NCBI GenBank assembly: GCA_041659465.1
Contig: JBAZYD010000001.1
Coordinates: 4,281-68,280, forward strand
Reading direction: 5' to 3'
Length of the DNA stretch: 64,000 nucleotides
Source of the DNA: Candidatus Micrarchaeia archaeon
Lineage (GTDB): Archaea; Micrarchaeota; Micrarchaeia; Anstonellales; Anstonellaceae
Of this stretch, positions 1 to 64,000 are shown piece by piece. Every line of letters starts with the position of its first letter. The stretch's first letter is position 1. Position numbers and translations under genes: made by a program. The notes under the pieces were generated by a model, which was not told the DNA's origin, did no database searches, and worked only from the letters and a program-made list of their open reading frames with translations.

Positions 1-1
1 A

Positions 2-616
2 GGGGGACTGTGCTCCACCTGCGTGCAGGGCGGCAACAGCTGCAGCCAGGGGGAAACCTGCTGCTCCAATCTGTACTGCGACGGCGACTCGTGCACGGCG
101 TGCCTCCCGGCCACGTACAGGTGCGCAAGCAGCGACGAATGCTGCAGCGGGCTGTACTGCGACCCCGACCTGCAGGCGTGCGCATGCAGGGATGCGGGAG
201 GCAGCTGCAGCAATGGCGAGGCATGCTGCAGCGGGCTGACGTGCAACGGCGCCACCTGCGAGCTGCCATGCACACCGCAGGACAATGAATGCAAGGAAAC
301 GGGCGAATGCTGCAGCGGGCTGTACTGCGACAATGAGCAGAAGATATGCACCTGCAGGGTGGAGGCGGGCGACTGCAGCAGAGGCGAAATTTGCTGCGAC
401 GGGCTGGCGTGCAACTCGAAATTGGCATGCGCCGTCTGCAGCCAGGCGGCTGAAAAATGCGACGGGAACGTCCCGTGCTGCACCGGGCTGTTCTGCGTGG
501 ACAGCGCATGCGCCTCCTGCGTGCCCGAGAAGGGGGATTGCAGCCTGGGCCAAACCTGCTGCGACGGGCTCACTTGCAACGGCGCAGCTTGCGAGATTGG
601 CATTGGCGCGGGGTAG
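2..616 (+). CDS. Cysteine-rich secreted repeat protein, 5'-partial (continues upstream of the window). About six tandem ~33-aa modules, each with six Cys, of the form G-x-C-S-x-G-x-x-C-C-x-G-L-x-C-x(4-7)-C-x-x-C
   Basis: The reading frame is open from nt 2. The repeated motif CCSGLYC / CCDGLTC is visible directly in the translation. No match to a named family that I can assert. Confidence 0.6.
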   Translation, partial: GGLCSTCVQGGNSCSQGETCCSNLYCDGDSCTACLPATYRCASSDECCSGLYCDPDLQACACRDAGGSCSNGEACCSGLTCNGATCELPCTPQDNECKETGECCSGLYCDNEQKICTCRVEAGDCSRGEICCDGLACNSKLACAVCSQAAEKCDGNVPCCTGLFCVDSACASCVPEKGDCSLGQTCCDGLTCNGAACEIGIGAG

Positions 617-651
617 CTCTTATTTTAAACAAAACGGATGATAATGGAAGC

Positions 652-1500
652 ATGAAACTGGGCAGCGTGAAGGAACTAACGCTCATGGCAAACTCCATGC
701 GGCAAGACGTGGTGCGCATGCTATTGCCCGCGGAGTCAGGGCACACCGCAGGCCCGCTTGGAATGGCGGATATTTTTTCGATACTTTTTTTCCACGAGAT
801 GGAATACAATGCATCGCAGCCGGAGTGGGAGGGGCGCGACAGGTTCGTGCTTTCAAACGGGCATATCTGCCCCATACTTTATGCCGCAATGGCGCGCGCG
901 GGCTTTTTCCCCCTAGACGAGCTGTCCACGCTTCGGAAGCTTGGGAGCAGGCTGCAGGGGCACCCGAGCCGCGCGAAGCTGCCGGGAATTGAGAATTCTT
1001 CGGGGCCGCTGGGGGAGGGCCTCGCAATCGCGTGCGGCATGGCGCTTTCAGGCAAGATGGACAAGGCGGAGTGGCGCGTGTACTGCGCGATGTCGGACGG
1101 CGAGCACCAGGAAGGGAGCACATGGGAGGCGGTGATGCTTGCAGCAAAGTACAGGCTTGACAATTTGGTGGCGATTTGCGACAGGAACTACATACAGATA
1201 GACGGCAATACCGAGGACATCATGCCGCTTGGCGACATGGCGGAAAAATACCGCGCGTTCGGCTGGCATGCGATTGATGTGGACGGGCATGACTATGCCG
1301 CGCTGATGGCTGCGCTTGACGAGGCCAGGGCCACAAAGGGAAAGCCCACCATGATAATTGCAAAGACAGTGCCGGGCAAGGGAGTGTCGTTTGCGGAAAA
1401 CAACTACAAATGGCACGGCATGGCGCCCAAGCAGGAGGAAGCGGCAAAGGCGCTTGCGGAACTGGAAGCGGAAAGGGGAAAAATAGGGCAATCAGGATGA
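652..1500 (+). CDS. tktN: Transketolase, N-terminal (thiamine-diphosphate-binding) subunit
   Basis: The motifs GHTAGPLGMADIF, SNGH and GPLGEGL are typical of the transketolase N-terminal half. Its 3' end overlaps the start of the C-terminal subunit gene by ATGA. The first in-frame ATG at 652 follows the upstream gene. Confidence 0.88.
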   Translation: MKLGSVKELTLMANSMRQDVVRMLLPAESGHTAGPLGMADIFSILFFHEMEYNASQPEWEGRDRFVLSNGHICPILYAAMARAGFFPLDELSTLRKLGSRLQGHPSRAKLPGIENSSGPLGEGLAIACGMALSGKMDKAEWRVYCAMSDGEHQEGSTWEAVMLAAKYRLDNLVAICDRNYIQIDGNTEDIMPLGDMAEKYRAFGWHAIDVDGHDYAALMAALDEARATKGKPTMIIAKTVPGKGVSFAENNYKWHGMAPKQEEAAKALAELEAERGKIGQSG

Positions 1501-2541
1501 TTGCAAGAGGCTTCGGGCGGATGCCCGGAGGGGATAGAGGCGGAATGGATGGAATTTGCGCTCAACAATGAAATGCATCTCCTTGACATCAGGTCGCAGA
1601 GCCTGAAAAAGGCAGCCACAAGGAACGGCTTTGGCGAGGCGCTTTGCGAGGTCGGCGCTAAGGATGCGGCAGTGGTCGCGCTTTGCGCGGATGTCTCGGG
1701 CTCTGTGCAGATTTCCGGGTTTGCAAAGAAGTTCCCTGACAGGTTTTTCCAGGTGGGCGTTGCAGAGCAGAACATGGCTTCTGTTGCCGCGGGGCTGGCA
1801 TACTCGGGAAAGAAGCCCTACATCGGCGCTTTCGCCGTGTTTTCCCCGGGCAGGAACTGGGAGCAGATCAGGACCACGATTTGCTATGCGAACGCCAATG
1901 TGAAGATAGAGGGCTCGCATGTCGGGCTTGATGTGGGCGAGGACGGGGCGACCCACCAGGCGCTCGAGGACGTGTCGCTCATGCGGACGCTCCCCAACAT
2001 GGCCGTGGTTTCGCCCTGCGATTTCGAGGAGACGAAAAAGGCGGTCCATGCCGCGTGGAAAACCCCGGGGCCATTCTACATAAGGTGCACCAGGAACGCC
2101 ACGCCGACATTCACCACCCAGGAAACGCCGTTCGCCCTGGGGAAGATGAACCTGCTCTGCGAAGGGGGGGACGTTGCCATTGTTGCGGCTGGAAGGCTGG
2201 CCTACGACGCGCTTCTTGCCGCATATGCGCTTTCGCAGGAGGGCGTGAGCGTTGCTGTTGCAAACATGCACACCATTTCCTCGCCAGATTATGCCGCGCT
2301 TGAAAAGCTGGCGCGCAAGTGCGGCACCATAATCACAGTGGAGGACCACCAGGTGAAAGGGGGGCTGGGAAGTGCGGTGTGCGAGGCGCTTGCTGACACC
2401 TATCCGGCGCGCGTGAGAAGGATGGGGATGCAGATGAAGTTCGGCGAGTCGGGAAAGGGCGGCGAAGTGATGGGGAAGCACGGGCTTTCCAAGGAAGGCA
2501 TTATTAAAACGGCAAGGGAAGAAGTTGCCAGGAAGAAGTAG
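1501..2541 (+). CDS. tktC: Transketolase, C-terminal (pyrimidine-binding) subunit
   Basis: FGEAL...FPDRFFQVGVAEQNM...EDGATHQALEDV is the transketolase pyrimidine-binding and C-terminal domain signature. The split two-gene arrangement is typical of archaea. The start is uncertain (TTG at 1501 or ATG at 1497). Confidence 0.88.
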   Translation: MQEASGGCPEGIEAEWMEFALNNEMHLLDIRSQSLKKAATRNGFGEALCEVGAKDAAVVALCADVSGSVQISGFAKKFPDRFFQVGVAEQNMASVAAGLAYSGKKPYIGAFAVFSPGRNWEQIRTTICYANANVKIEGSHVGLDVGEDGATHQALEDVSLMRTLPNMAVVSPCDFEETKKAVHAAWKTPGPFYIRCTRNATPTFTTQETPFALGKMNLLCEGGDVAIVAAGRLAYDALLAAYALSQEGVSVAVANMHTISSPDYAALEKLARKCGTIITVEDHQVKGGLGSAVCEALADTYPARVRRMGMQMKFGESGKGGEVMGKHGLSKEGIIKTAREEVARKK

Positions 2542-2576
2542 CCGATGGGCGAAACGATGCATTTCGGGGTGGAAAC

Positions 2577-3224
2577 ATGAAGATTTTCCTTGACACGGCG
2601 GACGCTGCCAAGATAAAGAAATATGCCGGGATGGGCATGGTGGACGGGGTCACCACCAACCCCACGCTCATACTCAAGTCAGGAAGGCGCCAGGAGGACG
2701 TCACCAAGGAGATATGCGGGATGGTGGACGGGCCAGTCTCGGCCGAGGGGAACTGCGAGCGCGCCGAGGACATGGTGAAGGAGGGCGAGATTTTCGCCTC
2801 GTGGGCGAAGAATGTGGTGGTGAAGGTGCCCATGACTCTCGAAGGGCTCAAGGCCGTCCGCGCGCTTTCGAAAAAGGGGATAAGGACGAACGTGACGCTC
2901 GTGTTCACCCCTGCGCAGGCGCTTCTTGCCGCCAAGGCAGGCGCAACCTTCGTTTCCCCGTTCGTGGGGAGGCTGGACGACGCAGGCGAGGACGGCATGG
3001 CGCTTGTCGAGGACATAATGGGCATCTACAAAAACTACTCCTGCAAGACGCAGGTGATTGTGGCATCAGTGCGCTCGGTTGCGCACATCGTGCGCGCCGC
3101 AAAGGCAGGGGCGGACATCGCCACCGTGCCGCTGAATGTGATGGACGAGATGTTCGCGCACAAGCTGACGGATGCCGGCATAAAAAAATTCCACGACGAC
3201 TGGGAAGCCGCGAAGAAAAAGTAG
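2577..3224 (+). CDS. tal: Transaldolase / fructose-6-phosphate aldolase (short TalC/FsaA type)
   Basis: The 215-aa product starts MKIFLDTAD...TTNP and contains the Schiff-base Lys region VVVKVP, as in archaeal-type transaldolases. It is adjacent to tkt. Confidence 0.88.
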   Translation: MKIFLDTADAAKIKKYAGMGMVDGVTTNPTLILKSGRRQEDVTKEICGMVDGPVSAEGNCERAEDMVKEGEIFASWAKNVVVKVPMTLEGLKAVRALSKKGIRTNVTLVFTPAQALLAAKAGATFVSPFVGRLDDAGEDGMALVEDIMGIYKNYSCKTQVIVASVRSVAHIVRAAKAGADIATVPLNVMDEMFAHKLTDAGIKKFHDDWEAAKKK

Positions 3225-3321
3225 GCGGCAAGCAGGGGGCGGCTGCGGATGGGGCGGCGCAGTGAAGGAATGCCTGCCGGCAGTGGCAATCGTTTTTAAA
3301 GCAGCCTGAGAAAGGGCTTCC

Positions 3322-4692
3322 ATGAAACCGGACAATGGCGCGAAAGCGCGCGCTGTTTTTGCAAAGGCGCTTCCAAGGATAACCCCCAGCAGGCGCGAGG
3401 CCGCGGAATGCTTTGCGACCGCGGCAGCGATGGCAAAAAAGCTCGAGCGCGTGCTGCCCCCGGCAGTCGAGGTGCGCCTTGCAGGCTCGCTTGCCAAGGG
3501 CACTGCCCTCGCGGGCAACAACGAGTTCGACATCTTCATGCTTTTCCCGCGCCATTACTCCCACCATGAGATGACCATGATGGGCATGCAGTATGCCAGG
3601 CGCGCGTTCGCAGGCATGCGCGTAGAGGCGCGCTATGCGGAGCACCCATACCTGCAGGTGTTTTACCGGGACTACCATGCGGACATCGTGCCGGCATACA
3701 GGATAGAGCGCATCTCGGAGCGCGGCTCGTCGGTCGACCGCTCGCAGCTGCACACGGCGTACATCAATGCCAAGTTGGACGCGGCTGCGAAGGGGGACGT
3801 CAGGCTGCTCAAGCGCTTCATGAAGAACTTCGGCATTTACGGCGCGGAGCTGCGCGTCGAGGGGTTCTCGGGCTACCTTTGCGAGCTCCTCATCGTGCAC
3901 CACGGCTCGCTTTTTTCGCTCATGTCCGCAGTTTCGCAGTGGCATGCTCCGGTCGTGGACACCGAGAAGCACCTGAGCGAGGACGCTGCAAGGCGGAAGT
4001 TCCCGCAGGCGCCCCTCATCGTGGTGGACCCCACCGACCCGAACAGGAATGTCGCCGCGGTGGTGGCGCACACGTCGCTCTCGCGGTTCATATTCGAGTG
4101 CCGCCGCTTCCTCGCCGCGCCATCCGAGAAATTCTTCTTCGCCAAGAAAACAGTGAGGAGCCCGCGGGAAATCGCCAGGGCGATGAAGGAGCGGGGGACA
4201 ATGTGCCTTGCCGTGCGCTTTCCCGCGCCCAAAGTGGTGCCGGACGTGCTTTGGCCGCAGCTTAGGAAGACCGCGCAGGCGCTTTCCAGGAGGCTGTCCG
4301 AGCAGGGCTTTTCGGTGTTCGGCTCCTACCATTGGAGCGACGGGGCGGAGTGCGCCGTGCTTTTCGAGATTGACAGGTGGGAGCTCCCCGCGGTGGCAAA
4401 GGCGATTGGCCCGTCCGTGCGGTTTGCGCGCGACTGCGAGTCTTTCGTGAAGAAGCACAAGTCGGCGCTCAACATGCACATAGAGCACGACAGGATGGTG
4501 GCGGTGGAGATCCGCAAGGTGAGGCAGGCGCGCGCCGCGCTTTTGCATGCATGCCGCCACCCGCACGGCGCAGGCATACCCGGGAACATGGAGCATGCGA
4601 TGGCGCGCTGCGAGGTTGCCGGGGCGGAAAGGCTGCTTTCGAAAAAGTACGCCGAGTTCCTGTCCGACTATTTCTTCGCGAAAATCGCCTGA
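3322..4692 (+). CDS. cca: CCA-adding enzyme (tRNA nucleotidyltransferase, archaeal class I)
   Basis: GSLAKGTAL...DIFMLFP is the class-I nucleotidyltransferase G-S/D-x-D motif. Length (~456 aa) and overall layout match archaeal Cca. Confidence 0.8.
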   Translation: MKPDNGAKARAVFAKALPRITPSRREAAECFATAAAMAKKLERVLPPAVEVRLAGSLAKGTALAGNNEFDIFMLFPRHYSHHEMTMMGMQYARRAFAGMRVEARYAEHPYLQVFYRDYHADIVPAYRIERISERGSSVDRSQLHTAYINAKLDAAAKGDVRLLKRFMKNFGIYGAELRVEGFSGYLCELLIVHHGSLFSLMSAVSQWHAPVVDTEKHLSEDAARRKFPQAPLIVVDPTDPNRNVAAVVAHTSLSRFIFECRRFLAAPSEKFFFAKKTVRSPREIARAMKERGTMCLAVRFPAPKVVPDVLWPQLRKTAQALSRRLSEQGFSVFGSYHWSDGAECAVLFEIDRWELPAVAKAIGPSVRFARDCESFVKKHKSALNMHIEHDRMVAVEIRKVRQARAALLHACRHPHGAGIPGNMEHAMARCEVAGAERLLSKKYAEFLSDYFFAKIA

Positions 4693-4747
4693 CGCACCCA
4701 TTAGCTTTTTATTATTTGGATGGAAATCCGTTGCAGAGGCGATTGTG

Positions 4748-5587
4748 ATGAGATTTTTTGCGTTCGTTCTGGCATTTGCGGCATTTGCGCTTGGCATGGC
4801 ATATGCGTACGGGAGCCCCTGCGCGGACGGGACGCCATACGGGCAGTGCTCCAGCGCCAACCCTGGCAGCTGGTGCACAGGGATTGCGCAATCCCCGAGC
4901 CTGGGGCTGCTGCTTTCCAAGTGCCCCTGCTCCAAATACAACGGCTATGTCCAGGAAGGGACCGGCGATGACGCGACCTGCGTGCAGGCAAAGTGCGCTG
5001 ACGGGACGATGAACGGGCAATGCTCGGCAGTGACCAAGCCAAAGGTGTGCGTGGGCGGAACGACCTATTCCGACAACGCCACGAAGTGCGGCTGCCCGGC
5101 AGGCAAGAGGGCGGCTGCAGGCGGGATATTCTGCGAGTTCATACCATGCACGGACGGGGACGTGAGCGTGCCTGAAGGGACGTGCTCCGCAAAGAAGCAG
5201 AAGAAGTGCGTGGGAGGGGTGCTGGTGGACAAGGCATCCGAATGCGGCTGCGCGACAGGCCAGACGCTGCAGGGCGAAACCTGCGGCGTGGTGTGCCTGG
5301 ACGGCACAAAGGACGGCGCGTGCTCCGCCACCAAGCCGAAGGAGTGCACGAACGGATACCTGCTTGACAACGCGGTGAAATGCGGCTGCCCCGAAGGGCT
5401 TAGCGCAGTGGGCAAGCAGTGCACCAACTCGATATTGGGGAGCACGAACGGCGCCGACCTGCTGGGCGGCGCCGGCAATGGCACGGGCGTGGGCGCAGGG
5501 GGTTCAAGCGCGCTTTCATGCTGCTGCCTGCCGACCGCGCTCATAGGCATCATAGGCGGGTTTGCGTTCTTCAGGAAGAATGGGTAG
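4748..5587 (+). CDS. Secreted cysteine-rich repeat protein with a C-terminal membrane anchor
   Basis: N-terminal signal peptide MRFFAFVLAFAAFALGMA. About four ~45-aa modules of the form C-x-DGT-x-x-GQCS...KPK-x-C-x-GG...KCGCP-x-G. The C-terminus reads ...SALSCCCLPTALIGIIGGFAFFRKNG, a hydrophobic helix followed by a basic tail. Confidence 0.65.
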   Translation: MRFFAFVLAFAAFALGMAYAYGSPCADGTPYGQCSSANPGSWCTGIAQSPSLGLLLSKCPCSKYNGYVQEGTGDDATCVQAKCADGTMNGQCSAVTKPKVCVGGTTYSDNATKCGCPAGKRAAAGGIFCEFIPCTDGDVSVPEGTCSAKKQKKCVGGVLVDKASECGCATGQTLQGETCGVVCLDGTKDGACSATKPKECTNGYLLDNAVKCGCPEGLSAVGKQCTNSILGSTNGADLLGGAGNGTGVGAGGSSALSCCCLPTALIGIIGGFAFFRKNG

Positions 5588-5786
5588 GCTGCCTCTTTCT
5601 GTTTTTCTTTTCCTGTTTTTTACCCGTTTTGTTTTTCCCTTTTTGCTTCTCTCTTTCCCTGCATTGCCTTTTCCTTTCTTGCCTTTCTTTCCCTGCTTTC
5701 CATTCCGTTTTGTTTTTATCTTTCTTGCTTTTCCTGCTTTTTATTCTGCATCCTCGGCTTTGCTTTTTTCCCCGTCGGCAGGCGCA
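5588..5786 (+). repeat. ~190-bp polypyrimidine (C/T) tract on the + strand, between convergent genes
   Basis: More than 85% C+T across ~190 bp (ctttctgtttttcttttcctgtttttta...ctttcttgcttttcctgc), inside an otherwise ~60% GC, balanced-composition genome. Confidence 0.9.
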
Positions 5787-6958
5787 TCGCCCTCGCTGAT
5801 TTTCCTTTTCAGGGAGTAGGGCTTGCCGTTGGAGTCGGTCCCCACGAGGTCCAGCTCAAGCCTTGAGATGGCCGCCTTGTCCGCCGGCGAAAAGGCAAGG
5901 CGGATGCCCTGCTCCCCGCCCTTTATCTTGGTGCGCGAGGACAGGGATGCTTTTTTTCCTGCGCCTTCCTGCGAAAAGTACGTGACGGACGATGCCGTCT
6001 CCAGGATGCCTCCGCTCTCGCCCGTGTTCTTGAAGGAAAGCAGCAGCGCCCCTGACTCGAATGCTGCGCTGCCCCGCCTGTATTGCAGGCCCATGGTGGA
6101 CTTGACCTGGGAGGACAGGGAAACCGGGTTGCTCTGCGCCGCCTGCCTGTCCATATAGATTGCGTTTTCCTTCAGGATGGCGGTGAACGACAGCATCCCG
6201 CGCGCAGCGTCCTCCGGCAGGTCGAACGCCACCTTGATTTTTGATTCCCCCTCAGGCTCGATTGTGCAGGTGCGCGGCTCGGCTTTCGCGGCAATTGTGC
6301 TTTTCTGGGAGTCCAGTATGGTGGATTCGAGCCCGACCGCCATGGGCGATGTGGACGCGTTCTTCCCGACCAGCAAGACCTGGACCTGCTTCTGCCCGAC
6401 TGACAGGGAAACCGGCAGGCCTGCGGCCACTGCAAGCGAAAGGCTTGACTGCTCGACGGGCTTTGGAAGGGGCTTTGGCTTTTTCTTCATGTCGGTTTTC
6501 CCGCGCTGCAGCAGGCGCACGGAATAGGCGGCCTGCTCGTCCTTTTTCTTCTGCGCCGGGGCGGGAAACTGCTTTTTCTTCCTGCCCACAGGTGTGAATA
6601 TCTGCAATTCCTCGCCCATCACCCTGTTCTTGGGCTTGTCATTACCCCACCTTCTTTTTTTTCTGAGCTGCTCGGACTCCACGCGCATCTTGGCGACCTG
6701 CAGCAGGTCCTGCCTGCGCTCCTCGCCCGTGCGCTCTTCGCGCCCGCGCTGCAGCCTTGCGGCATCGCGCGCAAGATAGCCCTGGTAGAGCAGGTGCTTC
6801 CTCTCGTCGGCCTGCCTTTGGCGCCGCTTTTCCTCCTCCATGCGCTTTTTCATCTCCTCCTGCCTGAGCTGGTTGTAGCATGTCATGCAGTAGTCGTGCC
6901 CGCCGAGGTCCGCGCCCGACTCGTATGTTGTCCTGCACTTGTCGCACCGCCTTGTCAT
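5741..6958 (-). CDS. Hypothetical protein with an N-terminal zinc ribbon, a highly charged coiled region and a C-terminal globular domain
   Basis: The N-terminus reads MTRRCDKCRT...HDYCMTCYN (C-x2-C...C-x2-C). A K/R/E-rich segment follows. Alternative TTG start at 6979. Confidence 0.55.
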   Translation of the reverse strand: MTRRCDKCRTTYESGADLGGHDYCMTCYNQLRQEEMKKRMEEEKRRQRQADERKHLLYQGYLARDAARLQRGREERTGEERRQDLLQVAKMRVESEQLRKKRRWGNDKPKNRVMGEELQIFTPVGRKKKQFPAPAQKKKDEQAAYSVRLLQRGKTDMKKKPKPLPKPVEQSSLSLAVAAGLPVSLSVGQKQVQVLLVGKNASTSPMAVGLESTILDSQKSTIAAKAEPRTCTIEPEGESKIKVAFDLPEDAARGMLSFTAILKENAIYMDRQAAQSNPVSLSSQVKSTMGLQYRRGSAAFESGALLLSFKNTGESGGILETASSVTYFSQEGAGKKASLSSRTKIKGGEQGIRLAFSPADKAAISRLELDLVGTDSNGKPYSLKRKISEGDAPADGEKSKAEDAE

Positions 6959-7380
6959 GGCAGGGGCATGCGCGCCCAAGGATTAAAAAACGCGCATGTC
7001 CCAAAAGGGCGCACAGGGGCGTTGGCTCTGCTTTTTATATATTTTGCCTTCTATCAACCGTCAGAGTCCCGCCATAACTCAACCTGGTAGAGTGCTTGGC
7101 TGTAGTAAAACAACGGCCGTCGGCGATTGTGCTGGCAGTCATCAAGATGTTGTGTGTTCAAGAACCCTTTTTGCTCCTCCCGCAAGCGCTCGTCGCAAAA
7201 AGCGCTCCCGGAAAAGCAAATGTGCGAAAAGGCGTTGAACAAATCACACTGGCGGGATTTTATATTCTTCCTTTAAACAGAAAGGGAAGCGCGCGCCAAA
7301 TCCTCGTGGATTTGTCGATCCAGGCGAACGGCGATCCGTTCGCCTGCTCCACCCATTTTGCCCGCAGGCAAAATGGCTGT

Positions 7381-7452
7381 GCCTCGATGGTGTAGTGGTT
7401 AGCATCCCAGATTGTCGATCTGGTGACCCGGGTTCGAATCCCGGTCGGGGCG
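7381..7452 (+). tRNA. tRNA-Asp (anticodon GTC)
   Basis: Manually folded cloverleaf. Acceptor stem GCCTCGA/TCGGGGC. Anticodon arm CCAGA-TTGTCGA-TCTGG. T-arm CCGGG-TTCGAAT-CCCGG. CCA is not encoded. Confidence 0.85.
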
Positions 7453-7510
7453 TTCCAGGCTTTTTTTCATTATTTTACGGCGTAGAGATTGCAGTGGGTT
7501 CGAATCCCCG

Positions 7511-7596
7511 TTTGGGCGTGGATTTACAAGACCATGTGCATTTTGCGCAGCAAAATGCATCAGACATCGAACTGAGGTTCGATGCTGAACGCCCAG
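7511..7596 (+). ncRNA. Structured element, copy 1 (two hairpins: GCATTTTGC-GCA-GCAAAATGC and CATCGAAC-TGAG-GTTCGATG), preceded by a degenerate tRNA 3'-like fragment (GGGTTCGAATCCCC)
   Basis: The core ACCATGTGCATTTTGC...GCAAAATGCATCAGACATC-hairpin-GATGCTGAACGC is shared with copy 2 at 9240-9338. The second hairpin shows compensatory changes between the copies. Confidence 0.5.
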
Positions 7597-7700
7597 CCAG
7601 ACTATTTTAATTTTACATCTGCAACAGTGCAACAGGATTATTTAATACATATACATACATTTTTAAACACTTGCATGCATATCGAAATAGAGGAGAGACA

Positions 7701-9053
7701 ATGCAGAAGATTAGTGTACGCGAGAAAATATCATCTGAGCAAGCAATTCGGCACCCGTGGCAAACTGCACGGAAATACAACAAATTGGCCAATGAAAATA
7801 CACAATTAAAGGTGCAACTGAAACGAGATGCGACAAAGCCTTCCAAAATGTCCCCCAACTGGGCATTTTGGTACCCTCAGAGGACTGCACGGATAATCAA
7901 CAGCCTAATTGAAGAACAGAGCTTGCTAAAAGAAAAGATTGCGGAACAAACGTTCCAGTCTGTCCCTAAGAGTGAGCCCATATCTGATATGACTATCGTG
8001 AAAGATGCCACCCCTCAAAACGTTTTGAAAAATGTTGTGCCCGAAGGAATGACCCCTCACGAACAATGGGCCCATCTTTTAGGTTGGCGTATGCCTACTG
8101 TAAATCTCGAGAGCATGAAACTGCTTGCCTCGGGGGATACTAGGCTATCCACAGAAGAAATAATCGCCCTTTACACTGGCTGGCGCATTTGCGATGCCAT
8201 ACCTGATAAGGAAAAGGCACGGAGAATTGTGGAAAATGCCAATTCCTGGTTGCCCAAGATAAATCAGCAGAAAATCAGCGAGAATAGCCAGATAGCTTAC
8301 TTGATGGCAGCCATGCTCACTCTTCGGGATGCAAATGCAGTCAAATCGAATTTTAATAACTACGTGCCAGTATCTGACCAGCTATTTGTCACTATGGAAG
8401 TTGGAACCACTTTTTACGAGGCAAACATGATAAGTGGTGGCAAATATTTCATATCAAGAGACATCCGAACCAGCCAATTGTGGGCTTTTGAGCTTCCGGA
8501 AAGATATTTCGGACCTGACGGAAACGAGATTGACATTGTTAAAGAAATCAGTGGAAAGCAAAAATCTGACATATCGGCAGTCATGACAACGCCGCTTGGC
8601 AATGTAAAGGGAATAAATGCACGGGCAATAAAGACAGAGGATCTCCAAAAACTAGGCCAGAACCCGGGCGCATGCGTATATGTTCTGGACATTGACCCGT
8701 CGGCTTGGCGGACGTTCATTGTAGATGAGAGAAACAGCGAGGCTACTGGATGCAGCATCCAATATGATGAAAATGGAAGGCTCACCCACTACGAAGGAGA
8801 AACAGGTGGCTCTTTGTCATCTCCCTTCTATATGCAATTATCATACAGAAGTGTTAGCGCTAATAATCCTCGACCGAGCTGGCTCGGACTTCTTGTGGCA
8901 GGGAAGCATTATGATAATTATTACGCTCACGAAACTGCAGTTAAGAGGTCACGGGTATCGGACAAGTTTATTTTTTCAGCCGCTCACCCGCAGTCATTGC
9001 CCATGGACGTAATCATTGATACCGGAAAACTCAGCCGGAGCCGCTCAGACTGA
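7701..9053 (+). CDS. Hypothetical protein (orphan, low-GC gene)
   Basis: 450-aa ORF with much lower GC than its surroundings. A GGAGG-like RBS sits before the ATG at 7701. No recognisable motifs. Confidence 0.55.
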   Translation: MQKISVREKISSEQAIRHPWQTARKYNKLANENTQLKVQLKRDATKPSKMSPNWAFWYPQRTARIINSLIEEQSLLKEKIAEQTFQSVPKSEPISDMTIVKDATPQNVLKNVVPEGMTPHEQWAHLLGWRMPTVNLESMKLLASGDTRLSTEEIIALYTGWRICDAIPDKEKARRIVENANSWLPKINQQKISENSQIAYLMAAMLTLRDANAVKSNFNNYVPVSDQLFVTMEVGTTFYEANMISGGKYFISRDIRTSQLWAFELPERYFGPDGNEIDIVKEISGKQKSDISAVMTTPLGNVKGINARAIKTEDLQKLGQNPGACVYVLDIDPSAWRTFIVDERNSEATGCSIQYDENGRLTHYEGETGGSLSSPFYMQLSYRSVSANNPRPSWLGLLVAGKHYDNYYAHETAVKRSRVSDKFIFSAAHPQSLPMDVIIDTGKLSRSRSD

Positions 9054-9239
9054 TGGAATGCGCAAGCTAGGCAATTCAAAGCCATCTTATTGCGCGCGCG
9101 ACAATCATAACGCGGACGGAAGTTCCGGGAACGTTGGCGGGCAACCACTGTTTTGAACCAAAATTTCCTAGGAAATGCACTGTGTGTCCGGCCAAGCGCA
9201 GCATTTCCGCTTGGAAGCCGTTTTTTCCTCGACGTGGGA

Positions 9240-9338
9240 ATTTGGGCGTTAGGTCGCCCGGACCATGTGCATTTTGCTGCGCAAAATGCATCAGACATCT
9301 TCGTTGCGACGAAGATGCTGAACGCACGGTCGGGGCGT
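9240..9338 (+). ncRNA. Structured element, copy 2 (GCATTTTGC-TGC-GCAAAATGC and CATCTTCGT-TGCG-ACGAAGATG hairpins), ending in a 13-nt copy of the tRNA-Asp 3' end (CGGTCGGGGCGTT)
   Basis: Diverged direct repeat of 7511-7596 with covarying stems. Its 3' flank duplicates nt 7442-7454 of tRNA-Asp. Confidence 0.5.
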
Positions 9339-9415
9339 TGGCTAAATGGTTAGGCTTTGAAATGCCAACGTCTGCTGGGCACTCTTTTTTATATGTTCTT
9401 TTTGCTTGTTAGCGC

Positions 9416-10198
9416 ATGCCAAAAGCCATTGTTTTCGACCTGGACGGGGTGGTATACCTGGGAGCGCAGGGGATTCCCGGCGTTGCAGCCGAGATTGCGC
9501 GGCTGCAGGAAAAGACAACGGTGCTTTTCCTCACCAACAACACGACAAAGGGAAGGATAGAGTATGTGCGCCACCTCGAGCGCTTCGGCATCAAGGCTAA
9601 TTCAAAGGATGTGATGACCTCGGCGTACGGATGCGCCTGCTACCTGGAGGACAAGTACGGCAGGGGCAGAAAAGTGCTTGTCATCGGGGAGTCGGGCCTG
9701 CGCTACGAGCTTGAGGGGGAGGCGATGGCTGAAATCGTGGAGGAAGGGGCGGAGTTTGTGGTGTGCGGCCTGGACAGGCAGCTCACATATGACAAGCTGG
9801 ACAAGGCGCTGCACAGCCTGGATGCGGGCGCTGCATTCATTCTTGCCAATTCCGACCCCACATTGCCGCGCGAGCATGGGGCATCGCCTGGCTCGGGCGC
9901 GATTGCGGCGTCGCTCATTTACGCAAGCGGAAGGAAGCCCGACGTGACAATAGGCAAGCCGTCGGCGTATCTCATCAACAAGCTGCTCCGGATGCATGGG
10001 ATTGCCGCGAAGGACGCTGTTTTTGTCGGCGACAGGCTGGACATTGACATCAGGATGGCGAACAAGGCAGGCATGAAATCCGTGCTTGTGCTTACAGGAG
10101 TTGCGAAAAAATCCGACCTGAAGCGCGCGCCAAAAGGCGACAAGCCGGACATTGTGGTAGCATCGGCCGCAGAGGTCGGCAAGGCGCTGGGGATTTGA
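9416..10198 (+). CDS. HAD-superfamily hydrolase, subfamily IIA (NagD / p-nitrophenyl-phosphatase-like)
   Basis: HAD motif I (FDLDGVVY), a TNNT motif II-like segment, and VGDRLDIDI (motif IV). Confidence 0.8.
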   Translation: MPKAIVFDLDGVVYLGAQGIPGVAAEIARLQEKTTVLFLTNNTTKGRIEYVRHLERFGIKANSKDVMTSAYGCACYLEDKYGRGRKVLVIGESGLRYELEGEAMAEIVEEGAEFVVCGLDRQLTYDKLDKALHSLDAGAAFILANSDPTLPREHGASPGSGAIAASLIYASGRKPDVTIGKPSAYLINKLLRMHGIAAKDAVFVGDRLDIDIRMANKAGMKSVLVLTGVAKKSDLKRAPKGDKPDIVVASAAEVGKALGI

Positions 10199-10749
10199 TG
10201 AAGGTCGTAATAATCCACGGATACGGGGGGCAGCCCATGAGTGGCTTTCGCCCGTGGCTCAAATCCGAGCTTGAGGCAAAAGGCTTTTCCGTCAGCGTGC
10301 CTGCCATGCCTTCCCCTGATGCGCCGCGCGCGGGGGAATGGATTGCAGCTATTGAAAAGGAAGTGGGCGATGCCGGGAAGGATTGCATCCTCGTGGGGCA
10401 CTCGCTTGGCTGCACCGCAATTCTCCGCTATCTTGGGCGCACTGAGGGGAAAGTGGCTGGCGCGGTGTTCGTGGCTGGGTTTGCAGGGAAGCTGGGCGGG
10501 GAATTTTCCGTGCTTGACAATTTCTTTGAAAAGCCGTTTGATTTTGCTGCCGTGAAAAAGGTGTGCCCTAAATTCGTTGCCATCTTCTCAGACAATGACC
10601 CTTATGTGCCGCTGTCGCAGGAAAAAATTTTCAGGAAGAGGCTTGGCGCAAAAACAATGGTGCTCCATGCGCGCGGGCATTTCTCGTCAAGCGAAGGCAC
10701 CGTGGAGCTGCCTGAGGCGCTTGAGGCTGTTTTGGAAATCGCGCGCTGA
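10195..10749 (+). CDS. Alpha/beta-hydrolase, RBBP9/YdeN-family serine hydrolase
   Basis: Nucleophile elbow GHSLG and the ~185-aa length. ATGA overlap with the upstream HAD gene. Confidence 0.7.
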   Translation: MMKVVIIHGYGGQPMSGFRPWLKSELEAKGFSVSVPAMPSPDAPRAGEWIAAIEKEVGDAGKDCILVGHSLGCTAILRYLGRTEGKVAGAVFVAGFAGKLGGEFSVLDNFFEKPFDFAAVKKVCPKFVAIFSDNDPYVPLSQEKIFRKRLGAKTMVLHARGHFSSSEGTVELPEALEAVLEIAR

Positions 10750-10866
10750 TTGTGCCCTGGCGGTTGGGGCAATGCCTTGGATGGCGCGCTGATTGTGCCA
10801 GAGGCGCCCGATGCAGTGCTCTGGATTGCAGATATGTTTCCCAGCGCTGCGCAGCCTCATCTGCTT

Positions 10867-11142
10867 TTACCTGAACAGGTCGCGCACAGCCTGCTCCACG
10901 TTCTCCTTTGTCTCCGCGTCGTGCTCGGCTGATGCCTGCGCGACGACCTCGGTGGTTGCAGGCGTGACCGCCTGGGCGGGAGGGGAATTCGACAGGAGCG
11001 CGCTGATGCTTATGCACACGCTTGCGCCGCACGAGGGGCAGCGCGCGGTGAGAGTGAGGTCTTCCACGGACAGGTCGGATGAGAAGTCAAACGAGTTGTT
11101 CGCGCCGCACTTGCAGGGGACGTATTTTTTCAGGGACACCAT
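10867..11142 (-). CDS. Small zinc-ribbon protein (C-x-C...C-x2-C)
   Basis: CKCG...CPSCG cysteine pairs. Function unknown. Confidence 0.45.
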   Translation of the reverse strand: MVSLKKYVPCKCGANNSFDFSSDLSVEDLTLTARCPSCGASVCISISALLSNSPPAQAVTPATTEVVAQASAEHDAETKENVEQAVRDLFR

Positions 11143-11176
11143 CAAACCACCACCTTGAATCAGTCTGCCATCATGC

Positions 11177-12352
11177 TCAATCCGCAACTATGAAATACCA
11201 CCAGGGAAGGGTCTGCTCCACTGTTTCGCTTGTCTCGGCATCCACCTTGGAGCTGACCTCGACGTCAAGGGGGATGAGCCCGAAGAGTATGCGCACTGTC
11301 CTTATCGACGTGACATTGAAGTATTTTTTCCCGCCTGCATAAAATTCCGTGGAGGATACCACGCGCTGCCTTGCCTGGACGGCGCTGCCGGGGGATTCCT
11401 GCGTGCCTGATGCGCCATAGCCGTCCTGCCCGGGCGCGCCATTTGCCGAGCCATGGCCGCTTTGCCCTGGCGCCACGCCATCGTCACCGGAGCCGCCAGG
11501 GGGGGCGGGCGGGGAATCGCCGGATGCGTGATTGGAATCGGATGCCGTGCCGGGCAGCAGGGGGCTGCCGGGCTGGGCTGATGCGCCGGGCTGCGGCTTT
11601 GAGGACGGCTTGCCTGCGCCTGCAAGCGCAAGGATTTCATTGTCGTCAAGCGCGCACTGGTAGAAGGAAATGCCGCTTATCGCTATGCCGCCGTCAGACA
11701 GGCGCATTTCGGTGGCAGGCACGAGCATGCCGCCGGCGGATAATTCGCCGCGCCAGCCGCTTGGCCGGAAAGCCACGGAGAATGCCGAGAACAGCCTGCT
11801 TCCGTCGTCATATTTTTCCGAGTAGGGCTTGCTTCCGGCAAGCGCGCCATCAAAGTAGATGCCGACCTTGCCGTTGGGCGAGCCCTCCCACGTCATGGCA
11901 ACAGAGTGCCATTCGCCTTCAGGGAATTTCACCGGGGAATACCAGGCATGGCGGTAGTCGGAGAGGGTGCCGCCATTGTCGATTATTATGGATGCCTCGG
12001 GAAAATTGCCTGCATCATAGCCGCTGTCAATTGCCCGCCTGTTGCCCCCTGCGCGGGCGCCCAGGCGCAGTATTTCAACCCCTTTGCCGGAGGAATAGAA
12101 CGTGTCAAAGAGGAGGGCTATGCGGCTGTCGTTTGTCTGGAATACCACGTGGTCGCGCCGTGGCGCGCCTTCCTGCAGGTAAACCCATGCAAAGGCCGTG
12201 CCCCCGTCCTTGCTTATCACCCCGTCAGACGGATATATTTTTTCCTCGTTTGGGAATGCTTTTGGCGAGGAGATGCAGGAGGACGGGAAGGCGAGCGATG
12301 ATGCCAGGGCAAGCGCGAGCAGAAAAGCAATGCAGCGGAATGGGTTTGCCAT
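11177..12352 (-). CDS. Secreted protein with a concanavalin-A/LamG-like jelly-roll domain, a Gly/Pro/Ser-rich linker and a C-terminal domain
   Basis: Signal peptide MANPFRCIAFLLALALASSLAFPSSC. The segment WHSVAMTWEG...GKVGIYFDGALAG is a typical LamG-like core. The linker is low-complexity and PGS-rich. Confidence 0.55.
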   Translation of the reverse strand: MANPFRCIAFLLALALASSLAFPSSCISSPKAFPNEEKIYPSDGVISKDGGTAFAWVYLQEGAPRRDHVVFQTNDSRIALLFDTFYSSGKGVEILRLGARAGGNRRAIDSGYDAGNFPEASIIIDNGGTLSDYRHAWYSPVKFPEGEWHSVAMTWEGSPNGKVGIYFDGALAGSKPYSEKYDDGSRLFSAFSVAFRPSGWRGELSAGGMLVPATEMRLSDGGIAISGISFYQCALDDNEILALAGAGKPSSKPQPGASAQPGSPLLPGTASDSNHASGDSPPAPPGGSGDDGVAPGQSGHGSANGAPGQDGYGASGTQESPGSAVQARQRVVSSTEFYAGGKKYFNVTSIRTVRILFGLIPLDVEVSSKVDAETSETVEQTLPWWYFIVAD

Positions 12353-12387
12353 GGAAGGGTTTCCAGGGCAGAAAATAAAAAGGCACA

Positions 12388-14142
12388 TCACTCTACCGTT
12401 ACAGATTTTGCCAAATTGCGCGGCTTGTCGGGGTCCTTTTTCATTTTCACCGCCATGTAGTATGCAAGGAGCTGGAGGGGCACGGCGTAGACTATGGGGA
12501 TGGCAATGGATGGCACGGAAGGCATCCTGAAGGAAAGCGCGCTTTTGCCCAATGCCGACTCGCTGTCGGAAAAGGCGACGAGAAGCGCGTCGCGCGCGGC
12601 GCATTCGCTCATGCTGGATATTGTCTTTTGAAGCGACTCGTCGCTCGGGGCGAGGGCCACCACCACGACATCCTTTTGCAGGAGGGAAAGCGGGCCGTGC
12701 TTGAGCTCGCCTGCCGCGTATGCCTCTGCGTGCAGGTAGGTGATTTCCTTCATCTTGAGAGCGCCCTCAAGCGCGGACGGGAAGGAAAGCGAGCGGCCTA
12801 TGAAGAAGAAGTCCTTGTGCGCGACCAGCTTGCCTGCGAGCGCCTCAAGCTCGCCTGCGCGGGAAAGGATTTGCTCTATCGCTTCGGATGCGTCAGAGAG
12901 CTGCAAAAGCCCCTGCTTTTCGCCGGAAAGCGAAAGCGCGATTTTTGAAAGCACCGCCACCTGCGAGGTGAAGGACTTGGTCGCCACCACCGCAATCTCG
13001 GGGCCGGCGGCGATGTTCACGCATGCGTCGGATTCGCGCCAAAGCGAGCTTCCTGTCACGTTTGTGATGCCGATTATTTTTGCCCCGCCTTTCCTCGCAA
13101 GGCGCACCGCTGAAAGCGTGTCCGCAGTCTCCCCCGACTGCGAAATCGCCACAACGACTCTCTCCTTGCCCGTGCGCGCATATGCGAATTCCGAGCCGAT
13201 TATCACGTCGCAGTTCACTGCGCCGCGGGACTGGAGGAGCTGCTTGAAGACAAGCCCTGCGTAATAGGAGGTGCCGCAGGCGACCACTGCCACCTGCTGC
13301 TGGTTGCGCAGGAGCGCGACCGCGGCAGAGGCATCCGCGGCAAGGGCTTCGCGCATCTTCCCCCCCTGCTCGTGTATCTCCTTTAGCATGAAATGCGCAA
13401 AGCCCTCCTTTTCCGCCATCGCGGCGGTCCAGGCGACAGTGTGCACTTTGCGCCTTGCTTTCTTTCCGCTGTTCCTTATCTCGTAGCCCTCGCGCGTGAA
13501 GCGCACCAGGTCGCCGTCCTCCACGTAGATTACGCGCTTCGTGTACTCGAGGAGCGCGGGGACGTCGGATGCGCAGAACATCTCGCCCTTGCCGATGCCC
13601 AGGATGAGCGGCGGGCCGTTCCTGGAGAGGTAGATGGCCTCCTCGCCCTGGTGCATGCACACGAGGGACCAGGAGCCCGAAAGCTTTGCAACTGCGTTCG
13701 AGAATGCGGCGCCAAAATCCTTCGTTGCCTTGCTTTCCTCCTCCACAAGGTGCGCAATCACCTCGGTATCGGTTTCGGATGCGAACTTGTGCCCCTTGCG
13801 CGAGAGCGCCGTGCGCAGCGAATCGAAATTCTCGATGACGCCGTTGTGCACGAGGTGGATTTTTCCGGAAGAATCGGCGTGCGGGTGCGCGTTTTCCTGC
13901 GTGACGCCGCCGTGCGTCGCCCAGCGCGTGTGCCCTATGCCCATGCTGCCCTCAAGCCGGAGGAAGTTTTGCCTTGCGTGGATGTCGTCTATCCTCCCTA
14001 TGTCCTTTATCGAGGAGATACTGCTGCCCGACACCGTGGCGATGCCTGCGGAGTCGTAGCCGCGGTATTCGAGCTTCTGAAGCCCCCTGAAGATGACCTC
14101 GGAGGCTTTCCGAAAGCCTATGTAGCCGATTATCCCGCACAT
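12388..14142 (-). CDS. glmS: Glutamine--fructose-6-phosphate aminotransferase (isomerising)
   Basis: N-terminal MCGIIGY (Ntn glutamine amidotransferase) followed by two SIS domains. 584 aa. Confidence 0.93.
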   Translation of the reverse strand: MCGIIGYIGFRKASEVIFRGLQKLEYRGYDSAGIATVSGSSISSIKDIGRIDDIHARQNFLRLEGSMGIGHTRWATHGGVTQENAHPHADSSGKIHLVHNGVIENFDSLRTALSRKGHKFASETDTEVIAHLVEEESKATKDFGAAFSNAVAKLSGSWSLVCMHQGEEAIYLSRNGPPLILGIGKGEMFCASDVPALLEYTKRVIYVEDGDLVRFTREGYEIRNSGKKARRKVHTVAWTAAMAEKEGFAHFMLKEIHEQGGKMREALAADASAAVALLRNQQQVAVVACGTSYYAGLVFKQLLQSRGAVNCDVIIGSEFAYARTGKERVVVAISQSGETADTLSAVRLARKGGAKIIGITNVTGSSLWRESDACVNIAAGPEIAVVATKSFTSQVAVLSKIALSLSGEKQGLLQLSDASEAIEQILSRAGELEALAGKLVAHKDFFFIGRSLSFPSALEGALKMKEITYLHAEAYAAGELKHGPLSLLQKDVVVVALAPSDESLQKTISSMSECAARDALLVAFSDSESALGKSALSFRMPSVPSIAIPIVYAVPLQLLAYYMAVKMKKDPDKPRNLAKSVTVE

Positions 14143-14164
14143 GGAAATACCCGTCCCAAACCCT

Positions 14165-14359
14165 TCAGATTTTTTCGCCGAGGGCGAATGTCCTTTTCAC
14201 GGACGTTATCCTTACCTTCGCCTTCTCGCCGACAATCCCGCCGGCAACAAAAACCACGAACCCTTCGACATGGGCGATGCCGTCCCCCTTGGCGCCTTTT
14301 GCGTCGATGGTGACAACGTACTCCTTGCCCTCCTCAACCGGGCGTCCAATGCCGTCCAT
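14165..14359 (-). CDS. TRAM-domain protein (small, stand-alone)
   Basis: The ~64-aa product contains GKEYVVTIDAKGAKGDGIAHVEGFVVFVAGGIVGEKAKVRI, which is the TRAM fold pattern. Confidence 0.7.
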   Translation of the reverse strand: MDGIGRPVEEGKEYVVTIDAKGAKGDGIAHVEGFVVFVAGGIVGEKAKVRITSVKRTFALGEKI

Positions 14360-14473
14360 GCGCCCACCTCCCATCCAGTCTTCCGCGCCATTATTAATAA
14401 ATCATTACCCGGGCAGGCGCCCGCATCCGCGCGGGGAGGGGAATGCTGCAGGGGCGGGGCAGCATGGCGCAAA

Positions 14474-14545
14474 TATGCCGCAGGCGGCACCCTATATGCC
14501 GCAGGCGGCACTATATGTCACATATATAAATATTAAGTGCGATTT
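14474..14545 (+). promoter_or_regulatory. Promoter region of the giant surface-protein gene: two tandem copies of TATGCCGCAGGCGGCAC followed by a TATA-like box (ATATATAAATATTAAG) about 30 bp upstream of the ATG
   Basis: Exact 17-bp direct repeat at ~14476-14492 and ~14497-14513. An A/T-rich box lies immediately upstream of the 14566 start. Confidence 0.5.
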
Positions 14546-14565
14546 TTGGAGCAAGGCGACTGCAA

Positions 14566-17500
14566 ATGAGCGATTCCGCACAAATAGGCAAGGCATGCCT
14601 TAGTGGCAACCCTGAAGCGCGCGGCCTTTCCGCGCATTTTTCCCCATTTTTTGTTTTTTTCGCATCCCTGCTGCTGTTTTCAGGAGCCGTGCATGCCGCC
14701 TGCCCCGGAACGGTGTCTGCGGACTACAACATGACCCAGAACGAGACTGCCACCACTACCGCCTGCATAGTCGCCGGCACGGCAGGCATAACAGTCGACT
14801 GCCAGGGGTTCACCATCACACTCAACGGGGGCTCGGCAGTGCCGGCAATCGACGTCAACAGCCAGAACATCACCATCAGGAACTGCGTCATTGCGGAAAC
14901 CAGCGCGACCAACGTGGCATGGGGGGCGCTCCACCTCCGCGCCACCGCCAACAACACCACGGTGACGAACACCAACATAAGCTCGGCCGGCCATTATGCC
15001 ATCTACGCCCTTTCAAGCTACAATAGCTTCACGGACGTGAGGGCGCTCGCCACCACCCAGAACGTCGGCGCAGTGAGGTTCGACGCAAGCAGCTTCAACC
15101 ACCTGGCGAACATGGTGATAAACAAGACGGCAACCGCGAACACGTATGCGCTTTACTGGAACACAGGCGACTCGAACGCGCTTGACAACGTTTTCGCGGA
15201 CGGGTCGGCCGCAGGGACGGCCAAATACGGGGCCTACCTGAACACATTCACCAATGGCAATCTCACCAACTGCGAGTTCAACTCGCTCACCAACTATGCA
15301 GTGTGGCTGACAGGCGGCTCGACAGGGAACAATTTTTCAGCCCCCCAGATAAACACCTCGGGCACTGCGGCCGCGCACGGGTTCTACATCGACTTGTCGT
15401 CTGGCAACAGCATAAGCGACGCCAGCATCAACTCCAGCGGGGTCGGGATATACATCGTCTCAAGCTCCGGCGCGACCAACATCCAGAGGGCGTGGATAAA
15501 CTCCACTGCTAGCTCGGGGATATACATACAGGCGAGCGTGGCATCCGACGCCAACATCATAAACGGAAGCACGGTGAATGCGCTCAACTACCCGCTGTGG
15601 GTGCACCAAAGCTCGTACAACCTCGTGTACAACTCCACGTTCATAAGCGCCGCAGGGCATGCATTCTACACTGACACGGGCACCAACGGCAATGTCTTTG
15701 TCAACAACACGTTCCAGAGCAGGTTCACAACCACTGGCTACTATGGCATGTACTTCGTCTCCGACTCGTCGTACAACCTCATTGAGAACAATACCATATG
15801 GTCGCCCACGTATTACGCCATATATTTCGGCATGAGCAGCAGCTACAACAACATAAGCAGGAACAGCATAACCGCCTCGGCAAACGCAGGCTACGGGGTG
15901 ACGTTTGCGGCAATACCCGCCGACAACAACCAGGTGATAGAGAACAACATAGTGGCGAACGGGTTCGGGATACAGATAATGGGGGATTACAACAACGTGA
16001 GCGGCAACAACGTGGTTTCCAACGCCTCGTCGGGAATCTACCTCTACCTGTCCAATTACAACACGCTGGAAAGCAACAACGTGACTGCGGTGAACAACGG
16101 GATTTACCTCTACACCAGCACCTACAACAACATCACGAACAGCAACTACACGACCAACTCGTCCTACACCGCGTACCTTGCGACCAATGCCGATTACAAC
16201 CGCTTCGCGGGCAACGTGTTCAACCAGACAAGCGGGACTGCGCTCGACGCAAGGATTGGCACCTACATAGTCACCTCCAACTACAACTGGTTCGAGAACG
16301 GCACGATATGGACGTATGGCAGCGACGCGGTGAGGGTAACCACCAGCGCGAACAACAACGTCTTCAGCAACAACATCGTCTACACCAACGCCACCAACTA
16401 CTACGGCGTCCAGGTGACCACCAACTGCCAGTACAACCAGTTCAACGGCAACAACATAACCTCGGAGAAGGGGTATGGCGTGCTGGTGACAACCACCTCG
16501 AAGTACAACACGTTCAACGGGGGCTTCGTGGACGCCTACAGGCAGACGGGCATCACGGTGCAGACCTCGTCCACCTACAACAACTTCTCCAACATGAACG
16601 TGCGCACAGGCATAAACGCCAACGGCGGGTACGGGCTTTACCTGACAGGCTCGGCAAACAACAACAAGTTCACCAACATGACATTCGCCTCGAATGCCAC
16701 CTATTGCGCCTACCTTTACAACGTGGCGAACAACAACGAGTTTTCCAACGTTTCCTTCTTCTCAAACACGTCCATCGCAATCTACATGCTCCAGAACGTG
16801 CAGGGCAACGTGTTTAGGAACTTTTCCGCGACCTCGAACAACACCTACGCGCTGGACCTGAACGGCAACGGCAACGTGGTCAACTACAACTCGTTCAGGC
16901 ACGGGTACCTCCAGAGCAACTCCACGGCAGGCGGGACCGCGGCGCTGTACCTTTACAACGCGGTGAACTACAACAACTTCACCAACATGACAATCACCAA
17001 CCTGGGCGGCATGGGCGTGTACTTTTACGTGGCTGCCAACAACATATTCAACAACACCACGATAAACGCCGGCCCGCTGACAAACGCATACGGCATGCAG
17101 CTGCAGACGCTCTCGCAGAACAACCAGTTGGTGAATTCCGTGATAAACACCGCCGCGCCCATAGTGAGCGGCGGCTATGACATGGTGATAGGGAACTTGG
17201 CGGCCCAGCCTTCCAGCCTGGTCGCGACAAACACCTCGTTCGACACCATGAGCGGGGTGAACATACCCAATGTGGACACCAATTCCTACCTGAACCTCAC
17301 ATGGTACCTGAGGGCAAACGTCTCAAGCCTTGCAGGCGCCCCGGTGGAGGGCACAAGCGTGGCCATCTACAACGCAAACGGGGCATTGGTCTCGAACAAC
17401 GCCACCGACTCGTCCGGGCTCACCCCCTGGGTGGCGGCCATGCAGTACAAGCAGACGCAGTCGGGCTCCGGCCCGTATATCTATACATTATTCTATCCGT

Positions 17501-20500
17501 ACAACTTCACAGCCACCATAGGGGCGGTGTCAATGAACGACACGCTCCCCACGCTCACCGCAAGCACGGTGAAAAGCATAAGCATGAACGCCACGGCATG
17601 CGGGGTGCTCTCGTCGGATTACACGCTCACCAACCCTGTCTACGGAGGCACGGACTGCTTCACCGCGGCCGCATACGGGCTGACGCTGGACTGCAACGGG
17701 TATGCGGTGAACTACTCGCGCACGGGCGCGGGATGCGGGCTGGCCATCGGCTCGTTCACGAACATAACCGCAAGGAACTGCGCGTTCGCGCAGGGCGCCT
17801 TCAACTCCTCCTCATCCGCATCGGTGTGCCTCTCGTCGTATGCCAATGCCACCATCGCAAACAGCACGTTCTCAACGCAGGGGGGCGCGAACGGCTATGC
17901 GTTCTCCCTGTCGGACAGCTTCGCAACCGCGCTCAACGACAGCTTCGCATACTCAAGCGCCCTTGTGTCGGGCGCGTCGCTCCTCCACAGGAAGTGGTAT
18001 GTCTCCACCAACGTCACCGACCTTGCAGGGAACCAGGTGATGTCCGCCAGCCTGAATATCACGGATGCGCAAAACACGACCATCGGCCCGCTTGCGGTCT
18101 CGTACGGCGCGGCAAGCGTGCCGCCGCTGACGCAGTACATGCAGGGCGCATCGGGCGCGACGTATTACAGCAACTACAGCTTCTATTCATGGGTGGGCAA
18201 CTCCAACAGGACGGTCCAGCTGAACCTCACCACGAACTCCGTGGTATCCATCCCGATAAACGCCTCCACCTGCGGGGTGTTCACAGCATCGATGACGCTG
18301 AAGAACGGCATCTACTCCCCGGGAACCTGCCTGGTGGCCGGGGCGCACTCGCTTACCGTGAACTGCAACGGCTACTCCATCAACTACTCGCAGGCGGGCA
18401 ACGGGCACTATGGCATCGACACGGCGGGGTACAACAACATAGAGGCAATCAACTGCTCGTTCGTGTCCGGCAATGCAAGCGCCGCTGATTCCTATGCGGT
18501 GTACATCAACAATTCGGCCGACTTCAGGCTGCACAATTCCACCGTGGAGGGGAGGGCGGCAAGGCTCAACACCACCTCCCAGGCGCAGTTCATAGGCACC
18601 AGGTTCGACAACGGGACCGTGGACTACTCGGACGCCTTAAGCACGCTGACCTCGAAGCAGTATGCGTACGTGCATGCCATAGGGCTTGCGGGCGAGAGCG
18701 TCAACGGCTCGGCCGTGAACGCCACGGACGCGTTCGGGAGCGTGGCGGCAAGCGGCACCACGGACGGGAACGGCACGGTCACGTTCCTGCTCACGCAGTT
18801 TGTCCAGGACCTTTCCGGGCTTGTCCCGTACGACCCCTACAACTTCACTGCGGCGCACCCTGAAACGCAGGTCGTGAATTACACCTACACCCCCATGAAC
18901 GAGAGCAAGGACGTGACAATCGGCCTGATTTCGGCAAACATCGCGATAGACTCGCCCAATGCCGGGCAGATTTTCATCCAGGGCGACCCTGTCCAGGGCG
19001 GGCCTGTGAACATCGTGGTGAACGAGACTAGGGGGCAGGGGTGGATAGACAACGTCACGGTGCAGGTGCAAGGCGACCCGTTCAACTACACCTATCAGGC
19101 AGTGGAGGTATCGCCCAACCAGTGGGGGTACAACTACACCATAGACCTGAGCCAGGTGTCGGCCACGCTCACCATAGTGGCAAGGGGATACAACGGCACT
19201 GCGTTCGTGAGCGCTACCCGTGATTTCGTGGTCACCCGCTCCTCGGGCTCGGGCGTGCTGCCACCCGTCGTAAGCTATTTCTGCCCCGACTACACCTACC
19301 TCAAGGCGAACAGCACGGAAAACATAAGCATATCCGCGGACCTTGACACCGTGCTTTACAGCATGAGCCTCAACGTCACCTACCCGAACGGGTCAAGCTC
19401 GCTCCTGTCGCCCATTGCCTCGTCATCCGGAAGCGACTATGTCTACAACAGGACATGGCAGCTTTCAATCAACCAGACAGGGAACTATACCCTGTATGCC
19501 ACCGTCACGGACGTGAACGGCAACAACGCCAATTCCACGAGGCGCATATATTCGGTGCCGCAGAACGTGACTGCGAGCCTGTCGGCAAACGGGCCTGACG
19601 CGCTTTACATGAACGACGTGTGCAGCGGGCGCACGCTGTTTTCCGGGGCCAACCTGACAGGGGTGTCGGTTGCGCCGGGGAATTACACCATGGTTGCGGA
19701 GGAGTACGGCCGCGCCAAGCTCTCGTTTTTGGACTTCAACGTGACCTCGGCAAGCGGCGTGTTCCTCAACTACTCCCGCGAATCCGCCGTGGGGCTTCTC
19801 CCGCCCACCAACAGGAGGAACGTATTGCTGTTCTCGACCCATGTGCTGGGCGGCAGGTTCAGCTCAGTGGACGTGCGCATGAACTACAGCTCTGAGGCAG
19901 GCAGCCTGGTTGCGGAATACAGCCTGGACGCGTATGCCTGCGCGGACTTCTACAACTGCACCTGGTCGGCCATGAACTACACGCTCAGCGTGCCTGCCAA
20001 GATAATGAACGCCAGCGTCTCCAACCTGAGCGGGCTCTACGGGATATTCGAGCCTGCATACCAGGACCCCATAATCATCCCAATCAACGTGGTGCCGCCG
20101 CAGGTGGCGCTGCTTGCGCCAAGCCCCTCGTACGCAATCGCCAACTCGACCATCACGGTGTACCTCAATGCGGACCTGGACGCGAACTTGTCTGGGGCAT
20201 GGGTCAACATCACCTACCCCGGCGGCTCGGCAGCCAACCTGACCAACCTGACATTCTCGAACGGCACGGGCTACACGTACAACCTCACCTACTCGTTCGT
20301 GGCGAACGAGACAGGAACATATTACATATCCGCGCGCGTGAACGACACCTACCACCAGAATGGCACGGCAATCGCGCAGGCGCACGTGCTGGCGGCTGCG
20401 CAGGAAGTGAACATCACGTCCTACGGCGTGGTTTCCTCGCTTCTCCTCGACCAGGGGATAGGCGCAACCGTGCTTTCAGGCGCGGGCTCCATGTCGGGAA

Positions 20501-23500
20501 GCGCGGCCGTAGGCAACTACACCGCGCGGTTGGGCACGCAGAATGCGAATGCCAGCTTTGACTTTTACCAGCTTGAGGTGCTGGGAGGGAACTTCAGCCT
20601 CCTGAACTTCAGCGAGCTCTCGCTGCTCACCGCGCCCGTGACCCATCCTGCCAACAGGAGCGCGCTCTACCTGTTCGATGCTGCAGCCGCCGGGATGAAC
20701 TACAGCGGCGCAGGGGTGAGGGTGAACTACACGCAGAGCCTGCCAAGCATAATTTCCGAGGTGGCCCTTGAGGCATGGCATTGCGGAAGCATTGGAAACT
20801 GCACAAGCATGTCAAGGGTGAATGCCACAATCGACACTGCGCTGCACACAGCCACGCTCAACCTGTCCGAAGTTTCAGGCGTGTACGGGATTTACCAGCC
20901 GCTCCTGTCCATCACCACCCCTGTGCAGGCGCCGCTGCCAGTGGTGGCAAGGTTCACAGCCAACAGGATAAACGCCGCCCAGAACGCCAATGTCACAGTC
21001 TACCTCGACCTGGAGATGGGCGCCAACCTGTCGCTTGCCAATGTAAGCGTGGCAAGGCCTTCGGGCGGCGTCCAGTTCCTCTCGAACAGCTCGTATGCCA
21101 ATGGCACCAACCACACCTACAACCTGACATATACGGTATACACGAATGAAAGCGGCACCTACTCGCTTTCCGCGTTTGTAAGGGACGTCTACGCGCAGAA
21201 CACCACGGCAAACGCGACATTCTTTGCAGCCGCCAACGACCTGGTGATGATTACATCGTACGGCCTGGACAACTCAAGCCTGATTGACCCGGGGACGGGC
21301 GCCGTTGCGCAGACCGGCGGGAATTTGCTTGCTGCAAGCCTGCCGCTTGGCAACTACACGTTTGCCGCAAATGCCTCGATTGTAAACATCACGCTGTACC
21401 AGCTGCAGGTGACAGGGGTGATGAATGGAATCAACCACACCAACCTGTCAACCTCGGCAGTGGCTGCGCCTGCGAACAGGAGCGGGCTTTGCCTCTTCAG
21501 CGCTGCCTCGCTTGCCGGCGCCGCCTATGGCAGGGCAAGCGTGGCGATAAGGTATGGAAGCCTTGTTGGAAGCATAGTGTCCGAGGCATCCCTTGAGGTA
21601 TGGCAGTGCGAAAGCGTGGCGAACTGCTCCAGCATGGAGCGGGTGAATGCCACAATCGACTCAGCGCTCCACACCGCCACGTTCAACCTTTCCACAGTTT
21701 CCGGCGTGTACGGGCTTTACCAGCCGCTGCACACGGTGAGCACCTCGGTGCAGGCAGCTGCGCCGCAGATAGCGCTTTTTGCGCCAAGCAGGGCAAGCCC
21801 AGTGAGGAACACCAATGTGACCGTGTACCTGAACGCCGCGCTGGGCGCCCAGCTGTCAAGCGCCGTGGTCACCGTAGCCAAGCCCTACAGCGGGCTGCAG
21901 ACGCTGGTGAACGCGACGTATTCCAACGGCACCAACTACACCTACAACTACACGTATGTCGTGTATGCCAACGAGCCCGACACCTACACGCTCACCGCGG
22001 TGGTGACGGACATCTATGGCCAGAACGCCACTGCCACAAGCTCCTTTGACGCGCAGTACAACACCAATGTGGTGGTGACCTCGTACGGCATGGAAGCCAC
22101 GCGCGTGGTGGACTCCGGGGTCGGCACTGCGCTTCTCTCGGGCGGCAACGTGCTTTCAGGCAGCATCCCCCCGGGAACATACACGTATGCCGCTGACGCA
22201 AGGAACGTAACGTTCACGCTTTTGCAGCTGCCGATAAGCGCAAGCCTGGCAGTGCTCAACTACACCAACTGGTCGGATTCCGCAATCCCCTCCCTCAACA
22301 ACAGGAGCACGCTGTATGTGTTTAGCGTCGGCAACCTGAGCGCGGGGTATTCGCATGCAAGCGCCGCGATAAACTACACCTGGCTTTCTGCAAGGGTGAT
22401 ATCCGAGCCATCGCTTGAGGTCTGGCAGTGCCCAAGCGTTGCAAACTGCTCGGGCATGTCAAGGGTGGATGCCGCAATCGACACGGCATCAGACACAGTC
22501 ACGTTCAACATGACGGATGTTTCCGGCGTGTACGGGCTTTACCAGCCGTCGCAGACCGTGACCCAGACAGTGCACGCAGGGCTTCCGGTAATAACCAGGC
22601 TTGCGCCAAGCGCATACAACACGCTTCTGGGCGAGAATGTCACCATCTACCTGGATGCCACCCTGAGCGTCAACCTGTCCTCCACCCTGGCAAGCCTGTC
22701 CTACCCGTCAGGGGCGGTTGCGAACCTGACCAACGTGACATTCGCCAACGGGAGCGGCTATGACTACAACTACACATATGCGTTCATTGCGAACGAGACC
22801 GGGCGCTATGGCATCACAGCAACAGTATACGACATATACGGCCAGAATGCGACCGCAAACGCCTCGGTGTGGGTGGCTGCCGCGAACGAGAGCGTGTCCA
22901 TTGCCTCGCCAGGGGCGAATTCCTCGCTCCTTTATGATTCGGGAATGGGCACTGCCGTGCTTTCAGGCAACTCCACCATGGAGGGGAACATCACCCCTGG
23001 GAACTACAGCGCGCAGGTCAATGCGTCAAGCGTGGCATTCAGCTTCACTTCGCTTGAGGTGCAAGGCGGGAACCACACCCTCCTGTCGTTTTCCAGCCTT
23101 GCAACAGGCAGCGCTACTGCGCCTGCCAACCGGAGCGAGATGTATGCGTTTTCCGCAAATGCGACAGGCATGGCGTTTGGCTCTGCGGGTATGGAGATAG
23201 ACTACTCGGCTTTGCTTGGCGGCGTGGTGTCGGAATCCGCGCTTGAGGTCTGGGCATGCGAAAGCGTGGCGAACTGCAGCAACATGACCAAGCTTTCCGC
23301 CGCCATCAACACGGCCTCCGATAAAGCCGTCGCGCAGTACTCGGCAGCATACGGGGTCTATGGCCTGTACCAGGCGTCCCAGACCGTCACAGTGACCGAA
23401 ACCGTGACCAATATAGTGCACCAGAGCAACACGAACACCGTGACTAAGGAGGTCAAGACAAACGTCACGGTTGTGAAGAACGTCCCTGTGCCATTCGAGG

Positions 23501-24234
23501 TCCCGGTAGAGGTGAGCGTGCCCTCCTACACCACGGTGCGGCTGCTCTCCGGCCCGCAAAGCGTGGAGATGCACCCGGGCGAAACCACCAATGTCGAGAT
23601 AACGGTGCAAAACAGCCTGGGCAAGGACATAGGCACGGTGACACTTACTGTGCAGCACGGGGACGGGGTGGAGGCGAGCCTTTCCAGGGACACGTTCACC
23701 CTTGCTTCGGGCGCATCGGAAAAGGCAATGCTTGCCATCAAGGCAAGCGCAGGCACAGGCAGCACGAGCGTGAGGATAGCCGCGGACGCGCCATCGATAA
23801 AGATAAAGGACGAGATGTCATTAGCGGTGATGGTGTCAGCGGGCCTTGAAAAGGACAAGCTCGCTGCGCAGCAGAAGATAGAGTTTGCAAAGAAGCTGAT
23901 AGCCGACAACCCCGAGTGCCTGGATTTGCAGGAGGGGCTTGCCAGCGCGGCGATGTACATAGGCAGCGGCAAGTACGCAAGCGCCGAGGCAAGGGCGCAA
24001 AGCACCATATCCAGCTGCTCGGGCATTATGGCGCTGCGCGGCAAGGCCGTCATCCAGACCGAGAAGGTGCCGCAGGTCGACCTTGCGGCAAGCCTGGCAA
24101 TACCTGTGGCGTTCATGGGGGCCGCAGGCGCAGCCGCCCTGGTGGTCTTCATGTTCGCAAAGAGCAGGGAAAGGAGGAAGCGGGACATAGGCAAGCGCAT
24201 TGCTGCAACCCACGGCAAGGGCAGCGCCCAGTGA
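14566..24234 (+). CDS. Giant (3222 aa) cell-surface protein. It has an N-terminal signal/anchor, a right-handed parallel beta-helix (PbH1 / NosD-like) repeat region, dozens of N-glycosylation sequons, five tandem ~276-aa Cys-pair repeats, and a C-terminal TM helix with a basic tail
   Basis: PbH1-type repeats such as ENNTIWS, SRNSITAS, SGNNVVSNASSGIYLYLSNYNTLESNNVTAVNNGIYLY lie at roughly aa 330-800. N-x-S/T sequons are extremely dense. Each repeated module carries LEVWQCESVANCS-M-RVNATIDTA...VSGVYGLYQP. The C-terminus reads ...AALVVFMFAKSRERRKRD. Confidence 0.85.
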   Translation: MSDSAQIGKACLSGNPEARGLSAHFSPFFVFFASLLLFSGAVHAACPGTVSADYNMTQNETATTTACIVAGTAGITVDCQGFTITLNGGSAVPAIDVNSQNITIRNCVIAETSATNVAWGALHLRATANNTTVTNTNISSAGHYAIYALSSYNSFTDVRALATTQNVGAVRFDASSFNHLANMVINKTATANTYALYWNTGDSNALDNVFADGSAAGTAKYGAYLNTFTNGNLTNCEFNSLTNYAVWLTGGSTGNNFSAPQINTSGTAAAHGFYIDLSSGNSISDASINSSGVGIYIVSSSGATNIQRAWINSTASSGIYIQASVASDANIINGSTVNALNYPLWVHQSSYNLVYNSTFISAAGHAFYTDTGTNGNVFVNNTFQSRFTTTGYYGMYFVSDSSYNLIENNTIWSPTYYAIYFGMSSSYNNISRNSITASANAGYGVTFAAIPADNNQVIENNIVANGFGIQIMGDYNNVSGNNVVSNASSGIYLYLSNYNTLESNNVTAVNNGIYLYTSTYNNITNSNYTTNSSYTAYLATNADYNRFAGNVFNQTSGTALDARIGTYIVTSNYNWFENGTIWTYGSDAVRVTTSANNNVFSNNIVYTNATNYYGVQVTTNCQYNQFNGNNITSEKGYGVLVTTTSKYNTFNGGFVDAYRQTGITVQTSSTYNNFSNMNVRTGINANGGYGLYLTGSANNNKFTNMTFASNATYCAYLYNVANNNEFSNVSFFSNTSIAIYMLQNVQGNVFRNFSATSNNTYALDLNGNGNVVNYNSFRHGYLQSNSTAGGTAALYLYNAVNYNNFTNMTITNLGGMGVYFYVAANNIFNNTTINAGPLTNAYGMQLQTLSQNNQLVNSVINTAAPIVSGGYDMVIGNLAAQPSSLVATNTSFDTMSGVNIPNVDTNSYLNLTWYLRANVSSLAGAPVEGTSVAIYNANGALVSNNATDSSGLTPWVAAMQYKQTQSGSGPYIYTLFYPYNFTATIGAVSMNDTLPTLTASTVKSISMNATACGVLSSDYTLTNPVYGGTDCFTAAAYGLTLDCNGYAVNYSRTGAGCGLAIGSFTNITARNCAFAQGAFNSSSSASVCLSSYANATIANSTFSTQGGANGYAFSLSDSFATALNDSFAYSSALVSGASLLHRKWYVSTNVTDLAGNQVMSASLNITDAQNTTIGPLAVSYGAASVPPLTQYMQGASGATYYSNYSFYSWVGNSNRTVQLNLTTNSVVSIPINASTCGVFTASMTLKNGIYSPGTCLVAGAHSLTVNCNGYSINYSQAGNGHYGIDTAGYNNIEAINCSFVSGNASAADSYAVYINNSADFRLHNSTVEGRAARLNTTSQAQFIGTRFDNGTVDYSDALSTLTSKQYAYVHAIGLAGESVNGSAVNATDAFGSVAASGTTDGNGTVTFLLTQFVQDLSGLVPYDPYNFTAAHPETQVVNYTYTPMNESKDVTIGLISANIAIDSPNAGQIFIQGDPVQGGPVNIVVNETRGQGWIDNVTVQVQGDPFNYTYQAVEVSPNQWGYNYTIDLSQVSATLTIVARGYNGTAFVSATRDFVVTRSSGSGVLPPVVSYFCPDYTYLKANSTENISISADLDTVLYSMSLNVTYPNGSSSLLSPIASSSGSDYVYNRTWQLSINQTGNYTLYATVTDVNGNNANSTRRIYSVPQNVTASLSANGPDALYMNDVCSGRTLFSGANLTGVSVAPGNYTMVAEEYGRAKLSFLDFNVTSASGVFLNYSRESAVGLLPPTNRRNVLLFSTHVLGGRFSSVDVRMNYSSEAGSLVAEYSLDAYACADFYNCTWSAMNYTLSVPAKIMNASVSNLSGLYGIFEPAYQDPIIIPINVVPPQVALLAPSPSYAIANSTITVYLNADLDANLSGAWVNITYPGGSAANLTNLTFSNGTGYTYNLTYSFVANETGTYYISARVNDTYHQNGTAIAQAHVLAAAQEVNITSYGVVSSLLLDQGIGATVLSGAGSMSGSAAVGNYTARLGTQNANASFDFYQLEVLGGNFSLLNFSELSLLTAPVTHPANRSALYLFDAAAAGMNYSGAGVRVNYTQSLPSIISEVALEAWHCGSIGNCTSMSRVNATIDTALHTATLNLSEVSGVYGIYQPLLSITTPVQAPLPVVARFTANRINAAQNANVTVYLDLEMGANLSLANVSVARPSGGVQFLSNSSYANGTNHTYNLTYTVYTNESGTYSLSAFVRDVYAQNTTANATFFAAANDLVMITSYGLDNSSLIDPGTGAVAQTGGNLLAASLPLGNYTFAANASIVNITLYQLQVTGVMNGINHTNLSTSAVAAPANRSGLCLFSAASLAGAAYGRASVAIRYGSLVGSIVSEASLEVWQCESVANCSSMERVNATIDSALHTATFNLSTVSGVYGLYQPLHTVSTSVQAAAPQIALFAPSRASPVRNTNVTVYLNAALGAQLSSAVVTVAKPYSGLQTLVNATYSNGTNYTYNYTYVVYANEPDTYTLTAVVTDIYGQNATATSSFDAQYNTNVVVTSYGMEATRVVDSGVGTALLSGGNVLSGSIPPGTYTYAADARNVTFTLLQLPISASLAVLNYTNWSDSAIPSLNNRSTLYVFSVGNLSAGYSHASAAINYTWLSARVISEPSLEVWQCPSVANCSGMSRVDAAIDTASDTVTFNMTDVSGVYGLYQPSQTVTQTVHAGLPVITRLAPSAYNTLLGENVTIYLDATLSVNLSSTLASLSYPSGAVANLTNVTFANGSGYDYNYTYAFIANETGRYGITATVYDIYGQNATANASVWVAAANESVSIASPGANSSLLYDSGMGTAVLSGNSTMEGNITPGNYSAQVNASSVAFSFTSLEVQGGNHTLLSFSSLATGSATAPANRSEMYAFSANATGMAFGSAGMEIDYSALLGGVVSESALEVWACESVANCSNMTKLSAAINTASDKAVAQYSAAYGVYGLYQASQTVTVTETVTNIVHQSNTNTVTKEVKTNVTVVKNVPVPFEVPVEVSVPSYTTVRLLSGPQSVEMHPGETTNVEITVQNSLGKDIGTVTLTVQHGDGVEASLSRDTFTLASGASEKAMLAIKASAGTGSTSVRIAADAPSIKIKDEMSLAVMVSAGLEKDKLAAQQKIEFAKKLIADNPECLDLQEGLASAAMYIGSGKYASAEARAQSTISSCSGIMALRGKAVIQTEKVPQVDLAASLAIPVAFMGAAGAAALVVFMFAKSRERRKRDIGKRIAATHGKGSAQ
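19900..23400 (+). repeat. Five in-frame tandem repeats (period ~825-850 bp, ~276 aa) inside the giant gene
   Basis: Conserved blocks start at ~19921, 20768, 21594, 22418 and 23247, each reading gag g(c/t)(a/c) tgg ca. tgc ... gtgtacgg. ctttaccagcc. Confidence 0.8.
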
Positions 24235-24311
24235 GTTTGGGGAAAATCCAGGATGGCATGGCAAGCCGCCGGGCATGGAGTTTCCAATATTATCGTTCTG
24301 GAGGGATTTGG

Positions 24312-25328
24312 ATGGCAATCGAGGCGAAAAAGGCAGGGGCAACCGAGCAGCACCTTGACAAGAAGACGGTCGAGAAATACTCCGAGAAGTTCGCAAAGAT
24401 AAGGGACGGCATGAAAAAGGCGGTCGTGGGCCAGGAGCACGCGGTGGACGCCATATTGCGCGGTCTCATCGCGAACGGGCACGTGCTCATCGAAGGGTAC
24501 CCAGGCGTTGCAAAAACCCTGATAATGATGAGCATGGCCACGCTCACGGGCTGCAAGTACAAGAGGATACAGTTCACGCCAGACATGCTGCCCTCGGACA
24601 TAACGGGCGTGACATCCTATTCGCCCGAGAAGGGCTTTTACACAATCAAGGGCCCAGTGTTCACCAACTTCGTCCTCGCCGACGAAATCAACCGCGCGCC
24701 GGCCAAGGTGCAGTCCGCGCTTCTCGAGGCCATGCAGGAGAAGAAGGTGACCATCGGGAGCACCACGTACGACCTTGACCTGCCCTTCGTGGTGCTTGCC
24801 ACGCAGAACAACATAGAGTCGCTGGGCGTATATCCCCTTCCCGCCGCGCAGCTGGACAGGTTCATGTTCAAGATAAACATGGGCTACCCCGAGCCCGTGG
24901 AGGAGCGGACGATATTGCGGCACAACATAACGTCCGCAACGTTCGAGTCGCTGGGCGTGGAGCCGGTCATGACGCCTTCCGAGATACTGGAGATACAGTC
25001 GAACGTGAAGAGGATATACTGCACCGAGGAGATAGAGGAGTACATCGTCTCCATAGTGCACGCGACAAGGGACCACAAGGGGGCGGGCATAGACCTTGGC
25101 AGGCATGTGGAGTACGGAGGGAGCCCGCGCGCGTCCATTGCCATCTACATGGGCGCGCAGGCCAACGCCATGATGAGGGGAAGGACGTTTGTGACCCCGC
25201 AGGATGTCAAGGATGTGGCGCACGACGTGCTGCGGCACAGGATAATCCTGAACTACGAGGGGCAGGCGGAGATGGTGAGCATCGACGCGCTGATAACCGA
25301 GGTGCTCGAGAAGGTAAGGGTGCCGTAA
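24312..25328 (+). CDS. MoxR-family AAA+ ATPase
   Basis: Walker A EGYPGVAKT, Walker B VLADEINRA, ...LATQN, and a C-terminal MoxR helical domain. Alternative start at 24258. Confidence 0.88.
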   Translation: MAIEAKKAGATEQHLDKKTVEKYSEKFAKIRDGMKKAVVGQEHAVDAILRGLIANGHVLIEGYPGVAKTLIMMSMATLTGCKYKRIQFTPDMLPSDITGVTSYSPEKGFYTIKGPVFTNFVLADEINRAPAKVQSALLEAMQEKKVTIGSTTYDLDLPFVVLATQNNIESLGVYPLPAAQLDRFMFKINMGYPEPVEERTILRHNITSATFESLGVEPVMTPSEILEIQSNVKRIYCTEEIEEYIVSIVHATRDHKGAGIDLGRHVEYGGSPRASIAIYMGAQANAMMRGRTFVTPQDVKDVAHDVLRHRIILNYEGQAEMVSIDALITEVLEKVRVP

Positions 25329-25356
25329 ATCGGAACATCAGGAATGGAAAAATCCG

Positions 25357-26256
25357 GTGCAGACCATGATGAAGCTAGATATCGACCCGAAGCCCAGGAT
25401 TGAGAACCTGGAGCTGACCACGCACAGGCTGGTGACGTCCAACTTCATGGGCGACTACCAGTCGGTGTTCCGGGGCAGGGGCGTGATTTTCGAGTCATAC
25501 CGCGAGTACAGCAACAGCGACGACGCGTCCGAAATCGACTGGAAGGCGTCCATGCGCTGCGGCAAGACCATGGTGAAGGAATACGTGGAGGAGAGGAACC
25601 TGGACGTGTTCTTCCTCATGGACTCGTCCTACACCATGGTGTTCGGCTCGCAAAAAAAGCTCAAGCACGAGTATGCCGCGGAGATGGTGGCGTCCATGGC
25701 GTTTGCGATACTTGACAGGGGCGACGCTGTGGGGCTGGGCATGTTCTCGGACAAAGTGCAGGGCTTCCTTCCGCCCGAAAGGGGGCATGCGCAGTACAGA
25801 AGGCTGCTGCGCGAGATAGCCAGGCCTGAGAATTACGACGGGCCATGCAACTTCGAGGCAGCGGTGCGCACCTGCCTGCAGAGGCTCAAGCCCCAGACGC
25901 TCCTCGTGCTTGTGACTGACGGGGTGAACATGGACGGGAACTGGCGCATACCCCTCAAGGTGGCGAACAGGAAGTTCGAGGTGCTGCTCATGCTGGTGCG
26001 CGACCCGCGCGACGACGAGCTGCCATCTGGGGTGGGGCACGTGTCGGTGGAGAACCCGAGCACGGGCGAGCAGATGCTTTTGGACACCGAGGGGATAAGG
26101 GGCGAGTATGCCGCCGCGGCAAAGGGGATACTGGACTCGAACATGGCGCTTTTCCACCACTGCGGCATTGCGGACGTGCCTGTCATGAGGACGGACGAGG
26201 ACTTCACCAAGCACGTGGTGGGTTATTTCCAGAGAAGGAAGATGCGCATGAGATGA
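25357..26256 (+). CDS. DUF58-domain protein (MoxR partner)
   Basis: FRGRGVIFESYREYSNSDDASEIDWKAS is the DUF58 core. It sits between a MoxR gene and a VWA gene, the canonical arrangement. Confidence 0.8.
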   Translation: MQTMMKLDIDPKPRIENLELTTHRLVTSNFMGDYQSVFRGRGVIFESYREYSNSDDASEIDWKASMRCGKTMVKEYVEERNLDVFFLMDSSYTMVFGSQKKLKHEYAAEMVASMAFAILDRGDAVGLGMFSDKVQGFLPPERGHAQYRRLLREIARPENYDGPCNFEAAVRTCLQRLKPQTLLVLVTDGVNMDGNWRIPLKVANRKFEVLLMLVRDPRDDELPSGVGHVSVENPSTGEQMLLDTEGIRGEYAAAAKGILDSNMALFHHCGIADVPVMRTDEDFTKHVVGYFQRRKMRMR

Positions 26257-26327
26257 TGCAGTGGCGGCGCATTGCCGGCATTTGCCATGGAAGGGAAAAT
26301 AGGATGACGTAATACCGGGGCAATCCA

Positions 26328-27266
26328 ATGGACTTCACATTCGAGCACAGCATTTACCTGCTTTTCCTCCTGCTTATCCCGCTCCTTGTCGCGCTGCACT
26401 TCTACAGCCTGCATTTCGTGCGCCAAAAAGCCATGCGGTTCGCGAACTTCGAGGCGCTTGAGAAGATAGTGCAGGCAAGGCAGGTGGTGCCGAACAACTA
26501 CCTCATACTTGCCATGAGGGCGCTCACGCTGGTGGGCTTCACGCTTGCGGCATCGGGAATCACCGCGCATTACCAGGCCCAGGCGTCAGCATACGACTAC
26601 ATAGTGGCCATGGACATCTCCAACAGCATGCAATCGTCCGACCTGCTGCCAGACAGGCTGGGGGCGTCGAAAGCTGCGGTTGCAGGGTGGGTATCCGCGC
26701 TGCCGCAGGGTACGCATGTGGGGATTGTCACGTTCTCCTCGCAGGCCAACCTTTTTGCAGAGCCGACAGGCGACCTGTGGATGGCCGCGCTCAAGACCGC
26801 GGGCATTATAGGGGACAGGAGCGGCGGCACGGCGATTTGCGAGGCCCTCAAGGCAGGCACCAACTGGCTTTCCAGCGCCAAGAACCCAGGCGCCATAGTG
26901 CTGGTTTCCGACGGGCAGAACAATGCCGGCTGCCTGCTTGAGGAAGGGATTGCCTATGCCAAGGGCAGGGGCGTGAAGGTGTATTCCATAGGGGTTGGAA
27001 GCGCCGCAGGCGGGGCGGTGGAAGGGCTCCCAGGCACTGTCTTCACGCTTGACGAGGCAGACCTGAGGAAGGTTGCGGACGGCACAGGCGGGGCATATTA
27101 CCGCGCATCCGACTCGGACGGCCTGAAGGCGGCGTTTGCCAGCCTGGTGGCGCCAGGCATGAGGGAGGAAAGCGTGCCGCTTGCCATCCCGCTCATGATG
27201 CTCTCGTTCCTGTTCGTGTTCATCGACTGGGGGCTTTCAATCTCAAGGTACAGGGCGATACCTTAA
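26328..27266 (+). CDS. von Willebrand factor A (VWA) domain membrane protein (BatA-like)
   Basis: N-terminal TM helices, a MIDAS-like DISNSM...SGGT motif, and a C-terminal TM. Confidence 0.8.
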   Translation: MDFTFEHSIYLLFLLLIPLLVALHFYSLHFVRQKAMRFANFEALEKIVQARQVVPNNYLILAMRALTLVGFTLAASGITAHYQAQASAYDYIVAMDISNSMQSSDLLPDRLGASKAAVAGWVSALPQGTHVGIVTFSSQANLFAEPTGDLWMAALKTAGIIGDRSGGTAICEALKAGTNWLSSAKNPGAIVLVSDGQNNAGCLLEEGIAYAKGRGVKVYSIGVGSAAGGAVEGLPGTVFTLDEADLRKVADGTGGAYYRASDSDGLKAAFASLVAPGMREESVPLAIPLMMLSFLFVFIDWGLSISRYRAIP

Positions 27267-27333
27267 GGGAAACGGCAGCCCAAGGAAAAAAACAGCCCAG
27301 CCTAAGGAGAAATGTTTGCTTCAGGCAAACTAA

Positions 27334-27906
27334 TCAGAAAATCTGGTGCAAAAGCAGCCTGAACTTGTCGGCCATGGAGAGCAGGAACTCGCGGTCGTTT
27401 CGGGGGATGTTCTCTGAGACGATTCCGGATATCTTCTTTTTCGTGGCGCCCTTGATGTGGTCGCCCTCGCTTTCCATTTCCGCGATGTACTGGTGAAGCA
27501 TCTTCTCCTGCGCGTGGCGCTTCTCCTCGGCAATCTTGCGGAACTCCTCGCAGCCGTATTCCATCATGGCAAGCTCGTCGAGGAATGCATTGACCTCGTC
27601 GCGAAGCGAGGGGGGGAAGTGCTTCTTGCTTGCTATCTCCTCCATTATCTCCTGGAATGTGACCTCGTACTTTATGCCAAGCGCCTCGCGGAAAGCTGCC
27701 TTCACAAGAGAGTAGAACTCCTTTGCCTTGAGGTGGACGTTCTTGTCAGTCACGGTGTCGCGGAGCTCCTGCAGCTGGGCGCTGAATTTCTGGACGGATT
27801 CGCGCTTCAGGCCGGCATGGTGCTCGGAAACCGGCTTTGGGGCCGGCTTTTTCCGCAGGAAGAAATTGAAAACGCCTTTGAGCATGGAATCACGTGGTTT
27901 TTCCAA
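27334..27906 (-). CDS. Hypothetical protein
   Basis: 190-aa ORF with plausible composition and no recognisable motif. Confidence 0.45.
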   Translation of the reverse strand: MEKPRDSMLKGVFNFFLRKKPAPKPVSEHHAGLKRESVQKFSAQLQELRDTVTDKNVHLKAKEFYSLVKAAFREALGIKYEVTFQEIMEEIASKKHFPPSLRDEVNAFLDELAMMEYGCEEFRKIAEEKRHAQEKMLHQYIAEMESEGDHIKGATKKKISGIVSENIPRNDREFLLSMADKFRLLLHQIF

Positions 27907-28064
27907 CAGATAACCGGTTGATGATTAAGCAGGGCTAGACTTTTAATGTTATCCATTGCCCCAACGTCGGGCGTGTTTTGTTTGGGACAGAAGCGCGCTG
28001 CGCGGCAGGCGCAAGAATGCGCTCCGGGGGGAACGGTTCACTCCCGGGGGAACACCGCGCCGCC

Positions 28065-28267
28065 GCAAGCCCTGCGCGCATGTGCTCCGCCGCCTTGCGC
28101 CGCGCCATTATGCATCTTCCGCGCCGCAGTTTTACCTGAATGGGCGCTCGTTCCTGCGCAGCCGCCGCCCGCTGCTGCAAGCCCTGCGCGTATGTGCTCC
28201 GCCATCTTGCGCCGCGCCATTATGCATCTTCCGCGCCGCAGTTTTACCTGAATGGGCGCTCGTTCCT
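28065..28267 (+). repeat. Tandem direct repeat, 2 x 91 bp (period 112 bp, ~97% identical), intergenic
   Basis: Copy A (28065-28155) and copy B (28177-28267) both read gcaagccctgcgcg.atgtgctccgcc...ttgcgccgcgccattatgcatcttccgcgccgcagttttacctgaatgggcgctcgttcct. Confidence 0.85.
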
Positions 28268-29293
28268 TCTCAGCCGCATGAGGGACGCGCTCCTCCCAAG
28301 GCGCGAGAAAAGGCTTCCGTACGCGCGCTCGAACTCGTCGGGGGGCATTGCCGCGCGCAGGTCGGCCTCTATGAGTATGGCAGGGTAGGCGTATGCCTTG
28401 TGCTGGCAGGAAAGCGAATGCACGAACGACGCGATTTCTGAGAATGTGCGCTGCCCTGACAGGAATTCCACGCGAAGCGGCCTGTCGTCCTTCACGGGCT
28501 TGAGGTAGAAGGAGAGGATTTTTTCGCTCCACTGCCCCAAATCCTTGAGCACGGGGTGCTTGGACGACGAGGAGGAATAGGGGAATGCGCAGGTGCGCTC
28601 GCCAGATTCGAGCATGAAGTAAAGGAAATTCGTGTCTGACGTGTGCATAAAGCCCTGCTCGTTTTGCGAGTGCTTCTGCACGATGTCTATGAAGCGGCGG
28701 GAGCGGCTGTCCTTTATCACGCCCAAAAGAGTGGTGTTTGATTTCCAGGCTGATTCGTAGAGCGACTGGTAGGCTGCTAGCACTTCCTCGTACAGCGGGC
28801 GCATCTCCGAATCCTCTGACGGCTTGTCGGACAGGAGCGGCGCAATCGAGCCGTCCATCATGAGGTAGGATGGAGAGTGCTTCTGGATGAGGGAAGCTGC
28901 AAGGGAGAGCTCGCCCTTGAGGCGGAAAAGAGAGTTGTGCAGCATCACGTCGTGCGAGTCCAGCCCGCTTCTCACGTCGTACTGCATCGGGGGCGATGGG
29001 GAGGGGAAATAGGAGTAGGAGACTGTCCTTGAGGCGCGGTAGGTGAAAAGCGCGCCCACAGCGCGCATGAGGAGGAAATTGAAGCCATGCAGCTCCTCCC
29101 CCGCGATGCCGCCGTCCACAGCGGCAATGGTGCCCTCCACAGGCACAGGGGGCACCTTGTGCACAAGCTCGCGCTCCAGCGTCTCCTCGTACTCGATTTT
29201 CCCGGAATTGAAGCGCAGGCGGCGGGCAAGCTCCTCGCGCGCGCTTTCGGTGGAGGCAATCTGCGCTGCTATTTCTGACAAGCGGTCGGGCAT
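28244..29293 (-). CDS. NurA-like nuclease domain protein (putative)
   Basis: AAVDGG...LLMMDGSI resembles the NurA 5'-3' nuclease catalytic Asp motifs. It was chosen over the overlapping Arg-rich frame 28038..29360 because its composition is realistic. Confidence 0.45.
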   Translation of the reverse strand: MPDRLSEIAAQIASTESAREELARRLRFNSGKIEYEETLERELVHKVPPVPVEGTIAAVDGGIAGEELHGFNFLLMRAVGALFTYRASRTVSYSYFPSPSPPMQYDVRSGLDSHDVMLHNSLFRLKGELSLAASLIQKHSPSYLMMDGSIAPLLSDKPSEDSEMRPLYEEVLAAYQSLYESAWKSNTTLLGVIKDSRSRRFIDIVQKHSQNEQGFMHTSDTNFLYFMLESGERTCAFPYSSSSSKHPVLKDLGQWSEKILSFYLKPVKDDRPLRVEFLSGQRTFSEIASFVHSLSCQHKAYAYPAILIEADLRAAMPPDEFERAYGSLFSRLGRSASLMRLRRNERPFR

Positions 29294-29374
29294 GGCAGTA
29301 TAATGAGCGCAATCGTTTTATGCGCATGGGCTGGCAGGCATAGCAATATAATTTGTGCAACCGTTTCTATCCGC

Positions 29375-29725
29375 ATGGCACTCAAGCAGGCGATAGTCAT
29401 CAGGAACGACCTTGGCATGGGAAAGGGCAAGGCGGCAGGGCAGACGGCCCACGCCTCGGTCTCAGCCTATGCGCTTGCCAGGAGCCGCAGCCCCGAGGAT
29501 GCGCGCGAGTGGGAGGAGGAAGGGCAGAAGAAAATTGTCCTCAAGGTCGGCTCGGAAGAGGAGCTGCTTTCCCTTTACGAGCGCATGAAGCGCGAGATGC
29601 CCTGCGCGCTCATACGCGACGCGGGAAAGACGCAGCTTGAGCCTGGGACAATCACCTGCTTTGGCGCAGGCCCGGCGGAAGAGTCGCTAATCAACAAGTA
29701 CACCAAGGACCTCAAGCTTCTTTAG
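29375..29725 (+). CDS. pth2: Peptidyl-tRNA hydrolase, archaeal type (Pth2)
   Basis: MALKQAIVIRNDLGMGKGKAAGQTAHAS...ITCFGAGP is the classical Pth2 signature. ~116 aa. Confidence 0.88.
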   Translation: MALKQAIVIRNDLGMGKGKAAGQTAHASVSAYALARSRSPEDAREWEEEGQKKIVLKVGSEEELLSLYERMKREMPCALIRDAGKTQLEPGTITCFGAGPAEESLINKYTKDLKLL

Positions 29726-29868
29726 CGGCAGGCAGGGGACCTCAAGCCGCTCAGAATGCGCTAATTTTGTGAAAAGTGTCAGCGCGTGTAGATAACCTTA
29801 AAAACAGGTGCCAGCACATCCCAACTCCCTTCCCCTTAAGGGAAGCCAGCTAAGAGGTATTGTTTGTT

Positions 29869-30123
29869 ATGTCACACCCATATAACGCTTTGAGTGCAAT
29901 TGCGGAGAAGCCGCAAAAGTTCCAGCAAGGCCCCACGAAAGCCACCTATGTTGCGGACTGGCACATGAACGGCAAGGAAGTGAAGCTTGTGCCAGTGAAG
30001 CAGAATGACAAGAAAGGGCCGATGAGCCAATTCGCAAAGGAGAATGTGGTTGCAGAACCCATGCAGCCCCGCCTCCTCAATGCCAAAGAGCCAGAGCGCA
30101 CCGGCGCCGAGCACTATTTCTGA
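29869..30123 (+). CDS. Hypothetical small protein (85 aa)
   Basis: ORF with a GAGG-like RBS upstream. No recognisable domain. Confidence 0.35.
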   Translation: MSHPYNALSAIAEKPQKFQQGPTKATYVADWHMNGKEVKLVPVKQNDKKGPMSQFAKENVVAEPMQPRLLNAKEPERTGAEHYF

Positions 30124-30262
30124 AAGATGCAGCGGCGCCTTGTTCCCTTTTTCGTGTTTCCTTTTTGTTTTTTCCCCCGATACACCTGACAGAAGTGTGC
30201 AGCTTTAAAAGTCTTGCGCGGAAAATGGGGAAAACATTCGTTTTTACTATGGAGGTGAGACG

Positions 30263-31123
30263 ATGGCAGCAGAGAAAATGGAAGGCAAAGCAATTGAGAA
30301 AGGGGAATACGTCATAGGGATCGCGATAATACTTGCCGCGCTTCTTGTGTCGGGCACCGTTTTCATGGGCGTGGGCTCGATAACCGACGCCATAGGCAAG
30401 GTCAAATTGACCGTGAGCTCGGGCACGACCCCGACGCCATCGCCAACCCCGACACCCACGCCAACGCCCACCCCGACGCCGACCGTCCCGACGGTGCAGA
30501 AGCTGTCGGCCATCGACTACAGCTCGGCGCCGTTCCAGGGCAAGGCTGACGCAAGCGTGATAATGGTGGAGTACTCGGACTTCCAGTGCCCGTACTGCGA
30601 GAAGGTGCTTCCGGCAATCGCGCAGGTGAAGGCGGCATACCCGGACATGAAGTTCATCTTCAGGCAGTTCCCGCTCTCGTTCCACCCCAATGCGCAGAAG
30701 GCGGCAGAGGCCTCCCTTTGCGCGCTGCAGCAGGGCAAGTTCTGGGAGCTCCATGACAAGATGTACGCAAAGCAGGATGCAATCGCGGTGAGCGACATAA
30801 AGGGCTACGCGGCGGCAATAAGCGGCATGGACACTGCCAAGTTCAACGCATGCCTTGACGGCGGCTCGATGGCTGCAAAGGTCGCGGCTGAGGAGACCGA
30901 GGGCGCAGGCATAGGCATCCGCGGGACGCCAGGCTTCATGGTATACGCAAAGAGCGCCAAGAGCGACGCGCTTGTCGCCAAGCTCCAGTCAATCGCAGCC
31001 AACCTCCAGTCACTCGGAGTGGACGCATCGGTTGTCGAGGTCTCTGGGGCAGGCAACGGCATAGTGTTCGCAGGCGCGCTGCCATACGCGAACTTCCAGG
31101 AAGTCATGAACGCGTTCAACTAG
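30263..31123 (+). CDS. DsbA-like thioredoxin-fold thiol:disulfide oxidoreductase, membrane-anchored with a Pro/Thr-rich linker
   Basis: N-terminal TM, a (TP)n linker, the CPYC active site and a DsbA-like fold. Confidence 0.78.
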   Translation: MAAEKMEGKAIEKGEYVIGIAIILAALLVSGTVFMGVGSITDAIGKVKLTVSSGTTPTPSPTPTPTPTPTPTPTVPTVQKLSAIDYSSAPFQGKADASVIMVEYSDFQCPYCEKVLPAIAQVKAAYPDMKFIFRQFPLSFHPNAQKAAEASLCALQQGKFWELHDKMYAKQDAIAVSDIKGYAAAISGMDTAKFNACLDGGSMAAKVAAEETEGAGIGIRGTPGFMVYAKSAKSDALVAKLQSIAANLQSLGVDASVVEVSGAGNGIVFAGALPYANFQEVMNAFN

Positions 31124-31129
31124 GCGCGT

Positions 31130-31165
31130 TCCTTCTTTTTTTCTTCTTGTTTTTTTCCTTTCCGA
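31130..31165 (+). terminator. T-rich tract downstream of the dsbA-like gene (possible archaeal terminator)
   Basis: ttccttctttttttcttcttgtttttttcc lies immediately after the stop codon. Confidence 0.3.
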
Positions 31166-31262
31166 GCACGCTTTTTGCGCGTACCCACCTGGAGCGCAAA
31201 AAGGGTGCAGTTTCATTTTTATATTTGCCTAATGCACTATAGCACAAGACAGGTGAGATGTC

Positions 31263-31853
31263 ATGAAACAACCGGAAAAGCCAGGAGCTGACCGCATCAC
31301 GTACCTCATAGGCGTTGTGGCGATTGTGGCGCTTTTGCTGCTGGGCATATCAGCATATTTCGGCGCAGGCAAGGCAGGGGCAGGAGGCGCTGGCAATGCA
31401 GGCGGGCCCCAGGCAGGCGCGCAATTGGCAAACAAGAGCCTGCAGCCCCTGAAGAATTCCTCCTACATGCCGCCCAATGGCAGCGTTGCCACAGGCTCGG
31501 GAGGGGAGGCGCAGGTGCCGAATGCCAACGCCACCAAGGCGAAAAAGGAAGTTACGCTTGACTTTTTGTATGCGGACTGGTGCAGCCACTGCCAGGCAAT
31601 GAAGCCTGTTGTTGCCAAGCTCGAGTCCGAACTACCCAAGGACAGGTTCGTGGTGCGCTACTGGAACGAGGCGTCAAGGAGCAATGCCGATGTGGCGGCC
31701 GTGTACGCGGATTACAGCGCCAAGGGGTATTTCCAGGGCTTCCCGACATTCGTGGCAAACTGGGAGGATTACCGCGTGGGCGAGATGCCAGAGGCTGAGA
31801 TTCGGGCATGGGTGTGCTCGAAGTTTTCTGCGCCAAAGCCATCGGCATGTTGA
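31263..31853 (+). CDS. Thioredoxin-like protein, membrane-anchored (WCSHC active site)
   Basis: N-terminal TM helix, a Gly/Ala-rich linker, a WCSHC C-x-x-C motif and a thioredoxin-fold C-terminus. Confidence 0.72.
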   Translation: MKQPEKPGADRITYLIGVVAIVALLLLGISAYFGAGKAGAGGAGNAGGPQAGAQLANKSLQPLKNSSYMPPNGSVATGSGGEAQVPNANATKAKKEVTLDFLYADWCSHCQAMKPVVAKLESELPKDRFVVRYWNEASRSNADVAAVYADYSAKGYFQGFPTFVANWEDYRVGEMPEAEIRAWVCSKFSAPKPSAC

Positions 31854-31989
31854 AACTGGCAGGGGGTTTGGGCGGGCTCTCGGGATTTCCTGCCCAGAAG
31901 CCAGGCGCCTGTCAAAGGCAGCAGGGGGCCGGGCGGGCGCTTGAAGTTCTCGGCCCAAAAACCATCGGCATGCTGAAGCTCTCTTTTTA

Positions 31990-32811
31990 TTGTTTCCCTT
32001 CGTTCACCAGTGCATGTCGGAAATGGAAACGTTCATCCGCGGCTGCCTCCTTGGCGCGGCGCAGGAGATTGGGAAGGCAAGGCGCGCGGGGCTGTCTATC
32101 CGGGCAAAGGCAAGGAACGATATGGCTACATCAGCCGACCTTGCCGCGGAAAACTTCATAGTCGGCAGGATCAGGCGCGAATTCCCAGGCTCGGTCGTGC
32201 TTTCCGAGGAGTCCTACCTGAAGGCTGACCTTGAGCATGACTCGCTTTTCATCATAGACCCCATAGACGGCACGCACAATTTCATACAGGGGATACCGCT
32301 CTGGGGGATTTCGGTTGCGCATTATTCAGGCGGCAGGCCTACCGCAGGGGGCTGCCACTTTGTCCCGCAGAAGGAGATTTTCTATGCAGAGAAGGGGAAG
32401 GCTGCAACCCGCAACGGGAAAAGGGCATCGGTTTCAAAAATTGAAAAGCTCGAGGATTTTTTCCTGCTTTGCGACAGCAGGCTGCACCTTGCAAAGGAAA
32501 TGGGCTACATGGACCCTGTGCTTGCGCTTGAGAAGATGAGCCAGCACACGCGCTTTTTGGGCTCGGCGGTGTACAACGAATGCTATGTCGCGTGCGGCAT
32601 GGCGGACGCGCAGTTCGATTTCCGCCTCAAGCCCTATGACTTTGCCGCAGGCGCATTCATCGTGGAGCGCGCGGGCGGCACTGTGACTGATTTTGAGGGG
32701 AAAAGGTGGAGCCTTGCCACCGAGAAGGTCCTGTGCTCCAACGGAAGGCAGCACAGGAGGATAATCGACATGCTGCACGGGAAGGAAAACGCGCAGCCTG
32801 CCCAGGCTTAG
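31990..32811 (+). CDS. Inositol-monophosphatase family protein (IMPase/FBPase, SuhB-like)
   Basis: IIDPIDGTHNF motif plus the metal-binding WGISVA region. ~270 aa. Confidence 0.8.
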   Translation: MFPFVHQCMSEMETFIRGCLLGAAQEIGKARRAGLSIRAKARNDMATSADLAAENFIVGRIRREFPGSVVLSEESYLKADLEHDSLFIIDPIDGTHNFIQGIPLWGISVAHYSGGRPTAGGCHFVPQKEIFYAEKGKAATRNGKRASVSKIEKLEDFFLLCDSRLHLAKEMGYMDPVLALEKMSQHTRFLGSAVYNECYVACGMADAQFDFRLKPYDFAAGAFIVERAGGTVTDFEGKRWSLATEKVLCSNGRQHRRIIDMLHGKENAQPAQA

Positions 32812-32873
32812 CCGTCTGCATTCTGAACAGGAAGGAGCGGATAGTGAGCCTGTTTCTGAGCAAGCTGCGCTGC

Positions 32874-33587
32874 TTACTTTTGCTGCTTTGCAGCCGCTGC
32901 CTTTTCCTTTTCAGCGTGCTGCAGCATATTGGGATAGTGCGAGAGCATCGCGGAAACCGACAGCAGCATCACGGAGCAGAAGAGCGCGAAGAGGCAGACG
33001 GAAAAGAGGAGCGCGAGCAGGTTGATTGCCGAGAGCGCGGACTTGAAGCTCTGCTTTGCGGCGGAAAGCGAGGACGATGCATTGTCGATGTCTGCCGACA
33101 CGGCCTGCAATGAGGAGAGGGCAGCCTGCGTTGAGGCCGCCATCTGGGACGCGGATTGCGAGGCGTTGGAGAACTGCGCGGATGCTGTGCGCATGTCGTC
33201 CGCGGCCGACTGTAGGCGGGTGTCCAGGGAGAAAAGGGGCAGCGCTGCGATGTCGGAAAGCGATAATGAAAGCTTGGCAGTGGAATCCGAGTAGGACTGA
33301 AGGCCCGACGACAGGTTGCTAATCGTGCTGTATGCCGATGAGGAGGAGCCTGACATCATGAGCACGGACGCGCCTGCATCGGAAAGCGCCACCGATGCCG
33401 AGTCGAACTGGGGCATCAGTGCGGCTTCCGCGCTTGACAGCGCAAAGTACGCCGAGGCATAAATCGACAGGGAGGCCACCATGCCTGCAAGCGAAAGGAG
33501 GAAGGCCAGAAGCGCAAGCGCCGCCGAGGTGTTCTCCAACATGCCTTCGGGTATGCGCATGCTACATCCCCTGCTTTTTCTTCCCAA
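32874..33587 (-). CDS. Ser/Ala-rich membrane protein (TM helices at both ends), hypothetical
   Basis: N-terminal TM ALALLAFLLSLAGMVASL, a long S/A-rich low-complexity middle, and a C-terminal TM LLALLFSVCLFALFCSVMLL. Confidence 0.5.
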   Translation of the reverse strand: MGRKSRGCSMRIPEGMLENTSAALALLAFLLSLAGMVASLSIYASAYFALSSAEAALMPQFDSASVALSDAGASVLMMSGSSSSAYSTISNLSSGLQSYSDSTAKLSLSLSDIAALPLFSLDTRLQSAADDMRTASAQFSNASQSASQMAASTQAALSSLQAVSADIDNASSSLSAAKQSFKSALSAINLLALLFSVCLFALFCSVMLLSVSAMLSHYPNMLQHAEKEKAAAAKQQK

Positions 33588-35508
33588 GTATGTGGAAGAG
33601 GAATCCTGCAGCTATGAGCGCTATGAAGAACAGCACCACGGCAACCGAGGCCGCAGCGAGCGAGAGGGCCTGCGAGTCGCGGGATTTCGACTCTGCCGCT
33701 GCCTTTGCCTGGGATGCCATCTGCAGGGCTGAGGACGGGGAGGAATAGACTGTTTCCCTTGCCTGCGCCATGAGCGCGCGCTCCTTTGCCAGGTCGGGGG
33801 CGAACAGCATGGAGCGGCCTGCGGATGCGTTGAGCTCTATTTCCGAGATTGCTAGGGAGGCAATGGCCGCGTCGATGTCCTTAATGGATGCGCCCAGTGT
33901 GGCCTCGTATGCCGTTATCTCAAGGCCGGCAAGCCCAAGAGAGTGGTTTGCGGCCGCAAAGTCCCCGGCATCCGCGCTCTTCTGCGCAAGCGCCAGAAGG
34001 CCGTGCGAGCCCGAGAGGTTTATCCCCTGGCGGTAGGCGTCGGACTTTGCCTGGAGGGCGGCAATCCTTGAGGAAAGAGAGGTCATCTCGGATGCCAGAA
34101 GCGCCGTGGACTGGTTCTGCTTCCTCTCCTCCTCGACAGCCGCCCTTGATTCCGAGCCAGTCACGATGGAATCGGCAAGCGAGGGGAGGGAAAGCGCAAG
34201 GTCTGTCGCCGCCGCGTAGTTCTTCGAGGCAAGCGCCGAGGATGCCGCTGCAGCCTTGTTGTCGAACTGCACCACATAGGATGCGTTGGTGGCGGGCAAT
34301 GCCCTGTAGGGCGCGACCGTTGCCTGGGAGGACTGTATGAGGTACTTTACCCTAAGCTCCACGCTTTGCGTGAGCGCGGACTGGGCAGAGGTGCAGGAGG
34401 ACTTGGCGTTCTGCGCAATCGAGGATGCGGACGAGAATGCAAATGCGTCGTAGTATTGCCGCGCGGCCGAGACGAGGGTGTCGGATACCGAGTCGGGGGT
34501 GAATGAGACATTGAGCCTTGCTGCGACGGATTGCATGGTGCGGAGGCTTATGCAGGACGCGTTCGCGTCGGAAATCAGCTGGAGGATGACAGGGTCACCG
34601 CCCGTCTTGGTAATTGAGAACGCCTTGACGAGCCTGTTCTGCGTGTCCGCCACGTAAAGGGTGCCGTTGGCCGCCACCACGTCCTCAGGGTAGGACAGGT
34701 TGCCCCCTGCGGTGGACGAGTTCAGGACGTCCACCGGGTAGCCGTCAAGCGAGAACGCCACCACGCTTTTCAGGCTTGCATCGGCCACATAGAGGCGGTT
34801 GTCGGAAAAGTCCATGCCGCGCGGGGAGGCGAGGCTCACCCCTCCCTTTCCCCTGCCCATGGTGTACAGGAACGTGAAGTTGCGGTCATAGACGAAAATC
34901 AGCCCCTTGGCAGAGTCAGAGATGTACACCAGCCCGCCCTGGAAGATGATGTCCTGGGGGGAGGTGAGCTGCCCGTCAGAGCCGCCTGACTGGAGGATGG
35001 TGCTTGAGAATGCCTTGGTGGTGCGGGAGAACGCCACCAGCTGCCCGCGCGACGCGTCGGTCACGTATATCGTGCTGTTCGAGAAGGCAAGCCCTGATGC
35101 CCTCTGCACATTGGTGGCGCCGTTGTTCCACTTGTCCACCATGGAGCCCTGGCCAGTGTAGTAAAGTATGTTGCCCGAGCTGCCCCCGGCAATGTAGAGG
35201 AGGCTGCTGTAGCTGTCGAATGCCATGTGCATGGGGTTGCTAAGGTACGGCTCTGACGACGGGCTGGATGCGGTCTTTATGCGCGAGAGGCCGTCGCTCG
35301 CGTTCAGCGCATACACCAGGCTGTTGCCGCCGTCGGCCACATACAAGATGTCGCCCATGAGGTAAAGCGAGGAAGGCTGGGCGAACGCATAGTAATCGTC
35401 AGGGTCTGCGGCATTGGTGCCGTTTGTCATGTAAAGGAAATCGAACGAGGCCGACGCGAACGGGCAGAGAAGCAGAAGCGCCAGGGCAACGAATGCGAGA
35501 TACCTCAT
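33562..35508 (-). CDS. Cell-surface NHL-repeat (six-bladed beta-propeller) protein with an Ala/Ser-rich stalk and a C-terminal TM anchor
   Basis: Signal peptide MRYLAFVALALLLLCPFASA. Repeated LYVAD / IYVTD / VYISD blades. The C-terminus reads AVVLFFIALIAAGFLFHILGKKKQGM. Confidence 0.7.
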   Translation of the reverse strand: MRYLAFVALALLLLCPFASASFDFLYMTNGTNAADPDDYYAFAQPSSLYLMGDILYVADGGNSLVYALNASDGLSRIKTASSPSSEPYLSNPMHMAFDSYSSLLYIAGGSSGNILYYTGQGSMVDKWNNGATNVQRASGLAFSNSTIYVTDASRGQLVAFSRTTKAFSSTILQSGGSDGQLTSPQDIIFQGGLVYISDSAKGLIFVYDRNFTFLYTMGRGKGGVSLASPRGMDFSDNRLYVADASLKSVVAFSLDGYPVDVLNSSTAGGNLSYPEDVVAANGTLYVADTQNRLVKAFSITKTGGDPVILQLISDANASCISLRTMQSVAARLNVSFTPDSVSDTLVSAARQYYDAFAFSSASSIAQNAKSSCTSAQSALTQSVELRVKYLIQSSQATVAPYRALPATNASYVVQFDNKAAAASSALASKNYAAATDLALSLPSLADSIVTGSESRAAVEEERKQNQSTALLASEMTSLSSRIAALQAKSDAYRQGINLSGSHGLLALAQKSADAGDFAAANHSLGLAGLEITAYEATLGASIKDIDAAIASLAISEIELNASAGRSMLFAPDLAKERALMAQARETVYSSPSSALQMASQAKAAAESKSRDSQALSLAAASVAVVLFFIALIAAGFLFHILGKKKQGM

Positions 35509-35559
35509 AATAAACACCGTCATTGAATTGCGCGGGGGGGTTAAAAAAGATGAGTGTGC

Positions 35560-35722
35560 CCGCCTGAGTTCCCCTGTGGCGCTGCCTAAATGCTTGTTTT
35601 CGTCTTGTTTTTTATTTATTTTAACTAAAATAGGCATTAAATGTGAATTGACACATTAATTTCGTTACAAATCAGCGATTTATTTATAAATGAATGCCAT
35701 AAGAAAAGATTAGAGTGGAAAC
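35560..35722 (+). promoter_or_regulatory. AT-rich divergent promoter region containing the palindrome AATGTG-AATTGA-CACATT
   Basis: ~160 bp at under 30% GC between divergently oriented genes. An inverted repeat is visible at ~35650-35668. Confidence 0.4.
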
Positions 35723-36877
35723 ATGGTGAACGGGCATTCATTTGGAAGCAAGCTGCCTTCTTCGGAAGGGCTGCAAGGCTCAGCCTTGTCGCAGGCGATT
35801 CCCCAGCCCGGGGCTTCCAGCCAGAGGAAAGTGAGGATTGCCTACGTCACCTCGCCGCGCGAGCTTGAGGGAGAGGGAGTTGGATATGACGCGCGCATCG
35901 CCCCCACGCTTGGCTTCCTCCTGCAAAGGATTGCGCAGCGCGCGCCTGGCCTGGAAAACGCCGAGATTGCAGCCGTGATGGTGGATGATGACGGCACAGA
36001 GAGGCGCGAGCGCGTGCCTGGAAGCGGGGCGGGAACCACCCCGTCCGAGACATTCTCCTACCTTAGGCAGTCGTGCGAGCAGCACGGGATGATTTTCCAC
36101 CTCGAGCCCTCCAGAGGGTGGAGGGGCATACCGAGGAGCAGAAGTGAAGAGAAGCACAATGCCAAGATGGAGTTCGAAGGGAGGATACTGTCATTCATGA
36201 GGGAGAACGACATAGACGTCATTTTCTCGGATTCCTACGTGGTGCTGTTCAACTCTGCGATGCTTGATGAGAAGACGGGCTTCCGCGGGCTCATAATCAA
36301 CGTGCACCCTGCGCTTGCAACCGAAGTGCCTGGCGTTTTCCCGAACTTCGACGCGCTTGCAAGGGCAAGGCACTTCACGGATGACCCCGCGGAGAGGCAG
36401 GGGATAATAAGCGCAATCGAGGCAGGCGATGCCATTGTGGCAATACGCCGCGGCAAGTACGACGAAAGCATCCAGAGGATTTGCAGGAAGCAGGGAGTGG
36501 AGATAGAGCAGGATGGCGCTTACAACTATGTGCCTGTGAAGGAAAGCAACATAGGGTATGCTTTCACAGGCGCGACCGTGCACGAGGTGGACGAGCTTAT
36601 AGACCACGGGCCCACGGTAACGATGCTAAGGAGCACCCCGATAAGCGTTTCCGACAGCGTGCACGAGCTTCGCATCAGGAACTATGCCACCAAGAACGAG
36701 GCTGCCGCGCACGGGCTTGGCGCATTCATCACCAGGGAAAGCACCGCGCAGCTTATAACCGCCAACAGGATAATGAACCGCGCGTTCCAGGGGGAGCGCG
36801 CGCTTGCCGTCACGCTCCGTGCTCCAGCCGCCAGGGCGGTTGCGCAGCCGATGGGCAGGATGCGCATGCAGCAGTGA
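35723..36877 (+). CDS. Formyltransferase-family protein (PurN/PurU/Fmt-like catalytic domain) with a ~120-aa low-complexity N-terminal extension
   Basis: LIINVHPALATEVPGVFPN resembles the N-x-HPSLLP motif. DELIDHGPTVTMLRST...HELRIR resembles the D-x-G-P-I...E-H motif of the formyl-transferase C-terminal domain. Confidence 0.5.
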   Translation: MVNGHSFGSKLPSSEGLQGSALSQAIPQPGASSQRKVRIAYVTSPRELEGEGVGYDARIAPTLGFLLQRIAQRAPGLENAEIAAVMVDDDGTERRERVPGSGAGTTPSETFSYLRQSCEQHGMIFHLEPSRGWRGIPRSRSEEKHNAKMEFEGRILSFMRENDIDVIFSDSYVVLFNSAMLDEKTGFRGLIINVHPALATEVPGVFPNFDALARARHFTDDPAERQGIISAIEAGDAIVAIRRGKYDESIQRICRKQGVEIEQDGAYNYVPVKESNIGYAFTGATVHEVDELIDHGPTVTMLRSTPISVSDSVHELRIRNYATKNEAAAHGLGAFITRESTAQLITANRIMNRAFQGERALAVTLRAPAARAVAQPMGRMRMQQ

Positions 36878-36881
36878 GGGG

Positions 36882-38048
36882 ATGTTCATGAAAAGGGATG
36901 GGCAGGCCGGGGCAATGCCCCTTCTTCGCAGGCTGGTCTCCATAAATTCCGTTTTTCCGCATGAGAGGCAGCTTGCGCTTTTCGCTGCGGCGCACCTCAA
37001 GCGCTGCGGCTGCAGCGTTCGGCTTCAGGAGTTTGCGCCCGGCAGGCACAATGTCATCGCGCAGAAAGGGAGGAGGGAAGGCGCGGTGCTGCTTACCTCG
37101 CACCTGGACACCGTACCGCCTTACAATTACGGGAAGCGCGACCCTTTTTCCCTGAAGGAGGAGGCAGGGCGCATGCGCGGGCTTGGCGCATGGGACATGA
37201 AGGCAGGGCTTGCCCTTGTGCTCAGGTGCGCAGAGGAATGCACCCCTGGAAAGAAGGGGCTGCGGATTGTGCTTACGGCAGACGAGGAGAACATCTCCGA
37301 GGGCACGTGGTTTGCAAAGAAGCAGGGGGAGTTTTCCAACTGCAGCGCTGCCATTTGCCACGAGATACCCGATGCCATAAGGCCTCCGCGCGCAGGTGAG
37401 AGGCCGCCTATCATACTTGGCAGGCGCGGAAGGTGCGTATACAGATTCTCCGTTAACGGCGTGGGCGCGCACGCGGCAGGGGATGGCGGGAAGTCCGCGC
37501 TTGTGCTTGCCATGAGGCTTGCAGCCGCGCTTGAGGCAATCCCGATGCCGGATGGGAAAACAGGCCCGTGCAGGCTGTTTGTGAGGAAATTCTCGTCCGA
37601 GTCCCGCTCGCTTTCAGTGCCCACCGAGGCAGTGCTTGAGGCGGACGTGCACTATGTGCCGCCGTTCACCAAGGAAAGCTTCCTTTCGCACATAAGGAGG
37701 AGCCTCGCGCGCGCAAAGTTCTCCGTGCCTTCCGGCTGCTCATGGGGCGTGGAAATCCCCGCGCGAAAAACCCCTTACCTTCCCGCGTATGAAATAAGGA
37801 AGGAAAGCCCGTCAGCCGCGCGCTTCCTGTCAGCCTACAAAAAGCACATCGGCAGCTACGCGCTTTCCTACGGCCTTACCGTTGCGGATGAGAACGTGCT
37901 TTCGACCGAAGGGAAGAGGATGCCCATAATCACCGTCGGGCTGGAAGGCGGCAGCGCGCACAGCGCAGGCGAATGGGTGTCGAAGAAGGACTACCTGCTT
38001 CTTTGGGCGCGCATGCCGAAAATCGTGCAGGAAATGCTGGACGGATAG
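36882..38048 (+). CDS. M20-family metallopeptidase / deacylase (ArgE/DapE-like)
   Basis: SHLDTVP and GAWDMKAG metal-binding motifs. Confidence 0.75.
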   Translation: MFMKRDGQAGAMPLLRRLVSINSVFPHERQLALFAAAHLKRCGCSVRLQEFAPGRHNVIAQKGRREGAVLLTSHLDTVPPYNYGKRDPFSLKEEAGRMRGLGAWDMKAGLALVLRCAEECTPGKKGLRIVLTADEENISEGTWFAKKQGEFSNCSAAICHEIPDAIRPPRAGERPPIILGRRGRCVYRFSVNGVGAHAAGDGGKSALVLAMRLAAALEAIPMPDGKTGPCRLFVRKFSSESRSLSVPTEAVLEADVHYVPPFTKESFLSHIRRSLARAKFSVPSGCSWGVEIPARKTPYLPAYEIRKESPSAARFLSAYKKHIGSYALSYGLTVADENVLSTEGKRMPIITVGLEGGSAHSAGEWVSKKDYLLLWARMPKIVQEMLDG

Positions 38049-38298
38049 CAAGCAGCAGCGCCAATGGCTAGAACTAGTCTTCTTCTGAATCCTCGGACTC
38101 ATCCCATTGCTTGTCCTCGCGCCAGGGGAACATGAAACCTTGCTGGGGGGAATGGTTTAAAACGGTTTCTAAAAACGCCTGATAGCCGGTGCCGGCGGGA
38201 GCGCGAAGGCGAGCGGGATGGTTGAGAAAGATTGTAAAGCTGAATGGCTGACGAGGTGGTTTATTCTTACGCCCCGACCGTGCGTGGGACTTGATGCC

Positions 38299-38910
38299 CT
38301 ATGCCTCAGCACGCACCTCTGACTTCTGCTTCTTTTGGGCATTCTTGATGCTCACTATTTCTGCAACAACGACGCCCACCATCGGATTAGAGTTCGCATA
38401 GAGGTAGATTTGCCTTTTTGTTTCATTTTGCCAAGTTTCATACAACTTTGGCAAACCTTCTTCTGTAAGAATAGCAACTGTTAGATTGAAGCTTCCAGTA
38501 GAGTATTCTCGCATATCTACTGCAAAAATACCCTGACATTTTTTGAGCTTGTAGTCAGAATAGAGATGAGGGAGACTATCGAGGCCAAACGCTTGTGTGC
38601 CAAGAAACTCTATCCCTGTAAAATTTTCAATAGGGACGCGTTTGCCCATAGAATATTTGTAGTTGAGAGAACGGCTAATGAGATGAGTTTCGCCAGACTT
38701 GTGGCGTGAAAGGTGAGAATCACCGTTGCGTATGTTGTGGGTGAAATATACGTCTCTATTACGAGTAATAATAACTGCACCGGCAGAGTAAGCTTTGTTC
38801 TCACCAAGAGCAACTATTTCAATCCTTATTTGTCGTGGATTTTGGCTCATACGGTTATCCTCCCCATAAAGACACAGAGAAGGGAAGGTTTTTACGGGTT
38901 TTGAACGCAA
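38299..38910 (-). CDS. Hypothetical protein (low-GC island)
   Basis: 203-aa ORF in a ~45% GC region. No recognisable motif. Confidence 0.45.
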   Translation of the reverse strand: MRSKPVKTFPSLCLYGEDNRMSQNPRQIRIEIVALGENKAYSAGAVIITRNRDVYFTHNIRNGDSHLSRHKSGETHLISRSLNYKYSMGKRVPIENFTGIEFLGTQAFGLDSLPHLYSDYKLKKCQGIFAVDMREYSTGSFNLTVAILTEEGLPKLYETWQNETKRQIYLYANSNPMVGVVVAEIVSIKNAQKKQKSEVRAEA

Positions 38911-38917
38911 TCAGCGT

Positions 38918-39460
38918 TTGAGGGCGTGTATGGTTGGTTTGGCTCCTGAAATTGTCATTACTATTTCTTCTGGCTTCTTATGCGGAGGATTCATTCTATT
39001 TCAAGTAGTAATATCTGGCGATTTTACAAAACGCTTTAAAGTGTTTAATTTGGCTGCTCAAAAAGAGATAAACAAGGGATATAGTGGAATAATTACATCT
39101 TTGTCAAAGCTGAAGAATGCACCGATTGAAGACAAGGTACGAAAATTGGAAGCTGCGACTGAGATACTATACATAATTCCAGATTTGCAGAACCAGTTGC
39201 TTGAAGTTGGAAAGAAAACAGTCTGGGCATATCTTCTTTTTTTAGCGGCGCTATTATCAGGCATTATTCAGTTGACAGCTTACATCACTTTAGACCCTGC
39301 TATCCCGTTCTGGTGCCTCATCTTAGGAATCTTGTATAGTGCCACGCTCGGTAAGGATCTTTTTGACCTCAACGCCACAATGATGAAATATGAATCTGGG
39401 AAAACGATGAAGCAAACGCTAAAGGATATTTTGGCTGAACTCGCAGAGGAGGAAGAATAA
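38918..39460 (+). CDS. Hypothetical membrane protein (low-GC island)
   Basis: Three to four predicted TM helices. Orphan. Confidence 0.45.
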   Translation: MRACMVGLAPEIVITISSGFLCGGFILFQVVISGDFTKRFKVFNLAAQKEINKGYSGIITSLSKLKNAPIEDKVRKLEAATEILYIIPDLQNQLLEVGKKTVWAYLLFLAALLSGIIQLTAYITLDPAIPFWCLILGILYSATLGKDLFDLNATMMKYESGKTMKQTLKDILAELAEEEE

Positions 39461-39477
39461 CTACTTGGTGATTTTGC

Positions 39478-40482
39478 ATGGCTGGAAAGAAAAAGCAAAG
39501 CAAGCCAAAACCCGCAAGACAGATGCCGCAAGTTCCACCTGCCACTCCAACAACTGAACCAATCCCCGAATATCAAAATATACTTCAAAATATACTCAAT
39601 AGCTTGCAAGCAATGGCACCTGACAAAAAAAACAGCCGGATGGATAGAGAGATTCAATTTGCAAATATCTACATGGTTACTGGGAGCCTATTGTTTCTTG
39701 CGTTTATTTCAGCTCTGACGATTCCAGCCCAAAAAGATTCGAGATGGGTTTACAATTTTCATCAAATAGCATACTTAATGTATGGAACCTTTCCTGTTGC
39801 ATTACTATCACTATATCTTGGTTTTAAACACCTATCAAATGCGGAAGAGATTGAAAAAAAGATTAGAGACCATAAAAGTTTTTATGAGAAATTCCCAGAT
39901 GCAATCGTTCTTTTTTGGAACTTGTTAGTAACCGCGGCTGTTATTTTCATTATTGTGGTTTGTGTATTTCTTGTATTAACTGTGGTTAGTTTATTGCTGT
40001 CGATGCTCGCCGAATTTTTAATGTCCCCTGGTTTTAATTTTTCTATATCTTTAACTTCGATATTAACATCAATTGAGGCATATTCCAAAGACTTTGTGGT
40101 GTATTTCTTTCAAATATTCATCACACTTGTTGTATTGGGCGGAGTCACTATTGTAGCTGTTATTCCGGCTATTATTGGACTCGCGGTAATCCATTTCGGT
40201 TCAGGCCTATTAGAAGAAGTTGCATCAATTAAGCAAGGTGAACTTATGGAATTAGTGGTGTTTATTGTTGGCATTGTGATTCTATTGCCAGCAATAGGTA
40301 ATCTATTGGGTCTTCATGATTGGGGGAGTTGGATAAATCCAAATAATGTTGTCTCATTCGTATTTTTTCTAAATCTTGATGACCCATATCATTTGACAGT
40401 TATTGGACTGATAGTTAGTCTAACGATTATGGTTATTGCTGGCGTTCACTCAAGAGCCGAATTAAAAACAGACCCAATATAA
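39478..40482 (+). CDS. Hypothetical polytopic membrane protein (low-GC island)
   Basis: A Lys/Pro-rich N-terminus followed by at least seven hydrophobic helices. Confidence 0.5.
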   Translation: MAGKKKQSKPKPARQMPQVPPATPTTEPIPEYQNILQNILNSLQAMAPDKKNSRMDREIQFANIYMVTGSLLFLAFISALTIPAQKDSRWVYNFHQIAYLMYGTFPVALLSLYLGFKHLSNAEEIEKKIRDHKSFYEKFPDAIVLFWNLLVTAAVIFIIVVCVFLVLTVVSLLLSMLAEFLMSPGFNFSISLTSILTSIEAYSKDFVVYFFQIFITLVVLGGVTIVAVIPAIIGLAVIHFGSGLLEEVASIKQGELMELVVFIVGIVILLPAIGNLLGLHDWGSWINPNNVVSFVFFLNLDDPYHLTVIGLIVSLTIMVIAGVHSRAELKTDPI

Positions 40483-40495
40483 GCCAAACATTTTT

Positions 40496-40939
40496 TTAAA
40501 CCGATTTCGGCGCAGGTGTTTGCTCATTTTTTGATTCCTTGTAAGTCAGAGTTAACTTGTAGTGGATAGTGTTCACACACCTACGGCCTATTTTTCTCCC
40601 CTTGGGCGTGCCTTCGTCTCCATGGCACACTATAAAACCCTCCTTTTCAGTTTGCTTGGAACCTGTCATCGCGCTGATTGCGAAGTCGATTTCATATCCT
40701 CCACGACGACAAGACGGATTACTACACCGTAAGAGTCCCCCTCGTTCTTTGATGGAAACTTGGCGGTCATATTTACGTTTTTTTTCCTCTTCGGATTGAT
40801 ATTGTTCATAAGTTCCATAGCCAGTTTCGCGATATTCGAGTATCGCATCTTCTAGCGCTGGGAATGCTTTATCAAATGTAGTTAACTCTCCAAAAACTCT
40901 CATGCTCCTATCCATAGGTTCTCCCATAAAGACCCCCAT
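40496..40939 (-). CDS. Hypothetical protein with a Cys cluster (CSNPSC...CHGDEG...C) (low-GC island)
   Basis: 147-aa ORF with a possible zinc-binding arrangement. Confidence 0.4.
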   Translation of the reverse strand: MGVFMGEPMDRSMRVFGELTTFDKAFPALEDAILEYRETGYGTYEQYQSEEEKKRKYDRQVSIKERGGLLRCSNPSCRRGGYEIDFAISAMTGSKQTEKEGFIVCHGDEGTPKGRKIGRRCVNTIHYKLTLTYKESKNEQTPAPKSV

Positions 40940-40944
40940 ATTTG

Positions 40945-41568
40945 CTACCTTGGCTCTCTAATTAAACTTCTTTCCAATATCTTTGTATAGCTCAGAAACA
41001 TCAATAAAATAATAAAGAAGCCGGAAACAAATCCATCGACTAAAATATTGGAATTGTAAGTAATAGCGATGACGAAGAAAAGGAAGATTCCGCCCCATAT
41101 AGATAGGGACATTCTTTTTGAGTTACTAGAATCTAGAGGGTCGTTTTGACTGAGCAATTTGGAGATATATGCATCTAGTTTTTTCACAGCTCTCGTAGAA
41201 GAGGCTATCTTGAACTGTTTATGTACAAATTTATGTCTCATTTTTGCATATATGAGCCCTTGGGCTGGAATAAATGGGATTAATTCTAATAAAATCCAAA
41301 TCAAGGTATATATCAACACCATCGAATGGATGGCAGAACTTGAAGCGGACGGGTCACCCGCCCACGCTCCTTGAAGTTTAGAGAGCGCATCAACCACAAG
41401 TAGTATTATGCCAAGAACAGCAACGAAAACCCCCATTTGCTGATAGGTAGAGTCAGTGAGAAGATTTGTAGTGAAGTCGCCTTGAGAAAGAAGAGCTTCA
41501 AAAGCATTCTTGTCCTTTGGCATCTTTAAAGATTGAGTTTGACCTCTCTTTGCTTTTGTTTTAGCCAT
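40945..41568 (-). CDS. Hypothetical membrane protein (low-GC island)
   Basis: Four predicted TM helices and a basic N-terminus. Confidence 0.45.
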   Translation of the reverse strand: MAKTKAKRGQTQSLKMPKDKNAFEALLSQGDFTTNLLTDSTYQQMGVFVAVLGIILLVVDALSKLQGAWAGDPSASSSAIHSMVLIYTLIWILLELIPFIPAQGLIYAKMRHKFVHKQFKIASSTRAVKKLDAYISKLLSQNDPLDSSNSKRMSLSIWGGIFLFFVIAITYNSNILVDGFVSGFFIILLMFLSYTKILERSLIREPR

Positions 41569-41696
41569 TTACTCTCCCTTCTGCGTGTGGGCTTCCGAAC
41601 CATAAAAACCTTCCCTATGCGAGCTGGCAGCCATGCCACCGAGCAATATTTGTCCCTACCTTTACGGCGAGAAGATAGCTTTTTAACGGCTTATGT

Positions 41697-42062
41697 GTGA
41701 TGGGGCATGGAGGTCATTTTATGGCGGATGAAAAAAGAATTGAGATAGTAGCCGCTCCGAAAGATTTTTTCGCAGTGGTGTGCATAGAGGAAGATACTGA
41801 CGATGGAAAAAAAGTAATGGATTATGAAATTCGCCCTGTCCTGTTTTTCAGATGGGAATGTGTTGAAGAATATTCCAAAGTAGACGAAAGTGAATACATA
41901 CCGATTCTGTTGGTGAACAACCGCGTAGTTTCCGAACCAGCGTCAAATGAAGCGGTTAGTTTTTTCGGGAGTTATGAGAAATGTAAAACAGAAGTTGCCC
42001 AGCTCTATGCAAATGCAGTAAAGGAAGAAGAGTCCGAGACTGTTTCTTCCCCTTCCGATTAA
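41697..42062 (+). CDS. Hypothetical acidic protein (low-GC island)
   Basis: 121-aa ORF with no recognisable motif. Confidence 0.4.
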   Translation: MMGHGGHFMADEKRIEIVAAPKDFFAVVCIEEDTDDGKKVMDYEIRPVLFFRWECVEEYSKVDESEYIPILLVNNRVVSEPASNEAVSFFGSYEKCKTEVAQLYANAVKEEESETVSSPSD

Positions 42063-42130
42063 CCCGTCACAGACCAAAGCAGGCAAACACCGCCTCAAGC
42101 AAGAAAAAAGAGCTGGAGATGCCAGACTTG

Positions 42131-43198
42131 TCAACCCTTCTTCTTCACCATCCCCTTCACCGCGCCCTTGAGGACAGCTATCGCGCGCTTGTAATCCGCG
42201 ATGTCTATCACTTCGTTGGGCGTGTGGTCGAGCGCGGAGTCGCCAGGCCCGTAGGCGATTGTGGGGATGCCCGCGTGTATGGTGATGTTCATGTCCGCGC
42301 TTCCGCTCTTCTTCACGTAGCGCGGGGAGAGCGCGCACTCGCGCATGGAGGCGACCATTGCGCGGCAGAGCGCGTGGTTGGGGTCGGTCTCCACGCCCGG
42401 AAGGCTTTCGTGCACCTGCACGGACACGGACGAGGGCGCAAGCGAGCGGAAGGTGCGCGTGACATCGCTGTTCCGTATGGACGGGGGCACGCGCACGTCT
42501 ATCACGAAGTCAAGCGTTGCAGGGACCACGTTTATGGCATCGCGCGAGCCGCCTGCTATCTGGGTGAGGTTCATGATGACGCTGTCAAAGTTGTTCTTGT
42601 GCGCTGGGTAGGTGGCGCGAAGGCGCTGGTAGTATTCTATTGTGCGCTCAATGGGGTTTTCCGACGCCATGCCTGCGTGAGAGGACTTGCCGTGCGTGCG
42701 GCACTCCACCACAAGCCTTCCCTTGTAGGCTATGGTTATTCCATTAGTGTTGGATGGCTCGCCGTTTATTGCCATTTTTGGCTTGGCATAGGTGAGAAGG
42801 TGGCGGATGCCCTTTGAGGTGGGCGCCTCTTCCTCTGTCACGCCTGCCACCATTATCTTGAGAGGGGAGCTGCAGCTCTCTGCGCCTGCCGTGAGAAGCG
42901 CGGCAAGCGGGGATTTGGCATCCACTGCGCCCCTGCCGTATATCTTGCCCTCCGCGCGCTTGTAGGGCATGGGGTCTGATATGGTGTCCATGTGCCCAAA
43001 GAGTAGGAGGTCTGGCGAGTCGCCTTTCTGGTGAGGGTAGTTTGTGGCAACTGCGTTGCCTGCTGCGTCAATCCACACTTTTTCAAAGGGGAACTGTTTG
43101 AGGTACGACTCACAGAGCTTTGCCACCTTTTGCTCCTGCCCTGATGGGCTGGGGGTGGAGACAAGGGAGGCGAGAAAGTCCACGGAGTCTGGTTTCAT
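42131..43198 (-). CDS. lysK: [LysW]-lysine/ornithine hydrolase (M20-family ArgE/LysK-like deacylase)
   Basis: M20 motifs GHMDTI and GAVDAK. It is the last gene of the lysW-X-Y-Z-J-K block, with a 4-bp overlap with lysJ. Confidence 0.75.
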   Translation of the reverse strand: MKPDSVDFLASLVSTPSPSGQEQKVAKLCESYLKQFPFEKVWIDAAGNAVATNYPHQKGDSPDLLLFGHMDTISDPMPYKRAEGKIYGRGAVDAKSPLAALLTAGAESCSSPLKIMVAGVTEEEAPTSKGIRHLLTYAKPKMAINGEPSNTNGITIAYKGRLVVECRTHGKSSHAGMASENPIERTIEYYQRLRATYPAHKNNFDSVIMNLTQIAGGSRDAINVVPATLDFVIDVRVPPSIRNSDVTRTFRSLAPSSVSVQVHESLPGVETDPNHALCRAMVASMRECALSPRYVKKSGSADMNITIHAGIPTIAYGPGDSALDHTPNEVIDIADYKRAIAVLKGAVKGMVKKKG

Positions 43199-44376
43199 TG
43201 GATGACCTCGGAGATTGTTGCGGCAACACTGTCCAGTGAGCCACGCGAGATGATGTAGGGCGGAAGCAGCCGCACCACCTGCTCGCCGGCGGGAAGCGCA
43301 AGCACTCCTTTTTGAAGGAGTGCTGCAAGGGGCTCTCTTGCCATTATCTTGAGCTCAATTGCCATCATGAAGCCCATGCCGCGCACCTCGCGGAACTGGG
43401 ATTTTGAGGAAAGGGAGGCGGACAGTTTTTGCATCATGTATTTGCCGTCCTCGCTCACTTTTTGCAGCAGCTTGTCCTTTTCAATGGTGTCAAGCACGGC
43501 ATTTGCCGCTGCTGCGGCAAGAGGGTTGCCGCCAAAGGTGCTGCCGTGCTCAAGCGGCGTGAAGGCGGCAACTTCTTCTGCCGCGATTGTGGCGCCTATG
43601 GGCACTCCGCCGCCAAGCCCTTTTGCTAGGCATACTATGTCAGGGCGGATGCCGAAGTGCTCGAATGCGAAGAATTTGCCTGTCCTGCCGCTGCCTGTCT
43701 GTACTTCATCGCAGATGAGAAGCGCGCCCTTGTCAGTGCAGATGTCGCGCGCCGCCTTCATGTACTCGGATGTTGCTGGGCGGATGCCGCCCTCGCCCTG
43801 TATGGGCTCAAGTATGAGTGCGGCTGTTTCGGAAGTCACTGTAGTTTTGAGGGACTCCATGTCATTGAAGCGCGTTCGCACCACTGGACCAAGCAGTGGC
43901 TCGAAGGGGGCGCGGTATTTTTCCTTGAAGGTGACTGAAAGCGCGCCTGAGGAGCGGCCGTGGAATGCGTTCATTGCCGCTGTGAATGCCTTCCTGCCGG
44001 TTTTCTTGCGGGCAAGCTTGAGCGCGGCTTCTATTGACTCGGTGCCGCTGTTGCAGAGGAATACCTTGCTGGGAGTGCCGAAAAGCATGCTGAGGCGCTC
44101 AAGTAGGCGAGCGCGCTCAGTGTTGGCGAATGGCGACTGGCAGGTCATGAGTTTGCTTGCTTGGGAGCTTACTGCTGAGACAACTGCGGGGTGGTTGTGC
44201 CCCATGATGGCAACGCCCACGCCGGTGTTGCAGTCTATGTAGCGCTTGCCCTCTATGTCCCAGACGAATTCCTTTTCGCCCCGCTCCAAAGCAATGCCGC
44301 GCTTGCCGTAGAGGTTCATTTCGTATTTGAGCTCCTGTGCGCATAGTTCTTGATTGTTCATAGTACCACGTTCCAT
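43195..44376 (-). CDS. lysJ: [LysW]-aminoadipate-semialdehyde / acetylornithine aminotransferase (class-III PLP)
   Basis: The class-III aminotransferase signature CDEVQTGSGRTGKFFAFEHFGIRPDIVCLAKGLGGG, including the PLP-binding lysine. Confidence 0.85.
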   Translation of the reverse strand: MERGTMNNQELCAQELKYEMNLYGKRGIALERGEKEFVWDIEGKRYIDCNTGVGVAIMGHNHPAVVSAVSSQASKLMTCQSPFANTERARLLERLSMLFGTPSKVFLCNSGTESIEAALKLARKKTGRKAFTAAMNAFHGRSSGALSVTFKEKYRAPFEPLLGPVVRTRFNDMESLKTTVTSETAALILEPIQGEGGIRPATSEYMKAARDICTDKGALLICDEVQTGSGRTGKFFAFEHFGIRPDIVCLAKGLGGGVPIGATIAAEEVAAFTPLEHGSTFGGNPLAAAAANAVLDTIEKDKLLQKVSEDGKYMMQKLSASLSSKSQFREVRGMGFMMAIELKIMAREPLAALLQKGVLALPAGEQVVRLLPPYIISRGSLDSVAATISEVIQ

Positions 44377-44379
44377 TCC

Positions 44380-45174
44380 TCATTTCACGAAATGCGTGCC
44401 TGCGCCTGCTAGCGCGCTTGTTGCCGGCTTGTCTTTTGTGCCGCTGCAGATTATCACTTCAGGCACGCTGCCGGACAAAGCCTCGGACACTGCAACGAGC
44501 TTGCGCTTCATGCCTGCGGAGGCGCCTTTTTGGAAGTCCGGTATCTCCGCACTGGTGGCTCGCGCCACCAGGTCGTTGGGGAAGTTGCGGAAATAGCCTT
44601 CCACGTCTGTGAAAAGGATAAGCTTTTGCGCCTTGAGGGAACTGGCGATTGCCGCTGCTGCGCGGTCGCCGTCCACGTTCAGGGGCTCGAACTCTTCTCC
44701 TAGTGCAATGGGAGCTACAATGGGAACGAACCCGCGCTCAAGGAGCGCAAGGAGTGGCGAGGCGTCTATGCGGGAGATTTTGCCTGAGTAGTCGTCGCGC
44801 ACCATGCGCTCCTTGCCGTTTTCCACGCTTATGAGGATTTTGCGCTTTGCGTGCACTATTCCGCTGGCGCCTGAGACGCCCACTGCGTTCACGCCGGCTT
44901 TTCTGAGCTGGAGCACAAGGGACGTGTTCACCCCGCCCCCTACTGCCATCACGAAGTTTTGCATTGTTTGCTTGTCAGTGTGGCGGGACTTGAAGCCATC
45001 TTTTGAGTAAATGTAAGTGGGCTCCCTGCCGGATGCTTTCTCAAGCGCGGACACTTGGGGACCGCCGCCGTGCACGAGCACGATTTTTTCGCCGGAGGAA
45101 ACGAGGGAGGCTATGTCTGAGGCAAGTGCTGACGCATTGTCTGCCATGCTGCCACCGATTTTCAGTACAAGCAT
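44380..45174 (-). CDS. lysZ: [LysW]-aminoadipate / acetylglutamate kinase (amino-acid kinase family)
   Basis: MLVLKIGGS...VLVHGGGPQ...NVDGD motifs of the ArgB/LysZ family. Confidence 0.82.
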   Translation of the reverse strand: MLVLKIGGSMADNASALASDIASLVSSGEKIVLVHGGGPQVSALEKASGREPTYIYSKDGFKSRHTDKQTMQNFVMAVGGGVNTSLVLQLRKAGVNAVGVSGASGIVHAKRKILISVENGKERMVRDDYSGKISRIDASPLLALLERGFVPIVAPIALGEEFEPLNVDGDRAAAAIASSLKAQKLILFTDVEGYFRNFPNDLVARATSAEIPDFQKGASAGMKRKLVAVSEALSGSVPEVIICSGTKDKPATSALAGAGTHFVK

Positions 45175-45259
45175 AATAGCACCTATTGCTGCGCCCCTAT
45201 CGCGCGGCTGCATGGAATGCTGCCGCCTATTTTTAGCACAAGCATTAGAACACCGGAAA

Positions 45260-46312
45260 CTAGAGCGGGTGGAAGCCGGGCTGCCAGAGCCCGAGCTTTT
45301 CGTCAAAGCCGTTCATGAGGTTGAAGCACTGCAGCGCCTGGCCGCCGCTTCCCTTCACAAGGTTGTCTATCGCGCTCATGAGTATTATCCTCTTTTTCTC
45401 AGGGTCGATTTCAAAGCCCAGGTCGGCAAAATTGGTGCCAACCACTGGCTTGGGCTCGGGGTAGCGGTAGAGCGTGTCCTTGTCCTTTACTATGCGCACG
45501 AAGGGAGAGCCTGTGTAGAAGCTGCGGTAGGCCTTCCAGATGTCCACGTCCTTTGCCTCCTGGGGAAGGGAAGCGTGCACTGTGGACATGATGCCGCGCA
45601 CCATTTCAATCCCGTGGGGGGTCATGCCAACGGATATCGGCGAGCCGGCTATTTCGGAAAGCTCCTGCTCAATTTCCGCAGTGTGGCGGTGCCCGTGCGG
45701 CTTGTAGGAGCGCACTGTCCCGCTCCTCTCAGGGTGGTGCGTGGAAATGTCAAACGAGGCGCCGCCTGCTGCAGAGCCGATTTTGCTGTCCGCGATTATG
45801 CCTTCCGTTGCAATGAGCTTGTTCTTTATGAGGGGGGCAAGCGGAAGGATGATGGATGTTGCAAGGCAGCCTGCGCATGCCACGAGCTTTGCAGAGCGGA
45901 TTTTCTCGCGGTGGAGCTCGGGTATTCCGTACACTGCCTTGTCAAGAAGCTCTGGCGCTGGGTGCTCCTGGTAGTATTTTGCATAGGTGTCCTTGTTGTG
46001 CAGGCGGAAGTCAGCGGACAGGTCGATTATCTTGGCGCCTGTTTCCCAGAACTGCTTCACGTAGGGCGAGGCAGCCTTGTGGGGCGTGCAGATGAAAACG
46101 GCGTCAATGTCTATAGACAGCTGCTTGACCGGCACAAATGCAAGTGAGGTGAAGCCCCTTAGATTTGGGTTGAGTTTCGTTGCCGCTTGCCCTGCAAAGC
46201 GCTCGGAAGTAATCTGCGATACCTCTATCTCAGGATGCATAAGCGCCCAGCGAAGGAGCTCGCCCCCTGTGTAGCCTGATGCGCCGATGATTGCGATTTT
46301 CTTTTTGGCCAT
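45260..46312 (-). CDS. lysY: [LysW]-aminoadipyl-phosphate / N-acetyl-gamma-glutamyl-phosphate reductase
   Basis: IAIIGASGYTGGEL and the active-site region GCLATSIILPL (ArgC/LysY). Confidence 0.85.
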   Translation of the reverse strand: MAKKKIAIIGASGYTGGELLRWALMHPEIEVSQITSERFAGQAATKLNPNLRGFTSLAFVPVKQLSIDIDAVFICTPHKAASPYVKQFWETGAKIIDLSADFRLHNKDTYAKYYQEHPAPELLDKAVYGIPELHREKIRSAKLVACAGCLATSIILPLAPLIKNKLIATEGIIADSKIGSAAGGASFDISTHHPERSGTVRSYKPHGHRHTAEIEQELSEIAGSPISVGMTPHGIEMVRGIMSTVHASLPQEAKDVDIWKAYRSFYTGSPFVRIVKDKDTLYRYPEPKPVVGTNFADLGFEIDPEKKRIILMSAIDNLVKGSGGQALQCFNLMNGFDEKLGLWQPGFHPL

Positions 46313-46317
46313 AAACG

Positions 46318-47169
46318 TTACCTCTTTGCGCGCTTTATGAAGTACTCAATCATTTTGTCCCCAATGTCCACGCCCGTGACAGGCGAGGAGTTGCGGAATT
46401 CAGTGGTGTGGTTCACTTCATGCACCACCATGCCGTTTGAGGATTCCATCAAGTCCACGCCGTAAATGCCTTCGTCGAGGAAGGAAACCGCCTTGAGGGA
46501 AAGCTCGCGAAGCTCGGGCGTTACCGGGCAGTTGCTTGCCGTGCCGCCCCTGCCGGTGTTTGTAATCCAGCCTGATTTCTCGGTGGAATGACGGTAGATT
46601 GCGGCAATCACCTCGTTTCCCACCACGAATGCGCGGATGTCCCTGCCAGGCTTGTTGATGTGCTCCTGGAGGTAATAGACTTTTTGCGAAGGGCTGCCCA
46701 TTTCCTCGCGCGATTCAAGCGCAGCGTCAAGGGCGTCCTTGTCGTTGATTTTGTGCACCATGCGCGCCCACGAGCCGGTTGTAGGCTTCATCACAAGGGG
46801 AAAGCCTAGCTTCTCCGCAGCCTGCCTTGCGGTTTCGGGCGTAAGCGCCACATATGTCTTGGGGGTGGGAACACCTGCTGCCGCAAGCTCTATTGATGTT
46901 ATCATCTTGTCCCCGCAGATGCGCGCGGCATCATAGGAGTTCATCATGAGCGTGCCCTGCTTCTCAAAGTAGTAGGTGAGCGCCTGGCTGCGGGAGTATG
47001 AGACTGAGCGCTGGAGGATGGCGTCGTATTCCTTCTTCTTGTTCCCAGTAATCGCAAGCAGCGCCTCGCCGTCCACAATGCGCTCAAGTTCCGCCCCGCG
47101 CTTTTTCGCGGAGTCAAAAAGCATCTTGTTCTCGGCAGAGACTATGGTGTAGCATAGGGCTAGCTTCAT
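46318..47169 (-). CDS. lysX: RimK-type ATP-grasp ligase (LysX/ArgX paralogue 2): [carrier protein]-amino acid ligase
   Basis: ATP-grasp fold motifs MKPTTGSWARMV and DLMESSNGMVVHEVNHTTEF. It lies immediately downstream of the second lysW. Confidence 0.78.
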   Translation of the reverse strand: MKLALCYTIVSAENKMLFDSAKKRGAELERIVDGEALLAITGNKKKEYDAILQRSVSYSRSQALTYYFEKQGTLMMNSYDAARICGDKMITSIELAAAGVPTPKTYVALTPETARQAAEKLGFPLVMKPTTGSWARMVHKINDKDALDAALESREEMGSPSQKVYYLQEHINKPGRDIRAFVVGNEVIAAIYRHSTEKSGWITNTGRGGTASNCPVTPELRELSLKAVSFLDEGIYGVDLMESSNGMVVHEVNHTTEFRNSSPVTGVDIGDKMIEYFIKRAKR

Positions 47170-47269
47170 TCAGTTCGCCTCGCGGTTGGGAAGCAAGGCT
47201 GCGGCTAGTCGCATTCATCGTCGCCCCATTGCTTTTCCTCGTTCCAGACAAATTGCATTTTCCCACTCC

Positions 47270-47440
47270 TTACTCGCCCCAGTCCTCTTCCACTCCGGGG
47301 GCCTTCTCAAGCTTTGCAGGAGCCACCGAGCGCACTTCGAGGCGCGTGCCGCAGTCAGGGCAGGAAAGTATCTCGCCTACCTCGGTGTTCGCAGCGATTG
47401 ATATAGGTGACGCGCATTCAGGGCATTCTGCATCTGCCAT
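47270..47440 (-). CDS. lysW: Amino-group carrier protein LysW/ArgW (copy 2, 56 aa). Absent from the supplied ORF track because it is under 60 aa
   Basis: Translation is MADAECPECASPISIAANTEVGEILSCPDCGTRLEVRSVAPAKLEKAPGVEEDWGE. It has an N-terminal zinc ribbon (C-x2-C...C-x2-C) and the diagnostic C-terminal EEDWGE tail. Confidence 0.75.
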   Translation of the reverse strand: MADAECPECASPISIAANTEVGEILSCPDCGTRLEVRSVAPAKLEKAPGVEEDWGE

Positions 47441-47554
47441 GGTATCATGCCTCCTGATAGGCTGTATGGCAAATGGTTTATATGAGTTTCGCCCGAATGA
47501 ACAAAAGCGTATTTTTAAGTTGTTTTTTCAACTATTTTAGTCATTTTTGAAATT

Positions 47555-48484
47555 TCAAATTACTAAATTAGTTGATTTGTTCAAATCAAGCCAGGCAAGG
47601 AGTCCTTTCTGCGCATGCAGCCGGTTTTCTGCCTGCTGGAACACCACGCTTTGCGGCCCGTCGATGACGCCTGCGCTCACTTCCTGCCCTCTGTGCGCAG
47701 GCAGGCAGTGCATGAATATTGCATCCTCCTTTGCGTAGGACATCATTTTGGCATCCACTGTGTAGCCTGAAAATTCATCGATGAGCGAGGCTGCGTCCTT
47801 TTCCATTCCCATGGACACCCAGGTGTCGGTGTAGATTGCGTCCGCGCTGCAAAGCGCTTCCTGCGGGTCTTCGGAGAAAACCACGCTTGCGCCGAATGCT
47901 TGCGCTTTCTTGACATACTCGGAAAGGGGCGCGTGCGTGCTTGGGCCTGTGAAAGAGACCGACACGCCTGCCATGGCGCACGCAAGCAGAAGCGAGTTTG
48001 CCACGTTGTTTTTGCAGTCGCCCACGAATGCGAGCTTTGCGCCAGGATGGAGCTTGCCGCATTCCTGCAGCGTGAGAAGGTCGGCAAGCGCCTGGCACGG
48101 GTGCTCGATGTCGGAAAGCCCGTTTATGGTGGGGACAGGGGAGCCTTTTGCAAGCTCCTCGATGTCCGAATGTGAGTTCACGCGCGCCATCAGGAAGTCG
48201 GCCATGGCACCTGCAGCGGCGCCGGTGTCGTAAAGAGTTTCACCGCGCGAACCTTGAGAGTCTGACATGGAAAGGAATATGGCATGCCCGCCCAAGTGTG
48301 TCATCGCCGTCTCGAACGAGACGCGCGTGCGCGTGCTGTTCTTGGCAAAGAACATGAGGAGCGTTTTGCCCAAAAGCAATGGCTGGCTTTTGCCTTGCTT
48401 GTGCGCTGCCTTGAGGGAGGAAGAAAGCGAGAGCATCTCCATAAGCTGCGGCTGGGAGGCATCCGAGATTTTGAGGAAATCCAT
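47555..48484 (-). CDS. argF: Ornithine carbamoyltransferase
   Basis: STRTR carbamoyl-phosphate-binding motif, the HCLP motif, and ~309 aa length. Confidence 0.88.
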   Translation of the reverse strand: MDFLKISDASQPQLMEMLSLSSSLKAAHKQGKSQPLLLGKTLLMFFAKNSTRTRVSFETAMTHLGGHAIFLSMSDSQGSRGETLYDTGAAAGAMADFLMARVNSHSDIEELAKGSPVPTINGLSDIEHPCQALADLLTLQECGKLHPGAKLAFVGDCKNNVANSLLLACAMAGVSVSFTGPSTHAPLSEYVKKAQAFGASVVFSEDPQEALCSADAIYTDTWVSMGMEKDAASLIDEFSGYTVDAKMMSYAKEDAIFMHCLPAHRGQEVSAGVIDGPQSVVFQQAENRLHAQKGLLAWLDLNKSTNLVI

Positions 48485-48493
48485 GCAATCGCC

Positions 48494-49360
48494 CTAGTTC
48501 TTTGCAGATGATATTGCGAATGCCGCGATTTTCTGCGCAACGTCGTGTATCTTCGCCCCTGATGACTTTGAGAACTCCGGCGAGTGGTTCACTTCAAGCA
48601 CGAAAAACCCGCCTTGCTTGTCCTCAATCAAGTCTATGCCGTAGATGCCGCTTCCTAGCAGCTTGCCCACCTTGTGCACGGTCTCAGCCATTTCAGGAGA
48701 AAGGGAAAATCCGCTTGCAGTGCCGCCGGCATTCAGGTTGGTGAGGAATGCATCGGGCGTGGAGGCGCTTCGGAATACTGAAAGAGCTATTTCATCGCCC
48801 ACCAGGAGCACGCGTATGTCCCGGCCTGGCTTGTCCACGTATTCCTGGATATAGTATATCTTGTCGGTGAAGTGCCCGAGGGAGCTTTTCAGCCCCACCA
48901 CGGCCTGCGCGCACTCCGCGTCGGTGACTTTGTACACCATCCGGCCCCAGCTCCCTATGGGCGGCTTGATGACGCAGGGATAGCCCATGCTGCTCGCAGC
49001 TGCAAGCGCGGACTGCGCGGAGAACGCCAGCATCACTTTAGGCGTGGGAATCCCTGCCTTGGAAAGCTTTGCGCTGCAAAGCACCTTGTCCCCGCACACC
49101 TGCTGGGAGGCGTGCGAGTTCATGACATGGATGCCGTGCTGCTCAAGCAGGAATGAGAGGCAAAGCGAGCGGGAAAAGCTGCTGGAGCGGCAAAGTAGCG
49201 CGTCCAGCCCGGCGTGCTCCTCGGAAAGCGCGTGGAGCATGAATTGCTCGCGCTCGTCGTTTACCAGGACGGCGTCCGCCCCGCTGTTCTCAAGCGCCGA
49301 CTTTATCGCCGCGTTCTCGGGAGTGAGCATGGTGATAGCCATGCCTATCTTGGATGGCAT
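48494..49360 (-). CDS. lysX: RimK-type ATP-grasp ligase (LysX/ArgX paralogue 1)
   Basis: ATP-grasp motifs VIKPPIGSWGRMV and DLIEDKQGGFFVLEVNHSPEF. It follows lysW copy 1. Confidence 0.78.
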   Translation of the reverse strand: MPSKIGMAITMLTPENAAIKSALENSGADAVLVNDEREQFMLHALSEEHAGLDALLCRSSSFSRSLCLSFLLEQHGIHVMNSHASQQVCGDKVLCSAKLSKAGIPTPKVMLAFSAQSALAAASSMGYPCVIKPPIGSWGRMVYKVTDAECAQAVVGLKSSLGHFTDKIYYIQEYVDKPGRDIRVLLVGDEIALSVFRSASTPDAFLTNLNAGGTASGFSLSPEMAETVHKVGKLLGSGIYGIDLIEDKQGGFFVLEVNHSPEFSKSSGAKIHDVAQKIAAFAISSAKN

Positions 49361-49537
49361 TCACTCACCAAAGTCCTCCTCGATGTGAGGAGCCTTGCCA
49401 ATGGCCAGCGGCTGGAGCGAGAGTATCTCGAGCAGCGTGCCGCAGCACGCGCAGGACATTATCTCCCCAGTCTCGGCCTTTTCAGGCAATTCCTTTTCAG
49501 CCCCGCAGTCAGGGCATTCTATTTTCCCTTGCAACAT
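49361..49537 (-). CDS. lysW: Amino-group carrier protein LysW/ArgW (copy 1)
   Basis: MLQGKIECPDCGAEKEL...MSCACCGTLLEI...HIEEDFGE shows the zinc ribbon plus the acidic EDFGE C-terminus. Confidence 0.7.
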   Translation of the reverse strand: MLQGKIECPDCGAEKELPEKAETGEIMSCACCGTLLEILSLQPLAIGKAPHIEEDFGE

Positions 49538-49663
49538 CAAAACCACCTCTGGCGATTTGTGAGGCAGACTTGTCAAGAGAGCCGGATTTAAAAGCTCCGT
49601 GGCAGGGAAGACAGAAGAAGAACAGGATGTTTTATATGGGACATTATCGCTTTTGCTTGGGGA

Positions 49664-50089
49664 TTACTTCCACTTCTTGAGCACCATGTTTGTCTTTGTC
49701 GCCGTGATTTCAGGGTGGTGGCGCAGCGCGTCTATCCTGCGATTGAGCTCCTCCATGTCTGGCGCGGCGAGGCGCACCACAAGGTCGGTGTCGCCGGAAA
49801 TCTCGAAAAGCGCGGTGATGCCGGGCGCGTGCATGAGCTCCTTTATTATCTTCTCGGAAGTCGCAGAGGGGAGGAATGTGACAAAGACAATCGCCTGGAC
49901 TGCGCCGCCTTCCTCGACATCAACTGTGAAGCGGCGTATCACGCCGCGCGTGACCAGGTTTGCCACGCGCCTTCTCGCGGCAGGCTCGGATAGGCCGACC
50001 TTTTTCCCGAGCGCAACGTTTGCAATGCGCGCATCCTCGCGGAGGATTTCGAGAATCTTGCGGTCGATTTCGTCAAGTTTCCATGCCAT
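49664..50089 (-). CDS. lrp: Lrp/AsnC-family transcriptional regulator
   Basis: N-terminal HTH (LDEIDRKILEILREDARI...VALGKKVGLSEPAARRRV) and a C-terminal RAM domain. Confidence 0.85.
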   Translation of the reverse strand: MAWKLDEIDRKILEILREDARIANVALGKKVGLSEPAARRRVANLVTRGVIRRFTVDVEEGGAVQAIVFVTFLPSATSEKIIKELMHAPGITALFEISGDTDLVVRLAAPDMEELNRRIDALRHHPEITATKTNMVLKKWK

Positions 50090-50195
50090 ATCCGCCTTTT
50101 TGTGCGAAAAGGATTAAATTGTAGGCTAAAGAGTTGCGAAAGAGTGGTTTAAGATAGTATTTTAAGCGGATAGTGCCCGAATTCGCGCAAGAGGT

Positions 50196-51311
50196 GTGGG
50201 AATGATTAGCGCAATTCCAAAAGGAACGATTGAAATACGCGGAAAGAAATACGAGAAGCAGAGAGTCTACTTCAAGGGGGAGAACGGGAAGGAAAGCAAG
50301 GTGACTGCATTGGGCTGCTTTTTCAGGGGCATGCAGTACAGCCCAAACAGGCTTGATGAGTTCAATAGCGGCACCTATGCCATGGGAGAGCTGGCGCGCG
50401 AGCTTATGCGCGGGGTGAAGGAAAGCCGCGCCACCGCGGGGAGCACAATGGGCGCGCAGGTGGAATATGCCAAAAAGCTGCATGAATCCGGGCTGCTGGA
50501 CGGAAACGACGTTGCTTTCAAGATGCTCGAGGCAGGCAGGGTGACCAACTACTATGCCGCTTTCATCCTCTGGAACAAGGTGCCGGATGATAAAAAGAAC
50601 GCGCTTGTCGCGCTCTCATATCTTCCGAAAGCGCTGGTCCACAACCACATCAGGGATAACTTTGTACAGTTTGTGGAAAATTTCCAGCCAAGCCTTAGCA
50701 TATTTACGATGCCCAACATCCGGGAAATTGCAGACACGCTGGTTGAGCAGCTGAAAGAGGGGCGCGCGAACGAGCTTGGCGGCAAGCAGATTGCAAAGCT
50801 GACAGCGCTTATGTGCAGCCTCGGCGCGCTGAACGATGCGATGGGCATTGACACGGCGCTTTTGGGCAAGATAATCGCCGCAGGGGAAAAGGAAGGCATC
50901 CAAGGCAAGGTGGGGATAATCAAGGCGCTTGCAGAGGCATACCAGAGCGAGGGTGCAAATGAGGCGGCAGCGAGATATTTCACAAGCAGCGAAACCGGCG
51001 CCTTATTGCCAAAGGAAATGAAGCCCGAGGAGCTGCTTGAGCTTGCCCGGGGGTTCATGGCGTTTGAAAATGGCAAAGGGGCGCAGGAAGTGATGCTGTC
51101 GGCGATTAATTCCAATTTGGAGAGGCTCAGGCACCTCAGCAGCGACATCTCGCAGGAATGGAAGCTGGAAATGTGCAGCTTGCTCTCCGATGAGAATGTT
51201 GCGAAAAAAACGCATGGCTTGGAGGATGGCCAGAGGGCAGGCCTGATTGCAGCCTCGAAAACTGCGGGCAGCATAGTTCCCATGAAGGGAGTGAAGTGGA
51301 TTGAGATTTGA
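50196..51311 (+). CDS. Hypothetical protein
   Basis: 371-aa ORF with normal composition and no motif recognised. Confidence 0.5.
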   Translation: MGMISAIPKGTIEIRGKKYEKQRVYFKGENGKESKVTALGCFFRGMQYSPNRLDEFNSGTYAMGELARELMRGVKESRATAGSTMGAQVEYAKKLHESGLLDGNDVAFKMLEAGRVTNYYAAFILWNKVPDDKKNALVALSYLPKALVHNHIRDNFVQFVENFQPSLSIFTMPNIREIADTLVEQLKEGRANELGGKQIAKLTALMCSLGALNDAMGIDTALLGKIIAAGEKEGIQGKVGIIKALAEAYQSEGANEAAARYFTSSETGALLPKEMKPEELLELARGFMAFENGKGAQEVMLSAINSNLERLRHLSSDISQEWKLEMCSLLSDENVAKKTHGLEDGQRAGLIAASKTAGSIVPMKGVKWIEI

Positions 51312-51350
51312 GGGCGCCCGGGCATAGGTATATAATTTTGAAAAGCCCGA

Positions 51351-52703
51351 TTGCACCCCGATAGCATGGGAATCCCAAGAATCAGGCAGGACGAGATTGC
51401 AGGCAAGGCAAAGCTTTACGCGGCGCTGCTATTTTTCGCGCTTGCGCTTCTCTTGTTCCTGTCGGTTTTCCGCGCGAGCATCTTCACGGATGTTTCCGAG
51501 GGCAAGAAAATCTGGTTCGAGCTTTCCTTCCTTTTCCTTGCAGCGATAACCGCTGAGATGCTGGTATCCTACCTTCGGCAGCCGCTTGTCATGGTGCTTC
51601 TTCTTGTGGGCGTTGCCATCTCGCCTTCCATGATTTCCGCAGCCTATTCGTTCCTGGGCGGGACAGGAAGCGCGCCTGTGCTTGTGGGCACAAGCGAGAT
51701 TGTGATGATATTTGCAAAGCTTGGCGCCATTCTCCTGCTTTTCAAGATTGGCCTCCATTCGGAAACCAGGAAGATTTTCAACCTGAAGAACCTCGCGATT
51801 GCAGCGTGCGGCGTCATTGTGCCTTTCCTTGGCGGCTATTTGTTTGCAATTGCAGGCGGGCATGATTTCTACTATGCGATGTTTTTGGGAGCTGCGCTCA
51901 CTGCCACATCGGTTGGCGTGACGGTCGCGGTGCTTGAGGAGCTTCGCCTCATGCAGTCGGACATGGCGCAGGCGCTTTTGGGCGCGGCGGTGATAGACGA
52001 CGTGCTGGCGCTCCTTGTGCTGTCATTTGTCTTGCAGGCGCCATCGGGCGCGGGCGCCTTTTTCGCGCTTGCCTCGATTGCAGGCACTGCGTTTGTGTTC
52101 GTGGTGGGAGGCATATTGCTCGGGAAGTTCGTGGTGGAAAACTACTTTGACCCCATGGCCGGAGGGGGGAAGGGCGGCAGCAGGGGATTCCTTGCAATGC
52201 TGATGTACCTTCTCTTCTATGCGTATGTTGCGGAATACATAGGCCTGTCAGCCATTGTGGGCGCGTTCGTGGCAGGCATCAGCATGGGCTACAGCAGGAA
52301 AGTGGGCGAGGTCCAGGGGATGTTTTATCCTCTTGAGGCGCTTTTCACGCCCGTGTTTTTCATTTCGCTTGGCCTCCTGGTTGACGTGAACGCGCTTGCG
52401 GCAAACTGGCTGCCCATACTTGCCATAACCGCGATTGCCATAATCACGAAAATAATCGGCTGCGGCGCAGGCGCGCTTGCAGTCGGCGTGAAGGCGCGCG
52501 ACTCGCTTGCGATAGGAGTTGGGATGATTCCGAGGGGAGAGATTGCGCTCATCATCGGCTTGTACGGGCTTACCGCGCTCACGCCATCAGGCGCGCCCGT
52601 TCTTGGCGCGGCAGAATATGCAACGATTGCGTCCATGGCGTTCCTTACCACGATAATCGCGCCTGCGGCAATACAGGCGGTTGCAAAAGCGGGGCGAAGA
52701 TGA
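51351..52703 (+). CDS. Monovalent cation:proton antiporter (CPA family, Kef/NapA-type Na+(K+)/H+ exchanger)
   Basis: About 12 TM helices with the family-typical GIDDV-like region and Gly-rich helices. Confidence 0.75.
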   Translation: MHPDSMGIPRIRQDEIAGKAKLYAALLFFALALLLFLSVFRASIFTDVSEGKKIWFELSFLFLAAITAEMLVSYLRQPLVMVLLLVGVAISPSMISAAYSFLGGTGSAPVLVGTSEIVMIFAKLGAILLLFKIGLHSETRKIFNLKNLAIAACGVIVPFLGGYLFAIAGGHDFYYAMFLGAALTATSVGVTVAVLEELRLMQSDMAQALLGAAVIDDVLALLVLSFVLQAPSGAGAFFALASIAGTAFVFVVGGILLGKFVVENYFDPMAGGGKGGSRGFLAMLMYLLFYAYVAEYIGLSAIVGAFVAGISMGYSRKVGEVQGMFYPLEALFTPVFFISLGLLVDVNALAANWLPILAITAIAIITKIIGCGAGALAVGVKARDSLAIGVGMIPRGEIALIIGLYGLTALTPSGAPVLGAAEYATIASMAFLTTIIAPAAIQAVAKAGRR

Positions 52704-53329
52704 TGTATTCCAACAGCAAAAAAACAGGGCATTGGAACGTTGAAGTAAAGCACTGGAACGACCCTGGGCAATGCTATGTAGGGCAAAACAAGCACGATTT
52801 TGCCGACCGCAAGAAGAAAGAGGACGCGGACAGCCTGTTTCGGAGCGGGATGGCTGCGCTCATGCAAGGGAAGCTGAGAAAGGCAAAAAATGAATTCAAC
52901 CTGTGCCTTTCGCACAACCTCGCGCACAGGCAGGCGCCCGAGCACCTGGAAGTGGTGGAATTCTGCTCAAAGTCGCAGCGCGTGGCGAATGCGGCGATAA
53001 AGTTCCTCGGCAAGAAAGGCATGCTTTTCAAATTGGACGGCGAAAGCGCCAAGGCGGTAAAAGCCGGGATGGCGCACGCTGGATTTGACACAAAAAGCGC
53101 GGCAGTGGCATTCGGGATCGGGCAGGCGTACCTTGCAATGGGCAAGACGCTTGACATGAACGTTTGGGCAAGAAACGAGTTTGAGCGCGCGCTTTCACTT
53201 CTTGGCAGCTCAAGGGCGGAGAAATACATGAAGGCGGCAGTGCACAGGATTTACGCGCAGGCTGAGAACGAGGAATTCCACCGGGCACAGATGCGCAGGC
53301 TGGACCCGCACATACCGGCTGATTGGTGA
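52700..53329 (+). CDS. Hypothetical protein
   Basis: 209-aa ORF with a 4-bp overlap with the antiporter gene. No motif. Confidence 0.45.
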   Translation: MMYSNSKKTGHWNVEVKHWNDPGQCYVGQNKHDFADRKKKEDADSLFRSGMAALMQGKLRKAKNEFNLCLSHNLAHRQAPEHLEVVEFCSKSQRVANAAIKFLGKKGMLFKLDGESAKAVKAGMAHAGFDTKSAAVAFGIGQAYLAMGKTLDMNVWARNEFERALSLLGSSRAEKYMKAAVHRIYAQAENEEFHRAQMRRLDPHIPADW

Positions 53330-53407
53330 ATTTTTAATACCTTGGTCGCAAAAGGCGAATAGCGCGGATGTCCGCATGCCTGCAGGCATTGGGCACCGCA
53401 TTAACAT

Positions 53408-53503
53408 GCGGATGTAGTATAACCTGGCTAGTATTTTGGCCTTCCATAATTTGGTTCTGCTTGAAGAAAGTCAAAGGTCCGGGTTCAAATCCCGGCATCC
53501 GCA
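53408..53503 (+). tRNA. tRNA-Gly (anticodon TCC) with a ~22-nt intron after anticodon-loop position 37
   Basis: Acceptor GCGGATG/CATCCGC. D-stem GTAT/GTAT with G.U pairs. Anticodon arm TTGGC-CTTCCAT. T-arm CCGGG-TTCAAAT-CCCGG. Total 96 nt versus ~74 expected. Confidence 0.7.
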
Positions 53504-53629
53504 TTTTATTTTTATACGGCTGAAGAGGCACACATTTAAATTCTGCTGCCGCCATAATGCCTTGTGGGGGTCGGCAAGGCAAATTGATTGGTCTAGCCTG
53601 GGGACTTTTCCACGTTCGGAGGTTTTTCC

Positions 53630-54949
53630 ATGGTGGTGTCGCCTATTGAAAGCCGTTACAGTACAGGCATGAACTCTCTTTTTGACGAGTCTGCGCGCAT
53701 AGGCTCATGGATGGAGGTAGAGGTTGCGCTTGCGCGCGCGCATGCCAAGCTTGGCAACATGCCATCTGCCGCCGCTGAGGAAATCGCGGCGGGGGCAAAA
53801 AAGGTTGCACTTTCGCGCGTGAATGAAATAGAGGCGGAAATACACCATGACCTGATGGCAATGGTGAAGGCATTGGCCGAAAAATGCCCGAAATACGGGG
53901 GCTTTGTGCACCTTGGCGCAACTTCCTATGATATTGAGGACACTGCTACAGGCTTGACAATGAAGCGCGCGATTGGCATTGTGCGAAAGGAGCTGCTTGA
54001 GACAAAGGCAATCCTTCGGAAGCGCGCAAAGGAAACTGCCTCGCTTGTCTGCATTGGAAGGACGCACGGGCAGCACGCAGTGCCCACCACATACGGCATG
54101 AAGTTCGCGATTTGGTACACCGAGGTGAAACGCGACCTTGCCAGGCTGGATGCGGCTGAGGAAATCATCTCGGTGGGCAAGATGGCAGGCGCTACAGGCA
54201 CCATGGCGACATTTGGCGGCAAGGGAAGGAAGATGCAAGAGCTTGTCATGAAGGAGCTCGGCTTGAAGGCAGCCGAAGTGTCCAACCAGGTGGTGCAGAG
54301 GGACAGGCATGCGCAGGTGATGTTCACCCTTGCGCTCACTTGCGCCACGCTTGAGAAAATCGCCAAGGAGCTGAGGAATCTGCAGAGAAGCGAGATACTC
54401 GAGGTTGCAGAGCCGTTCGGAGCAAAGCAGGTGGGCTCGTCCACCATGCCGCAGAAGAGGAACCCGCACAAGAGCGAGCGCGTGTGCTCCATTGCGCGCA
54501 TGGTGAGGGGCAATGTCGCGGTTGCGATGGAAAACATCGCCTTGGAGCATGAGCGCGACCTCACCAACTCGGCAAACGAGCGGTTCATCTTCCCTGACAG
54601 CTTCATTCTCACGCACTACATAATACTGGAGATGAACAGGATACTGGGAGGGCTCACGTTCTACCCTGGGAACATTGAGAAAAACCTAAACCTCACCGGC
54701 GGCGCGGTGCTTTCCGAGCGCGTGATGATTGCACTCACTGAAAAAGGCATGGGAAGGCAGGAGGCGCACGAGCTCATGAGAACCTGCAACATCGAGGCGT
54801 TCGAGGGAAGGAAAAAGCTTTTGGATGTCCTTTGCGCGAGGAAGGAAGTCACCTCGCTCATCCCAAAGGAGGAGTTGGCGCGCCTGTTCGACCCGCACAC
54901 GTACATAGGGGAGGCAAAGGAAATCGTGGAGGCGGCAATCAAGGAATAG
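53630..54949 (+). CDS. purB: Adenylosuccinate lyase
   Basis: The fumarate-lyase signature GSSTMPQKRNP plus the PurB C-terminal domain. Confidence 0.9.
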   Translation: MVVSPIESRYSTGMNSLFDESARIGSWMEVEVALARAHAKLGNMPSAAAEEIAAGAKKVALSRVNEIEAEIHHDLMAMVKALAEKCPKYGGFVHLGATSYDIEDTATGLTMKRAIGIVRKELLETKAILRKRAKETASLVCIGRTHGQHAVPTTYGMKFAIWYTEVKRDLARLDAAEEIISVGKMAGATGTMATFGGKGRKMQELVMKELGLKAAEVSNQVVQRDRHAQVMFTLALTCATLEKIAKELRNLQRSEILEVAEPFGAKQVGSSTMPQKRNPHKSERVCSIARMVRGNVAVAMENIALEHERDLTNSANERFIFPDSFILTHYIILEMNRILGGLTFYPGNIEKNLNLTGGAVLSERVMIALTEKGMGRQEAHELMRTCNIEAFEGRKKLLDVLCARKEVTSLIPKEELARLFDPHTYIGEAKEIVEAAIKE

Positions 54950-55049
54950 GAATGGAGCAGCAGCCCGTCTTTTTTGGAAGCGTCGCTGCCCCTTGTTTTG
55001 AATAGGCTGGCGCGTGCCTGCCTTGGGAAGCCGTTGCTGGCAGAGCGCC

Positions 55050-55844
55050 CTACTGCTTGGCAGTGGCTTCCAAGCTGATTATCCCGCCAGCAGGGAGGCT
55101 GGGCGGGAGCGTGCAGACGCTCAAGTGCGGGTGGGCAGAATAGTGCCCGAAGACCAGGAGGCCGACATATTTTGGTAGCCTGTCCAGAACCCGGACATCA
55201 TTGCCAGGCAGGGAAATCTCCTCGCCCAAAGGGATACCGAAATCATTGCCTGCATGATAATACCCATTGCCGGCAGGGAAGTGCCGGAAAAGGCGGATGC
55301 TGCCCTTGTCGACGATATCATACGTTATCGTGCTTCCCTTTTTGCGTGGGATGATGAGCTCGCGCCCGTCTGCAAGAAAGCCGTGGTTCACGGCAAGGAT
55401 TGCATCCTTTTCATTCCGGTAGTCGATTGGGACCTCGAGGCGGTAGGATATCTCGGTTCGTGAGTCCTTGTATTCCACCAAGTCGCCAAGCTTTGCGCCG
55501 CCTTCCCTGAAAGCCACGAGCGTGCCGTTCCGCGCAGGGAGGGCTTCCTTATACAGTTGCCAGGCATCATTCATATTTCCATCAGGGAGGTTGTGGAGCC
55601 TGTCGGATTCCTTGTTGCTTAAAATCCTCCCTTTTATCGAGCCTTCGGGCTCAATTGCATTTATTCCCGCTTTCACAAGCTCAACATTGAGCAGGCGTGT
55701 GAATTCCAAAAGATGCTTTTTTTCCAAAATGACTTTGTTTATGGGGGTTCCGTTTGCTATCCGGATTAGGCCGTCCTGCGCCAGCCCCTTGCCTTTGCCG
55801 CACTGTGCAAGCACTATAACGTTTGACATGTGATACGCCTCCAC
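55050..55844 (-). CDS. Hypothetical protein (possibly a divergent metallophosphoesterase-like protein)
   Basis: 264-aa ORF. VNHGF and GHYSAHPH are reminiscent of phosphoesterase motifs, but the N-terminal motifs are missing. Confidence 0.4.
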   Translation of the reverse strand: MEAYHMSNVIVLAQCGKGKGLAQDGLIRIANGTPINKVILEKKHLLEFTRLLNVELVKAGINAIEPEGSIKGRILSNKESDRLHNLPDGNMNDAWQLYKEALPARNGTLVAFREGGAKLGDLVEYKDSRTEISYRLEVPIDYRNEKDAILAVNHGFLADGRELIIPRKKGSTITYDIVDKGSIRLFRHFPAGNGYYHAGNDFGIPLGEEISLPGNDVRVLDRLPKYVGLLVFGHYSAHPHLSVCTLPPSLPAGGIISLEATAKQ

Positions 55845-56018
55845 TGCGCATCAGCGGCAAAGAATTTATAAATGCTGTGGTAATATGTAAAAAATTGGAT
55901 GACGGGAGAATCGCCTTCATCCAGGAACAGTGTGCACGTTTTTTAAGCTCTTGAGTGGAAATGCCCTTGCTGGGAGGAAGGGATTTTAACTGCGCCTAGC
56001 CTTGAGACTTGGCGCAGG

Positions 56019-57281
56019 GTGGGGGCTGGTGAGCACATGTCGTTTTTGCAAAAAATGGACCCGGAAATCTACGGAATCATGCGCTTGGAGCTTTCGCGCC
56101 AGCGAGAGGGCCTTGAGCTTATCCCCTCCGAGAATTTCACCTCGCTTGCAGTGATGGAGGCGCAGGGAGGGGTGATGACAAACAAGTACGCCGAGGGCTA
56201 CCCTGGCAAGAGATACTACGGAGGGAACGAGTTCATCGACCAGTCCGAGGCGCTTGCCATAGGGCGCGCGAAGAAGATATTCCATGCAGACCATGCAAAC
56301 GTGCAGCCGCACGCAGGCTCGCAGGCGAACATGGCGGCATATTTCGCGCTTCTGCAGCCAGGCGACAAGGTGATGGGGCTCAATTTGTCATCAGGCGGGC
56401 ACCTGACGCACGGCTCGCCAGTGAATTTCTCTGGAAAGGTGTACAATGTCGTGCCTTACAATGTGGACGAAAAAACGCACCTGCTTGATTTTGGCGCAAT
56501 GGAAAAACAGGCTAAGGAGGAAAAGCCCAAGCTCATAGTGGCAGGCTTCACAGCATATCCTAGGCAGGTGGACTTCAAGCGCTTCCGCGAGATTGCGGAT
56601 GCAAGCGGCGCTAAATTGATGGTGGACATGGCGCACATTGCAGGCCTGATTGCAGGCGGAGCGCACATGCAGCCGTTCCCCTACGCAGATATTGTCACAT
56701 CCACCACGCACAAGACGCTGCGCGGCCCGCGCGGCGCCATCATACTTTGCAGGCAGGAATACCAGGTGCAGATTGACAAGGCTGTTTTCCCGGGGCTGCA
56801 GGGCGGGCCGCTTGAGCACGCGATTGCAGCAAAGGCGGTTTGCTTCCACGAGGCAATGCAGCCGGAGTTCTCGCAATACGCGCACCAGATTGTGAAGAAC
56901 GCAAAGGCAATGGCGGACGAGTTGATGGCGCAGGGCATGGTGCTGGTGTCAGGCGGCACGGACACGCACCTGCTTCTAATCGACCTTCGCAACATGAATA
57001 TCACGGGCAAGGAGGCGCAGCTTGCGCTTGACGAGGCAGGGATTACCTGCAACAAGAACACCGTGCCCTATGACACGCAGTCGCCTTTCATCACTTCAGG
57101 CATTCGCCTTGGCACGCCCGCGCTCACCACGCGCGGCATGTTGGAGGGCGAGATGAAGGAAATCGCGAGGATGATAAAGCGCGTGTGCAGCGCGCACACC
57201 GATGCTGCGCTTAAGCAGAAGGTGAGGCAGGAAGTGCTTGCGATGACTGGTAGGTTCCCGCTTTACCCTGAGCTTGGATGA
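56019..57281 (+). CDS. glyA: Serine hydroxymethyltransferase
   Basis: The PLP-lysine region [14 protein letters not shown] and length. Alternative start at 56037. Confidence 0.92.
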
Positions 57282-57305
57282 ATGAATGCAGGATAGCTTC
57301 GCTGG

Positions 57306-58163
57306 ATGGTGCTTGTAATGGCCGCAAAAATCATCGACGGGAAAAAGATGGCGGACGCGCTGCTTGCCAGAGCGGCGGAGAAAGTCGCCGCGCTTAACTT
57401 CAGGCCCTGCGTTGCCATTGTGCTGGTGGGCGACGACTTAGCATCGCAGACGTACACGAAGAAGAAGCATGATGCATGCGCGCGCGTGGGGATGGACTCG
57501 AAGAACGTGAGGCTTCCAGCAAGCGCAACGCAGAAGGAGATAATCGCGCAGGTGCAGCACCTCAATGAGAGCCCTGAAGTGGATGCCATACTTGTGCAGC
57601 TCCCTCTTCCGGACGGCATTGATGAGGATGCAGTGCTTGCCGCAGTGGCGCGCGAAAAGGATGTGGACGGGTTCCACCCTGAGAATTTCGGGAGGCTTGC
57701 GCTGGGAATTGGGAATATTGCGCCCTGCACGCCCAAGGGAGTCACCTACATGCTCAAGGAAAGCGGCGTGCCACTGCCGGGAAAGCACGCAGTGGTGATT
57801 GGCAGGAGCAGGATTGTGGGAAAGCCGCTTGCGCTCCTGCTGCTTAACGGGGGATGCACCGTTACAGTGTGCCACAGCAAGACGAGGGACATGGCTGCAA
57901 TTGTAAAGACGGCTGACATCATTTGCTCAGCTGTGGGAAAGCCGCGCCTTGTCACGGCAGACATGGTAAAGCCGGGCGCGGTTGTGATTGACATCGGCAC
58001 CAGCAAGGAGAACGAAAAGCTCATCGGAGATGTGGACTTTGAGGCGGTTGCCAAGAAGGCATCGCTCATCACGCCCGTGCCGGGCGGCGTGGGGCCCATG
58101 ACGATTGCCATGCTCATCGAGAACACGCTTGTTTGCTACGAGGAAAGAAGGAAGAGGAAGTGA
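57306..58163 (+). CDS. folD: Bifunctional methylene-THF dehydrogenase / methenyl-THF cyclohydrolase
   Basis: DVDGFHPEN motif and the GRSRIVGKP NAD(P)-binding region. Confidence 0.9.
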   Translation: MVLVMAAKIIDGKKMADALLARAAEKVAALNFRPCVAIVLVGDDLASQTYTKKKHDACARVGMDSKNVRLPASATQKEIIAQVQHLNESPEVDAILVQLPLPDGIDEDAVLAAVAREKDVDGFHPENFGRLALGIGNIAPCTPKGVTYMLKESGVPLPGKHAVVIGRSRIVGKPLALLLLNGGCTVTVCHSKTRDMAAIVKTADIICSAVGKPRLVTADMVKPGAVVIDIGTSKENEKLIGDVDFEAVAKKASLITPVPGGVGPMTIAMLIENTLVCYEERRKRK

Positions 58164-58167
58164 GCGC

Positions 58168-59364
58168 GTGGCGATTGCCTACCCGCGCGCCCTGAAGGAA
58201 ATCTACTCACTGGGCAAGTTCGGAAGCAAGCCTGGGCTTGTCAGGATTCGCGCCATCCTGAAGGAACTGGGCAACCCGCAGCGGAAATACAAATGCATAC
58301 TCGTGGGAGGGAGCAACGGCAAGGGCTCCACCACAGAAATGATTGGCGCAATATTGCAGGAGGATGGCGCGCGCGTGGGCACTTATTTTTCGCCGCAGAT
58401 AGAAAGGTTTGAGGAAAGGTTCAGAGTCAATGGGAAAAATGCAAGCAGGCAAGAGATTGCGGGCGCTTATGCCCGTGTTAGGGCGGCTGCGGACAATGTT
58501 GCGCCAGAGGCGACATTTTTCGAAGTGGTGACTGCGATGGCGCTTGCCATTTTTGCTGAGAGGAAAGCCGGCTATGCCGTGCTTGAGGTCGGCTTGGGAG
58601 GGAGGCTTGATGCTGTCAATGCCGTGGAGCCGGAAGTTTCAGTGCTCACGTCGCTGTCATTGGAGCACACCGATGTGCTGGGCGGCACGATTGGGAAAAT
58701 CGCGCATGAGAAGTGCGGCATTGCAAGGAAAGGGAAGATACTGGTTTGCGGAAAGCTGGGCAGGGAGGCAAAGCGAGCAGTGGGAGAGGAATGCCTGAGG
58801 ATAGGCGCGAAAGAGGAGTTTGCCTCCCCATACAGGGGCAGGGTGGCTGCGGAAGGCGAATTCCAGAAGTCGAATGCAGCCGTTGCGGCTGCAGCCTGCG
58901 AAGCGCTTGGCGTTGGGAAAAGGGCGATTGCACGCGGGCTCCTGCAATGCAGGCCGAGATTCCGCCTGGAAAGGAGGGGGAACGTGCTCCTGGACTGCGC
59001 GCACAACCCCGAGGCGGCATCGGCGCTTGCAGACGAGGTCGCGCGCATAGGGGTGCGAGGGAAGAGGGTGCTTTTGTTTTCCGCGATGAGGGACAAGGAT
59101 TATGCGTCCGTGCTGCGCACATTGGCCCCGCTGTTTGATGAAGTCGTGATTGCCGAGGTGAAGCTGGAAAGGGGGGAGAGGGCGGAAAAGCTTGCGGCGG
59201 CGGCAAAGGAAGCTGGCGCGCAGGCGGAAATTGTGCGCGATTCGCAAAAGGCGCTGCTGCTTGCAAAGGGGCGGGCTGGAAAGGGCGGGTTGGCAGTGGT
59301 GGCAGGCTCGATATACCTGCTTGCCGAGCTGTACGGTAGGGATAAAATACGATTGGCACAATAG
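58168..59364 (+). CDS. folC: Folylpolyglutamate synthase / dihydrofolate synthase (Mur-ligase family)
   Basis: P-loop VGGSNGKGST and Mur-ligase central and C-terminal domains. Probable GTG start at 58168; the ATG at 58105 would overlap folD. Confidence 0.8.
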   Translation: MAIAYPRALKEIYSLGKFGSKPGLVRIRAILKELGNPQRKYKCILVGGSNGKGSTTEMIGAILQEDGARVGTYFSPQIERFEERFRVNGKNASRQEIAGAYARVRAAADNVAPEATFFEVVTAMALAIFAERKAGYAVLEVGLGGRLDAVNAVEPEVSVLTSLSLEHTDVLGGTIGKIAHEKCGIARKGKILVCGKLGREAKRAVGEECLRIGAKEEFASPYRGRVAAEGEFQKSNAAVAAAACEALGVGKRAIARGLLQCRPRFRLERRGNVLLDCAHNPEAASALADEVARIGVRGKRVLLFSAMRDKDYASVLRTLAPLFDEVVIAEVKLERGERAEKLAAAAKEAGAQAEIVRDSQKALLLAKGRAGKGGLAVVAGSIYLLAELYGRDKIRLAQ

Positions 59365-59551
59365 GTGGACGTCAACAACCCAAGCCTAAAGGCCTGGGCT
59401 TGCTGATAGATTATGAAAAATGTGTGATGACGATGAAGCTGCCTTTACCCACGCCGGACATGCGTCCCAATTTTTGCCCTCGGGCAAAAATGGGCCCATT
59501 CGAGTCAAAGGCTCGAATAGGGGGGCTTCGGGCTTGGGTTGTTGTGGGAAC

Positions 59552-60709
59552 ATGAAGGATGCAATGAGGAAGGAAATGCTTGCAAAGCGCGAGTTCCACC
59601 ACTCGTCGGGCGGGCACGTGAACTGCATCGAGATAATGGACAGGTTCCTGCGGCTTCCCTGCTTCAATTCGGCAAAATGCGTGCTGCTTTATGCCTCAAA
59701 AGGGGGAGAGGTGCACACTGACGGGATAATCCAGTCGGCGCTTTCGCTTGGCAAGAAGGTGGCGCTGCCCGTGACCGTCCAGGAGGGGCATGCACTGGAG
59801 CTTTACGAGATAAAAAGCATAAGCGAGCTGTCCGAGGGGGCGTTTGGCATACTTGAGCCTGCAAGGAACCCTGAGAGGCGCGTGCAGCCCGAGGAGGTGG
59901 AGCTTGTCGTGGTGCCTGGCGTCACGTTCGACAGGCGCGGGCACAGGCTGGGTTATGGCAGGGGCTATTACGATTCACTGCTGAAGAGAATAAAGGGATG
60001 CAAGGTGGGGCTTGCATACGACATGCAGATTGTGGGGCATGTGCCTGATGAGCCGCATGACGTTGCGGTGGACATGGTGGTTACGCAAAGTGAAACCATA
60101 AGGTGCGGAAATGCAGGGGCGGGCGCAGGATGCAGGAAATTCCGCGTGGCAGTGCTTGCCTCGGGCAGGGGAAGCGACTTTATGTCCATAGTGGATGCTG
60201 TGAAAGGCGGGAAGCTGGACGTTTTCATAGCTGGCCTGGTAACCGACAACCCTGATGCGCCTGCCATGAAGGGGGCTGAGAAGAACGGCATACCCGCGTT
60301 CTTCATCCCGCATGCCTCGAGGGAGGAGCTGGATGCGGGCGTGATGAAAAAACTGTCCGAGCTTGAGCCTGACCTCGTGGTGCTTGCAGGCTACATGAAA
60401 ATCATCAGGAACCCCGAGCTTCTTTCGCGCTACAAGGGGAGGATGATAAACATCCACCCCTCGCTCCTTCCAAAATACCCTGGCGCGCACGCGCAGAAGG
60501 ACGCCTTTGACGCGCATGAGAAAGTGTCGGGCTACACCATACACCTTGTGGACGAGTCGCTTGACGGCGGGAAGATACTGCACCAGGAGAAGGTGGACAT
60601 TTCAGGATGCATTAGCGCGGACGAGGCTGCCGCGAAGATACTGGAGAGGGAGCATGTCGGGCTGCCAGAGGTTGTCGGGAAGATTGCACGCGGCGAAATC
60701 AGGCAGTAA
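59552..60709 (+). CDS. purN: Fusion protein: 5-formyltetrahydrofolate cyclo-ligase (MTHFS) at the N-terminus and phosphoribosylglycinamide formyltransferase (PurN) at the C-terminus
   Basis: The N-terminal half has FDRRGHRLGYGRGYYD (the MTHFS signature). The C-terminal half has VLASGRGSD...NIHPSLLPKYPG...GYTIHLVDESLDGGKI, which are PurN motifs. Confidence 0.8.
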   Translation: MKDAMRKEMLAKREFHHSSGGHVNCIEIMDRFLRLPCFNSAKCVLLYASKGGEVHTDGIIQSALSLGKKVALPVTVQEGHALELYEIKSISELSEGAFGILEPARNPERRVQPEEVELVVVPGVTFDRRGHRLGYGRGYYDSLLKRIKGCKVGLAYDMQIVGHVPDEPHDVAVDMVVTQSETIRCGNAGAGAGCRKFRVAVLASGRGSDFMSIVDAVKGGKLDVFIAGLVTDNPDAPAMKGAEKNGIPAFFIPHASREELDAGVMKKLSELEPDLVVLAGYMKIIRNPELLSRYKGRMINIHPSLLPKYPGAHAQKDAFDAHEKVSGYTIHLVDESLDGGKILHQEKVDISGCISADEAAAKILEREHVGLPEVVGKIARGEIRQ

Positions 60710-60777
60710 TTGCGAAAACCGCAAGCCCCGCGCCCTGCTTTATAATTTTTTACCATGGAACAAGGGATAGACGTGGT

Positions 60778-61401
60778 ATGATGCTGGAAAAGCTGCTGGG
60801 ATGGCTCAAGGGAATATTCAGGAAGAAAAAGGCGGTGAGCCTTGGCATCTACGGCAGCCCGAACGTCGGGAAGACCACGCTTGCAAACAGGATATGCGTG
60901 GATTTGGCCGACGAGCCCATGGGCGCGGTAAGCCCGGTGCCGCACGAGACAAGGCGCGTGCAGAAAAAGGACAACATGACATTGAAGCTCAAGGGCTTCA
61001 CGCTCTCCATGAATCTTCTTGACATGCCCGGCATTGCAGTGAAGGTGGACTACCGCGACTTCCTGGGGTATGGCATTCCCAAGGACGAGGCGCAGAAGAG
61101 GGCGCGCGAGGCGACATTAGGCGTGGTCGAGGCTGTGAGGAGCCTGGACAAGATAGACGCCGCGCTTTTCGTCATCGACGCCACCGAAGACCCGTACACA
61201 CAGGTCAACATTACAATAATAGGGAATATAGAGGCGCGGGACATCCCCATCGTGGTGGTGGCTAACAAGATAGACCTGCCCAATGCCAACACGCAAAGGA
61301 TAAGGGAGGCGTTCCCGGGCTACGAGTTCGTGGAGGTCTCGGCAATGACAGGCGAGAACCTCACCAAGCTTTATTCCACCATCGCAAACAAGCTTTCCTA
61401 G
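60778..61401 (+). CDS. Small GTP-binding protein (Era/EngB-like P-loop GTPase)
   Basis: G1 GSPNVGKTT, G3 DMPG, G4 NKID. Confidence 0.7.
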   Translation: MMLEKLLGWLKGIFRKKKAVSLGIYGSPNVGKTTLANRICVDLADEPMGAVSPVPHETRRVQKKDNMTLKLKGFTLSMNLLDMPGIAVKVDYRDFLGYGIPKDEAQKRAREATLGVVEAVRSLDKIDAALFVIDATEDPYTQVNITIIGNIEARDIPIVVVANKIDLPNANTQRIREAFPGYEFVEVSAMTGENLTKLYSTIANKLS

Positions 61402-61416
61402 GCAGGGCGGATTTAC

Positions 61417-61995
61417 ATGCACAAATGCTCAAAATGCGGACGGGCTGCCTCCAGCCTCGAGGAAATAGACGCGGGCTGCCCGTGCGGCTCCAAGGTGTTC
61501 ATCTTTGACAGGCAGATTGCGCAGGCTGTTGTTGAAGGGAATGCCGCTGCACCGGCCGCATTTGAAGGGAACGGCGGCTTTGCAGGCGAAGCAGGGGCGG
61601 CAGGCGCAGCGCCCGGGAACGGCAATGGGAGCGCGGTGGCAACAGGCGCATCAGGCAATGGCGGCAGCGCAAATCCAGCAGCCGTTATGGGCGCGCCATC
61701 GACTTTTGCGGTGCCTGAAACCGCAAAGGGCAAGGCGCAGGAAGCGCCCGATGGGCAGGAAGGAAAGGTGCCGGAATCCTATTTCGCGCGCACATCGTTC
61801 ACCAACGACGATATTGAAAACATAAAAGTCCTCACGCAGGGCGTGTTCATCCTTGACGTGAATGCGATTTCAAAAAACCCCGTAGTCCTGAAGGACGAGG
61901 ACGAGATATACTACGTGAAGCTGCCCCTTGTGCAGAAAAAGGCGCAGGCGGCAGCGCCCGAGCAGAAAAGCGAAGGGAACGGGAAGAAGCAGTAG
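61417..61995 (+). CDS. Zinc-ribbon protein with a Gly/Ala-rich linker and a C-terminal domain, hypothetical
   Basis: N-terminus CSKCGR...CPCGS. Low-complexity GA-rich middle. Confidence 0.5.
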   Translation: MHKCSKCGRAASSLEEIDAGCPCGSKVFIFDRQIAQAVVEGNAAAPAAFEGNGGFAGEAGAAGAAPGNGNGSAVATGASGNGGSANPAAVMGAPSTFAVPETAKGKAQEAPDGQEGKVPESYFARTSFTNDDIENIKVLTQGVFILDVNAISKNPVVLKDEDEIYYVKLPLVQKKAQAAAPEQKSEGNGKKQ

Positions 61996-61997
61996 CA

Positions 61998-62405
61998 TTA
62001 AACGTCGAGAAGTATCCTGATTGTCCAGCCTTCCTTGTCTTTTTTCACCATAAGCTCATGGTAGGTGACAGCTTTTACCGTGTCGCGCGGCTGCTTCTTT
62101 TCCCCGAATGCCTCGATTTTTACAGAATGGCGGGCGGCATCGTATTCCGTCACTTTCGCACGGGAGAAAATCAGCTCGCCTGTGTCCATGTAGGCAAGCA
62201 TATCTGCAAGCGCCTGCACGGTGAGCTCCTCGATGTTGTGCGCGGCTACTGAAAATGTCGCGCGCTCGCTTTCCCCTGCCGAGCCGAAAACGGAAAACAT
62301 GGCGTGCGCGGAATTCTCAAGCGCCTCCTCGTATGACTTGCCGTATGCCTCGAACATTATGTCGGCGGTGTGCTCCAGGAAACGGTACTTTTCTTTCTGC
62401 ATCAT
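61998..62405 (-). CDS. Archease
   Basis: The EHTADI motif near the N-terminus. ~135 aa. Confidence 0.82.
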   Translation of the reverse strand: MMQKEKYRFLEHTADIMFEAYGKSYEEALENSAHAMFSVFGSAGESERATFSVAAHNIEELTVQALADMLAYMDTGELIFSRAKVTEYDAARHSVKIEAFGEKKQPRDTVKAVTYHELMVKKDKEGWTIRILLDV

Positions 62406-62497
62406 ATCACAAACAGGAATGGAAGAAAAGGACAAATTTCAAGAGAAATTTGCCCGCATTCGGAAATTCGATAGAATTCACGAATACAATAAAAAAA

Positions 62498-63031
62498 TCA
62501 AAACGCCTTTTCACGGTTGATGGTGATTTTTGACACATCTATCAACCGCACGATGTTCAATGTCCCATTTTCTTCCTTTATATAAATCACTTTGGGAGAT
62601 ATGTCCTTGCGCTCCTTGTTGCTGTCAAATGCGGCTATGAGCGGCTTGTTCATGCTATCATCAGCAGGGATGAGAAGGCCTGTCACGCTGCTGCCGTCCT
62701 TGGTTTTTACCGTGGCATTGGTGACGCCGGGGGTTATTTTGTTCATGTCGATTATTTTTCCGAAGCCTACAACGGAAACATCCCACCCTGTAAAGCCAAC
62801 TGACGTCTGCGCATATATGTCCTTTCTGGGGGTGATTTCGTTCACCTGGCCCATGGTATAGTAGTTCCCCCTTTCGCCAAATAGCGGTTTTGCATTAATC
62901 TGGACGAGCACCAAGTCGTTTTTGGAAATGCCCTCCCTTTTCACCGCATTCCCTACGTTGTCTTCCACGGCAACCTTGACTTTTGTCACTTGGCAAACAA
63001 AGACCATTCCATCACCATTTGGCTTATGCAT
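62498..63031 (-). CDS. Hypothetical protein (lower-GC gene)
   Basis: 177-aa ORF with no motif. Confidence 0.45.
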   Translation of the reverse strand: MHKPNGDGMVFVCQVTKVKVAVEDNVGNAVKREGISKNDLVLVQINAKPLFGERGNYYTMGQVNEITPRKDIYAQTSVGFTGWDVSVVGFGKIIDMNKITPGVTNATVKTKDGSSVTGLLIPADDSMNKPLIAAFDSNKERKDISPKVIYIKEENGTLNIVRLIDVSKITINREKAF

Positions 63032-63113
63032 CTAAAAAATTATAAACGGCATAGCATTTGCATTGCTATAAAATGAGGGAAAAAACCGGGGAAATGAAAG
63101 GAAAAATGAAAAA

Positions 63114-63371
63114 TCAGGAAATATCGACTTCGGTGCCTATCGCCTGGCCGGGCAGGCCCTTGTCGAAGCGCGCGAGCACCGCGCCGGAGTTGCCGTGCGC
63201 CTTGGATATCTTGCCCACGATTTCCTTGCCGGTCGCGGTTTTCCAGCACACGCGCTTGCCGATGACGCCGTTTGCAGACGCCCTGTCGGCAACGCCGTCT
63301 ATTTTCACGACAAACTGGTTGGTGTATGCAGTGTGGACGCCGCGCCTGTTGCCTGAGAGAATGCCTTTCAT
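63114..63371 (-). CDS. rpl35ae: 50S ribosomal protein L35Ae (eL33)
   Basis: The ~85-aa product MKGILSGNRRGVHTAYTNQFVVKIDGV...GKRVCW...HGNSGAVLARF is typical of L35Ae. Confidence 0.85.
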   Translation of the reverse strand: MKGILSGNRRGVHTAYTNQFVVKIDGVADRASANGVIGKRVCWKTATGKEIVGKISKAHGNSGAVLARFDKGLPGQAIGTEVDIS

Positions 63372-63430
63372 TGTAAAAACCTCCTGATAATGCCCCCGAC
63401 GGAGCATGTCATCTATTGGGGCAAGCCTAT

Positions 63431-64000
63431 TTAAACTCTGCGCCGCGCGCAGGCAAAGGCGAAAAGCAGGAGCGGGACGGCGATGAGCGAGGGGAGGCAG
63501 GGAATGGCGGGCGGCTGCCCCACAGGCGGAGGCGGGGAGGTGGAATTCCCGGCCGAGGATGCCTTGGCTGAGATTTCCGCATCAAGCGCGTTGCCCATTT
63601 CAGAAAGCGCATCGCTTGCCGAGGATATCCTGGAAAGCGTGAGCGGGGCGCTGTAGTTTGCCTTGAGCGAGGCGAGCTGCGAAAGGTAGCTGCCTGCGGA
63701 CGGCTTGCCAATCAGCCAGGCGCTGCTTTGCACCTTGGATGAAAAGCCGTCCATGGCAAGGAGGAGCGAGGAGTAGCGCTTGGCGTCCGAGGCGATTGCC
63801 GATGCTGCGCCGCTGGAAACTTCGTCGAACTGCGCGCGGAGAGCGAGCGCTGGCCTGTATTTGCCCTGGCTTGACAGGTTTTGCGAAAGCGCCGAGATGT
63901 TCTCAAGCGCCGAAATCATGGGCGCGATGGAAGGGTCTTTCACGTTTTTTGCAAGCGCGGTGCTGTTCGCCTTGAGGTTGCGGATGCTGTTTTGCATCCT
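63431..64000 (-). CDS. Secreted Ser/Ala-rich surface protein, N-terminus beyond the window. The C-terminus is P-rich followed by CLPS + TM helix + RRRV
   Basis: The ORF is open to the window edge. C-terminus ...PPPPVGQPPAIPCLPSLIAVPLLLFAFACARRRV. Confidence 0.55.
   Translation of the reverse strand, partial: RMQNSIRNLKANSTALAKNVKDPSIAPMISALENISALSQNLSSQGKYRPALALRAQFDEVSSGAASAIASDAKRYSSLLLAMDGFSSKVQSSAWLIGKPSAGSYLSQLASLKANYSAPLTLSRISSASDALSEMGNALDAEISAKASSAGNSTSPPPPVGQPPAIPCLPSLIAVPLLLFAFACARRRV

Follow-up and report, generated by a model that had tools for sequence, protein, structure and literature searches.

A strain-specific, low-GC islet of six genes at a variable site next to lysK in a Candidatus Micrarchaeia archaeon

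How did six genes without recognizable domains come to lie beside a lys gene cluster in a Candidatus Micrarchaeia archaeon, and do they work together? The initial annotation described a low-GC island of ~4 kb, interpreted it as horizontally acquired cargo, and proposed that its six genes might form a membrane-associated defence or abortive-infection module, or a toxin/immunity set. The islet is real acquired cargo, yet its six genes do not make up a conserved system.

A low-GC islet at a recurrent variable site

The window, meaning the whole 64-kb stretch of DNA that was analysed, contains a 3,764-bp islet (38299..42062, no strand assigned) with 40.1% GC, compared with 57.5% for the rest, bearing out the ~4-kb GC dip. 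The four 1-kb bins across the islet have GC fractions of 0.461, 0.382, 0.395, and 0.409, whereas the remaining 60 bins have a mean of 0.575 (sd 0.033, minimum 0.457). In a 200-bp GC profile, the edges fall at ~38300 and ~42050–42100, which correspond to the stop codons of the two outermost genes, ORF1 and ORF6. Could the dip simply reflect the hydrophobic composition of membrane proteins? This explanation is ruled out because GC3 is 0.30–0.40 in all six islet genes, including ORF1, ORF4, and ORF6, which encode soluble proteins; 17 of 18 sampled native ORFs have a GC3 of 0.65–0.80. The lone exception among the native ORFs (28038–29360) has a GC3 of 0.47. Coding in the islet exceeds chance: relative to 500 dinucleotide-preserving shuffles, there are seven frames of at least 113 aa (0.49 expected) and four of at least 176 aa (0.01 expected), ORF6 by itself being the weakest case. 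In the metagenome-assembled genome (MAG), the genes are WC861_00170–00195, every one annotated as hypothetical. Consistent with the lack of recognizable domains noted initially, none of the six proteins has a significant match in Pfam, PHROGs, PADLOC, NCBIfam, or PDB sequences.

The islet lies between two conserved flanks. On the left is an M20 peptidase gene (36882..38048, + strand) with native GC, Pfam Peptidase_M20 and M20_dimer matches, and a product 59% identical to its counterpart in the relative L015; homology to L015 ends at 38029, near the M20 stop codon at 38048. A 250-bp spacer of ~55% GC (38049..38298, no strand assigned) runs from that stop codon to the stop codon of ORF1, and has no RNA-family match and no ORF of at least 60 aa (the longest is 57 aa). 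On the right is a lysK-like M20 deacylase gene (42131..43198, − strand; Pfam), which comes last in the lysY-lysZ-lysJ-lysK cluster. Homology to relatives on this side ends at window positions 42135–42213, and in the closest relative it breaks no more than 5 bp from the lysK stop codon. Hence, the junction sequences place the start of the variable cargo at the lysK stop codon. As first reported, no integrase or flanking repeat is found at the islet boundaries; there is no adjacent tRNA either.

Synteny at the M20-lysK junction does not support a native origin of the islet genes: each of eight relatives from the Micrarchaeia or Micrarchaeota lacks all six. Together with the foreign codon composition, this supports the view of the islet as horizontally acquired. 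Three relatives have different low-GC cargo at the same nucleotide-level site. Specifically, L010 has a D12 (Dam-type) type II methylase and a small ORF with weak PD-(D/E)XK likeness; L011 has a SLFN_AlbA_2 (Schlafen/AlbA_2) protein with HATPase_c_4; and L015 has a type II restriction-modification pair (a REase_II-like GHKL protein and a C5 methylase) as well as a VapC/AbrB pair, i.e., PIN_3 with a MazE/AbrB-type antitoxin. Four others (L012, L013, L014, and L016) have no low-GC insert at the site, or have native genes there. Native-GC metabolic genes are also swapped in the interval from lysK to the NHL-repeat gene (HICDH/homoaconitase/HCS versus M20 and a formyltransferase-like gene), so the region is plastic in general rather than reserved for defence genes. 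Thus, the islet is strain-specific foreign DNA at a recurrent variable site next to lysK in Micrarchaeia.

Six genes in four transcription units

The six ORFs lie where they were initially annotated, with homologue alignments and NCBI/JGI calls favouring shorter starts for some. They form four transcription units on alternating strands: ORF1, ORF2-ORF3, ORF5-ORF4, and ORF6. ORF1 (WC861_00170; 38299..38850, − strand) encodes a 183-aa basic soluble protein; homologue alignment suggests that it starts at ATG 38850, not at TTG 38910. A search returned 19 proteins, 18 of them homologues with 41–86% identity, and this small family sits on archaeal-looking metagenome contigs. Residues conserved in the family are H46-x-S48-R49-H50, D112, R114, N122, and K145-R146-Q147. 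The AlphaFold2 model (pLDDT 87.5) predicts two helices and otherwise mostly beta strands, and has no Foldseek match in PDB or BFVD.

The expectation of three polytopic membrane proteins is borne out by hydropathy for ORF2, ORF3, and ORF5. ORF2 (WC861_00175; 38930..39460, + strand) encodes 176 aa with ~3 predicted TM segments, a helical linker, and an acidic tail; the start at 38930 is favoured, with TTG at 38918 as the alternative. It has seven relatives, with 27–39% identity. ORF3 (WC861_00180; 39478..40482, + strand) follows after 17 nt, and encodes a 334-aa protein with a lysine-rich N-terminus and ~6–7 predicted TM segments that matches itself alone among 5.8 billion clusters and 1.84 billion representatives. 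ORF5 (WC861_00190; 40945..41568, − strand) encodes 207 aa with ~4 predicted TM segments, and precedes ORF4 on that strand with a 5-nt gap. ORF6 (WC861_00195; 41721..42062, + strand) encodes a 113-aa acidic soluble protein; the start at 41721 is favoured, and the pI of 4.4 was computed on the longer, 121-aa reading from 41697. The evidence that ORF6 is coding comes from frame length and a GC1>GC3>GC2 pattern, and it could be non-coding. ORF3, ORF5, and ORF6 have no homologues among ~15 billion proteins.

ORF4 (WC861_00185; 40496..40915, − strand) is the small Cys-cluster protein of the initial annotation. It has 139 aa, the motifs CxNPxC, RGGYE, and CxGDEGSPKGR, and a favoured start at 40915 that yields the conserved N-terminus MGEPMDRS. 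Its four cysteines are conserved: across 22 homologues, C72 and C77 never vary, and conservation of C105 and C121 is at least 90%. The 21 homologues with 43–51% identity are for the most part bacterial. The CxxxxC...C...C arrangement, with beta strands alongside in the AlphaFold2 model (pLDDT 73), resembles zinc-ribbon/treble-clef proteins, so that ORF4 may bind metal; unlike those proteins, it has an atypical spacing, no Pfam match, and no sequence or fold match in PDB.

How might these units be expressed? A 17-nt motif, AGGGAAGGTTTTTACGG (38881..38897, + strand), includes a TATA-like TTTTTA and lies ~30 nt upstream of ORF2; a second copy, AGGGAAGGTTTTTATGG (41600..41616, − strand), lies ~35 nt upstream of ORF5. 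Across the 64-kb window, there are two matches with up to three mismatches, versus 0.28 expected. Because this putative promoter element is near-identical in the two copies, the two convergent operons, each led by a small membrane protein, are probably co-regulated or of common origin. A TATA-like sequence read by eye, TTTTTAACGG (41680..41689, + strand), is a putative promoter ~35 nt upstream of the ORF6 ATG at 41721. An archaeal-type TATA-like box can be inferred in front of every unit.

Separate cassettes and a likely role in genetic conflict

Do the six genes travel together? Co-occurrence was judged through ORF1, ORF2, and ORF4, since the other three are singletons. No homologue of another islet gene is present at the loci of ORF1 (14 loci), ORF2 (10), or ORF4 (13) homologues, a result that does not support the proposal of a single six-gene module or toxin/immunity set. 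The three families often adjoin integrases or genes for plasmid/conjugation, restriction-modification, or toxin-antitoxin functions. For example, an MmeI-like restriction-modification enzyme lies near one ORF1 homologue, and other neighbours of that family include VapBC, AlbA_2, and an AAA_22/SMC-like pair, with clear defence or toxin-antitoxin neighbours at only ~4 of ~10 independent loci. One ORF2 relative is part of an integrative element (38% GC) that also carries Prim-Pol, resolvase, and integrase genes. In L040, the ORF2 homologue is coupled with a soluble protein, in which a PD-(D/E)XK-like motif was recognized by eye. ORF4 homologues are found in a conjugative element, in an integrase-flanked IMG/VR contig (integrase and Mrr_cat), on a plasmid with IS3, recombinase, and replication genes, and beside PIN and TacA1 toxin-antitoxin genes. 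Among IMG/VR viral contigs, searched with ORF1, ORF3, and ORF4 only, there is one relative of the ORF4 family and none of ORF1 or ORF3. Some homologues stand alone among housekeeping genes, as in L043.

The preferred reading, with a probability of roughly 55%, sees the islet as a mosaic: its cargo was acquired piece by piece at a hotspot that flanks lysK, and is probably related to conflict. The cargo would probably have come from low-GC archaea or from their mobile elements, with the ORF1, ORF2, and ORF4 families travelling independently as small cassettes. With no integrase, att site, or tRNA present, it was probably recombination within or close to the conserved flanks that fixed the cargo, rather than site-specific integration. 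A role in genetic conflict is most likely, given the location of the islet and the company kept by homologues, a statistical rather than a specific argument; small independent cassettes may act in exclusion, in addiction, or in defence against viruses or mobile elements. The defence role put forward initially thus gains indirect support, as the same junction in three relatives carries restriction-modification, toxin-antitoxin, or Schlafen/AlbA_2 genes, although no islet protein matches a known defence or toxin family in PADLOC. The form deemed likeliest has one of the membrane proteins (ORF2, ORF3, or ORF5) as putative effector, with one of the soluble proteins (ORF4, ORF1, or ORF6) as its partner, a putative sensor, enzyme, or regulator. 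A survey of 7,747 archaeal genomes reports that restriction-modification and CRISPR are scarce in DPANN archaea, and that compact single-gene candidates are enriched there (PMC12988326).

Bacterial defence islands and integration hotspots lie between core genes, as described by Makarova et al. (2011) and later studies cited in PMC12988326. The lysK-side site is similar in being a fixed spot between conserved genes, with cargo of atypical GC that differs by strain, includes restriction-modification and toxin-antitoxin genes, and is absent as a low-GC insert from four relatives. It differs in belonging to a DPANN archaeon, in having no associated recombinase, in the exchange of native metabolic genes in the wider interval, and in that the islet cargo matches no known defence family. 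The islet also resembles integrase-mediated, tRNA-targeted islands and proviruses in its foreign composition, its strain-specific presence, and the occurrence of homologues on mobile elements, but it is far smaller (3.8 kb), and lacks an integrase, direct repeats, a tRNA target, and any replication or structural genes. In two-gene cassettes for defence or abortive infection, the general design is a small membrane protein as the effector and a soluble protein as the sensor. ORF5-ORF4, with its zinc-ribbon-like ORF4, and ORF2-ORF3 are likewise tight operons with a small membrane protein first; however, the islet proteins have no sequence or fold match to any such cassette, and homologues of ORF2 and ORF4 at other loci have unrelated proteins as partners.

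Alternative explanations

Could the islet instead be a decayed piece of one integrated archaeal virus or plasmid, with membrane proteins that served envelope, exclusion, or transfer functions and have no present role in the cell? The low GC is uniform over the six genes, and the integrative element, conjugative element, plasmid, and IMG/VR contig that carry ORF2 or ORF4 homologues fit this possibility. Archaeal mobile elements also typically contain genes without relatives and small membrane proteins. Nevertheless, this origin is unlikely: those elements hold no other islet gene, IMG/VR, searched with ORF1, ORF3, and ORF4, gave only the single ORF4-family relative, the islet proteins have no significant PHROG match, every frame is intact with its own promoter-like box, and no integrase, replication gene, capsid gene, att repeat, or tRNA target is found in or beside the islet.

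Less probable still is that the islet supplies an episymbiotic DPANN cell with envelope or host-interaction proteins that are specific to the strain and have diversified through horizontal transfer. In favour of this, half of the six products are membrane proteins, the native neighbours include a large NHL-repeat protein whose one hydrophobic segment is at the C-terminus, and DPANN archaea are described as for the most part host-dependent in PMC12892359. On the other hand, loops are short, the soluble parts, with their basic or acidic tails, seem cytoplasmic, and there is no sign of extracellular domains beyond the membrane segments (the search did not extend to signal peptides, adhesin repeats, or glycosylation motifs). 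Moreover, the cargo of relatives at the site consists of defence and toxin-antitoxin genes with no surface proteins, and ORF4 homologues are chiefly bacterial and linked to mobile elements.

The single defence, abortive-infection, or toxin/immunity system proposed initially is very unlikely. The compact gene order with nothing else in between, the putative promoter element common to two operons, and the defence genes at the hotspot in relatives would all suit it, whereas the solitary occurrence of ORF1, ORF2, and ORF4 homologues, the four units on alternating strands, the singleton status of ORF3, ORF5, and ORF6, and the absence of any PADLOC match argue against it. Finally, an assembly or binning artefact, in which low-GC DNA of another organism was chimerically joined into the Micrarchaeia contig, is highly improbable even though the sequence is MAG-derived and the sole independent contig (Logan contig L001; 2,487 bp, run SRR18595301) spans the islet interior only, leaving both junctions to a single assembly: it would require two chimeric joins exactly at two gene ends in a 139-kb contig, both flanks are syntenic with relatives, three separately assembled relatives have other low-GC inserts at the same site, and the TATA-like boxes in the islet are of archaeal type.

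Composition and organization of the islet

The DNA between an M20 peptidase gene (36882-38048, + strand) and lysK (42131-43198, − strand) had been described in the initial annotation as a six-gene, low-GC island, apparently horizontally acquired and perhaps encoding a membrane-associated defence or abortive-infection module or a toxin/immunity set. The low GC content is confirmed. The islet (38299-42062) is 40.1% GC overall, versus 57.5% for the rest of the window, and its 1-kb bins have GC fractions of 0.461, 0.382, 0.395 and 0.409, compared with an average of 0.575 (sd 0.033) for the other 60 bins. In a 200-bp GC profile, the edges of the islet fall at ~38300 and ~42050-42100, at the stop codons of ORF1 and ORF6; the ORF6-side edge and the lysK stop codon (42131) are ~70 nt apart. 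Could the GC dip simply reflect the hydrophobicity of membrane proteins? Hydropathy supports the three membrane proteins proposed earlier, with ~3 transmembrane segments in ORF2, ~6-7 in ORF3 and ~4 in ORF5, and indicates soluble products for ORF1, ORF4 and ORF6. All six island genes, the soluble ones included, have a GC3 of 0.30-0.40, versus 0.65-0.80 in 17 of 18 sampled native ORFs (the outlier is at 0.47), which rules out membrane-protein composition as the cause. The islet is therefore foreign in both base composition and codon usage.

All six ORFs are present as listed initially; homologue alignments and database gene calls shift four of the start codons, to 38850 (ORF1), 38930 (ORF2), 40915 (ORF4) and 41721 (ORF6). 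Open frames of at least 113 aa number seven in the 3764-bp islet, versus 0.49 expected from dinucleotide-preserving shuffles, and those of at least 176 aa number four, versus 0.01 expected. ORF1-ORF6 correspond to WC861_00170 to WC861_00195 in the NCBI MAG, each annotated as a hypothetical protein. None has a recognisable domain, as had been supposed: there is no significant match in Pfam, PHROGs, PADLOC or NCBIfam.

The genes are arranged as four transcription units: ORF1 (38299-38850, −), ORF2-ORF3 (38930-39460 and 39478-40482, +), ORF5-ORF4 (40945-41568 and 40496-40915, −) and ORF6 (41721-42062, +). The intergenic gaps are 17 nt for ORF2-ORF3 and 5 nt for ORF5-ORF4, and the latter unit converges on ORF3, the two stop codons being 13 nt apart. 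A 17-mer, AGGGAAGGTTTTTAYGG, has exactly two copies in the 64 kb even when three mismatches are allowed, versus 0.28 expected. The copies, at 38881-38897 (+) and 41600-41616 (−), contain the TATA-like sequence TTTTTA, and each points at the first gene of a membrane-protein-led operon, ~30-35 nt upstream of the start codon. The only long inverted match, considered as a boundary repeat, proved to be this shared motif. TATA-like boxes can also be read upstream of ORF6 (TTTTTAACGG, 41680-41689) and ORF1 (CTTTATGG). Judged by sequence, the 17-mer and these two boxes are putative promoters. Being of archaeal type, they point to an archaeon as the immediate donor, even in the case of ORF4, most relatives of which are bacterial.

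The site beside lysK in relatives

A LysK protein scan, with one genome taken per species, yielded eight Micrarchaeia/Micrarchaeota loci at 70-97% protein identity. The genes lysY, lysZ, lysJ and lysK are collinear in every relative locus long enough to show them, and tblastn with the six island proteins finds no match in any of the eight. Close relatives thus lack the islet at the corresponding syntenic site, and the possibility that its genes are conserved at the M20-lysK region across the lineage fails. Together, the foreign composition and the absence of all six genes from eight relatives support the horizontal acquisition proposed initially.

The closest relative, L010, has 89% nucleotide identity over 5.4 kb, and its homology ends at 42135, no more than 5 bp from the lysK stop codon. 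Because what follows lysK varies among the genomes, the islet occupies a recurrent variable site that starts at the lysK 3' end. For example, the M20 gene follows lysK at 6 bp in L013, without a low-GC insert, and an NHL-repeat gene follows directly in L016. L012 and L014 have native-GC genes for homoisocitrate dehydrogenase, homoaconitase and homocitrate synthase. The remaining three relatives with described junctions carry low-GC inserts: ~1.5 kb at 45% GC in L010, ~1.7 kb at 36-40% GC in L011, and at least 3.5 kb at 44-48% GC in L015, followed there by ~3 kb of variable cargo at 49-57% GC and then the M20 gene. The L010 insert encodes a D12 Dam-type methylase (PADLOC MTase_II, 2.8e-98) and a 176-aa ORF, convergent with and overlapping the methylase gene, that has a weak PD-(D/E)XK match. 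The L011 insert encodes a protein with SLFN_AlbA_2 and HATPase_c_4 domains. L015 carries a GHKL-ATPase protein matching REase_II models (3e-12) with a C5 cytosine methylase (MTase_II, 3e-100), as well as a PIN_3 toxin with a MazE/AbrB-type antitoxin and unknown genes. Hence, known defence systems are found at the same locus in L010, L011 and L015, and sister genomes carry genuine defence and toxin-antitoxin genes at the lysK 3' site. No conserved sequence was found downstream of the lysK stop codon across the genomes.

Native genes, too, vary in the interval from lysK to the NHL gene: where L012 and L014 carry the first half of the aminoadipate lysine pathway, the window has the M20 gene and a formyltransferase-like gene. 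In those two loci, the homoisocitrate dehydrogenase, homoaconitase and homocitrate synthase genes converge on lysK (L012 11062-15389; L014 5791-9491, in a scan that excluded the small homoaconitase subunit), the compared window region being 42131-35700, and L010 has at least the homoisocitrate dehydrogenase gene before its contig ends. None of the three genes was found over the whole 64-kb window; this half of the pathway may have been lost or may lie elsewhere in the source genome.

Relatives of the island proteins

Of the 21 ORF4 homologues (43-51% identity), two carry an organism name, in both cases that of a bacterial MAG (Terracidiphilus and Ktedonobacter). Their genomic contexts include an insertion between phoH and ybeY, adjoining PIN and TacA1 genes; a conjugative element that also carries integrase, HTH_17 and TrbC/VirB3/VirB4 genes; a site that follows an ECF sigma factor gene; a Fibrella plasmid, beside IS3, recombinase and replication genes; and the family's one match among IMG/VR viral contigs (L039), between a tyrosine integrase and an Mrr_cat nuclease. 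These neighbours are unrelated to one another and to the island proteins. The family spans Acidobacteriota, Chloroflexota and Bacteroidota as well as the source archaeon (contigs L002, L005, L032, L038 and L039), has no Pfam family, and turns up repeatedly close to integrases, conjugation genes, IS elements and toxin-antitoxin genes. The motifs MGEPMDRS, CxNPxC-RGGYE and CxGDEGSPKGR are conserved, along with a fourth cysteine, and a putative zinc-ribbon-like metal site is plausible. The lysK locus shows the cross-domain spread of a small cysteine-rich, mobile-element-linked protein family.

Of the 19 proteins that a database search gave for ORF1, 18 are homologues, with identities of 41-86% (P0002 is the closest, at 86%); a metagenome scan added 12 further loci. 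The contexts so far are archaeal (e.g., contigs L007 and L009), with 30-52% GC at the examined loci; phages, plasmids and viral contigs yielded no member of the family. No ORF1-family locus has a homologue of another island gene, and no neighbour is conserved save among near-identical contigs of the same organism. The neighbours include an MmeI-like type IIG enzyme, VapBC, an AlbA_2 protein, an AAA_22/SMC-like pair and a KaiC-like ATPase; at one locus, an integrase-like fragment was identified by eye, with no Pfam match there. The ORF1 homologue on three near-identical contigs of ~30-33% GC runs over two overlapping frames (L007 616-1141, L009 7835-8360, L027 3557-4082) directly downstream of a 1130-aa MmeI-like type IIG restriction-modification gene, and is probably a frameshifted pseudogene. 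The structural model of ORF1 is confident and consists mostly of beta strands, with a conserved His/Arg/Asp/Lys set; the ORF4 model has a pLDDT of 73. Foldseek comparisons of ORF4 with the PDB, and of ORF1 with the PDB and BFVD, gave nothing below E = 0.02 and TM-scores never above 0.33. A Pfam scan of every ORF1-family and ORF4-family member revealed no consistent weak match, and sequence profile searches of the PDB gave no match.

The other four proteins, joined end to end as one query (ORF2, ORF6, ORF5, ORF3), were covered by a full HMMER pass over 1.84 billion representatives. ORF3, ORF5 and ORF6 had self-matches only, and a word-seeded search with ORF3 had the same outcome, with no relative. 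IMG/VR viral contigs hold no relative of ORF1 or ORF3. ORF2 has seven relatives, at 27-39% identity. One lies in a 38%-GC integrative element (L040 3366-11024; also L041 and L042) with Fic, a 790-aa Prim-Pol/DnaG-zinc-ribbon protein and a resolvase, beyond which the overlapping contig L041 has a tyrosine integrase. Homologues of the islet's cargo, of the ORF4 and ORF2 families, are therefore found on recognisable mobile elements. In L040, the ORF2 homologue overlaps the start of a 307-aa protein that was considered as ORF3-like and rejected, being soluble, with a PD-(D/E)XK-like (D...E-x-K) motif seen by eye and no PADLOC match; the two may form a membrane-protein-plus-nuclease cassette. Another ORF2 homologue stands by itself in an archaeal chromosome, flanked by NAC and SHMT genes, the ORF2-like gene being 35% GC and the locus 48%. 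ORF3 has a perfect 12-nt tandem duplication at 39573-39596 (TCAAAATATACT twice), encoding QNILQNIL, which looks like a recent in-frame duplication.

Explanations, implications and other features of the window

What, then, is the islet? Elsewhere, island gene families accompany mobile elements, restriction-modification genes and toxin-antitoxin genes. Our preferred reading, with a probability of roughly 0.55, is that the islet is foreign, strain-specific DNA at the lysK-end hotspot, a mosaic of independently moving families with a role in genetic conflict. Acquisition and mosaicism are near-certain; the functional part has between one chance in three and one chance in two of being right. First, low-GC archaea or mobile elements of theirs would have been the source of the islet, which would have entered through recombination instead of site-specific integration. 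Second, the two operons that share the 17-nt promoter element are probably co-regulated. Third, the genes would act in genetic conflict (defence, exclusion or addiction) through small independent cassettes, with the membrane proteins as their likely effectors. Tentatively, the islet could encode at least one unrecognised archaeal conflict system, the candidates being ORF5-ORF4, ORF2-ORF3 and ORF1, the last as a new enzyme fold. The ORF5-ORF4 pair may consist of a membrane effector and a putative zinc-ribbon protein of a family found on bacterial and archaeal mobile elements.

That the islet is instead the remnant of a single mobile element is unlikely. Such a remnant would be one without hallmark genes: there is no significant Pfam or PHROG match in the islet to replication, integration or structural genes. 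No integrase or transposase domain was found in it (Pfam, PHROGs, NCBIfam), no boundary repeats or att sites were found around it, and no tRNA target adjoins it, the nearest tRNA being the probably intron-containing one ~11 kb away at 53408. The lack of integrase and repeat boundaries reported initially is thus borne out, and the islet bears no mobility signature. RNA families have no match in the islet or in the spacer that separates it from the M20 gene. A role for the genes as surface or host-interaction proteins is distinctly doubtful, with nothing specific in its support.

A single six-gene system is very improbable, and is contradicted by the missing co-occurrence. At the fetched homologue loci, tblastn with all six proteins detected nothing beyond the seeding gene; gene tables or pairwise comparisons of the remaining loci revealed no island-like neighbours, and clustering of homologue neighbours found no shared partner. 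The genes do not, therefore, co-occur across genomes as a conserved multi-gene system would. There is no similarity among the island proteins. ORF2, ORF5 and the small membrane proteins beside homologues were considered as distant relatives and rejected, with hhalign probabilities below 1%. The best PADLOC E-value for the six proteins is 0.04, which is chance level for known or candidate defence families. None of the six contains a toxin or antitoxin domain by Pfam, PADLOC or NCBIfam, and only the two-gene layout fits a toxin-antitoxin pair. The initial suggestion of one six-gene module or toxin/immunity set is thus not upheld. An assembly chimera is the least credible explanation, since it would need two precise joins and three relatives carry inserts at the same site.

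The preferred reading, a mosaic at a hotspot, has a precedent: the pattern is the one known from defence islands and from variable or defence hotspots in chromosomes (Makarova 2011 and subsequent studies, cited in PMC12988326), and does not match that of integrase-mediated islands or proviruses. The lysK locus is not described in PMC12892359, on horizontal transfer in Micrarchaeota, or in PMC12988326, on archaeal immunity, and may be mentioned elsewhere. On present evidence, it is an ordinary strain-specific accessory islet, of a known kind and with uncharacterised content. DPANN archaea have few recognisable defence systems (PMC12988326). If the islet does encode unrecognised conflict systems, the lysK-flanking hotspot of Micrarchaeia would be a natural catalogue for the discovery of DPANN defence genes. 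A nucleotide-defined site that swaps restriction-modification, toxin-antitoxin and unknown genes provides a short, concrete set of genes that may have novel immunity or exclusion functions in archaea: here, three small families of proteins and three genes that lack relatives.

The window has other features of note. A second low-GC patch (7380-9053, ~45-47% GC) starts right after tRNA-Asp (7380-7453); its 460-aa ORF (7671-9053, +) has a GC3 of 0.46 and no Pfam match, and may be another acquired gene beside a tRNA. A third patch, a 1-kb bin at 48% GC, has a 177-aa ORF (62498-63031, −), also with no Pfam match. The giant ORF at 14566-24234 encodes 3222 aa at native GC, with a GC3 of 0.80. Finally, the 96-nt tRNA at 53408-53503, which scores 52 bits by Rfam and was missed by ARAGORN, probably contains an intron, consistent with an archaeal genome.
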